In this document: one piece after another, positions 1-64,000 of the stretch
Layout: each line of letters opens with the position of its first letter
Numbering within the stretch: the first letter of the stretch is position 1
NCBI GenBank assembly: GCA_965649765.1
Contig: OZ287752.1
Location: forward strand, 66,836,001 to 66,900,000
Direction: 5' to 3'
DNA length: 64,000 bases
From: Bispira polyomma
Taxonomy: Eukaryota
Notes under the pieces: generated by a model
Databases searched by the model: none
The model's input: the letters and a program-made list of their open reading frames with translations, nothing else
Told to the model about the DNA's origin: nothing
Position numbers and translations under genes: made by a program

Positions 1-75
1 GGGACTTTCGTGGTCCAGTGGTTATGGAGTTGTTCTGAGGGGTTTAAAAGGTCCTAGGTTTGATTCCTGGTAACT
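1..75 (+). mobile_element. Degenerate tRNA-derived SINE head
   Basis: A-box-like TGGTCCAGTGG (11-21) and B-box-like GGTTTGATTCC (57-67) at tRNA-like spacing; no complete cloverleaf. Confidence 0.4.
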
Positions 76-1680
76 ACAATATTTGTCATTGCAATTGATA
101 TTGACCCATAAATATTATGTGATATTACATCAGCATAGTGTTGAATTATTGTTTCACATATGTCTGTACATTAGATACATTGGTGGATAAAACTTTATTG
201 GACAAGATGTGAATATGTCCATTACCTACTGATCACAGACAATTGCCTCTGTATCAGGATCAAGATTTATTGATTCTCTGATCTTGCACTTTAGAACTTG
301 TCTGGGATTAATGTAAAAACTAACAATGCAACAAAATAGTGTGTACTTGGCATGTTATACTTGACGAAATCAGGCCTGCTGTTACACCATATGCTGTATC
401 CCCATCATACTCCTGAGTGATTCAGCTGAAATAATAAGACTTCTACCTTTAAATTAGTATATGGCAACTTAGGGTATGGAATCTAGCAGGGCTACAGAAT
501 TTGCCAGGGGATACAAAATCTGGTACTTCCACTTGCCAGACTTTTTGTTCCCCCCCATACCCCTTGATACATTTTACTCTTAATCTTACTCCATACATTT
601 TGAGATACAAAATGTAATGTTATGCCAGCTGTACAATTCTAGTATTCGCTGGACAGGGTGCTGCCATATTAGATATGGCGTATGAATACATAATGCTAAA
701 CACTAAGGATAGCACTGAACCCTATAGCTGTAATAGTTTAGAAAACTACCTTCATTATTGAATAATTAAGCGTCCCTTGAAAAGGGTGTTTATTTGGTTT
801 CACCCCTTGTTGCCTCGCTGCCGCCTGTGCCGCCGCATGGTCTTCCTTGAATATCTCCTTCAATATTATCTGCATCAAAATTATTTTTGGCAGTTCTCTT
901 TACCAGGAGTGGGAAATTTTTTTGATATTCTTGGCTTTGAACTTTGGCCTACTTAAATGTCAGGTGACCCTGGGGGTGTAAAAGTGCTTGTCACTAGGTT
1001 TTCTCAGAAAGTATTCATCATAGCTCAATGAAATTTGGTATGTACCTTGGTAAGGCAATTTTCAGGATGGGCGACGCTGATGAGATTAATCGGATGATAA
1101 TTGACCGATTGCCAACCGATTGATTTTTATTGAAATGCGAAAAATCGGTACTTTTTTGCTATCTCAGAAACTATTGGGATTTCGGCTTTTTCTTGGTACA
1201 AGTTATTCATCTACTTTTTGATTTTATGTATGATGTAAAAATCTCACAGTTCTAAGTCCAGTACTCAATGAGTACTGAGTACTTCAAATGAGTAGTTTGC
1301 TCTATTTTGCTCTATCTTGCACTTTTATGAACTTTTCTTTTGAAGTACTTATCATAGTTCAATGAAATTTAGCATGCACGTTGCAAATAACAAAGCATAG
1401 ATGTCCATAAATTTTTAGATCAATCTGGTGATAATTGACTGATTGACAGGGTCGATCAATCATACAAAATGGGGAAAAAAATGTGTTGATGGGTCCCTTT
1501 TTAGAGCGTGTGAGGATTTTTTTAATTTTTAATTTTAGACCAGTACATGCAGCACGTAACTTTTAAAGAATAGCCTGAATTTTTATTTATTTTTTACCCC
1601 ATCCAAAAATATGCGATCGTTACTGAGATAAAACGATTTCAATTTCAAAAATTTTAAAAGTTAAGGTTTTTTCTTAAAGC

Positions 1681-2340
1681 GTCCATTATCTCGGAAACGG
1701 TGCTAGATAGAGCGATTTCAAGCTCATTTTCGACCCACAGGGTTGATTTTGCTCATATGTAAACTTTAAAAAAAAAAATTTCAATTTTGGCGGCCATCTT
1801 GAATTTCTGCATCTTTTTCGAAAATGTCTGTTATCTCGGAAATGGTGCTAGATAGAGCAATTTCGAGCTCATTTTCGGCCCACAGAGTTGATTTTGCTCA
1901 TATGTAAACTTTCAAAAAATTTTCAATTTTGGCGGCCATCTTGAATGTCTGTGCCTTTTTCGAAAATGTCAGTTATCTCAGAAACGGTGCTAGATAGAGC
2001 GATTTCGAGCTCATTTTCGACCCACAGGGTTGATTTTGCTTATATGTAAACTTTCAAAAAATTTTCACTTTTGGCGGCCATCTTGAATTTCTGCACCTTT
2101 TTCGAAAATGTCCATTATCTCAGAAACATTGCTAGATAGAGCGATTTCGAGCTCATTTTCGACCCCCAGGGTTGTTTTTGCTTATATTTATACTTTTAAA
2201 AAAAGTGTTCGATTTTGGTGGCCATCTTGAATTTCTGCGTCTTTTTCGAAAATGTCTTTTATCTCGGAAACGGTGCTAGATAGAGCGATTTCAAGCTTAT
2301 TTTCGACTTACAGGGCTGATTTTCCTTATATGTAAACTTT
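1681..2340 (+). repeat. Tandem repeat, ~142-bp unit, ~4.6 copies
   Basis: Units begin near 1681, 1826, 1967, 2110, 2254 with core TTATCTCGGAAACGGTGCTAGATAGAGCGATTTC and GGCGGCCATCTTGAA. Confidence 0.9.
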
Positions 2341-2677
2341 TGAAGTAATTCACGCGGAAGGGGCCGCCTTTTCTATTGGCTATAGCTCAGCAACCACTGG
2401 GTGGATTCTCTTCAAATTTGGCACATGTATGCAGTAGCCCTGGGAAAAATTTTGAATATAGTGTCATTACATTTCGACCAATCAGAGAAGTCACATGACC
2501 CAAAACACGTTTTTTAAAGGGGTGTGCTTGTCCGGATGATAACTTAAAAAGTGCCGTACCTATTCTCACAAAATTTGACAAGTAGGTTTCTTATATAGAT
2601 GTCCGGAACTAGATAACTTTGATAAGTGATCTGATACAAAATAGCTGACACGATTTTTCGAAACAAAGAAAATGATA

Positions 2678-3592
2678 TCCTTAATATCTCGGAAACGGTG
2701 CGAGATAGAGCGATTTCGGCTGAATTTTGGGTCTGGGGGGTATACTTAGTATACTGTAAACTCAGCAAGTTGCCTAAAAATGTAAATTTTTTTTAAAAAA
2801 AGTCAAAAATTCAAAAATTTTCAAAAATTCAAAATTTTTCAAAAAAGTCTAAATTTTTAAAATTTTGCAAAAATTTTTACTCTCAACAAAATAGAAAATC
2901 CTTAATATCTCGGAAACGGTGCGAGATAGAGCGATTTCGGCTGAATTTTGGACCCAAAGGGCATACTCAGTGTATTCAAAACTGAGCAACTGAGTAAAAT
3001 TAAAAATTCAAAAATTTAATTTAACTAAATTAAATTTTTTTTAAAAATTCAAAATTTTTTAAATCTTTTTAGAAAAGTCAAATTTTTTTAAAAAGTCAAA
3101 ATTTTCAAAAATTTTCAAAAATCCTTAATCTCAACAAAGAAAACGAATCCTTAATATTTCGGTGAGAGATAGAGTGATTTGGGCTGAATTTTGGGCCCAC
3201 AGGGTATAAAAATATTTTAAAAATGTTAAAATTTTCAAAGTTTTGCAAAAGTCCTCAATCTCAACAAAGAAATGAAAAATCTCTCTCCTTAATATCTCAG
3301 AAACGGTGCGAGATAGAGTGATTTGGGCTAAATTTTGGGCCCAAAGGGTATAAAATTTTTTTAAAAATGTTTAAATTTTCAAAATTTTGCAAAAGTTCTC
3401 AATCTCAACAAAGAAAATGAAAAATCCTTAATATCTCAGAAACGGTGAGAGATAGAGTGATTTGGGCTGAATTTTGGGCCCACAGGGTATAAAAATTTTT
3501 TAAAAATGTTAAAATTTTCAAAATTTTGCAAAAGTCCTCAATCTCAACAAAGGAAATGAAAAATCTCTCTTAATATCTCAGAAACGGTGAGA
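2678..3592 (+). repeat. Second related repeat array (about 6 copies, 140-250 bp spacing)
   Basis: Recurrent CCTTAATATCTCRGAAACGGTGMGAGATAGAG core near 2679, 2900, 3149, 3287, 3426, 3568, separated by A/T-tract spacers. Confidence 0.8.
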
Positions 3593-4032
3593 AATTTTGA
3601 TATTTTCAAAATGTTTTTTATTAAAATTTTAAAAAAAGTCAATTTTTTTTTTTGGGAATATTTTTTTTTAATTTTTTAAAAAATCGCTCTGTCCCCATTT
3701 TTGGCCGCCAACTTGAATTTCTGCGTTTATTTCGGAAACAGTGCCAGATAGAGCAATTTCGGCAGAATTTTGGGCTCGGAGGGTATATGCAGAAAATTGC
3801 TCAATGTCTTATTGGGACGCTTTGTTTTTGCTCTGCAAAAACAATTTCCTTTCATTTGCAAAGCAGTACTCTAGTTATTAATTATAATTAATTGTTATTA
3901 AGTTAATTATAATTATTAATTATTGACTAAATTAATTCATTATTAACTACTATCATTATTAGAACTACCTTTATTATTGCCATACCAATAGTCTAGTGAA
4001 TTCTAAAATTTTGCCCATTTATTTTACCACAG

Positions 4033-4237
4033 ACACAGGTGTCAACGTGTACACCGTACATCCTGGACTAGTGGACACTGAGCTGTCCCGTGACGTTCCC
4101 ATGATCCCTTGCTGCTTTAAATGCCTAGTCAGCACACTGAGTTGTACCGCCTTCAAGACGGCGCACAGTGGCGCCTCTACCACCCTGTACTGTTGTCTGG
4201 AGCCTAGTCTGGGGAACCAGTCGGGAAAATACTACAG
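4033..4237 (+). CDS. Retinol dehydrogenase (RDH11/12/13-like short-chain dehydrogenase/reductase), penultimate coding exon
   Basis: Translates DTGVNVYTVHPGLVDTEL...KTAHSGASTTLYCCLEPSLGNQSGKYY, the typical RDH12-family C-terminal segment. Acceptor ACAG ends at 4032; donor GTGAGT starts at 4238. Upstream exons were not found in the window. Confidence 0.9.
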
Positions 4238-4874
4238 GTGAGTGTGTGTGTGGGTGGGTGTAAGTGTGGGTGTCTGTATGTGTGTGTGTGAATGCAGTTT
4301 GCCAATGACGTCACTAACTCCACTTCAAAATTTTAACAAGAGGTTTGCGGGCTTTCGCCAAGGTTTTTTTAAAATATACTTGGTCTATCTAATAATATAA
4401 TACTCAATTCTCTTGAGGTAATTTACAAAAAAAGTGCCATTTTATTTAATAGAGTATTTATACTATAGGAGAGCTACTTTTTGTGCCTGGGTTTCCTTTC
4501 AGCATATGTTTTTCTCGGCCAACGTTGGCCGATTTTTTCGCTAGTTACACAATACTACCAAGTGCTTCATTTTAGCATATTTGCGACACCTCAGATCAGA
4601 CAGGTGAACATATTTTATCTATCAGGGAGTGAAAAAATCGGGATGACTGAAAAAAATAAAAAAATAAAAAAAATTTTAATAAAATATTTACTACATATCT
4701 GATGAAAGGAAGCCCTACATCGGCCAACATCGGATCGGCTTGGATTTTAATAAATATGCTGACGTCGGTGACTGCTAAAAGGAAGCCCACGCTAACAGTT
4801 TATTCCTCAGTACTGCATGTACATGGATTTACAGACAGTCGAAAGTTTAAATTAATTTGTCATTTACACTTTAG

Positions 4875-5142
4875 TGAATGCAAAGAAGCCACAGCCAAAA
4901 GTTTCGCCACATGCAAAGACACAGCATTGCGGCTGTGGAACGAGAGTTTGAGGTTGTGCCAGGAATGCGAGAAGACCGACCCGATAGTAGACTGTAAGCT
5001 GATAGACAAGACCGAGTCCATTACTGAAGACCTAGCAGTCTTCTCGGTCACTTGTAACAATAACCTTACGCCCGAAGATATAATCCTTGAAGAGAAAAAG
5101 GACCTGCCAGTAACAAAGTCAAATGTTGTTCTGGTCGAGTGA
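4875..5142 (+). CDS. Retinol dehydrogenase-like SDR, last coding exon
   Basis: Acceptor TTTAG ends at 4874; phase joins AG+T (Ser), giving SGKYYSECKEA...ALRLWNESLRLC, matching the RDH family end, then an acidic tail to TGA at 5140-5142. Confidence 0.88.
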
Positions 5143-5643
5143 GGGTTAGTTCTAGTTTGGTTTATAAAAGAAAATCTACAAAAACACTTTTGTGACCTAT
5201 ATATATGTAAGTGTCATCACAATTCAAACCTTTTAGTGAATGTTGTAAATGTAAATGTTCATAGTCAGATATCACACCCCGAATATGAGGCGAGAGGAAG
5301 AAAGTCATCAGAAGTCAAATGAATATGGCTGGTAGAAATCTCAAATCCACTTTCAGAGTTTTGATATCAGTGTCATCAAATGTTCTAGAAGTTTTATCAA
5401 TCTGACCCTATGAATATATAACCCTATGTAGATATTATCCTACAAAGTCCTACCTTTTGAGTAAAGCCATAAAAAGAGCTCTTACATGTTACAAAGATTC
5501 ACAAAGCACCCGATAAGGAGTATGGAAATTTACTGCATTTCAGAGATGGTAGAGTCACTGGATTATTTTGGTGGTATACTCTTTTTCTATGGTCATACCA
5601 AATATAGCCTACTAAGTATTTAGCAGGGGCTTTATAAAACATG

Positions 5644-5832
5644 TGGCCATGGTGGCCTAGTGCTTAGAAGTGGTAACTTCACAATCACTAGCCTCTCATC
5701 TATGTGGGTTTGAATCCTGTTCATTACTACTGTTGTAGAAATTTTGTCAGGTACTTGCCATAGGTCACTAGTTTACCGTGCTTTAGCACTGGTTTCTTTC
5801 ATCATTAAATCTAGCCATCATGATATGACCTA
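5644..5832 (+). mobile_element. Degenerate tRNA-derived SINE (same family as 52697-52963)
   Basis: A-box TGGCCTAGTG, B-box-like GGTTTGAATCC; shares CTTCACAATCACT with the SINE near 52.9 kb. Confidence 0.55.
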
Positions 5833-7220
5833 ACCTTTGTGTATTACTGCTTTTTAAAGACAGTTATTTCTCTTGGTCCTCCCATGAGGTTTGACTTTAA
5901 CAGGTTTGACTTAACAGTGTGCCACTGTACATTGATCGTTTTCCCCATTTAAAGGGTGAAAGTAAATCGTCCCTAAACATTGCATTTGTTATCCATCAGT
6001 ACCTCATTGATGTATTTACCAATCGTTTTTCTACTTAGCAATGCATTTTTGTTTATTTGAATCTGTTGTTCAAAATGTATGTACAAGGTAACATGATGTA
6101 ATTTCTATATAAATGTAATAATATCTTTATTATTATTTTGTTTATTTTTTTTTAAAATTTGATTTTTTGATAGATGTTTACATACCCACTGTGTTGAGAT
6201 TGGGAAGTAAGATTAGACATTAATAACCATTATTATCTTGGTGAGAATAATTTTATTAATTTTGTGTGACGTATTTGTATGAGTGTATATTACTTATAAT
6301 GTTCTTATATAAATTAGATGAAGATAGTTGGTGGCATATGCTAAACAAAGCTATTACAAGTAGCCTATATCCACCGAAACTATTGTATCTTTTTTCGTTT
6401 TCATCTTTTGGATCACAGTGTATTTATTGGTTTGTTTATCAGAGCTATCTCCCCTTTGCTTCTCATTACAGAAAGCACATTACTATATTGTTAAAAAAAG
6501 GCTTAGCCAAAAATAAAAGTGCATAAAGATGATGGCCAGGTGTGATTTGATTGACACAGAAAATAACTTCTTTCATACATTTTAAAGTGTAGTAATATCA
6601 GTCAATGTCGTTAAGAGGTGACGTGTATCACCTTTTTGAGCGGGGACTATTATCAAATTTTATAGCTTGTTTTATAATTTTCAGTATAAATAAAATAATA
6701 CATAAAACATAACTTACTTTCTGCAGTGTTTAATGGATTCAATATGATATTGCCAGGTGTGTTTTTGTAGACTTGAACAAGAGAAGCTTTTATGTAATTA
6801 CTTTTTTATTATTCAAGCTTCTCTTTTTTAATTTTATTTTGTAAATAAATGGTGAGGGTGAAGGGGTGGGGGGGGGGGGGGGGGGGCATTGGTGGTAGCA
6901 AAGAATTACACATAATATTTCTATAAAATATTTTTTAATATTAAAAAAACACTCTAGTGATAATATTACTGTATGACGATATCCTTATAAAGAAGCTTTA
7001 TTACTAACTAGTATTTGTAAGGAGAGGCTGGTGTTAATTAAAAGTCACATGTTACTGTTGTGTATCTTGAGATGAATTTAATCATAAGGATTGATATCTT
7101 AGTAGCTTTATATAAAATGTGAGGGGTCGGGGTGAATATCTGCAATGGTGTTAAATATAACTGAAGTTCTATTTTTGTAAAGATTACTTTAAATTGGTGT
7201 TCAAACTCTGGTTAAGTAAC

Positions 7221-7433
7221 AAATCTAAAATTCGTCATTGTACTTGAAATTCGCCACCCCTAATAAAAATTTATACACAAATCAATAAAAACTGGGTGAA
7301 AAATAATTGGAATTTAGGTAAGTAAGGCAAAAAAAAGTCACAAAAATTTCAGCAAATATTATCTACAGTTCTACTAAAAAACACAACTCTTTTTGGGTGG
7401 CGAATTTCAGATAGAGTGGCGAATTTTAGATTG
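7221..7433. mobile_element. MITE-like element with ~39-bp imperfect terminal inverted repeats
   Basis: AATCTAAAATTCGTCATTGTACTTGAAATTCGCCACCC (7222-7260) versus the reverse complement of GGGTGGCGAATTTCAGATAGAGTGGCGAATTTTAGATT (7395-7432). Confidence 0.6.
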
Positions 7434-7917
7434 AGTGGTTGTAGAATTACTTCCATTGGCTAAAATAACTTCTGAGTGAAGGGTTCAATTTGTACAGTAG
7501 TTCTACCACACTCTGTATTACCTGTTGTATCTAAAAGTAGCCAACAGTCAAAATTAATTCCACTGAATTTCTAAATAAAATAGTAAACAAATCAAAAAAA
7601 AATTCCCACTAATGAAGAACATTTGATTGATTTTTAGCGTCCTTTTTTTAATTCCTATATAAGATTTCCACAGTAAAAATTGTAAAAGTACATGTATATA
7701 TATTTTTTTCACGGTCAATTAAAAAAGTAGTCATGGGGCAATAGGCTTCTAGTTCAACCACTTCCACTTATGAACTTCAGATTGTGAGAATTTATTTCTA
7801 ACTAAAAATTGGTAAGAAATTGGAAAAATTCAATTTTTAGGGTCTGTCTGTATTCACAAAAGGTCTTAGTTTTAACTTAGTCTTGATCTTAAAGATTTTG
7901 GTCTTGTTTTTTGGCTG

Positions 7918-8043
7918 ACAGTAGGAAAAGATATGTGCTTAGTGTTAAACAGTAGGAAAATATATGTGCTTAGTGTTAAACAGTAGGAAAAGATATGTGC
8001 TTAGTGTTAAACAGTAGGAAAAGATATGTGCTTAGTGTTAAAC
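7918..8043 (+). repeat. 31-bp minisatellite, 4 copies
   Basis: ACAGTAGGAAAAGATATGTGCTTAGTGTTAA repeated with period 31. Confidence 0.95.
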
Positions 8044-8110
8044 TTTGCACTTAACACTAACAGTTGGCAGTCTTAAATATTTTAGACATGTAAGTATAAG
8101 TACACATGTA

Positions 8111-8392
8111 TGCGGCTTCCGATATGCGACTCCTGATTTGCGAAGTGTGATTTTTCGTCCCCTCCCCCACACACACACCCCGTCCTTATACATGTATAGA
8201 AATTATTGGATTATCTCCTTAAACAGTGCAATTTTACATTCTCACATGTTTTTTTTCGCTCCTGGATCGAAAATTTCTGATTTGGATGCAGCTAATCCTG
8301 CGTCACAATTCGCAGTCCGACACATGTGAACTAAACAAAAATAAAACAAAAATTCCCTGACACAAATTGGGAGTAGTATATCGGAAGCCGTA
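8111..8392. mobile_element. MITE nested inside the Harbinger-type MITE
   Basis: Imperfect ~32-bp TIRs TGCGGCTTCCGATATGCGACTCC... / ...GGAGTAGTATATCGGAAGCCGTA. Confidence 0.65.
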
Positions 8393-8557
8393 AGCTAAAC
8401 TTGTGACTAAGTGAAGACCTTTTGTGAATACAGCCCAAAGTGTAACGAGTCACCTGTAATGTGTAAATATATTGTAGCATTGATTGAAAAATTCAAGTAT
8501 TATTTATTAATTGTAGTCAGTATATGTGTTGTTTCCGTCTATATGTTGTTCTCTTTG

Positions 8558-8563
8558 AATAAA
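8558..8563 (+). terminator. Candidate poly(A) signal of the RDH transcript
   Basis: AATAAA followed by a GT/T-rich tract; other AATAAA hexamers occur upstream, so assignment is tentative. Confidence 0.25.
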
Positions 8564-9304
8564 GATGTTATTAAATAACTGATAAGTGTTATTTTTGTTT
8601 ACATTATCTCTCCCTCTATCTGCACAAAAAAAATAATTTACCGATTGTGCAAATCTCTTCCCAGTTTTATAATACAGGAGAATCAAGCAGAATATTACTT
8701 TCCTTTGGTTACTTTGTATTTGGAATGTTTAAACTATTTGGGGGATTGACAAGGGGACTTATAAAGATGTTGGGAGTCTGCATGCTGTGGTGTGTGAGGT
8801 GACTCCAGTTATTTCTAACATCTTTTCTGTGAAGTTCGTTCAATACACGGAATATACAACATATATATGTGGGAAAGTTAAAAGTAGATTCACTGAAGGC
8901 TGGTGTTTTGCAGTTTAGAAAGCTTGACCAACTCCCCTGTTCTGCATCTCTTCATCAATAAGCAAGCAGTTGTTGTCAAGAAACCCAAACTAAATTTAAC
9001 TGTCGAGTGTAATTAAGTAGCTAATTTAAAAAAAACTAAACTTTTCATAAAATGACTCTGGAGTCCTTTGAGTATGTGACCTTTGACCCCTACTTCACCA
9101 TTTAATTGATGGATGTTTGTGCATGACGAGAATATTCTCCCACTACAACCTAGTGGGGTAACACTCACTTGGGATTACACAACTGATCACACTTGTGTCA
9201 TATGATTTTTTACAAGTATATTAATAAAATGAATCATTTAAGTGTAGTACAAGTGTGGGAATACATGTTCCAGGTTATATAAACACTAGAACCTCTATCT
9301 ACAT

Positions 9305-9533
9305 GGGGTGATATTCAGACTATTCAGGTACAACAGAATTAGCCAAGTCTTAGGCTTAAATCTAGTATACATTTGTGCTATATTTAAGACTTTGCTAAGT
9401 CTGTTTGTGAATACAGACCCTGGGGTTGTATATTCACAAAAGGGCTAAGCCATGACTTTGTCTTAGATCTAGTATACTTTTCTGCTAGATTTAAGACAAA
9501 GTCTAGACTTTGCTTTTTTGTGAATACCGCCCT
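9305..9533. mobile_element. Two adjacent short MITEs of the GTATTCACAAA family
   Basis: ...TTGTGAATACAGACCC (to 9420) directly followed by GGGGTTGTATATTCACAAAA...TTTTGTGAATACCGCCC; the two halves share internal sequence (TCTAGTATAC, ATTTAAGAC). Confidence 0.55.
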
Positions 9534-11444
9534 AAATATTTTATTTTATGAATACTTTTACTCTTCTAAGTTAATAGTTTCCTCCTGTTTGTACTAAAAT
9601 GTGTCCCTTCCTATTTTATGAACCTTCTATAATCCAAATCAAATCTTGTTCTCCCAACATGTATAAGATAATGGAGTGTTTTACTGGCCATGGAATGTCT
9701 GTGGGTGCAATCTGAATCACATTACACACACTGTATCTTTAATACATGTATACTATATATGTTTGCCCTCTCTTAGTTACACTCAATATTTACACTTCCT
9801 GTTCTCTATTATATTTACGGAAACTCTGACCGGATATTTTGGTTGTTAATATTTACTGATTTGATTAAGTCTTGCTTATCTCTACACTTGATAATAGTCA
9901 TCGCTCATAGGCAGTATAGTATTGTATTTGTTAAAGAGAGTTTCAACCTCTGAATATATAGAATGACTTATTTTTTGCTTTAGTTTAAACATTTTAACAC
10001 AAATTCCTGATGCTACGACGCATCTTCTAAAGCACGAAAACATGAAAATCAGAAAAACAAAGGGATGGTCCCCAAAAAACACAGCCAACTTGCGATGGGG
10101 TTTGTAGTGTTTGACCACAAACGTGTGGGGGTGGGGAAAACAACTTTAACAAGAGTAGACTTTTTAAAAATACACATGCCCTCAGTGTCAGAAATATTAA
10201 TCTTGATGCCCCCTAGTTTTTGGTCCGGTCGATTGTTTCCAACCAATGCATAAAGGCGTTATATATTTCCAAGTTGGCGACACCATTTTACAAAAATGTA
10301 ATCAATATCAGGCTGCGCCTGATAAAAAGATTGACCCTTGGTGTGGCCCTTAATTCTGGTGGGTCTGGCAAAAGAAAGCAGAGTCTAATATTTACTGTAT
10401 TAGTGGAACTTTTCACTTGGAATTCATTTGAGCTATGTCACGGATGGGATAGACGAAGTAATTTTTTCTAAAATGGGCCAAGAGTTAAAATGTATTCCAT
10501 TTTATTCTGCGAAAACTTGTAAAATTGTGACAAATTCGCCAAAAAAAAGTGGTTTGTTGCTTTTTGTGTGTCATAATGGAATCATATAGGATACCATTTT
10601 TAATTAGTTTGAATCACTACCCAAACAGTCATAGTGTGGGCATAAAATACACTACTTCTCTATTAAATTGCATAAAATGAATACTATTACCACAAAGTGT
10701 CGGATTGCGTTCTAATATAGCAATAATATATAGGGACATACACGAGTGTATTATGACACTGTATTCTAGACTATTTATTCAAACAACAATCTCGATTTCT
10801 AATTTTCATCGTGTTAGGGTTTTTTAGTGTCTTATGTTAAATGAGATTAATGGCTAAATATAGCAAATGTTTGTTAATATATAACGTATATCTACAGCCC
10901 ATGACGATAATAATCTTGACCCAATAATCTATCCCTGTTTGGCGAAGATGCCTTGCTGTTATTTTGACGACGGAATCGCCGTGCATCAGCGAAGACAAAA
11001 TACTCGGTCTGCAATATGGGGGAAAGACTTTCGTTCAAGCACCGGTTTATGATGACTATGCCAAAAAGAGAGGCCTCATTTGGATTGACGAACAATAATA
11101 AGATGATGATTTCATAAGTTATTGTTTTCGGTCTGTGTGTGTGTACACAAACCATTATCACACAAATCTACTGTATTAAATGCATTAAAATTTACAGATA
11201 TGTTTCAAAATGGGGACCTCTACATTTTTGCCAACTTTCATATAAATCGGTGGTGAACTGTAGCTTTAAGACGAGATTTCCTATTTTATATACAAAACAA
11301 ACGGTTTGCTTCCGCGCCGTATAAGAAACTAAGACAGCGTTTTGCCAATCTGAGCTACACCGACTCCAAGATCGGGGAACATTTGCATTAACCGAACACC
11401 GAAGACACCGCTCGGGGGTGTATTACCTAATTTTAAATACAGCG

Positions 11445-13904
11445 AATCTAATCTAATCTAGTCGTACTTTTATAGCGCTTAATCTTTGTACAACAAATTC
11501 TAAGGCGCAACAAACCCAAAACGTTAATCGCAAATCAAAAATAGTGGGCGGATGGAAGTCGTAACCAGGGAGACTACCGTAGATGGTTGCGATGGCTAAG
11601 GTGGAAAAGCCTGTTCAAAAAGATAGGCCTTCAGCTTACTCCTGAAAGAGGAGAAAGTTTGAGCCAGGCGAACATGATCAGGTAGGCTGTTCCAAATGAG
11701 GGGGCCATCATGAGCTAGGCAGTGATTGAACTGAACTTTGGATTTGTGGATGCGAGGGTCGAAAGTGGGAATGTTAAGGTATAATTTATCAGGGTTACTG
11801 CGCCTAGTCCTGACTGAGCATGTATATTTGGATAGATGGGGGCTAAAATAAGTGGGTAATCCAGAATTTAGAAATTTATATATTATTGTTGCTGTTTTGA
11901 AAGCAACACCATATTTTATTGGGAGCCAGTGCAGTGACTTGAGTACAGGAGTAATGTGGGAAAATTTAGATGTTTTGGTCACAATACGTGCCAATGAGTG
12001 TTGGATATTCTGAAGGCGTCTGAGATCACTACGAGATAAGGAACGGAACAGAGAGTTGCAGTAATCAAGCCTGCTGCTGACCAAAGCATTGGCAACAGTG
12101 ATTGCAGTGGATTTTGAAAGATAGCGTCGAATCCGCCTGAAATCACGGAGGCCAACAAAACATGATCTACACACCGATGCGACATGGTTCGAGAAGGAAA
12201 ATTCAGAGTCGAACACCACACCCAAGTTTCGTACTTTGTCAGCTGGAAAAAACCTGCTGCCAAGAATGTCAAGTGGAAAACAGCTGGACAATTTTTCCCG
12301 TTGCGACTTGGAGCCAAACAAAATAAACTCAGTCTTCTCAGGGTTCAGGTTGAGTTTATTTGCTGCCATCCAGTGTTGTACATCAACCAGGCAGTTCTGT
12401 AAGGAAGTGAAAGCTACCTGGGCAGAGTCAGGTGTAAGGTGGATGTACAGTTGGGTATCATCAGCCTAGAAGTGAAAGTTTATGTTTTTGTATGCAGCAA
12501 TAATCTTGCTGAGTAGAGTGGTGTACATGGAAAACAAAATGGGACCCAGGACGGAACCTTGGGGAACACCAAATTTTAACCATGTTGGGTCGGATAAGAT
12601 ATTGCCAATTTTGACTGATCGGAATCTATCAGATAAATATGCCGTGAACCACTTACGCGCCATACCGCTGATACCGAACCAGGACGATAGGCACTCAAGA
12701 AGAACTTTATGATCAATAGTATCAAAGGCTGCTGACAGATCCAGCAGTACTAAGGCAGTAGGCATACCTTTGGATAAAGATGTATGAACATCATTTTTGA
12801 TGCAGAGAAGTGCAGTCTCGGTAGAATGACCACTTTTGTAGGCTGACTGATACTTATTGGACAGATTGCTGATGTCAACATGTTGTTTGATCTGTAAGGC
12901 AACCGCGCGTTCTACCAACTTAGAGATATAGCAAAGGCCTGAGACAGGACGGTAATTTTTCAAGTCAACCTTTGGAAGAGAATGTTTTTTTATTAAAGGA
13001 GTGACAATAGCCTTTTTAAAATCATCTGGAAAGACGCCATTTATCAACGAGAGGTTGATAAGTTTTGTGATTGAGGGCAATAAAATGTCAATACATTCTT
13101 TGACAAGGAATGTGGGCCACGGATCTAGCAAGCAAGATTTTACGGGTGATGCCAGTATAATTTTCCTGACTTCAACAGTTACTGTGGAGAAACAGTTGAA
13201 GACGGTTGGTGGAGCTGTTGGTAAAGGGGCATTTGGGGCAGCTAATGTAAAACCGTCACGGATTCTGGTAATTTTATCAGTGCAAAAAGTACTAAAAATG
13301 TTGGCCAGTGATTTGCTATTGGAATTTTTATAGTCTGTTTTTTGCGGTGGAGGGTGTTATTTAGTTTTTGCCAAAGTTTCTTCGGGTCACCCTCGCTTTG
13401 AGATATCATGTTAGCATAGTAGGCACGTTTTGAGTCATTTATAGTGTTGTTGCACCGGGTGATCCATTGGCGTAGTCTAGATCTATTTGTAGCTGTTTTG
13501 TTTCGGCGCCATGTTCGTTCGGCTTGCCTGCGCAGCATCTTCATTTCACGATAATTACTGGTGATCCACTCAGGTGCTGGCTTCTTCAATGTCTTTGATT
13601 TACATGGCGCATGGCGTTCTATAAGAGACAGCAGGTCAGTGCAGTACTGTGTGTATAGGTCAGTGGCATTATCAGCAGGAGACTTGGCGAAGGCCGTATC
13701 TGCCAACTCTCGTCTAAGGTCAGACATATTGATTTTTTGAAATTGCCGAAAAGTGATTTGTGTGACATCAAAAGATGGTGGGGAGGGAGCATCAATTTCA
13801 CAGGATATCGAAAAATGATCACTGATGCAACCAATGTTTTTTATGTTTTTGATACCATTGAAATCAGTGGGAGTTAGCAAGCAAGAAATTTCAAGCAAGC
13901 GAAG
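11445..13904 (-). mobile_element. 5'-truncated L2-clade LINE
   Basis: ORF2 remnants: endonuclease end (ISDHF), RT (LDLSAAFDTIDH, GVPQGSVLGP), C-terminal SRLDYCNS / LHWLP. 3' GCGCTATAAA end with (TAGAT)n tail at 11445-11461; candidate TSD ACAGCG at 11439-11444 and 13905-13910. Confidence 0.9.
11596..13898 (-). pseudogene. L2 ORF2 (endonuclease end + reverse transcriptase), disrupted
   Basis: ORF pieces 13242-13898, 12466-13131, 11596-12369; frameshift near 13330 and TAG replacing the Tyr of YADD at 12466-12468. Confidence 0.88.
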
Positions 13905-14511
13905 ACAGCGTTCGGCAAACCGAGTCTATATTGGATATTGTCGGGGTATGATGACGTCATCATTACGTCAAAATACGTCTTCAACACACCATTCTGATTA
14001 TGACGTCACAAGCTAGTTTGTGACGTCATATTAGAGTTACTATATGGAGTATATCAGCCAGAAACGACTCATTTTATAGCTTTGGAAATTGTGTTTATTT
14101 TTAACATAATAACTCTAACTTTATATTTTAAAGTACTAAAGGTAGTGTGCATCCCGAAATAATATATGGAGTATATCAGCCAGAAATGGCCCATTTTATT
14201 GCATGTAATATGTACTTTACTTTAAAATATGGAGTTAGAGCTATTATTTTAAATATATATCCCATTTTTTTAATTTTTAGAAATAATAACCTAACCCTAA
14301 CTTCATATTTAAAAGTCAAGTACACCTTACTCTATATATTAATCCAATCGCCAATTTGCTAGTTCGTGATTAAAATTCCAGGCGAGGTTTTGCAGTCCCT
14401 GACTGCTATCTTCTTGTTTAGGTGTACATTCTTGCCGTTACATGTCAAAACACGTATGATTTTATCCTAACGTAAATCTGTGGATTTAGACTCTCGTATT
14501 TACAAGCACTG

Positions 14512-14818
14512 GGGCTCGTATTCACAAACAAGTGAAATCATATTCCTAACTTAGATTTCAAGTATTGTGACTATTTTTTACTAAGTTAGATCCAAGTGGT
14601 ATTCACGAAAGAAAACTTACTTACTTTGGAGATAAAACCTATTTAGATTTCAAGTAAGGAGATGAGGTACCTTAGATTTTTTTCCTAACTTGGATTCTAA
14701 CTAAATGTAAGTAAGTGAAGTTTTTCACTTGTCCGTGAATACCACTTCAAATGAAATCTTTGGATAAGTTTACTTTCTTTGGAAAGTAAGTGAATTTTTT
14801 TTTTCTTGAATACAGCCC
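14512..14818. mobile_element. Harbinger-type MITE with CTG target-site duplication
   Basis: TIRs GGGCTCGTATTCA / TGAATACAGCCC flanked by CTG at 14509-14511 and 14819-14821; CWG TSDs are known for animal Harbingers. Confidence 0.7.
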
Positions 14819-16289
14819 CTGATGTCGTCAAACACTACTAACAGTACTGCTGCAAAATCTTGTGTTCCATGTAGGAAAATTCCACTACTAGATTACCAAC
14901 TATGGCAAACAAATACAGGACAATAGGACAGGGCCAACAGAACCAAGGGCTGAAACATTATGACACAGTGATACAATGCACAATTGGTTAGAATTATTTA
15001 ACCAGATTGCAGACAATTTTAAGTTTGGGGTAAATATAAATTTAAATGATTCTGAACTGGAAATAACGGTCCCACAAACTCAGATGTACATATGAAGAAA
15101 ATACAATGTGATATAAATTGACCTTGTAGGTATACTTTGATATAGGTTTGATGATGTTAGTTGAGAAAGATATAATGCAGTTTAGAGTATCTTTATTTAC
15201 CATTAAATTTTTTCATCTATACATAATTTTAAAGGATTTTTCATTATTTAAAATTTTAAAACACCACTATGGCTATAACTTGTCCCATAAACAAGAGAAT
15301 AACATACAAAAGAAAAGTATGCCAATCTGGCATCAATCGCCAATAACAGAGCTAAAAGTATTAAATATCTAGTAATAGATAATGTTTCATTCGTCCCATA
15401 AAAGAGACATAACATATAATAAAAAAGTATGCCACTCTGGCATAAATAACCCATAAAGGGCTGTCATTATATCAAAAAATAAAATCCATTAAAAGTTACA
15501 GATAAAATACCTATACATCTTGAGTTAAGCCATGCGTGGTACAAGTGCATTAGCCTCAAGTATGCTGATAACTGACACTGACATAATGTGGTATTGAGAT
15601 ACACGTATTACATGATAGTTCTAGTAACCGATAAAAAGTTAATTTTAAAAGATATATATATCAATATTTTGAAAATAGTTTTAGAAAATCAAAGTAGACA
15701 AGAGTACGTTTGAGCCGGGAGCCTTCAACACCAAGACGCCTGGCAACGTCGGGTCAAACCCCGCAGAGCTCCGAATTCTCTTAGCAGCCACGCCAACAGC
15801 AAGTTAAATTTATGAGGGGAGAGACCGACCATCACACAGGTCTTGACTAGAACGGATCCAGTTCACAATGAAAGACTATAGATTGCCTTTGTGTAAGGAG
15901 TGTGGAAAGAAAATTTTACTCCTTGTTTACCCTTTGACTTTGGGTTTCAATGTGAAGAATATGCCTAATGCAGCTGATCAGAGGGTTTTGAACCCAAAAA
16001 AACACAATGCTCTTGGTTACTATGCAATACAGTAAAGGCCTTTATTTGTGCGACTGACTGGCCATGCCCGAAGACAGTGACTATGACAGTCCCACAATTT
16101 CAGATGTATATATAAAGAAAATACAATGTTATATAAACTGACCTGGTAGGTATACTTTGATACAGATTTGAGGTTGGTTTAGAAAGATGTGATGCAGTTT
16201 GGAGTATCTTTATTTACAATTTAATTTTTACATCTGCACATAATTGTAAAGGAATTTTCATTCTTTAAAATTTTAAAAGGCCAAACCCA

Positions 16290-17215
16290 AAAAATTAAAA
16301 GGTAGAAGCAATGATAGCAGCGAAAGTTTCTGGAATGATAGAAGCTGTGTGAGAGGTTGATTTTAAATAACTCCAGACTGTATCAGATTTCCAAGACCTA
16401 TGTTTTTTTATCGACAAGAACAATGCCACATTGAGAAATTATGGTTTTTAAAGGTGTTCTTAAATGTGCTTCTGTAATACACTTGCCCTTTCGTTTGAGG
16501 GTCAGTCAGCAGAGGTGAATGTGGAGATACTGGTTATTTGATAAACAAAGCTTTTGCAGATCTAACGGGACACAACCAAAATTCTTGAGTGTAGGTAATT
16601 GAATAATATGTAGTTCTTGCCCGTTCTGATCTGTTTTTACCATTTTAAAATTAAGTGTATGCCTGGAGGAGAAAAAATGATGTCTGACCTTGTCAGATGT
16701 CTTGTAAGATCAAAAGAAGTGAGATTTGCTAGGGTGAGATTTAAAATTCGCAGAAAACCCCAAAATGCAAACAAATAAGCTGTTCTATACAATTTAGGAA
16801 AGTGGAGAAGTTGACACTGCCTAGAAATGGTAAGTAATTGTGTAATATCAAAAATGCCTTTAGTTTTTGGATGAAAAGCTGAATAAACCGTCAAAGATTT
16901 TTTAAAAAAGGCAAAAAAAAAAAAAAAAAAAATTAAAATTATTGTTTTGAATGTTATATTTCTTTTCAAAATATCTGATGGCTGCAAGATGGTTGTTGAC
17001 CACTTTGTATGAAAGGCCAGAGTGGTGTAAGTAGTCAAGAAAAGATAATATGCTTGCTAATGCAAAAGTATCATCAATGTCATAATAAACTGTAAAAGCT
17101 AGAAATAACTTCATCTGGCTGTCATACTGTCTGTTGGTCCAAAGTCTATGATTGTCTGCCATTCACTTCATAGCTTGTCTTACTAAAGGTCTAACAGTGT
17201 CTGAAGTCCTAACTT
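16290..17215 (-). pseudogene. Tyrosine recombinase remnant
   Basis: Fragments QMKLFLAF, NNHLAAI, YRTAYLFAFWGFLRILNL, RHLTRSDIIFSPPGIHLILKW and a KHRSWKSDTVWSYL-like end; many frameshifts. Confidence 0.8.
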
Positions 17216-17289
17216 CAAAATGAAGATCGTGAAAGAACGTGAAAATCTAACACTGAAAGATCACATTAAGAGAAAGTGTAAAGTTTCAA

Positions 17290-17810
17290 TATACAATCTC
17301 TGACAGATCAAACATATACGCAGATGGCTGACACAGGATCTTAAAATTACAGAGAGCCCAGAACCTTGCAGCAAAGCTGATATTGCAGAAAAAATCATCT
17401 GACAGCTCATATGAGGCACGAAGGACACTCCACTGGCTACCAATTGAAGCCAGGATTGAATTTAAGATTCTTACCACAGTACACAAGTGTATCCATGGCC
17501 AAGCTCCTGAGTACCTGCAAAATCTTTTTGCTCCTCAGACCGGTCGGCCCGGTTTGCGATCTTCAAAACAACATTTGTTGACCATTTCAAAAACTAAACG
17601 CACCTTTGGTGACAGATCCCTATCAGTAGCTGGACCATACCTTTAGAACAACCTCCCCAGAAAAGTTACAGAAATTGAGAATCACCCAATATTCAGAAAG
17701 GAACTCAAAACTATTCTATTTATAGAATACTATAGTCGTTAATTTTGTCTTTTGTGTACAGCGCTTTAGAAATGTTATATGTTATGTTATGAAGTCCTAC
17801 AATTAAAACT
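17290..17810 (+). mobile_element. L2-clade LINE 3' fragment
   Basis: LHWLPIEARIEFKILT..GQAPEYL..TFGDRSLSVAGP followed by an L2-like 3' end TGTACAGCGCTTT. Confidence 0.8.
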
Positions 17811-17829
17811 CATTTTGTAGTATGAAATG

Positions 17830-18890
17830 TGATATGGGAACTTCATACATATTAAGTCTATCATATAGTAAAGTCTTAATGTCACCAGTATATTATCATA
17901 AATCATGCCATCTTGATCATCCTGTGGTATGTTTGAGTGTAATGTGTACTAAAGTGAAATATACAACTGTAAATGTAAATGCAAACAATAAATCATTTGT
18001 TGGGAAAAGGCCACTGATGTGGACATTGCTAATTATCAGTCTTTGAATGATCTTAGTTTGAGTAAAATTAATATTCCATGGGATGCATTAAAATGTAATG
18101 ACTACTTCTGTGATATACATGAGGAGCATATAAATAATTTTCGTAAAGCCATTATAAATGCTAGTGTAGATGCTGCTAATATGTGTATTCCTACCACCAA
18201 TACAGAAAAAAGAAAGGCAATATTCCTGGTTGGAATGCATTTGTACGTTCAAAAAAGCAATCAGCCATTTTTTGGCATAATATGTGGAGAAGTAATGGTT
18301 CTCCACATAATGGTATCCTTGCTGAAATAAGACGGAGGACACGAGCTCAATATCATTATTCTATTCAGTTTGCTAAGAACAATCAGAATGGTATATGTGC
18401 AAAGGCAATGGCTGATGCAATATCATGTAACAACTCCAGGAAAGTCTGGACTGAAGTGAAAAATAAATTAAGTAATAAAAACTCCAGTATTCTGAATGTT
18501 GATAAGGTAACTGAAAAACAGAATATTTGCGATTTATTTGGTGATAAATATAAGACCTTATATACTTCTGTACCTTATAATGTTGAAAAGATGAAAACAT
18601 TATGTAACAGTATTGATAATAAAATTGTTGAGAATTGTATTGAACGCAAGTGTTATAATAAGCATGTCATTACTGTAAATGATGAAATTGATAGTGTTGC
18701 TAAATTGAAGAATAACAAAGGTGATGGGATACATAAGGCAATTTCTTGTAACATAATAAATACTCCCCACTTGTCATTTGTATATATTTCAATATTGTTC
18801 TCATGTATGTTACGTCATGGTGCTATACCAGGTGATATGACCCTTGGTACTATAACTCCAACAATTAAGAACAAACGTAAAAGCTTAGAG
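17830..18890 (+). mobile_element. LINE ORF2 fragment, RTE-X-like (endonuclease-RT linker to start of RT)
   Basis: IPGWNAFVRSKKQSAIFWHNMWRSNGSPHNGILAEIRRRTRAQYHYSI and GTITPTIKNKRKS; frameshifted. Clade assignment from remembered motif. Confidence 0.6.
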
Positions 18891-18894
18891 TTGA

Positions 18895-18896
<2 letters not shown>

Positions 18897-18961
<65 letters not shown>
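18897..18961. repeat. (AT)n microsatellite
   Basis: About 32 perfect AT units. Confidence 0.98.
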
Positions 18962-18965
<4 letters not shown>

Positions 18966-19599
18966 GATGGCCGCTAATGACGTCCCAACTTTCTGTTTAA
19001 TCATAACGTTTTTGATTTTTTGTTCAATTATAACGTTCTCAATAAAGACGTCTTTAATTTCTTGTTTAATCATAGCGTCCTTGTGTCGTCCTTAAAAGTG
19101 TATGATTAATCTTGAAAGTTTTACACATGTTACGATTATTAAACCCTGAATAAATACATTTTACTGTAGTGACACTTTCCTTACCTGAATCCATTATGTC
19201 ACTACTGTCTCTTGATGTCAAATTGTCTATCTGATGACATGTAATACAATCACTGTCTTTACTGATAACATTGTTTGAATATTTGTTATCTGTCCCAGTT
19301 ACAATAGAATTTTTACAACTATTTAAAACATTGGAAGTATCGTTCATTTCAGAAATAATTAATTTACCACCTAAACTCTGTTCAGTTCTGGTATTTGTAC
19401 TTAATAACCCCTTTACTATTATGCACCTCAGAAAAGTTTACTGCTGTGCTATCTGTTGGTCGTCTCCCGTCCTATTCTGTGTGAGTATTGGTGGTTGTTG
19501 GCTTGCTGTTTAAGCAAAAACATTTCGTCTCAGAATGAGTGTTCACCCAGTGGTTGTTGTGAAAGCAATTAGCACACATGTGTTTAAATAAAGTAGTCA

Positions 19600-20110
19600 T
19601 TTGGTACTCCCCAATAATTAAACCACAATATTATGTGTTAACGCTTTTGATTTTGAGTATACAATTGTAACTGAACGTACCTGTCACTTTCAATTTTGAG
19701 TATGCAGTTGTAACTAAACATACTTGTCACTTTGGTTCGCTCAAAGCTGGAATATGCATTATGTGTGTGGAATTTCCTACTTAGAAAAAGACATGAAGGC
19801 AGTTGAATTGGTACAATGCATGAGTGCACGTTTTGTCTGCAAGTACTATGATTGGAGCCACAGCGTAATACAGATGTTACAACAACTCGGCTGGGCAGAG
19901 AAGAACCGAAACCAGTCTCAGTTTCTTTTACAAAATTTTAAATGGAACAGTGGCAGTGGGCATAAAAGAGTAGCTGGAGTGGCCATACACCTCCACCAGA
20001 AAGAAACACAATCTGCAGTACAGAACTATTGAATCAAACTGTGACACCCACAAATTTTCATTCTGCCTATGAACAATACCAGTGTGGAATAACCTCAACA
20101 GTGAAATAGA
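19600..20110 (+). mobile_element. CR1-type LINE 3' ORF2 fragment
   Basis: LVRSKLEYA.CVW and KDMKAVELVQCMSARFV...SVIQMLQQLGW resemble the CR1-type post-RT region. Confidence 0.65.
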
Positions 20111-21739
20111 GGTTTTACATCAGACAGCGACAACATCAAGCTTGTTAGTTTGGACAAAGTCACAAAAAGGAGCACCCTTGTTTCTGATTGATCTGACATT
20201 TACATGACATACATTCAAATTTGATGTAAAACCTCTATTTCACGGTTGAGGTTATTCCACTGAAAATCAGAGTCTACTATATCTCCAATAATATATATTT
20301 ATTTCATTTCTAAACCTGTCAGTGAGAAAAGTGGGTTTTTAGAAATGTGACTATTAAACCATATTCTACTAGACATCATATCTCCATTTGTTTCCAGAAT
20401 TTGATAATCACACTATTCACTCCATTATGTTAAAACAGATTTCCAAAAGGGGTTTAACCTATTTTTAACAGTCACATACCATTCCCCTCCCAACAAAAAC
20501 AACCTGCTTAAATTGTCAAGTGAATATAGCAGTTGTTTGAGCCAGGTTTTGTAGAATTAGAAAAAATATGTTTTCATCCATGATAAATTTTAAGACTTTT
20601 CAAAATATTTAAATATTGACCATATTAAGGCTCCCGTGTAAATAATGTTTACAAATATCTTTCCTTTTTTTTATCTGGTTTTCCATTCCATATATAGCCA
20701 AATACATTAATATTGTTAAGAGTCCTTTCGAGTGTTGGGATAACATAACCAATTGGCTAATTTTGACAATATCAAGGTTTTTACAAAAGTCAGTCCACTG
20801 GCTGTAAGTTTGAAATGTCGGACATGATGTTAAAGTTAATCAATAAAGTGAAAATTCCAGTTCATTGATAATAAGTTTGAAATATGCAAGTATGCAGTAA
20901 AGACAAGTGATGGTAGAAAAAATTATGGTTTGAGTTTTATATACAGGTAAGGATGAAATTGCTGAAAGTTCTAAATTAAATGCGAATAGTGAATATCTCG
21001 CTGTAATGGTGAACACCTAAAAATAGAGAACACTTTGCTTTAATGACGATGACCTACGAATAGTGAATACCTTTCTATGATGAACACATTTGATACTTGT
21101 GAATTGTACAGTACCCCTATAGTGGCTGGGTTCTATGGAGTTTAATTGAACCCGATTTCAGGCATCGGCTTAATAATAGCTGGAATATAGATTCAATATA
21201 AAGAGGGTCCTCAATATACATTTAAATAATGTAATAGACTTATTACAGGGACGGTTATTGATCATTTCTATTTCCAAATAAAATATGTTGCACAATTAAA
21301 GTTTCTTAACCATCACTAGTCAAATAATTCACCCTTAGTTTTTATCATTACTGAGATCAAATAATTAAACAGTATTTCCTATGGTGTGAGTGGCCTTCTA
21401 AAAATTGTTTATAAGATCTTTACAAAAGATTACAAAAAGGTTACAAAAGATTGATCCCATGAAACCGCTCTTTGTACACAAGATTGAAACATTATGATTC
21501 CAACATCAGTATAGATGGCCACCACGCCCACTATTCACGGTAATGATATATTTTACCATGACACGTTTACAGCATGAATCATTTAATGGCAGCATTTGTT
21601 TTGTTAATCTGTTATTTCTAAGCTTATGCCACCCTATTTGAAGGGGCCTAGATAAGGCCTCCATGCCCTATTTGAACTCATCTAGATTAGCTGATATATT
21701 AAACCTCATTCATTCATTGGTTGTGTCTTCTAAGCTTAC

Positions 21740-22010
21740 ATGGGGATTGAATTCTGTGGCCTGATTAGTTGTCCATCCAAGGAGATTGAACCCCTCTGGT
21801 CTCTATAGTTGTCCCTTGTAATGCAATGAGGGTGGAAACCTCCGGACTGGTTGTCTCCGTCTAGGCCCCCATGAAGATCGAGCCCTCCGTCCTCATTGGT
21901 TGTCCCTTCTAGGCCTCCACAGCATTTAACCTGCTGCCTTATTGCTTGTCCCTCCTAGGTGTACACAGGGATTGAACCCCTGGCCTGATTGGTTGTCCCA
22001 CAATGGTTGT
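21740..22010 (-). repeat. Degenerate ~45-55-bp minisatellite with B-box-like core
   Basis: Recurrent GGGATTGAACCC...GGTTGTCCC units (reverse strand GGTTCAATCCC). Confidence 0.55.
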
Positions 22011-22132
22011 CTATGTGTCCTACCTCTACCCCACGAGAGGAGACAATGTTTGATACCTTTTTTTGTATATTTGAGTGTTGAAGTAGAGATTCTTGAATGA
22101 GTAAATAAATCAAAACAGTTCCTATTTTGAGT

Positions 22133-22201
22133 GGTTGTGTGGGATTCGAACCCACATCCATACACTTTACAGTACTATATCTTACCACTGCACCACTGAG
22201 C
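22133..22201 (-). pseudogene. tRNA-like sequence (tRNA pseudogene or SINE head; GTA in anticodon-like loop)
   Basis: Minus strand: A-box TGGTGCAGTGG and perfect T-arm GTGGG-TTCGAAT-CCCAC, but the acceptor stem does not pair. Confidence 0.6.
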
Positions 22202-25200
22202 TAGATGGAATACTCTGAAACAGTTTTGTGCAAGTTGTGTCGAAATACTTAAATGCACCTAGCTTTACACTAAAGTAAAACAAAGAAACTTCTTTTCATT
22301 GACTTCTATGCATTGACTAATATATCATTGCATCTATAAATTACATATTAGGCAGGTCCCCCAAAATAAAAGGAGATTAATAGTATTCAAAGATCTTATT
22401 CAATTTAATTATTTTGGTGAAGCAACTGTTATTAAAATGAAATAGATACTTATAATGTTTAAATATACTTTAAACAAAAAAGAATCTCTTACAGGATTTA
22501 AACCTATTTCATAAGACCATTAGCAAAAACATAATGTACACATATATTAAGTATACAAGTATTAGTATATGTGTACATTTTATTGATCTATATATTGATA
22601 ATCAATTGACTATTGATTTTTCAATTGACTATTGATTATTTAAAAAAATCACTAAACACAACTCTACCTAAAAACACACCATTGAAAGCATCAGACTTTC
22701 TGGTCCAATGGTAACAGTTTGAAACTAATTTCAGCATATTATTTTTGCAGATGTGTTTTATCCCATTTTGTTTTCTCCGTTATAACAATAACTTTTCCTA
22801 ATACATCTTCACTGGCAATCAATCTGTCAAAACCTTGCATATTATTTCTAAGGTTGAAGCAGCCTTTTTTTAAAGATGGCATAGCTGGTGTAGAAGCCAG
22901 ATTAACATGAAACAGAATCAGACCCCCCACCCCCCCCCCCCACCCCCCCACCCCACCCCCCAAATTTATATTAGCACAAAAAATATTTTAATAAATTAGG
23001 GAGTACCAAATGAAAAATCCTGGCTACTCCCCTACACTTGAAGAAAGTAAAGCTTGTGAGGACGACAATTTTTTTATGGTCCATTTGGTTTTGTCCAACC
23101 AAGCAAGGCGACCCTCCTTAACATCGTGCATGTTAGTTGCATAACTCTTGCGAGTAACTGGCAATAATATATTCAACAAATCTCTCAAAGTATCTCCCAA
23201 CTGCCTGAACATTGCCTGTGATATGTGGGTGTTCTTTACTTTAAGAATGTTCTATATCTGTCCGGCCACAAATTGAATTACTATGAGATCGTCATATGCT
23301 ACCCTCTTCTTATTAATACCCGACAAGTACCCCTCGTTTGGCCATCTTAATAACGGGTCAGAAACGCAAGTGTCTGAAACATTTTACTTCCCGAGTTTCT
23401 TTTGCGAAGGGAAATGCTGTGCTGCTGCTGTCTCATAGTGTTGTAATCTGCGGATAGCTCATTTTGAATAATGGCATAATGCCTGAGAACATCTGTGGAG
23501 AAATGTTGTGATGAATATCGCTCACTGCGTTTGACTGAAAAGCTTGGTTAAGATATAGATCCGCTGTCGGAAGCACAAAACCCGGATTAGTGGGTGGAGT
23601 AGCTGTGAAAGTCTGGGTACTGTGAACCAGGTTAATGTTGTTTTAACTTACATTCAAAATAAAAAAATGTAAAAACTGTGTTAGAAATGTAAAATATTAT
23701 AAAAATATGACGGCGTGTATAAACTTAACTTTTACTCCTTGCTTACCCTTCGACTTTAAGTTTCAATGTGAAGAATATGCCTAATGTGGCTGATCGGGGG
23801 AGTTTTGAACCCCAACGGCCACAATGCTCTAGGTTACTATGCAATACTGCAAAGGTCTTTATTTGTGCGACTGACTGGCCATGCCCAAAGGCAGTGACTA
23901 TAAAATTCATTATTTACAAAATAACATGAAGTGCAGCTACTATGACAATGACAGATGGCATAAAGAAAAAAACCATGATACATCAGTGATATAAATGATG
24001 TCATTACACCCATGAGTCACAATCACGTTACTTATTATTGTAAAGGAATGAGGACATTGTGATTTTTAAAGATATTAATAATTCTAAATCTGAAATAACG
24101 TACCACCAGGTCAGTATGGAGGGATACAAGGCCAGAATGAAGGTGACATTGAGGAAGTCATAAACAAGACAGTAGTTCTATAAAACACATTTGGAGTTTA
24201 TTTTAAACCACTTCTCTTTACACGTGACAGAGCTCTCCGTTTCTAAAGCATGTCTTCACTCGTCTGCGTAAGCAGCAGTAAGTAGTAATTCGTCTCTACT
24301 CGTCTGTATTCGTTGTGTAACGTTTAACTAAGCATCATACTGCACTAGAACGCAGCCGTAAGTAGCAGTACAGTAGCGCTACGTAGTAGTAGGTAGTGAT
24401 ATCCTACCAATAAAGTCTTCTTGTTTTCTCCCGCTCCCGTATGTAAAACTACCAACATCGTAACAAAACGTCACCAACATCGTCACAAAACATCACAATC
24501 GACTGCACTTTTATGAATATGACATCACTTTGATACGAAACTCCACATTTTCAGTTGGCTTTGCTACGTTGAAGGACGTCATCGCGTGTAGAAACACCTA
24601 TCTTGCAATTACTAGATAATTCCTATTTTTTTATGTGTGAGCTGTATAGATATTCACCCATGTGTACTTTTTAATATATTGTTAAACACCAACTGGCACT
24701 ACATTATGTAAACTTAATGAAGTATGATAAAAGCCTGAGTACCCATTAAGTTTGCATAATGTAAGTGCCACGAGGTGTTTATCTATTATAAAACCCAACT
24801 CAACTAAAACATCATTTCTGAAAATTTAAATTAAAGTAAGAACGCATCTAGCAAATAATGTAGTGATACTTCAATGGCAATAAATGAGGCTTGGGTTTTA
24901 TCAAGTTTTAACCCACTTTTCTATGTCGCCTTATAAAAAATGTTTTAAGGCCCAAATTTGGGTGTGCTACTGTGTACGCCTCACTTTTAGGAGAAGGTTT
25001 TAAGACTAAATATGGCTAATTGTGTGTTTTTGTTTGTCCCTCAATACTGATTTGGGTGTGCGTCTGTGTATGCCTCACCTTTCAAACACACGAGGACTCT
25101 ATGTGATATCAATTGAAATGTTACATCTTTACTTCTTTATGTCGAGTGGCACAAACTTTTCTAATTTATTATAATTTACTCTGTCTGATTGTTCATTTAA

Positions 25201-26531
25201 CTGTAACTTCATTCTACATATTTCAACTTTTGCTTTTGTACCGAAGCCAGTGTTGTGAAGTGCTTATTTCATGTGTATAATACGGTTGCATTTAAAATTG
25301 TATTATGAACATTATTGTAATTATCTTTAAGTATAGATATGAAAATTAAGTGGAGATACTATATTTAATGATAAAGGGAATAACCAAAATTAGTTAAAGT
25401 GAAAATGTTTTTTAATTAAAGTATAGGTAAAGTTTACAACAAAGTTTAGATATAAAGCGAGGACATAGGCTTTTGTAAATGAGATGTTGGCCAGTGAAGG
25501 GAAATATACGTTGGAAGTGTTGGAGGACACTGAAACAATGAAATTGCATGTTAAAGATATATAAAATATTGTTTTGAAATTACATGCAAATTAGGGGGAT
25601 TGTGAAATATGATCTGACGTATCACCCTAGGACCGACCATATCGGCAATAGGATCTGACGGATCTGGACCCTTGTCCCTCAGGATCAAACCTCTCATAAT
25701 CAAGGTCGGGACTGCTATGCCAATGCTATCTGGCCCTATAAATTCCCCTTTTGAGCCCTAAAACTCAATTATTGTTGAGTAGAAAATTGAGTAGAAATGC
25801 CAGCAATCGATAAGAGAGAATATATGAGGCTAGCTGTCTTTTTCTTTTTTTTAATTACAAATATGCTTCTTCATGCTGCTACCGCAACAGGAAAGGCCCA
25901 AGGCTCAGGCTCGTGCAAGATGAGAGAAATTAAACCCACCCGTTGAGGCCCCCAGGAGATGGTCCAGCCTCCAATAATATGCCCTATCCACTTGGTCAAG
26001 CCCTGGATCGGTAGACCCTTCTGATATTACTTAACCTTAATGCCAGAGTTAAGGGAAGGGGATGGACCTGCATACAGGAACTCATTCAGGTTGATTCCAG
26101 ATCTATTTCTGGAAATCTAAGAGAGGATCACACCCCATGTTGAAAGACGAGCCTGAAATGCCACAGTAGCTGTAACTAAAAAAAGGCCCACCCAAATAAT
26201 CTAAAAACTTTTCAAAACTGTTTGTTGTTACCCCTCACCCCAACCCTATCAGATCTCATAAATTGCACTTTATAAGGTTCCATACATCCCCCATCCATAC
26301 ATGTAATATTATGGGGCCAACCATTGATAACATAATAGGTTTGAACCCAAAATAAATAATTTTATACTCGGACACATACACAGAAGGATGAAATCCCTTT
26401 TTGAAATAGATTTTAACCGAAGGCCTTCCACTGACATGAAAACTCCCTACTGTGCCCCTCCCCCCTAATAATATAATCTAAAGATTCCCCAGCAATAGAT
26501 AGGTTAATGTGCCATTAATTGTCAAAGATCA

Positions 26532-26720
26532 TGGGTTCAAACCCTGTTATTGGTGTGACCACTTGTTTGAGAAAGGGACTGGATTTAAACCCTAACAGTG
26601 GTGTGACCACTTGTTTGGGAAAGGGACTGGGCCGAAAACCTGTTAATGGTGTGACCACTTGTTGAGGAAAGGGACTGGGTTCAAACCCTGTCAGTGGAGT
26701 GACTACTTGTTTGGAAAAGG
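26532..26720 (+). repeat. 48-bp minisatellite, 4 copies
   Basis: TGGGTTCAAACCCTGTTATTGGTGTGACCACTTGTTTGAGAAAGGGAC-like units with period 48. Confidence 0.85.
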
Positions 26721-27033
26721 TACATTTTAGGAAATGATTTCTCGTCAATGAGAAACTCTTTGTATTGCACAACTGTCAAAATACAAAGAGTTTCTCCTTC
26801 TTATTCCTAAATATTTCTTTTTCCTTTGTCTTTTTTAAAAGTTACAATTTACGAAGGAAATATGGGCATTTTCTTTCAATTTTGTATTTATTTGGGCTTT
26901 TGGGTTTGAACTCTGGGCCAGTGATTTATAAGATCTGTGTGTGTGTGTGTGTGTGTGTGAATTTTTTTTATGGGGACAGAGTAATCTGCTTGTTTGGGAT
27001 TATTATTTCGGTTTTAAATTCTGGGCCACTAAT

Positions 27034-28061
27034 TTATAAGTTCTCTGTGTGTGTGAATTGTTTTTGAGGGGGCGCTGTAATCTTTTTGGGGGAATTTTCT
27101 GAAAATGATCGCCTGGAGACTGCTGACTGGCTACTGCAGTGACCGCAGAGGCTGCGACAGTGATGCGGGGGTGGTGGTAGTGGAAGAGTTACAAGCTGTG
27201 TTTGCTGATTGCTGGGTGTTGTTGAAAGGAGGACGGGCTGTGGGCACAGGAGTTGTTCATATCCGATATCTGGTGGCATGTCTGTACTAAAACATCTAAA
27301 ACAACTGGAAACAGATGAGGTGCTGTGTACTGCATTGTCATAAGTTGATAAAACTGACGGTGGGTTCAATAACTGTTTCTTTGGTGATGGGATGACTAGT
27401 TTAACCTGCTTGGTTGTGTCTGTAGCATCATCCAGAACAAAATAATTAGTTGTGCCAGTGGGTGTGTGTTGGATCTGCATCTTTAGACATGGCTGTAGGT
27501 CTGTCTGTAAGACCTGCAGCTGGGCTGAATGTGAAGTTTGGAAGGTTGAGAGTGTATCCACATGAACAACTAGGCCTGTGGGCACATAGGATGAAGCTGC
27601 AGTTGGCTTAGACAGTGTTTAACTGGCAGATAAAATGCTTCGGGTAAGGCACTACGTGGCTGATTTCTATCTTGGATCTTGCTCAGTGTGGAAAAAGTCT
27701 CATTTCTGAAAGTTTGAAAATCACCCTCACCTAACCTCTCTGCTTCAACAGACAAATACTGGAAAAACGCTGCTCTATTGGACTGTGGCTTCTCCAGGTT
27801 ATGTGTTTTAACCACGAAACCTGCCATCATACTTCTCATGTGGCCCAGGTGCTCCATCAGTTGGGTGCTGATGTCCGAGCCCTGACGGGGTGGTGATGGT
27901 CTGTGACCACTTCTTAGTCTAGTCTCTGCGGCACTGTCTTCACCAATGCTTGAGCACCTGGACAGATAATGGATCTCGGTCTGTCTCTGTGGTGAGTTCG
28001 AAGCTTCATGGGTTGACGTGACGCTGGGCTTGAAAGACTTAACGTGTCTGACAATGTGCAA
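27034..28061 (-). pseudogene. Possible remnant of a Harbinger-associated Myb/MADF-type protein gene (C-terminal part)
   Basis: RAAFFQYLSVEAERLGEGDFQTFRNETFSTLSKIQ resembles the helical C-terminal motif of such proteins, followed by a P/S/T/Q-rich tail; no DNA-binding domain visible. Confidence 0.3.
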
Positions 28062-28174
28062 CCCCAGAAAATAAAAATGAAAAGACTCAGCAACCAGTTC
28101 TGTCTGCCTGTGAATTTGGAGGTGCTAGGCCTGACTTCTTGATGACCAGCTTGCCAAAAAGGGTGAGCTGAGAC

Positions 28175-31100
28175 TAGGGGAATAAATATGAAACAAGGGA
28201 AAGCCTTGGCACACAAGTATGTCTTAAGTTTGATTCTGAAGGATGACAAGGTAGGGGGACCGCAAATTTCAGCAGACTGTTCTGTAGTTTTATTGCACTG
28301 TAAAAAAAAAAATTTTTGGATTGATAAATTGAAGGTGAGTAGACTGGAATCTGAAGAAAAACCTTATCAGGATTATTGTGCCTTGACCGGGCTTGACACG
28401 TATATCGAGACAAATATTGGCTGAAATAACATGGGAGTCATGTGTGTACAAATGGTTGTAAAATATGATAATTTAAATGTTTTGTAACTATTGTGGCTAC
28501 TGTATTTTGTATATACCAAAAAGGAAGTTTCAGTAGTCCAGCCTACTGCTGACAAGAGCATTACCGATCGTGGTAGCAATACTCTTGAATGCTGGGTAGC
28601 CAACCCGGGGGCTAGTAAGGTCAGTACTACACCTTAAACACACCAAACTTGTATCTTGTTAGTTACAGATGACCCCTCTCCTGATTGGCTAGCAGTTGGC
28701 CCACATATTATTTCCTGCTTAAACCACATAATCAGCATTATAAAATATGAAAATGAAGGGGCAATATGCCATTTTACTTCATAAGAATTTCAATTTGTTA
28801 CTGATTGATTAATAATTAACTTTTCATTTACATGTTTTCATCTTATATGGTTATGTTTATGTGCTACAGAAAAGACAGTTCTACCCTACTGTGAGGAAAG
28901 AAAACAGGATTCACGATTCTTACTTTGTCAAACAGAAGGCTTTGACATATGCGAATGCTGCTTTACATGTTTGGCTAAGGGCTGTTCTCACTTTAATTCT
29001 GGTGGTTTATCAATTCACAAATCAAAATTACAAGTTAGGTCATACACTGTGTGCTTCTCTTATAATTTCAGATGGCTCCTAGAAAATACTTTTTATGCAA
29101 ATCGTGTAACACAAACCATACAAAACCCATAGACGATGGGTGTCCTTATCTTTTAGACGAGGATAATAGTGACAATGGTGAAACTAGTGACATTTCTGCG
29201 CAAGAAGAAAATCTTAAAATCTTGCAAGAACTCAGACAATTGAACTGTCACATGTCAGCTGTGGAAGAGAAAGTGAACATGGCTCAGTTAGCCATATCCA
29301 GTGCAAATGCTAGCCCCTTTGGAGCAGAAGGATTATCCACGAATGCAACCGTGGCCTGTGCAGCAGCCATCATCCCGGTGCTATGTCAACAACAACTCCC
29401 TAGTCCAGGGTCAAGTCAACTGACTGGCCGAATTGAAGATCTTCTGGTTCCTTCCCTGATGACGTTAAAGACCTCTGAGCACCTACAGCGTGCAGCGGAC
29501 TGCAGATTACAAGAGCTGGCAAATTTGAATGAACAAGGTAATCAAAAATCTTAAAGTGGTTGCTTTGAAACTGTCTGGGTAAAGAAAAAGGTTCCATGGC
29601 CACAAAATCATGTTCTTGGTGGTCAAAACAAAAGTTGTTCCTCGTATGATAGCTTAACTCAGTGGGTCTTAAGTTTCTGTGCCATTGTAAGAGAAGAAAA
29701 AAAAATAGTAATAACAGGGATGCAATGCTTTAATATATGCAAGACCTCATGGAGGACCCACATAATTTCTCCTGGAGTGCTGCCAAAGGCCAAAGGCACG
29801 CGGTTCTGCTGTGCAGAATGGAGGAGGGGAAAGTCACCTGGCAGGATACTGCCAAAATTGACCGCTTAAGAAGGGCTCATGCTCAAAAAGTAATTAGCAA
29901 TAATTATTCAGGTTCTTTCTCTACCACGCTGTGCTCAGCTAAAAACATAGCATCCATAAAATTATAGACAGAGTTTTTCCAAAACCTAAATTTGGTTCCA
30001 AAAATTCTTGCCCACCTTTAATGGTGTAGCATTTTTCAATTATGCCCCTGTTACATACCAGGTGGAACTGAATGCATGTTTGCAGGGTCTAGGAGCTAGA
30101 TATGGCAACCACGTTTTCACTAAAATATCCAATTAAGCTTTCAAAACTACACAATTGTTCATTCAGAGATGATAAACATCCTAGTGGCAGTAAGAGTCTG
30201 GAAACAGCTTTTAGATTTTGGTACACTGTGACAATCAGGCAGTAGTTCATATCCTAAATTCTGGAAAAATTTATGACCTCACCCTTGCTGCGATGGCTAG
30301 AAATATATTCATGGAGACTGCACAGGCAGATATTGAACTAAAGACGGTACTTATTTTAGGCAAAAATAACTGTACAGCTGACTTGCTATCTAGGTGGCAA
30401 ATAACTATAAATAATCCTGACAAATTAAAGTAATTAATAGCCAACCCAGAATGGTTATCAGTGAGTGATGACATATTGGACATAAATTGGTCCATCTAAA
30501 ATATACTTTCAGGTCTCAACGGGTGGGTTGCAAAATTAGCATCTCAAGCAGCCATTAGAGCACAGCAAGCTTTTCGCCCTTCAACGAAAAAGTTATATGC
30601 ATCAATGTTTACGGTATTCCTGGCTTTCTGTTGCTTTGCAAACCTAGATATAACAAATACAACCACCCCTATACTTTTGGCTTTTATAGAATGTTTAGTG
30701 GCCAATAAGACCACCCACACATCCATTGCAAACTACTTATCAGCCAGAAAAGCAAATATGTCAATATATAGGCTGGATGTTTCAATTTTTGATGACCAAA
30801 GAATCAGATATTTTCAGAAAGCACTGATATTGCAAAAGCCATTTAGAGTCAAGATAAATGCTATAATTGATATTGAATAACTTACAAAAATTTAGTTAGT
30901 CTGTGATTCCATGTATATGGGTCAAGTATATAAGGCAGCCTATTTATTGGCCTTCTACTTCTTCCTCCATATTTCAAACTTAGTCCCCCACTCAAAAACG
31001 TCATTTTCACTACTTCACCAGTTGGCTAGGGCAGACGAATTATTCACCCCCATGGTGCTCAAATTATAATAAAATGGACGAAGACGCTCTATTCAAGGGA

Positions 31101-32850
31101 TCATGTCAAAGATATCAAAATTCCATCCCTTCCCTGCACACAGATTTGCCCGGTGGCAGCTCTGCAAGTCCTTCTAGCTGTCACACCGGGTTCCAAAAAC
31201 AAACCACTGTTTTAGATAAAGCTAAATGCAAATTGGGTCCCTCTTACAGACTCGGGTATCAAAAGGATCTAAAAATAATTCTGACTAGGCTTGAACTTAA
31301 AGATGCAAACATTACTTTTCACTCCTTTAGAAGGTCGGGGGCCACCCTGGCTTTTAATTCACATGTCCCGATTCAGGCAATCCAGAGCCAGGGGATCTAT
31401 TCCTCTGACTGTGTATGGAGATATATAACCCAAAATCATGAGGCCTCAGACCAGGCAGCCCTTGCCTTCCAAGCTAGATTGTCCCCTCCTACTACTTCCT
31501 AGTTGGGCCTTGGTGCTTTTTCATTCAACTATATATTTTACATCATATTTTTACACTTAGTCAAATCTTAAGGCCACCTTAATTCTAAACAATTTCAATA
31601 CAGTAATCTTAACTATGCTAACCCTAAAGAGACTCAATCTTAAAATCTATGGTTACCTTAATCTTAGTGTATGTAAAAACTTTACTCTTATAAAAGTAAA
31701 ACTTAATGTCAGTATTAGTAAACCTTAACTTAAATGTATGGTAATTCTTAGTATAAGGTGGACTTATCTTTTATTTTACAATCGTTAATGTTTTTACAAT
31801 CTGTACATAGCTTAGAATAGAAATTAAAATATATATCCCAACTGTCTATTACTTGTAAAACAACAATCTAGCAAATCCCAATCCACAATCACTAAGGTAC
31901 GAGGTACTGTAGATGTCTTCTGATCTTCGAAGAACTCTCAGATTTCTAACAACTTTTAATGAAAAGAGCATATTTCCTGATATATGTTGGGTTTTTGAGC
32001 CGAATAGAATAAACTCTGTCATATCGGGATTCAGCTTTAATTTATTGGAAAGCATCCAATCTTGAACATCAATAAGACACTGTTTCAGACTATTAAAGGC
32101 CACAGAGGGATCATCTGAGGATAGATGGACGTATAAGTGTGTATCATCAGCATAAAATTTGTATTTGATGGATTTATATTTATCAATTATATTGCTTATT
32201 GGGGTGGTGTACAGAGAGAACAGAACTAGCTCCAACACAGACCCCTGAGGGACACCGTATTCTAATTTAAATGGATCAGAAATAGATTTTACAATCTTCA
32301 CAGCTCAGTATCTGTTTGTAAGATAGGACAGAAACCAATTAAGGACAACACCCCTAAAATCAAACCACGAGGACAAACAATCCAGAAGAGTACTATGATC
32401 AATGATGTCAAAAGCTGTCGATAGATATTTTTTTAATGATTATAGAGCATTTTCTGTAACCACTATGAAAAAGGCTGACTGGTAGTAATTAACGAGGCCA
32501 TTTGTGTCCAAATGTCACTTAATCTGTGCAGCAATAACTCTATTGACTAATTTAGAAATGAAACTTAGTCCAGAGACAAGTCTGTAGTTTTTGAAATCAT
32601 CTTTCATCAGATTCGGTTTTTTGATCAAAAGAGCAACAAGAGCCTTTTTAAAGCGATCAGGTACAGTACCTTCTGCCATTGTTATGTGGATGAGTTTTTT
32701 AAAGGATGAAAGTAATATCTCAATGCACTCCTTCACCAATGATGTACGCCATAGATCCAGCATACAGGACTTGGTTGGAGATCCCTTGACAAATTTAAAT
32801 CCCTCATCCTGTTTAGCCATTAGTTCCTGTATATGAGACATTACAATTTG
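28175..32850 (-). mobile_element. Degenerate L2-clade LINE split by an Ngaro insertion (parts 28175-28589 and 31910-32850)
   Basis: RT motifs (NYRLVSGLSFISKL, GVPQGSVL, FYADDT) in 31910-32850; NALVSSRLDY and SFRIKLKTYL in 28175-28589. Joining 31910 to 28589 restores in-frame RHL-FKS. Confidence 0.82.
28590..31909 (+). mobile_element. Internally deleted Ngaro-type YR retrotransposon (RT missing, single B repeat)
   Basis: gag from 29072 (CKSCNTNHTKPIDDGC Zn motif), RNase H remnant 29970-30499 (HCDNQAVV, ADLLSRW), YR 30513-31502 (FHSFRRSGAT, CVWRYI). Ends TG...ACTG with no TSD. Confidence 0.85.
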
Positions 32851-34949
32851 TTCATCATAACTCTTGTTCCATATTTATGCCATGTATGATCATAGCCATC
32901 TAGATATCTCAGTCGTTGAAATCATTTGAAATTGTATCCAAACTCTGGCCAATTTAGGTCGAAACATCAAAAATGATGTCATAGTCTCACAGAGCAAGAT
33001 AGAGAAATGCCATGTTCATGGAACAAATGAAACTGTGGTGGGCTGACGCCTCGGCGACAGCCCCTTCAGTTCTGGTACCAGGCCATTGGGGCCAACTAGG
33101 CCACCTGAGGTCATCTGGACAACTAAAGGGTTTGGCGCCCAGCAAGCGCCATCATTAAAATTTTAACATTTGAGAAAGCAAGAGTGTTAAACAACTTGGA
33201 GCTTTTACTCCCCTGCTGCTTCTAATAAGGTTCTGGTTTTAATAAGAAAATGGAGAGCATGGACCAATATGTGCAGGATACAGAGGCGGCGCTTTTCTAA
33301 CCCAGCGCCAGTAAGGCATGTATAACACCACCTACTCTGTTAAATATCAATGTTGCTAATACAGTATAACTAAACCAGTGGTTGAGGCTGTTGTGTTTTC
33401 GTTAGAATTTCTACGTACAAACGACAGTGTACAATCTCAGGTTGACTAATGTTTAGTACAACTACAACAACTCACTAAATTGACCAGAGGTAAACTAAAG
33501 TCCCAGTGTGGTGGTACTGAGGCCCATAATAAAAGAAGTGTGCACTGGCTGCAAAATTTCGTGTTATCAGGGGTTAAAAAGACTAGGCCCATGTACAATG
33601 ATCTTTCACTTGTCCAATTTACCTCTGAAGTACGGGAGGTAATGCTTGAATATTTAGCAAATTTGATGGACGACGCCCATGATTTCTCCCAGGAGGCCGC
33701 TAAAGCTTCGAATGCTATTTTGCTTACAAATATGGAACTTGACTGCCTTAAATGGACGGACGTGGAAAAGGTAGACAGTGTACGTCAGGCTCATGCCCAG
33801 TGACATATTCCCCCCAGTGCCAATGGAAAACTGTGATGGATTGCACCACATAAATTGTGTCCAAAGAAAGGGGCTACAAAAAACTAAGTGGCCACTGCAG
33901 AAATGCAGTGGCTGTAAATAGGCAGATTAATAAAGTTTATTCTAGGACAGTGGAACATGGTTGTAAACGGGGAAAATTGTACTTCCCGTGTTTACACAAT
34001 GGAATCTGTTGAACATTGATAAAAATAAACAAAAAACATTCACCAAGGTGAAGGGATTTAACACAAGGGAAGGGGTCACCAGTAAATGTGTTGAAAACAC
34101 TGTGCTTCCTCTCAATCAGCCTGACAAAGCAGGGTTTTCCAACCAGAACAGAAGAGGTAATACTTGGCGTGCCAGAAACAATTCAGTTGACTCAAGGGTT
34201 TTCCCTCCTGCCTCTGTAACAAAAAGTGTAAACTCGGGTCGGGGTAACAATAGAAGTAAGGGCAGTGCCTTGTAAGTACCTCTCCACAACAAGTTTGCTT
34301 CTTTAACTTTTTGTGTGGAGGATGGGGATGTTAATGACTGTGTGAAAGGGGAGAGGGGGTTTTGGAAAAGGCGTTAAAACATAACCAAGGCCCAACCAAC
34401 CGTAGTAATGACACCAATGTTTCTAAAAAGGCTACCAGTCCTCCCGAACAATTAACAAAGACTGATTTGACCCACTGTGATGACAAGTATGCGTTGAATA
34501 TGCCTAAATGTCCCGACAAAAAGCAACATATAAATAATGCTAAAGAATATGATACTTACAAGATGTGGGTTGTGCAAAACTATGGGAAGTTTGAGTTTAT
34601 TCCACTCACCTGTTGAGAGGTACCGTGGTCGACAACTCTGGTGTTAAGTTGCCACTACACACACTAACCCTACACATTTTGGATGGGCACCCTAATTATA
34701 GAGGCCTCCAGTTACCGGTCATTAAGTCGGAACTTATTAACTATTCATCAGCTATTCACTATCCGAAACATGTGTGCCACTATCTGCGAGAAGAATGTCA
34801 ATTGGGGGCCATGTATGGGCCGTTTGCTGCACCCCTACTTGACAAGTTATACACCTCCCCTTTCATGACTAGGGACAAGTCGAGATCCAATAATCATAAT
34901 TGTAATTGTAATTAGACTTTTATTGCGCTTAATCTCCCCTTAACAAAGG

Positions 34950-35102
34950 TGTAAGGCAGGGCCCCAGCTCTGGCGCTCTCAGTTCTGGGGGACCAGTCTT
35001 AGTCTTCACGCTTCATTGCTTGCGGGCTGTATATAAGGCAGCTTCATTCAAACGTCCCGCCATTTATAACAATAGTGTTCACAGAATAACAACTTTGGAA
35101 CG
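34950..35102 (+). repeat. Terminal repeat A1 (153 bp)
   Basis: TGTAAGGCAGGG...CTTTGGAACG; differs from the downstream A copies at 1-2 positions. Confidence 0.95.
35030..35065 (+). promoter_or_regulatory. Putative TATA box and initiator in repeat A (repeated in every A copy)
   Basis: TATATAAG at 35030-35037 with Inr-like CCATTT about 30 nt downstream, upstream of the gag ATG at 35188. Confidence 0.55.
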
Positions 35103-35187
35103 GACATCTTGGAAATTCAAGTTTATGTTTCCGATTTTCTTTCTGTTTTTAGTCTTTTAGTGTATTTTATCAGTTTTAAACTTTACA

Positions 35188-36004
35188 ATGCCTCCTGTGT
35201 ATCATTGTTCGAGGTGTCAAGAAAAGCATGAAAGGCCCGTTGGCAATGCTTGTACTCTGGAAGCCGTGTCTGTGGAAGCCACTGTTAGTGCTGTCTCTGC
35301 TAAGGATTCATCCACTCTCGCTTCAAAGTCAGGTTCAGATATTGTTTCTAGTAAAATTTTACTGCAACTGCAGTCCATGGCGCAGATGATGGAACACATG
35401 GACCAGAGAGTTCAGCAGACAGAGGCAGCACTGGCGGCGGACGTCCACAACAAGAATCAGGCTAGTATTGTTTCAAATTCTGTTGTTAAGAGTAGTTCTG
35501 TGAGCACCGATACCAGTGAAGTTTTATCCACTGAAACCGTAGTTCCGAATATAGACTTTTTACGCAGGAACAGTCAAATTCAAAGCCAAGTTGAATTAAG
35601 GCTGGCGGAGTTAAAACAGCTAAATGAAAACCCACAGCAAGGTAAACTAAAGTCACAAAGGGGAGGGGACGTTGATATTTTGGTCAAATGCGTCGTAGAA
35701 TGGCCCCAAAACCATGTCTTGACGGGCAGTTGTAAATCAAGGCCCACATATGATGACTTATCAGTCAACCAATGGGTATGTGGAAAAAGTCGAATGAGAT
35801 TAGGGAAATTATGCTAGATTATATGGCTAATTTGATGGAAGATGCAGAGGATTTCTCTTGGGAGTCGGCAAAAGCTTGCCATGCGGTTGTGCTCACCCAC
35901 ATGGAAATGGGGAAGGTTAAATGGTCAGAGGTCAGAGGTGTTTGCGAAACCTGTGGGGGTCACACAAATCCAGTGCATGTAACAAGAAGAGTCTAAAAAA
36001 CTAA
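35188..36004 (+). pseudogene. gag-like ORF1 (N-terminal CxxC-H-C Zn motif, coiled coil); C-terminal half disrupted
   Basis: MPPVYHCSRCQEKHERPVGNAC...GKLKSQRGG...WPQNHVL...YDDL; frameshift/deletion near 35780 and deletion near 35930 relative to siblings; ends AAA AAC TAA. Confidence 0.85.
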
Positions 36005-38421
36005 GGGGCCACTGCAATTCTGAAGTGGAAAATAGCAAAGACAAAAAAGAACTTTTTATAACTCAGAATTTAGTAATTTGGAGTTATTTGCTAAAGATGT
36101 AAGGGGTAAAATGCTCACTTACAATAAAGGTAAACGTGCATGCTGTTCATACAGCGACGCATTACAAAATATAAATAGCACAAGAAAACAGGTCGTTGTA
36201 AATAAAAGTAAAAGTGTCAAAGTGTGCAAACCTGTAAATAAGTGTCGTGTTTACTCTGTCCCGGCCACGCAAAACAAACAAAAGACCTGTGAGCGGGGGC
36301 AAAGTAAATACACCAAGTAAACAATGCTTGGACGTACCAAGCCTGTTAGTGAATGTCTCCCATATAAATCACTAGTGAATAATAGTGTCGACCGAGCTGC
36401 CTTGTGGCATAACAGATTCCAACCCCTCTACCAAACCATTGTTGAACTCAACAATGGGGAGGTCGAGGATAGTGTGAACAAAAACGAGAGTGTTAATGAC
36501 AAGCCACAACAAGGTGCGAAAAAAAGGCGATTGATTAAAGACAATGCTGGGAATCAGGGTAATGACAGAAATGTCAACACAAATCCAACATATAATTCAG
36601 TTGCCCCTTCAGACAAGTACGCTTTGGGGCTTAAGCAAAAACGCAATAAACGGGAGTTGCTAACTAAAGCCCGGAACGATGAGACGTACAAGGCGTGGCA
36701 TGAGCAAAATGATGTCGACTATGGATTCATTCCACTTAACACGTTAGGATGCAAAATTTAAGATAGGGGGGCGAAAAATCATGGCCTAGATACCTTCCAA
36801 ATGCATGCTAAATTAAGAGCTGATGGCAGACACAATTATAAGGGTCTCCAACTTGTGGTCGAATCGCAATTAAATGCCGAGAAGTGGCAAGATTACCTCA
36901 CTAAGTATTGGGACTGGCAACTGCCCCTGCTCGTTAAGTACGGTTTCCCGTTAGACGTATGTCGAGGAAAAGTTAGTCAGTCGGGCAATTGTAACCATAG
37001 TTCGGCGGAAACTTTTCCAGAACATGTGGAGATGTATCTGAATGAGGAATGTAACTTTGGGGCTATATTAGGGCCCTTCAAGGAGCCCCCTATTAGGGAC
37101 TTGCATTGTTCGCCGATGATGACACGTGAGAAGTCCAGCTCGGCTAATGGGAGAGTAATAGTCGATTTGAGTTGGCCACATGGTCATTCGGTTAACGCAG
37201 GTGCTTCTGCTAACTCCTACCTTGACACTGGTGTTATTCTATCATATCCTTCCATTGATAACATTACTACTGAAGTAACCAGATTGGGTAGAGGATGTCA
37301 TATCTATAAAATTGATGTAAGTAGGGCCTTTAGGCACGTTCCCATAGATCCGGGTGACATCAATCTACTTGGCCTAAAATGGAAAGACTTCTACGTCGAT
37401 AAATGTCTTCCCTTCAGGTATCAGAATTGGAGTACTATTTTCCAGCGTCTTTCTGATGCTGTAAGATTTATAATGAAGGCGGAGGGATACAAAGTAGACA
37501 ACTATATAGACGATTTTTTGACCGTATCGTTGCCAAGTAAAATAACAGCCAGTTACGAACGTCTTCAGGCCTTGCTCAAGGAGCTCGGCCTCACGGTCAG
37601 CCAGAAAAAGTTGGTTCCCCCCAGCACACGGGTAATATGCCTGGGCATACTAATAGATACTGAAAGTTATACCACCTCTATCCCGGACGAAAAAATGCAG
37701 GAAATTACAGACAAGTGTGACATGTGGCAAGGGAAAGAATTTTGTACTAAAAAAGAATTACAGTCCTTATTGGCCTCCCTCTTATATGTAGCCAAATGCA
37801 TTAAATATGCTAGAGTCTTTTTGAACCGTATGTTGCAATTCCTCAGAGACAATTATAGCAAAAGTCGGTTAATAGTCACTGAAGACTTCAACAGGGATTT
37901 AAATTGGTTTAGAACCTTCATTAGGCATTTCAATGGCGTGTTTTTTTTCACATAAGAGTACCCATACACAGGTAGAATTAGATTCATATCTAACCGGAAT
38001 GGGCAGCATCTGTGGCAATGATGTGTACAAACTTAAAGTACCCTCACACATGACCAGTGACAATATAGCGTCGCTTGAAATGATCAACATACTCGTTGCC
38101 CTCAAGCTATGGTCCAACGTATGGCAAGGCAAAAAAGTTATTTTTAAATGTGACAATCAGGAAGTGATCAGTGTCATGGAAACTGGGCGTACTCAAGATC
38201 CTGTTCCGGCTGCCTACAGCAGAAATATTTACATGTGGGCTAGCAAATTTGATATAGACATAAGAGTTATTCATATTTTGGGTGTGAAGAACAAGGTTGC
38301 AGACCTTCTCTCACGTTGGGATAAAGTGAATAATAATGAATACTTACTTGCTCAATGGGTGGGGTCGGTTAACTGGCTGCACACAGATGCCACCCTCCTA
38401 GACATTGACTACACAATTTAA
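36001..38421 (+). pseudogene. pol-like ORF2: N-terminal linker, reverse transcriptase, RNase H
   Basis: RVIVDLSWP, KIDVSRAF, YIDD, CLGILID; RNase H LEMINI, CDN, ADLLSRW. Stops at 36318 and 36759, frameshifts near 36050 and in the T-run at ~37945. Confidence 0.9.
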
Positions 38422-38456
38422 AGATGTTGTATCTATCCTGTGGTACTATGTTTCAG

Positions 38457-39445
38457 GAATGCATCCTTTGGACTCCCTGTTCACAAATAGAGCCTGCAAG
38501 AGACTGCATTTTGCTTTTGCTGAATCAACAGCCAGGGCCTATGATGCCATGTTTAGACTCTTCCTGGCCTTTGGAGCTTTCATGCAATGGCCTCTATATC
38601 AGGTGATTGTATTCAGGATTTTGTCTTTTTTAGAGTTTCTGACTTTTAATCATATGTCTGCTGCTCAAATTGCAAATCATCTTTCGGCTGTTAAAGCGAA
38701 ATGCATTCTCTTTCATGTAAATGTGGACTGCTTTGCAGATCCACATATATCTTATTATAGTAGGGCTCTTGCTATTAATAAGCCTTTACAAGCCAAACTT
38801 AAAACATTGTTTGATATTCCTTTGCTAACTGCATTGGTTGCCAAATGTGACAACACGTATATGGGACAGATCTTTAAGGCTGTTTATCTGACCAGTTTTT
38901 TCAGTTTCTTGAGGCTTTCCAATTTGTGCCCACACTCTGTGGCTGGGTTCTCTCCATTGAAGCATTTGGCCAGAGGGGATGTGCTTTTTAAGCCTGGGTA
39001 CATAACTCTTTTAGTAAAATGGTCTAAGACCATGCAGGTGAACAATCAAATTAAACTGTTAAACATTCCAGTCCTGCAGAACTCATGCCTATGTCCTGTG
39101 GCTGCTCTGAAGAATGTGCTGGCCCTTACCCCTGGTGGCCCTAACATGCCTCTTTTTCAGTATAAGTTAGGTGGTGCTTGGGTTCCGTTGACAGACACCA
39201 GGGTTCGGCGTCACTTGAAGAATGTGCTGCAGCTCCTGGGCTGTGGTCATGCTAACCTTACTTTCCATGCGTTCCGGCGTTCAGGTGCCACGTTTGCCTT
39301 TAACAATAATGTCAACATACAGGACATTCAGCGGCATGGCACCTGGACGTCGGACTGCGTCTGGAGGTACATCACAGATTCGGCCCAGACGGGGTCCCAG
39401 GTCGCTGATTGCTTCAAGGGTGCGCTTCAGCCTACTCCTAGGTAA
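38457..39445 (+). CDS. Tyrosine recombinase (intact frame; probably second exon of a spliced GagN-YR mRNA)
   Basis: Open to TAA at 39443-39445 with catalytic R (FLRLSN), K (WSKT), HxxR (FHAFRRSGA), H/W (HGTW) and Y (VWRYI); preceded by acceptor TTTCAG ending at 38456; first ATG at 38459. Confidence 0.9.
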
Positions 39446-39455
39446 CTCTGGTGTT

Positions 39456-40285
39456 TGGTGGTCTGACTTCTATAGGTCACCTGTGCAAAAAGAATATATA
39501 AATGTTATGGTATAATAAACATAAATTTGGACAGTTCACAACCCCCTTGTCCTTGGGCATAAGGTCACCTTATATCTCGGTACATTATGTACTCTTACAT
39601 AATTTATCTTCCAATCACTTTGCAACCTCCATAGTATGCTTTAAATCAACCTTAAACTCAAGGTAGGGCCAACAGTTCGGGCCCATACTGACTTGAACTC
39701 AAGGTATGTTCATAATTAAGTTCAAATTTAAGTCGGGCTCACTAACGGTGCCCCTTCATTGACATACTCTTGACACATTGGTTGCTAGTCTTAAACTCAA
39801 TTTAGGGCCATCATTAGGCCCCCTCAAAATTCTTTAGTTAAGGTGACCTTAAGTCAACCTTATTGTTATATAAAAACTTAGACTGACTTTACGTTCACCT
39901 TAAACTTTAACTCACTGTAAGGTGACCTTATGCCCCCCAACTATAATCTGAAACTGTACATACTATACCTGTAGAACTAACCATGCTAGTCATTAATAAA
40001 TATTTACCCGCAAGTGTTTTTCTGTGTTGCTAAAGAAATTAGAAAATTATTAAGGTTTCTATTACCAACTTAGACTGACTTTACGTTCACCTTAAACTTT
40101 AACTCACTGTAAGGTGACCTTATGCCCCCCAACTATAATCTGAAACTGTACATACTATACCTGTAGAACTAACCATGCTAGTCATTAATAAATATTTACC
40201 CGCAAGTGTTTTTCTGTGTTGCTAAAGAAATTAGAAAATTATTAAGGTTTCTATTACCAACTTTCCCTTGGCCCACGGGGAACTG
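39456..40285 (+). repeat. Terminal repeat B1 (830 bp = 648-bp B with a 10-bp deletion and a 192-bp internal duplication)
   Basis: Aligns to B copies such as 41191-41838; duplicated block 39875-40066 / 40067-40258. Confidence 0.92.
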
Positions 40286-43200
40286 TGTAAGGCAGGGCCC
40301 CAGCTCTGGCGCTCTCAGTTCTGGGGGACCAGTCTTAATCTTCACGCTTCACTGCTTGCGGGCTGTATATAAGGCAGCTTCATTCAAACGTCCCGCCATT
40401 TATAACAATAGTGTTCACAGAATAACAACTTTGGAACGCCCACCCTCCACTACCCTTTCTTAATTGCTTTTTGTAGTTGTAGGAGTTATCACAGTGGTTG
40501 GACTTGGCGAATTGGGCAGGCTTCCTCGATGGTGAGCCTGGTGTAACCTTGGTTCCCAGGTCTCCACGTCTTTATCACTCCCAGTGGTTCCAGCCGTTTG
40601 TAGATCGCGGTTGTCAGGTTTACCATCACAGGCCAGTGTTCCGGCCTCATGAACGTTCGTGCTGGGACTGGTTCCGATTATGCTGGGATGTGTTTAATGT
40701 TGGGAAGCTGTAAGATATAGTATCACAGATCTGGAAGTACTGCCTTAATTTGCTTTAGTGCCTGTGTTGAATAAATGTGCTTAATGTAATGTTAAAAGTA
40801 AAGATTTTATACAATTAGATTTTAAATGAATAAAGCAGATAAGTTTCAAGTAGTAAATGTGCTGGCTCTTCTCACGCGAGAATTTTGTGTTAAATAAGGG
40901 GCCGTATTGCTCGCCTAGTAGGACTGTTCCTGTAAGCTAGAGTGTGAATTGCTGGCTTTTAGATTAAATGTACAAGATGGCTGTCTTACACCATCGCTGG
41001 GATATTTTTTGGAATGAACTCTTGGTGCAGTCAGTGAGGGCGTGACTGCGGATACCATTTTACCTCGCCAGTAAATTATTTAGTAGTTATTTACTTAGTC
41101 TCTTTAAATTGTTTTATGAACTTTTACACCATGAACTTGTTACAACAAGATTTTTATGTTTTTAATTATCCTTATATATACATATCGCTGTGGTGGTCTG
41201 ATTTCTATAGGTCACCTGTGCAAAAAGAATATATAAATGTTATGGTATAATAAACATAAATTTGGACAGTTCACAACCCCCTTGTCCTTGGGCATAAGGT
41301 CACCTTATATCTCGGTACATTATGTACTCTTACATAATTTATCTTCCAATCACTTCGCAACCTCCATAGTATGCTTTAAATCAACCTTAAACTCAAGGTA
41401 GGGCCAACAGTTCGGGCCCATTTACTTCCATACTGACTTGAACTCAAGGTATGTTCATAATTAAGTTCAAATTTAAGTCGGGCTCACTAACGGTGCCCCT
41501 TCATTGACATACTCTTGACACATTGGTTGCTAGTCTTAAACTCAATTTAGGGCCATCGTTAGGCCCCCTCAAAATTCTTTAGTTAAGGTGACCTTAAGTC
41601 AACCTTATTGTTATATAAAAACTTAGACTGACTTTACGTTCACCTTAAACTTTAACTCACTGTAAGGTGACCTTATGCCCCCCAACTATAATCTGAAACT
41701 GTACATACTATACCTGTAGAACTAACCATGCTAGTCATTAATAAATATTTACCCGCAAGTGTTTTTCTGTGTTGCTAAAGAAATTAGAAAATTATTAAGG
41801 TTTCTATTACCAACTTTCCCTTGGCCCACGGGGAACTGTGTAAGGCAGGGCCCCAGCTCTGGCGCTCTCAGTTCTGGGGGACCAGTCTTAATCTTCACGC
41901 TTCATTGCTTGCGGGCTGTATATAAGGCAGCTTCATTCAAACGTCCCGCCATTTATAACAATAGTGTTCACAGAATAACAACTTTGGAACGCCCACCCTC
42001 CACTACCCTTTCTTAATTGCTTTTTGTAGTTGTAGGAGTTATCACAGTGGTTGGACTTGGCGAATTGGGCAGGCTTCCTCGATGGTGAGCCTGGTGTAAC
42101 CTTGGTTCCCAGGTCTCCACGTCTTTATCACTCCCAGTGGTTCCAGCCGTTTGTAGATCGCGGTTGTCAGGTTTACCATCACAGGCCAGTGTTCCGGCCT
42201 CATGAACGTTCGTGCTGGGACTGGTTCCGATTATGCTGGGATGTGTTTAATGTTGGGAAGCTGTAAGATATAGTATCACAGATCTGGAAGTACTGCCTTA
42301 ATTTGCTTTAGTGCCTGTGTTGAATAAATGTGCTTAATGTAATGTTAAAAGTAAAGATTTTATACAATTAGATTTTAAATGAATAAAGCAGATAAGTTTC
42401 AAGTAGTAAATGTGCTGGCTCTTCTCACGCGAGAATTTTGTGTTAAATAAGGGGCCGTATTGCTCGCCTAGTAGGACTGTTCCTGTAAGCTAGAGTGTGA
42501 ATTGCTGGCTTTTAGATTAAATGTACAAGATGGCTGTCTTACACCATCGCTGGGGTATTTTTTGGAATGAACTCTTGGTGCAGTCAGTGAGGGCGTGACT
42601 GCGGATACCATTTTACCTCGCCAGTAAATTATTTAGTAGTTATTTACTTAGTCTCTTTAAATTGTTTTATGAACTTTTACACCATGAACTTGTTACAACA
42701 AGATTTTTATGTTTTTAATTATCCTTATATATACATATCGCTGTGGTGGTCTGATTTCTATAGGTCACCTGTGCAAAAAGAATATATAAATGTTATGGTA
42801 TAATAAACATAAATTTGGACAGTTCACAACCCCCTTGTCCTTGGGCATAAGGTCACCTTATATCTCGGTACATTATGTACTCTTACATAATTTATCTTCC
42901 AATCACTTCGCAACCTCCAGAGTATGCTTTAAATCAACCTTAAACTCAAGGTAGGGCCAACAGTTCGGGCCCATTTACTTCCATACTGACTTGAACTCAA
43001 GGTATGTTCATAATTAAGTTCAAATTTAAGTCGGGCTCACTAACGGTGCCCCTTCATTGGCATACTCTTGACACATTGGTTGCTAGTCTTAAACTTAATT
43101 TAGGGCCATCGTTAGGCCCCCTCAAAATTCTTTAGTTAAGGTGACCTTAAGTCAACCTTATTGTTATGTAAAAACTTAGACTGACTTTACGTTCACCTTA

Positions 43201-46200
43201 AACTTTAACTCACTGTAAGGTGACCTTATGCCCCCCAACTATAATCTGAAACTGTACATACTATACCTGTAGAACTAACCATGCTAGTCATTAATAAATA
43301 TTTACCCGCAAGTGTTTTTCTGTGTTGCTAAAGAAATTAGAAAATTATTAAGGTTTCTATTACCAACTTTCCCTTGGCCCACGGGGAACTGTGTAAGGCA
43401 GGGCCCCAGCTCTGGCGCTCTCAGTTCTGGGGGACCAGTCTTAATCTTCACGCTTCATTGCTTGCGGGCTGTATATAAGGCAGCTTCATTCAAACGTCCC
43501 GCCATTTATAACAATAGTGTTCACAGAATAACAACTTTGGAACGCCCACCCTCCACTACCCTTTCTTAATTGCTTTTTGTAGTTGTAGGAGTTATCACAG
43601 TGGTTGGACTTGGCGAATTGGGCAGGCTTCCTCGATGGTGAGCCTGGTGTAACCTTGGTTCCCAGGTCTCCACGTCTTTATCACTCCCAGTGGTTCCAGC
43701 CGTTTGTAGATCGCGGTTGTCAGGTTTACCATCACAGGCCAGTGTTCCGGCCTCATGAACGTTCGTGCTGGGACTGGTTCCGATTATGCTGGGATGTGTT
43801 TAATGTTGGGAAGCTGTAAGATATAGTATCACAGATCTGGAAGTACTGCCTTAATTTGCTTTAGTGCCTGTGTTGAATAAATGTGCTTAATGTAATGTTA
43901 AAAGTAAAGATTTTATACAATTAGATTTTAAATGAATAAAGCAGATAAGTTTCAAGTAGTAAATGTGCTGGCTCTTCTCACGCGAGAATTTTGTGTTAAA
44001 TAAGGGGCCGTATTGCTCGCCTAGTAGGACTGTTCCTGTAAGCTAGAGTGTGAATTGCTGGCTTTTAGATTAAATGTACAAGATGGCTGTCTTACACCAT
44101 CGCTGGGGTATTTTTTGGAATGAACTCTTGGTGCAGTCAGTGAGGGCGTGACTGCGGATACCATTTTACCTCGCCAGTAAATTATTTAGTAGTTATTTAC
44201 TTAGTCTCTTTAAATTGTTTTATGAACTTTTACACCATGAACTTGTTACAACAAGATTTTTATGTTTTTAATTATCCTTATATATACATATCGCTGTGGT
44301 GGTCTGATTTCTATAGGTCACCTGTGCAAAAAGAATATATAAATGTTATGGTATAATAAACATAAATTTGGACAGTTCACAACCCCCTTGTCCTTGGGCA
44401 TAAGGTCACCTTATATCTCGGTACATTATGTACTCTTACATAATTTATCTTCCAATCACTTCGCAACCTCCAGAGTATGCTTTAAATCAACCTTAAACTC
44501 AAGGTAGGGCCAACAGTTCGGGCCCATTTACTTCCATACTGACTTGAACTCAAGGTATGTTCATAATTAAGTTCAAATTTAAGTCGGGCTCACTAACGGT
44601 GCCCCTTCATTGGCATACTCTTGACACATTGGTTGCTAGTCTTAAACTTAATTTAGGGCCATCGTTAGGCCCCCTCAAAATTCTTTAGTTAAGGTGACCT
44701 TAAGTCAACCTTATTGTTATGTAAAAACTTAGACTGACTTTACGTTCACCTTAAACTTTAACTCACTGTAAGGTGACCTTATGCCCCCCAACTATAATCT
44801 GAAACTGTACATACTATACCTGTAGAACTAACCATGCTAGTCATTAATAAATATTTACCCGCAAGTGTTTTTCTGTGTTGCTAAAGAAATTAGAAAATTA
44901 TTAAGGTTTCTATTACCAACTTTCCCTTGGCCCACGGGGAACTGTGTAAGGCAGGGCCCCAGCTCTGGCGCTCTCAGTTCTGGGGGACCAGTCTTAATCT
45001 TCACGCTTCATTGCTTGCGGGCTGTATATAAGGCAGCTTCATTCAAACGTCCCGCCATTTATAACAATAGTGTTCACAGAATAACAACTTTGGAACGCCC
45101 ACCCTCCACTACCCTTTCTTAATTGCTTTTTGTAGTTGTAGGAGTTATCACAGTGGTTGGACTTGGCGAATTGGGCAGGCTTCCTCGATGGTGAGCCTGG
45201 TGTAACCTTGGTTCCCAGGTCTCCACGTCTTTATCACTCCCAGTGGTTCCAGCCGTTTGTAGATCGCGGTTGTCAGGTTTACCATCACAGGCCAGTGTTC
45301 CGGCCTCATGAACGTTCGTGCTGGGACTGGTTCCGATTATGCTGGGATGTGTTTAATGTTGGGAAGCTGTAAGATATAGTATCACAGATCTGGAAGTACT
45401 GCCTTAATTTGCTTTAGTGCCTGTGTTGAATAAATGTGCTTAATGTAATGTTAAAAGTAAAGATTTTATACAATTAGATTTTAAATGAATAAAGCAGATA
45501 AGTTTCAAGTAGTAAATGTGCTGGCTCTTCTCACGCGAGAATTTTGTGTTAAATAAGGGGCCGTATTGCTCGCCTAGTAGGACTGTTCCTGTAAGCTAGA
45601 GTGTGAATTGCTGGCTTTTAGATTAAATGTACAAGATGGCTGTCTTACACCATCGCTGGGGTATTTTTTGGAATGAACTCTTGGTGCAGTCAGTGAGGGC
45701 GTGACTGCGGATACCATTTTACCTCGCCAGTAAATTATTTAGTAGTTATTTACTTAGTCTCTTTAAATTGTTTTATGAACTTTTACACCATGAACTTGTT
45801 ACAACAAGATTTTTATGTTTTTAATTATCCTTATATATACATATCGCTGTGGTGGTCTGATTTCTATAGGTCACCTGTGCAAAAAGAATATATAAATGTT
45901 ATGGTATAATAAACATAAATTTGGACAGTTCACAACCCCCTTGTCCTTGGGCATAAGGTCACCTTATATCTCGGTACATTATGTACTCTTACATAATTTA
46001 TCTTCCAATCACTTCGCAACCTCCAGAGTATGCTTTAAATCAACCTTAAACTCAAGGTAGGGCCAACAGTTCGGGCCCATTTACTTCCATACTGACTTGA
46101 ACTCAAGGTATGTTCATAATTAAGTTCAAATTTAAGTCGGGCTCACTAACGGTGCCCCTTCATTGGCATACTCTTGACACATTGGTTGCTAGTCTTAAAC

Positions 46201-48050
46201 TTAATTTAGGGCCATCGTTAGGCCCCCTCAAAATTCTTTAGTTAAGGTGACCTTAAGTCAACCTTATTGTTATGTAAAAACTTAGACTGACTTTACGTTC
46301 ACCTTAAACTTTAACTCACTGTAAGGTGACCTTATGCCCCCCAACTATAATCTGAAACTGTACATACTATACCTGTAGAACTAACCATGCTAGTCATTAA
46401 TAAATATTTACCCGCAAGTGTTTTTCTGTGTTGCTAAAGAAATTAGAAAATTATTAAGGTTTCTATTACCAACTTTCCCTTGGCCCACGGGGAACTGTGT
46501 AAGGCAGGGCCCCAGCTCTGGCGCTCTCAGTTCTGGGGGACCAGTCTTAATCTTCACGCTTCATTGCTTGCGGGCTGTATATAAGGCAGCTTCATTCAAA
46601 CGTCCCGCCATTTATAACAATAGTGTTCACAGAATAACAACTTTGGAACGCCCACCCTCCACTACCCTTTCTTAATTGCTTTTTGTAGTTGTAGGAGTTA
46701 TCACAGTGGTTGGACTTGGCGAATTGGGCAGGCTTCCTCGATGGTGAGCCTGGTGTAACCTTGGTTCCCAGGTCTCCACGTCTTTATCACTCCCAGTGGT
46801 TCCAGCCGTTTGTAGATCGCGGTTGTCAGGTTTACCATCACAGGCCAGTGTTCCGGCCTCATGAACGTTCGTGCTGGGACTGGTTCCGATTATGCTGGGA
46901 TGTGTTTAATGTTGGGAAGCTGTAAGATATAGTATCACAGATCTGGAAGTACTGCCTTAATTTGCTTTAGTGCCTGTGTTGAATAAATGTGCTTAATGTA
47001 ATGTTAAAAGTAAAGATTTTATACAATTAGATTTTAAATGAATAAAGCAGATAAGTTTCAAGTAGTAAATGTGCTGGCTCTTCTCACGCGAGAATTTTGT
47101 GTTAAATAAGGGGCCGTATTGCTCGCCTAGTAGGACTGTTCCTGTAAGCTAGAGTGTGAATTGCTGGCTTTTAGATTAAATGTACAAGATGGCTGTCTTA
47201 CACCATCGCTGGGGTATTTTTTGGAATGAACTCTTGGTGCAGTCAGTGAGGGCGTGACTGCGGATACCATTTTACCTCGCCAGTAAATTATTTAGTAGTT
47301 ATTTACTTAGTCTCTTTAAATTGTTTTATGAACTTTTACACCATGAACTTGTTACAACAAGATTTTTATGTTTTTAATTATCCTTATATATACATATCGC
47401 TGTGGTGGTCTGATTTCTATAGGTCACCTGTGCAAAAAGAATATATAAATGTTATGGTATAATAAACATAAATTTGGACAGTTCACAACCCCCTTGTCCT
47501 TGGGCATAAGGTCACCTTATATCTCGGTACATTATGTACTCTTACATAATTTATCTTCCAATCACTTCGCAACCTCCAGAGTATGCTTTAAATCAACCTT
47601 AAACTCAAGGTAGGGCCAACAGTTCGGGCCCATTTACTTCCATACTGACTTGAACTCAAGGTATGTTCATAATTAAGTTCAAATTTAAGTCGGGCTCACT
47701 AACGGTGCCCCTTCATTGGCATACTCTTGACACATTGGTTGCTAGTCTTAAACTTAATTTAGGGCCATCGTTAGGCCCCCTCAAAATTCTTTAGTTAAGG
47801 TGACCTTAAGTCAACCTTATTGTTATGTAAAAACTTAGACTGACTTTACGTTCACCTTAAACTTTAACTCACTGTAAGGTGACCTTATGCCCCCCAACTA
47901 TAATCTGAAACTGTACATACTATACCTGTAGAACTAACCATGCTAGTCATTAATAAATATTTACCCGCAAGTGTTTTTCTGTGTTGCTAAAGAAATTAGA
48001 AAATTATTAAGGTTTCTATTACCAACTTTCCCTTGGCCCACGGGGAATTG
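40286..48050 (+). repeat. Tandem array of five 1553-bp units, each A (153) + spacer C (752) + B (648)
   Basis: Units start at 40286, 41839, 43392, 44945, 46498; identical small ORFs recur every 1553 bp in the ORF track. Confidence 0.97.
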
Positions 48051-51000
48051 GGACTCTAAGGCGCACCAGCACAAGAGACAGTTATCCAATTTCCAAAATC
48101 AAGGGACAGAAAAAGGGTCAGCAACATAGAGCGCGCCGGGGGATGATTGAGACTAAGGTGGATATGCTTTAGTGTACCAATGGGTTTTAAGCTTCTTTCT
48201 AAAACAGGCTAGTGAGGGGGAAGCACGAATCACATCAGGAAGACCATTCAAAACAATGGGAGCATCAAAAGCAAAGCTGTGACCAAACTGTTTAACCGAC
48301 TTTTGAGTAGATGGGTGGAACTTCGGAACAAGGAAATTACTACCACTCTGACTACGTCTGGTATTGTAGGAACTACTGTAAGTGGAAAGATATGGGGCAA
48401 AATACTTTGGAAACCCAGTGTGGAGAAACTTATAAACAAGTGTAGCTGTCTTAAACACTGAACGCTGTTCAACAGGGAGCCAATGCAATTTCTTAAGAAC
48501 AGGAGTTATACTAGTGTATCGACTGGTGTTTGACACAATTCTAGCTGCACTATTTTGAATGCATTGTAATTTGCGTAAATTAAACTTTGAGAGACTCCTG
48601 AAAAGTGAATTGCAGTAATCCAGTCTACTACTGACAAAGGCATTGGCCACAAGTATAGAAGCATCATAAGTGAGAAACCGTCTGACACGTCTAAAGTCAC
48701 GAAGTTGCATAAAACAGCTTTTGCAGACACTCTGAACGTGTTTAGAGAAAGAAAAGTCAAAGTCAAACCATACACCCAGGTTCTTGACAGAATCAGCTGG
48801 ACTGAAAGGGCTTGAACCGTAATCATAGGGTCATAATACACCTCAACTGGCCTGAAGGCCATTCCGTCAATGCTGCTGTATGTCCTAACTCATATTTGAA
48901 CTCATATTTTACTCACTCTACCCTCAATTGATACAATGACAAGCCAAATCAGAGCCATGGGAAAGGGTTCCTTGATTTTCAAAGTGGACATAAGCTGTGC
49001 ATTCCGACAAGTGACCATGGACCCAAAAGAGGTTACTTACTGCGACTATATTGGGATGGGTACTATGTGGACGGATCGCTGCCCTTCGGCTAAAAACCCG
49101 AATCCGCCATCTTCCAGCGAATTTCAGATGGCATACAGTATATTATGAAAGGTGAAGATCACCACATTACAAATTATATTGAAGATCTCCTATGTTGCTG
49201 GACTCCTACAAAAATATACAAAACATATTATCGCCAACAGAGCCTGTTAACTGAATAAGGTCTTACCTTGAATGACAAAAAACTAGTTCCTCCGGTGACC
49301 CAGGTTACTTGTCTAGGTATTAATACTGTTACAGTTGAATTTACTACCTCAATACCAGAGGAAAAACTCGCAAATGTTCAAGCTATGGTGATACTTGGGC
49401 TGATAAAAAATACTGCACAAAGAGAGAAGTCCAGTGTTTACTGGGTTTACTTTTGTATGTGTCAAAGTGTGTAAAGTACTCCAGGTTTTTCCTAAATAGG
49501 ATGCTACAGCTTTTTAGAAGCAATCATAAAAGCAAATCATTCAAAATTTCCCCTGAATTTCGACAGGATTATAAATGGTTCAAGACTTTTATGGGTTTAT
49601 GGTAGCCAGGTGTACACACTTCCCATACCTCCTGCACCATCAGAACATTGCCTTTCTTGAAATATTAAATATTTTGGTCGCCTTGAGACTATGGGCTCAT
49701 CAGTGTAAAGGTCCTGTTAAAGTGTGATAACCAGGCTGTGGTTAGTGTCCTAATGGCAGGACTCGGGACCCTGCGTTGGTCTTATGCTCCCGAAATATTT
49801 TCATGGTGGCTAGCCACTATGATGTTGAAATACAAGTCATTCATATACTAGGGGACCATAACACAACTGCTGACATGCTGTCCAGATGGCCAACTCCAGC
49901 CAGGATAAAATTCGCTTGCATAGTCTTGTAGGCCAGGTCCTGTGATGTCCAGTGACCGAAAAACAACTGTTACTTAATTGAGAGCTAGAGCTGATATCAT
50001 GACACATCCGGATAAAGCCGTGTTAGTCATCAAATGGTCTAAAACCATGCAAAACAACAAACAAATTAAATTAATAACAGTTCCACGTTTGTCAGGCTCA
50101 CCATTATGCTCTGTTAGGGAAATGGAGGACATTTTAGCACTCACCCCCTCTGGTGATAATTTACGTCTGTTCCAGTTCAAAGTCAATCACAACTGGTTCC
50201 CCTTAACAGACTCAATGGCACATTGTCACTTTGAAAACATCTTCACCAGGTGACAACTAAAAAGCCTCGGGACTTACCTTTCACGCTTTTCGTAATTCAG
50301 GTACCACATTCACTTGCAACCATAATGTCAGCATTCAAAATATCCCAAAACATGGCACCTGGACCTCGGATTGAGTGTGAAGGTACGTCACCGATACTGT
50401 CAATGCTGGCCACCAAGTGGCTGAAACCTTCAGACAACAATTGCCCCCCCCCCCCCTCCCTTTAATCCTACTGCTTTTGGGTTTGGGTGTTTAATAGTTA
50501 TTTCCAAGGCTTACATGTATGTTAACTCTAACTTTATCTTTATCATTTAGTTAACTTGCTAGTTCAAACTTAGAGTCTGCTGAACTATAAAATAGTAATT
50601 TAACTTTTCAGTATAAAGCAACTATAACTTTAACTTTTCACAAGTATTACTTTAACTGTTAACTATTGCTTTAACTTTTCGCAAGTATTGCTTGGCTGTG
50701 TGTTTAATGCTTATACTTGACTGTTTCGAGTTAACAAATTGTATTGTAATGGTAACTTGTGTTAAAACTTAAGATTAATCCTTTGGAATGTAAGGTCACC
50801 TTTCTGAAAATGAGTGACTAAGGGCTACTTAAAGTAACATGGACAATGAAATTTAGTTATTAAGGTGACCTCACCTTAAAATTATCTATTAAGGCTAAAA
50901 CATTTATTTTTGGTGGCCCTAAGTCAACAAAGTTTGGGCAAAAAAATTAATTTTACTCTACTGTGACCTTAAGTCGCTTTGTACATAGTCATAGCCTAAC

Positions 51001-52696
51001 ATGTAGTCTAACAATAAATGTTTTACCGCATCATGTTGTATAACTACCTTGTCTTCTTGACCTCTGACCTCTTTGGCCTGTTACCAGGGAAATATAAAAT
51101 GAACACCCCTGTGTCCAATCGTTAAGCTCAGGACAACTACAGGGTTTTATTAAACATTTCAGTTGTAATGGGAAATTGGCAGATCAAACCTTTGTACATC
51201 ATTTCAAATTTACTGTCTTGCATCACTTCAATTCTTATGTAAAGGTTTGTAAAAATATTGTAAGTGAAATTAACTGTTATTCAGTAAAATGGTGTATGAT
51301 TGAAAGTGTATTGCAGGCAAAAACATTGTCAAAAAAACGGCCTAGTGGATGGTTGGTGTCGTAGAAAGTAATAAAAGTCAATACAAAAACGGCTGTATCA
51401 CCCAGTAAGTCTCTGTCTGGGACCCCCAGTTGTAAATAACGTTGATCTAGAGTTACAGAACAGAATAACATTAAATGTTGAAAAACTTGAAGTGCCACTC
51501 ATCGTTTGGATAGAATTTTAAGGTTAATTTACTGTTAATTGCATATCTGAAATGTGGGAGGATTTTCAATGACTTTCAGGTGGTGATAAGCTGTGTAATC
51601 CGCTACCTAAAGCTGATGACTTATGAACTTTAGAATATAATACATCAAACCCAAACGTAAGGGATAAGTTGTCTTATATGGGGTAAAAAAAAACTTTTAA
51701 GAGGTAATTATTTATCTTGTCTATTTGAAACCCAGCCACTGTAAAAAAAAACAAAAAAAAAAAACAAAAAAAAAAACAGACAAGATATTACTATTTGGTG
51801 TACATTATGTATAACTACACCATAACAGTATTATATAACTTCATAAAAAGTCTTTTGAACTAATTTTTACCATGAACTCCTGTGAGGCAAAAAACTGAGA
51901 TTATATATGTGCCTCAGTTCAAGAATGAGTTTCAGAATCTTTATAAATAATGTATGTATGGAAACCCCCTATACTTCTGAGAATTCATTGCCTTATGTAT
52001 CATCACCCCCACCCCCAGCCCATCCTTCCTTGACAGGACAGTGACCTATGACAGTGGGATCAAATTCTACTTATTGCTTCATGTTGAAAAGTTGGCCATA
52101 TACTTTTTTGCCCATTAGTGTATGTCTCCACAAGTACCATCTGGCGATGTATGATGTGCGATGTACAATTTGCGATACATATTTGTGGTTTGTGTCTCTA
52201 CAGTGTGTTTCGGTACAAGGATTACATGACTTTTAATTAATTTAATATTGTTTATGACGCCACTTCTGCTCATTTTTTTTCTGATGCGAAAATTTCTGCT
52301 CCTGGAGCAAAAACTTTTATTGCAATTGCAAATAGTACAGTGGGTTTGTGTGTGTGGAGGCAGTTCTATATAACTTATAAGTAGGAAACAAATCGTCATC
52401 ACATATCGTACATGGTATGGTAAAAATTGTACCTGTGGAGACTTACACTTAGTCGGTGGTGCCATGTGCAAATAGTACTGGTTTCCCCCACCGATATATT
52501 TGGCCATCACCACAGGACCAAAGATATCGTCAAAAGTTATGTAAAACCCCAAAATTCAAATTTGAATTCCCTCCTTCTGTCCAGTTACTATTTCTTGTAT
52601 ATGAAGCATTACAATTTGTTCATTAAACGTCTTGATTCCTATTTATGGGGGAGGTGGCAAAAAGTTGTTAAAACAACAAGTACAACATTTTATCAT

Positions 52697-52963
52697 GAAT
52701 TTGAATTTAAATTTGGATGTTTAACGTCCACTCTAGTACCTTTTAGTAGGTTATATTGGGACGGGTAGTTGGAACGCTGGAGGAAACACTGTATACAGTT
52801 GGTCAAGGTTCTACACTGAAACCAGCGGCCCACAGTAAGGAACTACCACCTTTCCCACATAGGCATCGACAGGAGTCGAACCCACGCAAACCGATCCCAG
52901 AGGTGGGAGACCAGTGATTGTGAAGCGCACTGCTTGCTAACCACTAGGCCACGGCGGCCCCCC
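52697..52963 (-). mobile_element. tRNA-derived SINE, near full length
   Basis: Minus strand GGGGCCGCCGTGGCCTAGTGGTTAG (A-box) ... GGTTCGACTCC (B-box) ... GACGTTAAACATCC followed by an AAATT-type tail. Confidence 0.8.
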
Positions 52964-53029
52964 ATTTTATAATGAACTTGTTTGTGGCTCATTTATAAAT
53001 GTTACTTTTAAAATGTCTTCATCCAATTA

Positions 53030-56000
53030 GTTGCACACCCAGCGCCAATCAGGCATGTAGTACTTTACCTACTAACAGTATTAATGTTGTTCCCAATGTA
53101 GTCGTTACTAGTGTGGTTGAGCCAGTAGCAGAGGCTATAGCCTCTTCCTTAGATTACCTGCGCTCTAATGAAAAGTTGCAAACACAAGTAGACCAATGGT
53201 TACTTCAGCTCCAACAGCTCAATCAATTAACAGGAGCAGGTAAATTAAAATCCCAACGAGGTGGTACTGATGCCCATATTAAAAAGGCTGTAGATAGGCC
53301 CCAGAACTTTGTTCTTTCTGGAGCTAAAAAGGTTCGACCTACATACGATGATTTGACTTTGGTTCAATTTACTTCTGGATTCGTGAGATGTGTACAGGAA
53401 CAAAAGTCCCCTGAGATAAAGGAAGCTATGCTTGAGTATTTAGCCAACCTTATGGACGACGCCTCATGTTATACTGTTGACAAACATGGAATTAGATCGC
53501 CTTAAATGGACGGATGTAGATAAGGTTAATCGTATTCGCCGGGAATATGCCCAACAGCACATCTCGAGTAGTGTTGGTTCTGGTTTAAAGGCTAGTACTA
53601 GTAACAAGCAGAAAACACAGGCTAAAACACAAGGTGTCAATTGTCGATTTTTTCAGGAGGGTACCTGTAAATTTAATGCCACCCATTGAATTTCTGGCCA
53701 GCTTTTCAAACACTGCTGTGAGACTTGCGATGGCTCTCACCAAACTAAATTATGTTCAAAAAACGGGTAAAAAAACTAAGGGCCCACTGCAGTGATGGAG
53801 TGGGTATGACAGTCTTTAGTAAGGTTGTATATAACTCGGGATTCAAGGATTTTAAATTGTTAACTAATGTGTGTTCCAAGCAGTATGCTTGTTTTAACGA
53901 GGTTGTACATAAATCATATGGAGATGTACTTGTAAAGGATGAAGTGATTGGCAAGACCCCAAAACAAATTTCTGCTGTGGGCGAAATCGAGGCGGGTAAA
54001 CTGGCAGATGTTTTGGTTCAAAACAGAAACAACCTAAGTACTAAAAAGGGTTCTGTATTCGATCAAAGGAAAATTAAAGCCAGAAATCCTTCGGTACACA
54101 GTTCCCGCCCCCCTGTCAGGTGGGAAATGTGTAACAGTGGCATTCACCACAAACATACACGGGGTGTCAAAAGTCGCTCAGTTCAAGTGTCCAAGGGCCC
54201 TAATCCTTTAACCAAGTGCAAAGCTGCCAACAAGCCTTTGTTGAGAAAAGGGGGGTAACCCTGTGAGTGCTGACACATGTTTTCAATTACCACTCTACAA
54301 TCGATATGGTGTGCTAGACACACCTTGTGGGGAGGGGGGAAGTCACGCTAAATTGGTTGATTGTCTGGAGGTCCCCCTTTCTGAATTGGGTTCCCAAATT
54401 AAGAAAACAATTAACAGAAATACAGAGGTGTCAGCCCCCAGGAAAAAACCCCACGAAAACAAAGACTGATTTAACAGACGATCAATATGTTCTGGACATG
54501 TGCCGGTCACTTGATAAGCGCAAAAGACTTAATGACGCTAAAGAGTGTGATATTTTGAAGTATGGGACCTGCAAAACAGCGGAAAATTTGGTTTTATTCC
54601 CCTGTCATCCTGGGGCGAAAAACTTTCAGATAATTCTCAGAAACAAAGTTCCTTAAATGTCTTTACACTTCACAAGTGGTTGCAAGAGGACAGCCGCCCT
54701 AAGTATAGGGGACTACATATCCCAGTCACTTCTCAATTAAATGCTTCAGTATGGGCTGCCTACTTGAGGGACTACTGGGACTGGGAGCTCCCCTTGCTTA
54801 TCAAATTCGGTTTTCCTCTTGACTTTACTGACAAAGGCGAATTTAATTCTGATCTTAAAACCATTCCTCTGCTAATCAGTACCCTGAACATGTCACCCAT
54901 TACTTGGAGGAAGAATGTAAATTGGGGGTCATGTATGGTCCCTTTGATGTGCCAACAATTTTAAATTTACATACCTTCCCTTTCATGACTCGCGACAAGT
55001 CTAGCTCTACCAATCGTCGTGTCATAGTTGACTTAAGCTGGCCTGAAGGCCATTCAGTAAATTCTGCCGTGTGTCCAAATTCCTACCTGGATAGAGAATT
55101 CTTATTGACTTACCCGTCTATAGACACTATAACAGCCTAGGTGCTTGCTATGGGCAGAAGCTCTCTCATATTTAAGGCTGACATTAGTTGTGCTTTTAGA
55201 CACGTGTCAATGGACCCAAAAGAGCTAAATTTACTGGGACTATATTGGGATGGGTACTATGTAGACGGGTCCCTCCCTTTTGGCTACAAGCACGGCTCGG
55301 CTATATTCCAGCGAATTTCGGATGGGGTCAGATATATCATGAAAGGTAAAGGTCACCATATCAAAGGCGAATTTAATTCTGATCTTAAAACCATTCCTCT
55401 GCTAATCAGTACCCCGAACATGTCACCCATTACTTGGAGGAAGAATGTAAATTGGGGGCCATGTATGGTCCCTTTGATGTGCCAACAATTTTAAATTTAC
55501 ATACCTTCCCTTTCATGACTCGCGACAAGTCTAGCTCTACCAATCGTCGTGTCATAGTTGACTTAAGCTGGCCTGAAGGCCATTCAGTAAATTCTGCCAT
55601 GTGTCCAAATTCCTACCTGGATAGAAAATTCTTATTGACTTACCCGTCTATAGACACTATAACAGCCCAGGTGCTTGCTATAGGCAGAAGCTCTCTCATA
55701 TTTAAGGCTGACATTAGTTGTGCCTTTAGACACGTGCCAATGGACCCAAAAGAGCTAAATTTACTGGAACTATATTGGGATGGGTACTATGTAGACGGGT
55801 CCCTCCCTTTTGGCTACAAGCACGGCTCGGCTATATTCCAGCGAATTTCGGATGGGGTCAGATATATCATGAAAGGTGAAGGTCACCATATCCTCTACCA
55901 TATCGACGATCTCCTTTGTTGCTCAGTTCCATCTAAGATATATACCACATATCACCGATTGCAAAGCCTACTGGCAGAATTCGGTCTCACCTTGAGTTAG

Positions 56001-57656
56001 TCTTTCCTGCCACAGGTGTTACTTGTCTTGGTATAGTCATAGATACGGTTGAGTTTACTACGTCTATTCCTGAGGAAAAATTAATTACTATCCAAGCCTT
56101 GTGTGACAAGTGGGCTGGAAAGAAATATTGTACGAAAAGGGAACACCAATGTTTATTGGGTTCCCTTCTCTACGTGTCAAAATATTCAAGATTTTTCTTG
56201 AACCGCATGTTGCATCTCCTTAGGAGTAACTACAGGGCAAAAATGTTCAAAGTTTCCACTGAATTCACTAAAGATTTGAATTAGTTTTGTACCTTTCTTA
56301 AAAAATTCAATGGTGTTTCATTTTTCCACCATAACTCCATTACAGCCACTGTAGAATTGGATGCCTGTCTTACAGGCATGGGGTGGGGGGGGAGGTTGGC
56401 AACAAAGTCTACGCCTTGGCTGTACTTGATGAATTACAAACCCTCAATATTGCCTCTCTGGAGATGCTAAATATATTTGTTGCCTTAAAACTGTGGGGGG
56501 CAAGGCCAAAAGGTGCTCATAAAATGTGATAACCAGGATGTGGTTAGCGTCCTTACCAATGGTCGTACTAAAGATACCGTCCTGGCTTTGTACTCACGAA
56601 ACATCTTTATGCTGGTTAGCCACCATGACATTGAGTTACAAGTTTTACATATATTAGGTGACAACAACACAACTGCAGATCTGCTGTCCAGATGGGAGAA
56701 TTCTACACAAAACCATGCAAAATTGCATACACTTGTATGTCCAGTGCAGTGGTGCCCTGTGACTGATTAACATTTCAAACCTGCTCATATGGCAAATTAT
56801 TTGTCTGCCATCAAGGTCGAATTATTAGTACATGACGTTCCCATTCAGGCCTTCAGTGATCCGCGCATAGCCTACTACCAGAAAGTGGTTCAACTATCCA
56901 CCCCCCTTCAAGTGAAACTCAAGAAAATTATAGACATTCCAACTTTGCAAAATATTGTGTCTCTGTCACACTCAACTTATATGGGTTTAGTGTTTAAAGC
57001 AATATACTTGCTTAGCTTTTTCTCATTCCTTAGACTCTCCAACCTGGTTCCCCATTCGGGCCCACATTTTTCTCCTCTTAGGCATCTAGCCAGAGCTGAT
57101 GTCCTTTTTCACCCTGATAAGGCTGTCATCCTTATCAAGTGGTCAAAAACAATGCAAAGCAATAACTAAATAAAACTACTCACTGTTCCCCGGTTACCTG
57201 GCTCACTGTTGTGCCCTGTGGATTCACTGAAGGCTTTAGTGAGGCTCACTCCCTCGGGACCTAATTCTCCATTGTTCCAAATTAAGGTTAACAAAGATTG
57301 GATTCCACTCACAGGCACCAGAGTGCGTCGTCATTTTAAAGATATATTGCTAAAGCTTAAACTGCAAGATTCTGGCCTCACCTTCCACGCTTTCCGTCGT
57401 TCAGATGCTACCTTTGCTTTCAACCATAAAGTAAGGATTCAAAATATCCAAAAACATTATTAAGTATGTCTATGTGAAGTCTAACTTATTTACACTGTAA
57501 AGAATGGCTATGATCCCATCAAATAATTATACTTAAGGTGACTTTAAGTCACCATGTACAAAGTAGATTCTAGTCTAATAAATAAATTACCACATTCTGT
57601 GTTTACCCACCTTGTCTTCATGACCTCGGATCCTTTAGTCTGTTACCGGGGAAATG
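53030..57656 (+). mobile_element. Degenerate Ngaro-type element, 5'-truncated, single B end
   Basis: gag (GKLKSQRGG, CRFFQEGTC), RT (RRVIVDLSWP, LPFG, HIDD), RNase H (KCDN, ADLLSRW), YR lacking its N-terminus (FLRLSNL, FHAFRRS); ends ...CCGGGGAAATG. Confidence 0.88.
54832..55891 (+). repeat. 530-bp tandem duplication inside the RT region
   Basis: 54832-55361 repeated at 55362-55891 with few substitutions. Confidence 0.93.
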
Positions 57657-58461
57657 AGGGTATAATCAGGGAGACATCAGTTTTTTAATGATGAAATAGA
57701 GCTTAATAATAGATACCGCATGAACAGATTAAAAAAGTGTATGCATACTTCACCCTCACAGTAGTGGATTATTTAAATAGACAAGTTTGTGTGAAAATGT
57801 TTAATTCAAACTAAGAAGTATCTTAAATGTCACATATCTCGTCTTTAGAATCTTTAGAAAAGCCAAAAAATATTGCCGGATGCTCAGTCAATATTTCAAT
57901 GAACACTGACAAAATGCAAATCTAGAATATACACAAAGGTAATCCCATGAGAGCTCAAAAATGTTAACCCAACACAGATTCTAAAATAGATTGGATGAGG
58001 TCTACCAGTCCTATGAGAAAGAAGCCAATGAGTGAAAAGCAGTATATGAAACATATTTGGAGTTTATTTTAAAACATTCATTCATTACCCCTTTTTGTTA
58101 CAACATTAACAACATGTTAGCATTACTATACATCACTGTCTGTTAACACAACTACTTTGACAGATTACTTTTGTTAGGATTATTAACAGCTTTTGTTATG
58201 ACATTAATATTAATCTACATGTTAAAACTCTACTACTGACACCTATAATACAATATAGCTGGGAAGCGTTTAGCTCATGGAGCATTCTAGCTTACATCTT
58301 TTATAGTTACTAATCAGGCATGCCGTTTACCTACGGTGTTAAGCTATCATTGACCATAGTTGAGGAATGTCTGGGGATACTAAAACTTAAGTATCGAAAT
58401 TTTAAACAATTGTAAAGGGCCAAACCCCAAATAAGTTGTAGGAATTTTAAGACAGTAACTT

Positions 58462-59419
58462 TTAAAAGGTAGTGGGTTCTACACTAGAAGCTTTTGGAGT
58501 TGAATTTAGGTATGTCCACACCGCATCACTCTTCCAATTTCCATGGGTTTTAATATTTTGCAAATTAACATTGCTGTCAAAAGCAAGAAAAGCACCGCTT
58601 CTACGAAATGCATGAAATCCAAAAGCTTTGGGAGAAAGTCCAATCTTAGTAATAGCCAGTTTAAGAAAAGATCTAGCTTTAAAGGCTGTAAGAGGTACTA
58701 TACCAGCTTTAGTTTTAATTAAAAATAGAGGAGACTCTTCCTGAGCAGGAAATTTTTTACACATTTGTCAAATTGCTTTTACCGGGCAGATCAATTTGTC
58801 GGATAATAAAGGCAATTGTACTACATGGTATTGACCTGAATACGTGCATATTTTTTGCACACGTCATTACAATATGTATACCTGGATTACCCCATATGAG
58901 ATCAGCACTAGTGGGAAATCGTGTCCTATCAAATTCCTTTACTGAATTTGGTACTAAGGAAGCAACCCTAAAAAAGCCAAAATAAGCACTTAGAAAGAGA
59001 GCTACATACGTTTCTGCATTTAATAAACCTTGTATTGCTTTAATCAATTTTTTCAGTTGGTTTACGGTTAGGACACCCTTTACCTTAGGTTTGATCAGGG
59101 CACTGATCTTAACTGATATTATTAGCATTTGCACTTTTCTAGAAGTGAGACCATTTTTAGGCCAATCAAAAAGCCCAAAATAATGGGAGAGAGTCGACAT
59201 GTGGTTGCTGATAGACGCAGCTCTGAGTCCTTGTTGAATGAGGTACTCTACATAGCAGACGAGAGTCCGTGGACAGTGGGGAACTGTCAGCTGTAAGAAG
59301 GTCATGAAGGCCAGGAATAAGTTAAACGTCGCATCATAAGGATTTACTGGTACGAGGTCTCAAGGCCGTAGGTATGCGCTCTATAGCTTGGTGTTCCAAT
59401 CTCTCAGCCATTGATTTGC
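58462..59419 (-). pseudogene. Tyrosine recombinase, frameshifted
   Basis: FFRVASL, FHAFRRSGA, HGNWKSDAVWTY in ORF pieces 58757-59305 and 58462-58764. Confidence 0.88.
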
Positions 59420-59624
59420 CTTGAAACATATTACAAAGCAACGCAGTACTATGCTCTAGCATGTCATATGACATGTATTTTGGGCTTTAATGAGGCTATA
59501 AATCTTCCACATTCTTATTCTGGTCTATGTTAGAGGAATCATTGTAATCTATAAATGCATATACATATACTTATGCTGTGATCTTTTAGAAATTGTTACA
59601 TAATTATATTTCATTATAATGACA

Positions 59625-61260
59625 CTATATATAAAAAATTGGCATTAACATGTCACCATGTGTAGGTAACCAAGTACATTTATTCTTTAGGTAATTAACT
59701 GTTGAAATATTGACATCTTGATAAACATGACATCTAGACAAAATGTCTGCATAGACATTATCGACTCCTGGTATATGTAGCACCTGCAACTCAATATTGT
59801 GCGCAGCTACATAATACCAAGTTGTACGAAGGCAGGCCATAAGCCATGGATCTTTAGCCTTTTTTGAGGTAAATATCAGGACCACAGCAAGGTTGTCACA
59901 CCACAGTGTAACTTTAGTATTCTGCCATTTATGAGCCCATAGCTTGAGAGCCAATAAAATATTGGCTGCCTCAAAGTGGACAATAGATCTATAGTTTTTA
60001 ACTGACATGGGGCTATCTGCACTATACACTTGTCCATTAAAATAACCACCCACTTTCTCCAATGAAGCATCTACATATACTACATGATTAATGGTATTTT
60101 TAGTATGTATTTCCACTACCCCATTAAAAACCTCCAGAAATTGGTTAAACCATTGGATATCTTTAAAAAACATTTCCGGTAGTTTAATACTTCCTTTCAT
60201 AGGAGTAGTACGTAAAACCTGTAAAATATGATCAATGAAGATACGTGCTGGTCGCACACATCGATGTATATAAAGGAGCTTTCCAGTCAGCCTCTGCAAT
60301 TGGTTTCTAGTAGTAGTTCTTTTCTAAACCAATTTCTACATAACTCTTTTACTTCTTTAATTTTCTGACTAGGAATAGTTAACGTACCTGTACTGGCATT
60401 GATATTTATCCCCAAACAATTAATTTTAGGAGCTGGATATTCCAGCTTTTTACTATTAATAGGAAGGCCTAATTCCGTGAGCAGATTTTTTGCTGATAAG
60501 AATTGTGAGTTAGCTACTTGGGGAGGAGCGACCCCAATAAAATCATCTAAATAATTCATTATCCAGACGTTACGTTGACGCAACGTTGATGTTACAGCGT
60601 CAGTACATAACTGGGAAGCAGCCGTGCCCTTACGAAAACTGAAGGGTAACCCTATATCGATACAAGTATTATCTTGCCATTGCAGGCCCAATACAGGATA
60701 GTCGTATGGATCAATTCTTAAATTTCTAAAAGCTCTCTGAAGATCAATTTTATATAACAACACTGTAGGACCATACATTTGAATTTTTTCAACCACTTGG
60801 TCAATAGTAGGATATTTTAAAGTGAAACGTATATTATCATATACATCTATGGGGACACAACTATTTACACCCTGGCCTAAAGGCCATGACAGGTCCACTA
60901 TTACCCTGGTACCTCCATCTGGCTTAGGCCTAGCCATCAGTGGAGAAAAGTGTGTATTTTCAAAAGGTTTACCTTTAATGGGTCTAATCATAGCCCTATG
61001 TTTTACCTCTACCGCAAAGTATTAATTTACCCCTTTAGGATTGTATAAAGCCGACTTATGATTAGACACAGAAGAATTAAAAATGAATGTATCATAATTA
61101 ATATTTAAAGGGAAGCCAAATTGTATATATTCTCCTAATATTTTTAGCCCTTTAGCATCTGCCTCCAAGCTGGAATCTTAAGGCCAGAGGGAACTGTAAT
61201 TCTTGCTCCCTTGTAGTTAGGTACACCCTTACTTTTAACTGCATTGTGAATTGTATTTAA
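59625..61260 (-). pseudogene. Reverse transcriptase / RNase H, disrupted
   Basis: KIDLQRAF, YLDD, CLGINI; RNase H VDAS, FEAANI, WCDN, ADILSR. Confidence 0.88.
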
Positions 61261-64000
61261 CTACGTTACTGTTGGCTCGAATATAGTAGTGCAACTCGAT
61301 AAATTCAAAATTTTTGGAAGAGGAGCATGAGGGACAAACCCAAAATCACGGGGTTCAGTCACCATCGCCCTTTTTTTTTTAACATACCAGCTGGTAGCTT
61401 TTACTTTATTAAAATTATAACTATTTTCTTTAGTGGTATTGTTAAAAGTGTAATTTTGTACGACTAATATAATCATATTTGATTTTTCATCAAAATGTTT
61501 ATAACTTGTATATCCTATATAAGAACCAACTGTGTTAGAATGGTGGTTACTACCAACCTTCATTGCCATGCTGTCATGCATGTATGAAGTATGTCCGAAT
61601 TCATATATAATACTACTATCTTCTGTATAAGTAGCATGCATGTGAATCATGGACTGTAATTGAAAATATGCCAAACGTTCAAAACTTTTATAAAAGCTGG
61701 CATATTGACAATTAAAATCATCACCAGTGTTCAAACTGGGACATCATTTGTAATATCAGATAAAATCAAATCATAAGTAACGAGTTCATTCTGCCTTAAC
61801 TTTTTAATAGTAAATGCTTTATTAATATAGCCATCAGAATTGTAATGTCCCGTATTAGACCTTCTGGTCTCATTAATATCACTATGTTGTTCATAAAAGT
61901 TGTTATAACTATAACTAAGAGCTAATTTTGTATAAAAAGAAGCATTCAGTTCTGTGTAATTGCAAAGTGAAGTAGTTGAAAGTTCACTAGGGCTGAGGCC
62001 ATTATAGTACTCCATCAAGGAAGTATTATTAACTTCTTGTACTGAATCCATACTATCACCGTGTATCTTATGTATATGACTACTAGTGTTACCCGTGTGT
62101 CCATTATGATTTTCACCATACTGATCTACAGTCCCGTCCATATACACGTTATGATTAGCCAACGTGTGTACATTATGGACTTTTCTATTAAGGTGACTGC
62201 CATTCTGAATGTGAATATCATGATCACATGTGTTTTTACACATAGTATCCTGCCATATTTTATTTACACTGTTATTGTAGTATGTTAGTACACTATGGTG
62301 TTCCATTTTTGTTTCACATCTACCACTGTTTATATTCTTCTCTGAACACCTACTGTCAAAACAAGTTTCACCACCACCCCATATGTCCTTTACCTCTTGT
62401 GTAATTTCAAGAGACGATTCAAGTGTTGAACAAGGGTCAAGGTACTTATTATTATTGCCGTATCAAGAACTTACCTGGCAGCAATTTAGTGCAACGTGTT
62501 CTAATGTACACGTAGTTAGATAACTGGACCTATGGACCAACGAGGACAGGGTGTTAAGGTCATTAGAATATACAGTTATATTGGCCATACTAGTGTTATT
62601 GTTATTTACACTGACAGATACGTTATTAGCTTTAACAAAAGTATAACTAATTCTGTCACTTGTACTAACTATGTGACTAGTCACACCATAAACACTATCG
62701 CTAAAATTATTCTCTTGTGACATTAATATATTAACGTCGCTCTCATAAACTCTGTTATAAGAGCTCGACACATTTGTATTCATTTTTACTAAGTTGTCAC
62801 TAAGTCTATCAACATTTATTTTAGTACTATTAATAGATTCTATTTTTTCAGCTAGTACTTTGGACCGGGAAGATGTTTTTCCTGTATCATGACTTTTGTA
62901 CATAAACACAGTAGCCAATGGGTTTAATTGGTTTCCCATATTACCCATACCCGTTATAACTGATACCATGATCATGTTTTTTAACACGAGCACCTTGTTT
63001 TGGGCTAAACTCGCTGGTCAACGGGTTCAAAGTGGTTTCATAATTTCCAACACATTCATTCAATCTATTCTTAGCCATATTATTACATGATTTGGTATAA
63101 ACATACATACTATTAGAATGAGTATCATGTTGTAACCATTTACTATCAGTATTACAAATTTCCTGTCTAAAAATTTTTGCACGTGGATTTAATTTAGTTT
63201 TATGACAATTACCTTCCTTATGATGATTTATCTTTACAATAACTGTGTCGTTGTAATTTAGGCCAGGTTTATTATAATATTTCCTGCCGTTGTTAACTTT
63301 AGACACATTACAACTAATAGGGTTAAACTCGCTGCTCAGTTTTCTGTCCCTTACTATCATTTTTTATTTGCACACATTTGCAAGCGGGGTGATCATGCTT
63401 TTTACCACATATCTCTTTGTAGCAGTAAGTGCAGTAGTGCTCATATTTGAAACCTCTGGACACGTGGTCCTTGTCTAGCTTACAGGTACCCTTATTAAAC
63501 AAGGAGCAGACACAACTTTCTGTATTCCTGTTTTCACTACTACCTGTACCACCGTCATAAGGGACCCTTTGAGCATTTCTAGCTCTGATTTTTTCTATCA
63601 GTTTGATTTTGTCCCATGTGACCCGCCCTTTTTCAATTTCTTGAAGTACTGCAGCATGCGCATTCTTAGCTGCTTCTAATCCCAAACTCGACAGCGTCTT
63701 GCATTAAGCTAACGTGGTAATTAAGCATAACCTGCCTTTTCTCAAGATCACATTCCTCTAACGCGCAACAAAGCAACCCCTGTGCCCATTGTATTGGAGA
63801 CATTTCGTCGTATGTCGGTTGTTTGTTAGTATGAGCGACGGTGCAATAATCTTGGGGCCAGGTGACCTGGACTTTTACTTTATGTACACCCGCTCTATAC
63901 CGGCCAGATTTTAAAGTGGAAGTATTTTTACCTTTATAGTCGAGACGTGAAGCTCCTTCATAATCACGCAATCTCTTCTGAACTTCGGCTTGGATATGGG

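Follow-up and report, generated by a model that had tools for sequence, protein, structure and literature searches.

The -1 frameshift signal, a slippery heptamer followed by a stable structure, is itself of a textbook type, and one such heptamer, A_AAA_AAC, is also used by MMTV. The relevant passages of PMC3835772 give 6-9 nt as the usual spacers of -1 signals and list HTLV, BLV, IAP and astroviruses as users of A_AAA_AAC with a spacer of 6-8 nt, and a part of PMC5009743 places this heptamer among the shiftiest on mammalian ribosomes and describes animal Ty3/Gypsy retrotransposons as using -1 gag-pol heptamers. The Ngaro elements (order DIRS) possess gag, RT/RNase H and tyrosine recombinase (YR) genes and split direct repeats (sections of PMC8547959, PMC9210276, PMC3266345). 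On the translation of the ATG-less pol and recombinase ORFs of tyrosine-recombinase retrotransposons, the only statement found is a guess on the pol-to-YR overlap, which in Ngaro is said to be in the -1 frame, with a frameshift suggested (Poulter and Butler, 2015, as quoted in PMC13003380). No gag-pol slippery site for DIRS or Ngaro was found in the literature searched (supplements, Repbase and key reviews lay outside its scope, and an earlier mention is possible), nor do the portions consulted of PMC3783388, PMC6681497, PMC3266345, PMC9210276, PMC8547959, and PMC5009743 contain a DIRS/Ngaro gag-pol frameshift. 

The window analyzed here is a stretch of 64,000 nt of Bispira polyomma (GCA_965649765.1, contig OZ287752.1, positions 66,836,001-66,900,000, forward strand), and it contains three junction sites (Table 1). 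All three are located exactly where a sequence-only reading of the window had placed them, and they are the sole matches in the window to the heptamer followed by TAA and the start of the stem. The peptide pattern L[RS][GA]HC that was noted in the -1 frame is found in all three, as KKLSGHC, KKLRGHC, and KKLRAHC, and the approximately 160 open codons claimed for the copy at 53.7 kb correspond to an ORF at 53749-54258, with 162 codons past the heptamer. Other parts of that reading need amendment. Gag was said to end with the heptamer and TAA in every copy, but in copy 3 an earlier in-frame TAA overlaps the first A of the heptamer, so that gag stops one codon upstream of the slip site. The hairpin is positioned 5-7 nt past the heptamer as described, but the stem of the focal copy 2 folds no better than its shuffled versions (-6.8 kcal/mol, z -0.5), while the hairpin of a relative reaches -13.5 kcal/mol, z -3.9. 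The -1 frame of copy 2, which had been called young, is indeed broken, by a 7-nt deletion at ~36046 and not near 36058. This copy is ~93-98% identical to relatives of its subfamily and carries at least seven lesions, including a gag frameshift near 35784, a stop at 36759, a frameshift near 37945, and deletions of 186 nt (~35932), 1 nt (~35956), 7 nt (~36046), and 90 nt (~36226), with ORF1 disrupted by frameshifts and by the 186-nt deletion. Gag and pol are not both intact in any of the three copies of the window, which are dead relics that retain the signal. Of 30 focal-subfamily copies (L288-L317), six, like copy 2, have a 1-nt indel at or close to one and the same G-run, ~40 nt upstream of the heptamer.

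Table 1. Features of the three focal-family copies and of the sister-family element, in window positions.
Feature	Position	Strand	Remarks
Copy 1 slippery heptamer A_AAA_AAC and gag stop TAA	33878-33887	+	gag remnant from ~33363, several stops
Copy 1 hairpin, 10 bp, GAAA loop	33890-33913	+	5 nt past heptamer; -18.7 kcal/mol, z -4.6
Copy 2 terminal repeat A1	34949-35102	+	98.7% identical to A2, 40285-40438
Copy 2 gag-like ORF1	35188-36004	+	N-terminal CxxC..H..C, predicted coiled coil, C-terminal zinc knuckles
Copy 2 phase-1 splice-donor-like AAG/GTAAAC in gag	35639-35647	+	counterparts at 33490, 53240; use putative
Copy 2 (focal) heptamer A_AAA_AAC and TAA	35995-36004	+	
Copy 2 hairpin	36009-36028	+	one copy-specific mismatch weakens the stem
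Copy 2 pol (variable N-terminal part, RT, RNase H)	35995-38421	+	putative -1 entry; breaks at ~36046, 36759, ~37945
Copy 2 T-rich acceptor-like site (AG 38455-38456), then YR ORF	38445-39445	+	HAFRR, WRY motifs
Copy 2 3' split repeats B1-A2-spacer-B2	39456-48131	+	expanded to tandem array, 1553-bp units
Copy 3 gag, pol, YR	53032-57457	+	all decayed; pol with 530-bp internal duplication
Copy 3 in-frame TAA 53768-53770, overlapping heptamer 53770-53776, then TAA 53777-53779	53768-53779	+	
Copy 3 hairpin	53782-53805	+	one mismatch; -15.2 kcal/mol, z -2.5
Sister-family element (~58.5-64 kb), gag end GTT TAA C	63322-63328	-	pol onward in +1

Judged by ORF order, repeats, and the missing methyltransferase, the element that hosts this junction is a Ngaro-like tyrosine-recombinase retrotransposon. 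Its three ORFs encode a gag-like protein (ORF1), RT together with RNase H (pol), and a YR, the latter recognized through a match to PF00589 that is below the cut-off (E 0.004) along with HxxR and Tyr motifs, with no match to a DDE integrase. Split direct repeats in the order A1-ORFs-B1-A2-spacer-B2 were identified by self-BLAST of L063, L067, L086, L121, and copy 2 of the window; inverted terminal repeats of the DIRS1 type are absent, the terminal repeats of the focal element being direct. No Pfam match to a methyltransferase domain follows RNase H, pol stopping soon after it, and protease, DDE integrase, and env gave no matches in the focal element. ORF order, split repeats (A1...B1-A2-B2), and the missing methyltransferase are shared with Ngaro; unlike in Ngaro, the focal family has a unique spacer of 570-750 nt between A2 and B2, and its YR frame varies, with an acceptor-like site upstream, whereas the Ngaro YR as quoted overlaps pol in a fixed -1 frame. 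The structural model of Gag (pLDDT 72, pTM 0.42) combines a coiled coil with a helical core, and it has no clear match in PDB (best Z 5.0), so the label 'gag' is based on the position and the zinc knuckles; an atlas search led to clusters without names. The tandem units at the 3' end of copy 2 (39875-48131) are 1553 bp long and 99-100% identical to each other, and the 530-bp tandem duplication of copy 3 is in the RT (54832-55661).

Genome-wide, the junction motif has 276 exact matches versus none for the reversed pattern, and it is no chance product. Besides the three window copies, the set of 154 copies analyzed further comprises 151 of 200 genomic stretches, those in which the pattern is located where it should be. 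This set is biased, since most of the full-length copies were selected by the motif itself, and copies were therefore also drawn by protein, with a pol query excluding the heptamer and with a gag query. The heptamer is intact in 30/30 and 34/40 of the loci selected by pol (64/70 together) and in 29/30 of those selected by gag, and the hairpin in 26 of the 28 gag-selected loci in which both arms are readable. In an alignment of 26 clade representatives, column identity is 92-100% within the motif but mostly 30-60% in its flanks; copy selection had made use of the 5' part, not of the 3' arm. The first A of the heptamer falls on the wobble position of a codon that varies (GCA, TCA, ACA, CTA, TTA, GTA, GGA, GAA), and the gag stop varies between TAA and TGA, a change that is silent in the -1 frame. 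The conservation of the motif bears on the proposal that it is a functionless inherited sequence, retained through relatedness of the copies alone. All window copies are dead, as that proposal would have it, and relatives do share sequence by descent, but the contrast between motif and flanks holds across clades whose Gag proteins are 40-63% identical (eight representatives), and the motif is also retained in other assemblies. Conservation over clades so divergent largely refutes this explanation, which we consider the least probable of all.

The position of pol is equally telling. In 18 of the 154 copies pol stays open over at least 750 codons counted from the heptamer, in each case in the -1 frame, and in none of the 154 is there such a frame in frame 0; the lone long pol in +1 in this set carries a 1-nt deletion inside the hairpin. 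Pol in some other frame, or with an ATG of its own, is thus not what the family displays: no ATG is conserved, and the first one is encountered, depending on the clade, at +114, +120, +123, +129, +132, +225, or +663 nt (+36 in one fused copy), and in three copies 221 open codons are free of ATG. Upstream, the -1 frame is closed within 17 codons of the heptamer in 145/154 copies, leaving a short window for the shift. For the 5' part of pol, omega computed from shared variants is 0.27-0.52 in nine clades and 0.81 in one, with too few variants in one more; these values span codons past the first ATG and so are no clean test of the ATG-less stretch. For annotation, this means that the first ATG is not to be taken as the start of pol.

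The same data bear on reinitiation after the gag stop at a nearby pol-frame AUG, or production of pol from a shorter transcript, with the hairpin serving replication or packaging. Some clades do possess a pol-frame AUG 18 nt upstream of the heptamer, and a similar start is seen in four of the Pol homologues in other assemblies. The AUG, however, arises as a side effect of a Cys codon and does not occur in the largest clades, in which the -1 frame opens just 3-4 codons upstream; the three copies with 221 ATG-free codons also speak against such a start, and reinitiation supplies no reason for retention of the heptamer. We regard it as quite improbable.

The reading we favor, and consider likely, is that -1 frameshifting on A_AAA_AAC produces Gag-Pol at this conserved gag/pol junction, as the sequence-only reading had proposed; the -1 position of pol, the lack of a shared start codon, and the conservation of heptamer and hairpin across the family all support it. 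The heptamer conforms to X_XXY_YYZ in the zero frame, and the zero frame leading to it is open in the large young clades, though closed in the 49 copies described below. Most ribosomes would terminate at the adjoining UAA or UGA and release Gag, and a minority, held up by the hairpin located 5-7 nt past the heptamer, would slip back by one base, tandem slippage of tRNA-Lys and tRNA-Asn resulting in the junction X-K-N-L-R-G/A-H-C. What the data show directly is the sequence, the frames, the conservation, and the hairpin potential; that ribosomes slip, that the hairpin promotes this, and any rate of slippage are inferred. Frameshifting in this form would resemble that of HTLV-1/2, BLV, IAP, and astroviruses, with the same heptamer and frame, a stable structure 5-7 nt downstream, and the enzyme ORF in -1; it differs from these in the short hairpin of 8-10 bp with no conserved pseudoknot, in the zero-frame stop that adjoins the heptamer, and in the lack of matches to protease, DDE integrase, or env. 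The likeness to Ty3/Gypsy elements is in a Gag-Pol ratio set by -1 slippage (presumptive for the focal family) in a retrotransposon, but those possess LTRs and a DDE integrase, and the focal element possesses a YR and split repeats. The signal is short, exactly defined, and present in multiple copies, thus suited to one reporter assay, and the frameshift model predicts a junction peptide as well as a spliced recombinase mRNA.

The hairpin follows the heptamer after 5-7 nt and has a stem of 8-10 bp. Its z is at or below -2 in 22/26 clade representatives, and it is among the three most stable of 170 windows in 22/26 of these. In 25 sequences 90% of the stem cells are paired, a score of a kind that relatedness inflates. 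As to covariation, two edge pairs are compensated (G-C/C-G and A-U/G-C swaps), but the seven core pairs are near-invariant, which suggests a sequence-specific role and counts against the favored reading. The frame remains open through the hairpin in -1 in 149/154 copies and in +1 in 100/154. A simple scan of 22 representatives revealed no shared position at which the loop could pair downstream as a conserved pseudoknot.

The recombinase is probably made separately. The frame of YR relative to pol varies between clades, a T-rich tract with YAG follows the pol stop in phase 1 in 27/28 copies (by eye), and gag contains a phase-1 donor, AG/GTAAR, whose GGT is conserved in 65/65 copies versus 43/130 control Gly codons; together these suggest that the YR is probably spliced, from the conserved gag donor to the acceptor behind the pol stop. 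In the window, donor 35642 and acceptor 38456 predict a spliced Gag(N)-recombinase mRNA. The same donor raises the question of whether pol, too, could be spliced. An acceptor of pol's own had been considered as evidence against frameshifting, and a candidate for one is present that the earlier reading missed: the AG in the 3' arm of the hairpin (GCAG/TG, +31 nt from the heptamer), which is matched in phase to the gag donor and would produce an in-frame Gag(N)-Pol, with the hairpin keeping the splice rare and CTAA/CTGA as the branch site. The invariance of the donor and its phase match to a near-invariant AG are in line with this rival, as is the stem core that does not covary. A pyrimidine tract is missing, though (2-4 T in 12 nt), the AG is base-paired, a further AG is present between the putative branch site and the hairpin AG in 100/154 copies, and the donor has a better partner ahead of YR. 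Nor would splicing explain the invariant A_AAA_AAC, the X-K-N termini of Gag, or the -1 frame that is open across the supposed intron (149/154). The sister family (see below) has the donor (9/12) but no such AG (by eye). Among 317 loci and the window, no genomic copy has a deletion precisely matching the hairpin-AG splice, and none has one matching the YR splice either. Logan contigs of three sequencing runs contain no GT..AG joint, an outcome that carries no weight for either splice. Splicing is the main rival, though an unlikely one. Another candidate was rejected: TTTTCCAG, acceptor-like and located at -113 in gag, matches the donor in phase, but the -1 frame from there to the heptamer is closed in 147/154 copies.

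Frameshifting in its simple form does not extend to every lineage. An in-frame TAA immediately 5' of the heptamer closes the zero frame in 49 copies, including copy 3 of the window, from at least five clades (17/17 in the group of copy 3, 11/23 in a second group, and 5/10 in a third). In four such clades, omega for shared pol variants is 0.40, 0.22, 0.12, and 0.13, in all cases below that of singletons (p < 0.01). Pol is thus still under selection in these, and simple -1 slippage at the heptamer provides no explanation for them. An identical shortening recurs outside this genome, Gag ending exactly three residues early in 5/7 and 5/7 complete members of two ENA clusters from another assembly. 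A general mutational tendency beside A-runs was entertained as the cause of the TAA and is unsupported (16/450 versus a background of 3.5%). Candidate explanations are helper copies with recombination, P-site slippage at the stop, or splicing; a part of PMC7192593 describes the DIRS-1 RT as acting in trans. The hairpin-AG splice would account for selection on pol in these lineages, and reinitiation could rescue some of them.

A further comparison is presented by a sister YR family, whose Pol is 36-43% identical and a member of which is located at the end of the window. Its gag ends with GTT-stop in 44/50 loci (L238-L287), with GTT TAA C in 33/50 and GGT-stop in one; TAA, TAG, and TGA are all seen, followed by C, T, G, or A as the fourth base. 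Pol continues in the +1 frame, which two copies keep open over 879 and at least 1168 codons, and no conserved hairpin or ATG is found at this gag/pol junction. In closteroviruses, according to passages of PMC3542737, a GUU_stop_C motif has been proposed to promote +1 P-site slippage. The sister family resembles them in the gag end GUU-UAA/UAG/UGA and in the enzyme ORF in +1, but it is an animal retrotransposon with a varying fourth base, and its +1 shift is putative; the family may allow the little-understood +1 shift at the closterovirus GUU-stop to be examined in a cellular setting. With two related families possessing different recoding-type motifs at the same junction, recoding is the simplest route to pol. 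A broader scenario, which we offer tentatively and hold to be possible rather than probable, is that Ngaro-like elements make three proteins from one RNA by recoding and splicing, that the recoding step has switched between a -1 heptamer-hairpin and a closterovirus-type +1 GUU-stop, and that those lineages in which a stop directly precedes the heptamer represent functional intermediates, entering pol by stop slippage or by splicing at the hairpin.

The signal can also be traced in other assemblies, where it was back-inferred from protein, and the proteins may stem from few assemblies. Of 108 Gag homologues in ENA assemblies, 60 extend over the terminal knuckle; the C-terminus is X-K-N or X-K-N-E/D in 54 of the 60, X being S, A, P, T, or L, each of which can be encoded as NNA. 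In Gag homologues shifted by indels, KT..PLQ.CSG represents the same hairpin read in +1, and KKLxxHCxNAV is present in 4/120 Pol homologues, those called far enough upstream. A protein scan of metagenome and viral collections revealed no relative, and the viral collections contained no motif matches. None of the 22 motif matches in metagenomes aligns with the element by tblastn, and they resemble bacterial terminators; a relaxed pattern retrieved ~94 copies of another repeat, with neither hairpin nor gag; both were rejected. In L269 a YR-family Gag homologue is part of one open frame of at least 1272 codons, which may represent an in-frame gag-pol family or a fusion specific to this copy.

The window contains further repeats. 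Two more decayed fragments of YR elements are located at 29039-31484 and 48806-50434, with at least six such pieces in total. Other RT fragments (PF00078), at 11596-13925 (-) and 31849-32304 (-), derive from other, probably non-LTR, elements, and tandem repeats of ~142, 31, and 48 bp occupy 1627-3563, 7887-8072, and 26519-26710, respectively.

What the first reader, a model, noticed from the sequence alone, without database searches (positions are those of the whole stretch)
40286..48050. Ngaro terminal module amplified into a 7.8-kb head-to-tail array of perfect A-to-B mini-elements
Seen: five 1553-bp units, each starting at the exact element 5' end (TGTAAGG) and finishing at the exact 3' end (GGGGAAYTG), so every boundary is a B|A junction. 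Known: Ngaro elements normally have one internal B|A junction, equivalent to the circle junction used for YR integration. Inference: the array is a concatemer of potential non-autonomous mini-elements next to an intact recombinase, formed by unequal B x B exchange, rolling-circle-like reverse transcription, or repeated YR integration of A-C-B circles. It is a route from a retrotransposon end to a macrosatellite.
Basis: partly seen in the sequence, partly recalled or inferred. Interest (0 to 1): 0.8.

Follow-up and report, generated by a model that had tools for sequence, protein, structure and literature searches.

The report
Five-fold repeated tail of Ngaro retrotransposon
One copy of a tyrosine-recombinase (Ngaro-type) jumping gene has had its normal 1.55-kb tail module copied five times head to tail; the array is real, but it is a one-off local amplification, not a new mobile mini-element or a satellite.

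Summary
Window 40286-48050 is five head-to-tail 1553-bp units. Units 2-4 are identical, unit 1 differs at 6 sites and unit 5 at 1. Every boundary is the same B|A junction.

The array is the 3' end of one precise 13,101-bp Ngaro-type insertion (34950-48050). Paralogues of the host repeat show the empty site, with no target duplication.

The unit (A 153 bp, spacer C 752 bp, B 648 bp) is this family's normal 3' module. Classified copies elsewhere in the genome carry it:
- zero times at 20 loci
- once at 12 loci
- twice at 1 locus
- as a solo unit at 4 loci

Eleven further junction sites could not be classified. Only this locus is known to have more than two units.

Contig k-mer depth of a stretch found whole only in these units is 4.7-5.1 times single-copy depth. 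That fits about 4-6 units and excludes 1-2.

The most likely origin is homology-driven unequal exchange between the element's own direct repeats. An early duplication (0.39% diverged) was followed by a very recent expansion (0% diverged). Recombinase-mediated junction-to-junction exchange cannot be excluded.

Solo units scatter among full-length lineages, so nothing indicates a mobile mini-element family or a macrosatellite. The scan had already noted this same stretch (s1-621243).

The parts
34895..34949 (.). Left part of the host high-copy repeat R, which is the target of the insertion
   Evidence: In paralogues L032-L034 this sequence is directly joined to the sequence at 48051 onwards.
34950..35102 (+). 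A1, the 153-bp 5' terminal repeat. It starts with TGTAAGG and contains a TATA-like motif at A positions 81-89.
   Evidence: 99.3% identical to unit positions 1-153. TATA-like motif located. Promoter function is inference.
35103..39455 (+). Internal coding region. ORFs: 35188-35817 (position of gag, no Pfam hit), 36801-37955 (RT), 37933-38421 (RNase H), 38405-39445 (tyrosine recombinase).
   Evidence: ORF list. Pfam RVT_1 31 bits and RVT_3 26 bits, both above cut-off. Phage_integrase 17.6 bits, below the cut-off of 27.1.
38405..39445 (+). Open tyrosine-recombinase ORF, 346 codons
   Evidence: The translation shows R (..FLRLSNL..), H-x-x-R (..HAFRRSG..) and Y (..WRYI..). The motif reading is mine. 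No PDB sequence match.
39456..40285 (+). B1, the internal copy of the 648-bp B repeat. Here it is 830 bp because of a 10-bp deletion and a 192-bp duplication.
   Evidence: BLAST to unit positions 906-1553 and alignment.
39875..40263 (+). Perfect 192-bp tandem duplication inside B1, absent from all unit B copies
   Evidence: TRF reports period 192, 2.0 copies, 100% matches.
40286..41838 (+). Unit 1 (A 1-153, C 154-905, B 906-1553)
   Evidence: Six differences from units 2-4. Of these, 67C, 717A and 1222A are derived in unit 1.
41839..46497 (+). Units 2, 3 and 4, identical to each other
   Evidence: They share derived 1082G, 1258T and 1330G.
46498..48050 (+). Unit 5. Its B is the true 3' end of the insertion.
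   Evidence: Differs from units 2-4 only at 1551. It abuts the host repeat at the empty-site position.
42566..42628 (+). 63-nt block in spacer C (unit positions 728-790, at the same offset in every unit). It stays far better conserved than the rest of C in a family only about 75% identical overall and contains a 7-bp hairpin.
   Evidence: Alignment A1 and coordinates. No compensatory changes were seen, so the structure is unproven.
48051..48812 (.). Right part of the host high-copy repeat R
   Evidence: At least 823 candidate copies, the best 40 at 98-99% identity. Contig word depth about 3-4 x 10^5 against about 17 for single copy.

Best explanation
A single Ngaro-type tyrosine-recombinase retrotransposon inserted precisely, without target duplication, into a copy of a very abundant repeat. 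Its architecture is A1 - gag/RT/RH/YR - B1 - [A-C-B]. The A-C-B block is the family's normal 3' module. At this locus the module was later amplified to five head-to-tail copies by homology-driven unequal exchange: sister-chromatid or allelic crossover, or replication template switching. The first step used the 648-bp B1 and B2 repeats, and later steps used whole 1553-bp units.

The history has two tiers. A first duplication is about as old as the insertion (unit 1 versus unit 2, 0.39% diverged). A very recent expansion took the array from 2 to 5 units (units 2-5 are identical).

Shown: the array, its exact junctions, the single-insertion boundaries, the family-wide copy-number series and the two-tier divergence.
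Inferred: the recombination mechanism and its timing.

The array has no demonstrated function. It multiplies recombinase junction sites, TATA-like A segments and a conserved spacer block.
For: Array and junctions.

Single precise insertion at 34950-48050: three paralogues of the host repeat read ...AACAAAGG directly followed by GGACTCTAAGG....

A-C-B is the normal module. Twelve loci have INT-B1-A-C-B, and C is also present in a related family about 75% identical.

The same family shows every product expected from recombination between its direct repeats:
- n=0 (INT-B then flank) at 20 loci
- n=2 at C11:19.098 Mb
- solo A-C-B at 4 loci
Loss through the long B repeat (648 bp, 20 loci) is more frequent than loss through the short A repeat (153 bp, 4 loci), as homology length predicts.

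At the n=2 locus, A2 and A3 differ at 1 site from each other and at 4-5 sites from A1. The duplication therefore post-dates insertion.

B1 and B2 of one element are sisters in the B tree for most of the ten one-unit elements that had both copies in the tree. Repeats are therefore alike at insertion and diverge afterwards.

Polarised differences: three derived states private to unit 1 and three shared by units 2-5.

Copy number: a 125-nt stretch found whole only in the five units forms a contig of word depth 82.1 (X1) and 108.7 (X2). The flank has 16.2-17.5 and 21.1-21.9. Its 31-mers are shared with 1.03 other copies on average. Fitting four contigs gives about 4.6-5.8 units. One or two units would predict a ratio of 2-3, not about 5.
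Against: No sequence feature separates homologous exchange from recombinase-mediated exchange at the B|A junction.

Units 2-5 show no unit 1/unit 2 hybrid. By my own rough calculation, a stepwise random-crossover path from (u1,u2) to (u1,u2,u2,u2,u2) gives such a clean pattern only about 6% of the time. Repeated expansion and contraction, or homogenisation of interior units, would relax this.

The youngest clade contains three n=0 copies and no ordinary n=1 copy. This hints that module number may also change during transposition itself.

The copy-number support comes from contig word depths, which the tool warns are not copy numbers. The sample may be the one that was assembled. No spanning long reads were available.
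Confidence: 0.55

Rival explanations
1. Recombinase-mediated origin. The element's tyrosine recombinase treats each B|A junction as an attP-like site. It excises A-C-B circles between directly repeated junctions, or between a junction and the B|flank end, and re-integrates them into a B|A junction. This adds whole units, as in tandem prophage integration.
For: All junctions are exact and no hybrid units exist. The YR ORF is open with R, HxxR and Y. Both n=0 copies and solo units, the two products of junction-to-end resolution, exist. n=0 copies are already common in the youngest clade. The first base after the 3' end is A or T in 38 of 39 other copies, so a specific crossover site is in use.
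Against: Every product is equally explained by homologous exchange. There is no circle, RNA or protein evidence. Solo units are few (4) and scattered. RT and RNase H are out of frame in this subfamily, so activity of this copy is unproven. Pfam support for the YR is below cut-off.
Confidence: 0.2
2. Born as an array. Template switching of reverse transcriptase between the B repeats, or rolling-circle-like copying, produced a multi-unit cDNA that integrated as such.
For: Direct repeats are known to be gained and lost by template switching in retroviral reverse transcription (my own knowledge). Young n=0 copies suggest module number changes at transposition. The unit 1/unit 2 divergence (0.39%) is similar to the B1/B(unit 1) divergence (3 substitutions in about 640 nt), so an n=2 birth is possible.
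Against: Units copied from one template would be identical at birth. Yet units 2-5 are identical while unit 1 differs at 6 sites, split 3 and 3 between the two lineages. At least the 2-to-5 step must therefore be much younger than the insertion. At the n=2 locus the duplication post-dates A1/A2 divergence.
Confidence: 0.08
3. Assembly artefact. The true locus has fewer or more units, and the assembler mis-counted identical repeats.
For: Units 2-4 are 100% identical over 4.7 kb, the situation in which assemblers err. No long reads could be laid. Without a scale correction, the depth ratio minus shared words gives about 4 rather than 5.
Against: Distinguishing sites anchor both ends (last at 41615 in unit 1, and 48048 in unit 5). 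A read of about 6.5 kb resolves the count, and the assembly is chromosome-scale (75 contigs for 1.035 Gb). Word depth of the locus-specific stretch is about 5 times single copy in two runs and excludes 1-2 units.
Confidence: 0.07

Closest known systems
Canonical Ngaro retrotransposons, A1-[ORFs]-B1A2B2 (Goodwin and Poulter 2004, as described in PMC9210276, PMC8547959 and PMC4157794)
   Same: [quoted passage not shown]
   Different: In this family A2 and B2 are separated by a 752-bp spacer C that is also present in a related family. At this locus the A-C-B module occurs five times instead of once.
Solo AB repeats of Ngaro elements in Cafeteria burkhardae (PMC8547959)
   Same: Isolated terminal modules scattered in the genome, read as recombination products analogous to solo LTRs. 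The four solo A-C-B units here fit the same reading.
   Different: That paper reports loss products only. In my term searches of it, 'tandem' did not occur. Here the gain products (n=2 and n=5) are seen as well.
Tandem arrays born from transposable elements (PMC5932611, PMC7004042, review PMC9659126)
   Same: Direct repeats supplied by a transposable element seed unequal exchange and expand into tandem repeats.
   Different: Those cases involve double insertions or internal repeats of LTR, non-LTR or DNA elements. The two reviews I searched (PMC9659126, PMC12628747) do not mention DIRS or Ngaro. Here the repeat unit is bounded by the recombinase junction, and the array has only 5 units at one locus.
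LTR-internal-LTR-internal-LTR tandem retrotransposons, and tandem prophages made by tyrosine integrases (my own knowledge, not checked here)
   Same: Unequal exchange between terminal repeats, or repeated site-specific integration, gives head-to-tail arrays with exact junctions.
   Different: Here only the non-coding tail module is multiplied, not the coding element.

Membership tests
Ngaro (tyrosine-recombinase retrotransposons) | Encodes reverse transcriptase and RNase H | tested here: met
   Pfam RVT_1 31 bits (cut-off 29.6) and RVT_3 26 bits (cut-off 21.6). 479 RT homologues were found, many of about 640-660 aa and some also carrying an RNase H-type domain (PF13456 or PF17917).
Ngaro (tyrosine-recombinase retrotransposons) | Encodes a tyrosine recombinase instead of a DDE integrase | tested here: met
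   Open 346-codon ORF with R, HxxR and Y motifs. The Pfam Phage_integrase hit is only 17.6 bits, below the cut-off of 27.1, so this rests partly on my reading of the motifs.
Ngaro (tyrosine-recombinase retrotransposons) | Split direct repeats A1-[ORFs]-B1A2B2, with the internal repeats downstream of the recombinase | tested here: met
   A1 34950-35102, B1 39456-40285, then A and B again. Variation: a 752-bp spacer between A2 and B2, and five modules here.
Ngaro (tyrosine-recombinase retrotransposons) | No methyltransferase domain, and no inverted terminal repeats with an internal complementary region (which would make it DIRS1-like) | tested here: met
   The RNase H ORF ends at 38421 and the YR ORF starts at 38405, leaving no room for such a domain. 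No MT family appears in Pfam. No inverted repeats of 60 nt or more in 30000-56000.
Ngaro (tyrosine-recombinase retrotransposons) | Insertion without target-site duplication | tested here: met
   Empty-site paralogues join the two flanks with no gain or loss of bases.
Ngaro (tyrosine-recombinase retrotransposons) | RT groups with the Ngaro clade in a phylogeny | not tested
   No named reference sequences were available.
Mobile non-autonomous mini-element family (A-C-B as a transposing unit) | Dispersed solo copies that form their own lineage and outnumber or match their autonomous partners | tested here: not met
   Four solo units against at least 34 copies with the coding region (20 n=0, 12 n=1, one n=2 and this locus). 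The solos fall in different clades next to full-length copies.
Satellite or macrosatellite DNA | Long arrays of many units, usually at several loci or variable in the population | tested here: not met
   Five units at one locus. 32 B|A junctions genome-wide, otherwise single apart from one n=2 locus among those classified. Spacer C has only 24 candidate matches in the genome. Population variation could not be tested.

The most novel reading that the evidence does not exclude
The array was built by the element's own tyrosine recombinase. B|A junctions act as attP-like sites, A-C-B circles are excised and re-integrated junction-to-junction, and the abundant n=0 copies and solo units are the by-products of the same reaction on the circular transposition intermediate. 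This would be a site-specific route from a retrotransposon end to a tandem repeat, not a homology-driven one, and a natural read-out of where this poorly understood recombinase cuts.
Probability: 0.2. Interest if true: 0.65.

Novelty: new variant of a known kind. Interest (0 to 1): 0.38.

Why it matters
How tyrosine-recombinase retrotransposons replicate and integrate is still largely a model on paper. This genome offers a complete natural series for one family: zero, one, two and five tail modules, plus solo modules, all with base-exact junctions and one verified empty site. That series constrains the model in three ways:
- B1 and B2 are alike at insertion.
- The tail module is often lost, even in young copies.
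- The base after the 3' end is almost always A or T.

It also provides defined substrates for testing the recombinase. As an example of tandem-repeat birth the array is ordinary in principle, small, and unique to one locus, so its wider significance is modest.

Tried and rejected
- TRF cannot see the array because its longest period is 500.
- Rfam found nothing in 30000-57000.
- The unit has no ORF above 85 aa.
- Spacer C does not fold better than shuffles (z = -0.6).
- The bacterial promoter/terminator scan is uninformative for a eukaryote.
- Consensus folding of the conserved part of C across 14 copies gave 0 compensatory pairs. The structured-RNA idea of earlier notes is therefore neither supported nor excluded.
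- No RNA run holds the stretch, and all four runs are kept as contigs. Transcription, spanning reads and true depth could not be examined.
- The B|A junction contig depth (about 10 times single copy) was considered as a copy-number measure. I rejected it because 13 genomic sites share the junction exactly.
I did not try another route.
- A shared derived state at unit position 1222 between B1 and unit 1 was considered as a mark of a hybrid B from B2 x B1 crossover. I rejected it as too weak: it is one site, and it is also seen in L022.
- Paper searches for Ngaro or DIRS tandem arrays found no report. This is absence of evidence only. The original Ngaro papers are not in the library.
Full report
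**Observation**

A lag-1553 self-comparison shows periodic sequence from 40067 to 48047, perfect from 41616 onwards. The repeat finder gives the same spacing. TRF missed it only because its longest period is 500.

Cut at the start of the element's 5' repeat, there are five units of exactly 1553 bp: 40286-41838, 41839-43391, 43392-44944, 44945-46497 and 46498-48050.
- Units 2-4 are identical.
- Unit 1 differs at six positions (67, 717, 1082, 1222, 1258, 1330).
- Unit 5 differs only at position 1551.

All five B|A junctions match the junction pattern exactly.

**Anatomy**

BLAST of one unit against the window splits it into three parts:
- A (positions 1-153), 99.3% identical to 34950-35102
- C (154-905), found only in the units
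- B (906-1553), which also occurs at 39456-40285

That internal B1 carries a 10-bp deletion and a perfect 192-bp tandem duplication (39875-40263) that no unit B has.

Between A1 and B1 lie ORFs with these Pfam results:
- reverse transcriptase, RVT_1, above cut-off
- RNase H, RVT_3, above cut-off
- an open 346-codon tyrosine-recombinase ORF, Phage_integrase, below cut-off

In the recombinase ORF I read the R, HxxR and Y catalytic motifs.

There is no room for a methyltransferase domain, and there are no inverted repeats of 60 nt or more. The layout is therefore A1-[ORFs]-B1-A-C-B. This is the Ngaro split-direct-repeat plan described in PMC9210276, PMC8547959 and PMC4157794, with a 752-bp spacer between A2 and B2. 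RT phylogeny was not tested.

**One insertion**

The 762 bp to the right of the array (48051-48812) belong to a very abundant repeat. It has at least 823 candidate copies, the best 40 at 98-99% identity.

In three paralogues of that repeat, the last 52-55 bp before A1 are directly joined to the first bases after unit 5. They read ...AACAAAGG followed at once by GGACTCTAAGG....

So 34950-48050 (13,101 bp) is one precise insertion, with no target duplication and no loss of target bases. The last unit's B is the true 3' end of the element.

**The family elsewhere in the genome**

The genome is 1.035 Gb in 75 contigs. A search with the unit, followed by mapping of A, C, B and the internal region on fetched loci, gave:
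- 12 loci with INT-B1-A-C-B (one module)
- 20 loci with INT-B followed directly by unrelated flank (no module)
- one locus with two modules after a full-length element (C11:19.098 Mb)
- four solo A-C-B units with no coding region or B upstream
- two partial copies

The junction pattern occurs at 32 sites, five of them here. Among the sites I could classify, none but the n=2 locus is spaced by a unit length.

A-C-B is therefore the ordinary tail of this family. C is also present in a related family only about 75% identical. Five modules is a one-off.

**Relationships among copies**

In a maximum-likelihood tree of 57 B copies, B1 and B2 of the same element are sisters in most of the ten one-unit elements that had both copies in the tree. 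The repeats are therefore alike at insertion and diverge afterwards.

Solo units fall in four different places, next to full-length copies, not in a lineage of their own. This does not fit a self-propagating mini-element. It does fit the solo-AB reading given for Cafeteria Ngaros (PMC8547959).

At the n=2 locus, the two unit A segments differ at one site from each other and at 4-5 sites from A1. That duplication happened after insertion.

**History of this array**

I used 20 other unit copies from 18 loci as outgroups.
- Unit 1 carries three derived states: 67C, 717A and 1222A.
- Units 2-5 share three others: 1082G, 1258T and 1330G.
- Unit 5 has 1551T.

Unit 1 and the unit 2-5 lineage are thus 0.39% apart. 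This is similar to B1 versus the B of unit 1 (3 substitutions in about 640 nt). Units 2-5 have no differences over 6.2 kb apart from the terminal site.

The simplest reading has two steps. An early step to two units took place at or soon after insertion. A very recent expansion to five units followed, about as recent as the perfect 192-bp duplication in B1.

**Is five real?**

Only contigs of public runs were available, not reads. A 125-nt stretch of C (46986-47110) occurs whole only in the five units. All 24 genomic candidates were scored.

| Run (both from one sample) | Word depth of the exact contig | Word depth of flank contigs, 48783-50422 | Ratio |
|---|---|---|---|
| X1 | 82.1 | 16.2-17.5 | 4.7-5.1 |
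| X2 | 108.7 | 21.1-21.9 | 5.0-5.2 |

Its 31-mers are shared with 1.03 other copies on average, so the assembly predicts a ratio of about 6. Three other contigs also fall at about 0.8 of their predicted values. Fitting a common scale factor gives 4.6-5.8 units. Without it the figure is about 4.

One or two units would predict ratios of 2-3 and are excluded. The tool warns that contig depth is not a copy number, and the sample may be the assembled one. I therefore treat this as support, not proof.

A second sample (X3) shows a variant contig at about 7 times single copy. That hints at differences between individuals but cannot be resolved.

**Mechanism**

The family shows the full set of products expected from recombination between its own direct repeats. 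Loss through the 648-bp B repeat (20 loci) is more frequent than loss through the 153-bp A repeat (4 loci). Gain is rare (n=2 once, n=5 once). This is why I favour homology-driven unequal exchange (confidence 0.55).

Three things keep recombinase-mediated junction-to-junction exchange alive (0.2).
1. There are no unit 1/unit 2 hybrids. My rough estimate is about 6% for such a clean outcome under stepwise random crossovers.
2. n=0 copies are already common in the youngest clade, which has no ordinary one-module copy.
3. A crossover site is evidently specific: the first base after the 3' end is A or T in 38 of 39 other copies.

Birth of the whole array during reverse transcription (0.08) is disfavoured by the two-tier divergence. 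Assembly error in the count (0.07) is disfavoured by the anchoring differences at both ends and by the depth.

**What is multiplied**

The unit has no ORF above 85 aa. A carries a TATA-like motif at positions 81-89. AATAAA motifs lie at 485, 544, 964 and 1455. Their roles are inference.

C as a whole does not fold unusually well. A 63-nt block (unit positions 728-790) stays far better conserved than the rest of C in the family that is about 75% identical overall, and it contains a 7-bp hairpin. No compensatory changes were seen. Earlier notes of this scan (s1-581962, s1-621224) pointed to a structured RNA in this spacer. I can confirm the conservation, not the structure.

**Comparison with the literature**

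Transposable elements seeding tandem arrays through unequal exchange is well described (PMC5932611, PMC7004042, PMC9659126). I found no report of it for Ngaro or DIRS elements in the searchable library. The founding Ngaro papers are not in that library, so this is weak evidence of novelty.

I therefore rate this a new variant of a known kind, with modest interest. The array is solid and is a tidy natural substrate for studying the recombinase. It is not a macrosatellite and not a mini-element family.

**Limits kept**

Frame differences are described only by position.

Noticed in passing
window 34895-34949 and 48051-48812: The host of the insertion is an extremely abundant repeat. It has at least 823 candidate copies, the best 40 at 98-99% identity. 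Contig word depth is about 290,000-490,000 against about 17 for single copy, so roughly 20,000-fold. It is also present at about 99% identity in a contig of a marine metagenome run (X4). Some copies extend to at least 1.6 kb. The minus-strand ORFs (48153-48862) have no significant Pfam hit.
   Followed up: partly
window 34739-34895, 48813-49271 and 54832-55995: Nested insertions. The abundant repeat itself sits inside a fragment of an older, divergent Ngaro-like RT region. Its two halves (left of 34895, right of 48813) match adjacent sequence at 54859-55085 at 73-77% identity. The older region at 54832-55661 also has a 530-bp tandem duplication at 99%.
   Followed up: no
window 37942-37949; L026, L028: At the RT/RNase H boundary the young subfamily (this copy, L026 and L028) has a run of eight T and is 2 nt shorter than the 15 older copies that cover this boundary. 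RT and RNase H therefore lie in different frames. Being shared by several young copies, it is a subfamily trait and not a private lesion.
   Followed up: partly
G000 loci L026-L028, L030, L035-L050: Copies that end at B1 with no A-C-B module (20 loci) outnumber the copies with one module (12 loci). They include three members of the youngest clade. The tail module may therefore be lost at or near transposition, not only by slow decay.
   Followed up: partly
3' flanks of 39 family copies (L006-L050): The first base after the element's 3' end (...GGGGAACTG) is A or T in 38 of 39 copies and C in one. The copy in this window is a further exception, with G. No longer target motif is visible. This suggests a one-base target preference, or that this base is part of the crossover site.
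   Followed up: no
G000:C11:50946783-50951837 (L051/L052): A related family about 75% identical has the same A1-INT-B1-A2-C-B2 plan. It also has the last 13 nt of B directly upstream of its A1, a junction-like sequence at its 5' flank. It might have inserted next to another element's B end, or be the remnant of a tandem.
   Followed up: no
window 42566-42628 (same offset in every unit): A 63-nt block of spacer C with a 7-bp hairpin stays far better conserved than the rest of C in the family that is about 75% identical overall. No compensatory changes were seen in 14 sequences.
   Followed up: partly
window 46951-47117, run X3 (sample S2): In the second sample, the contig over this part of C carries G at 46951 and one other difference. 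Its depth is about 7 times single copy, against about 5 times for the exact sequence in sample S1. This may reflect a sequence or copy-number difference between individuals.
   Followed up: no
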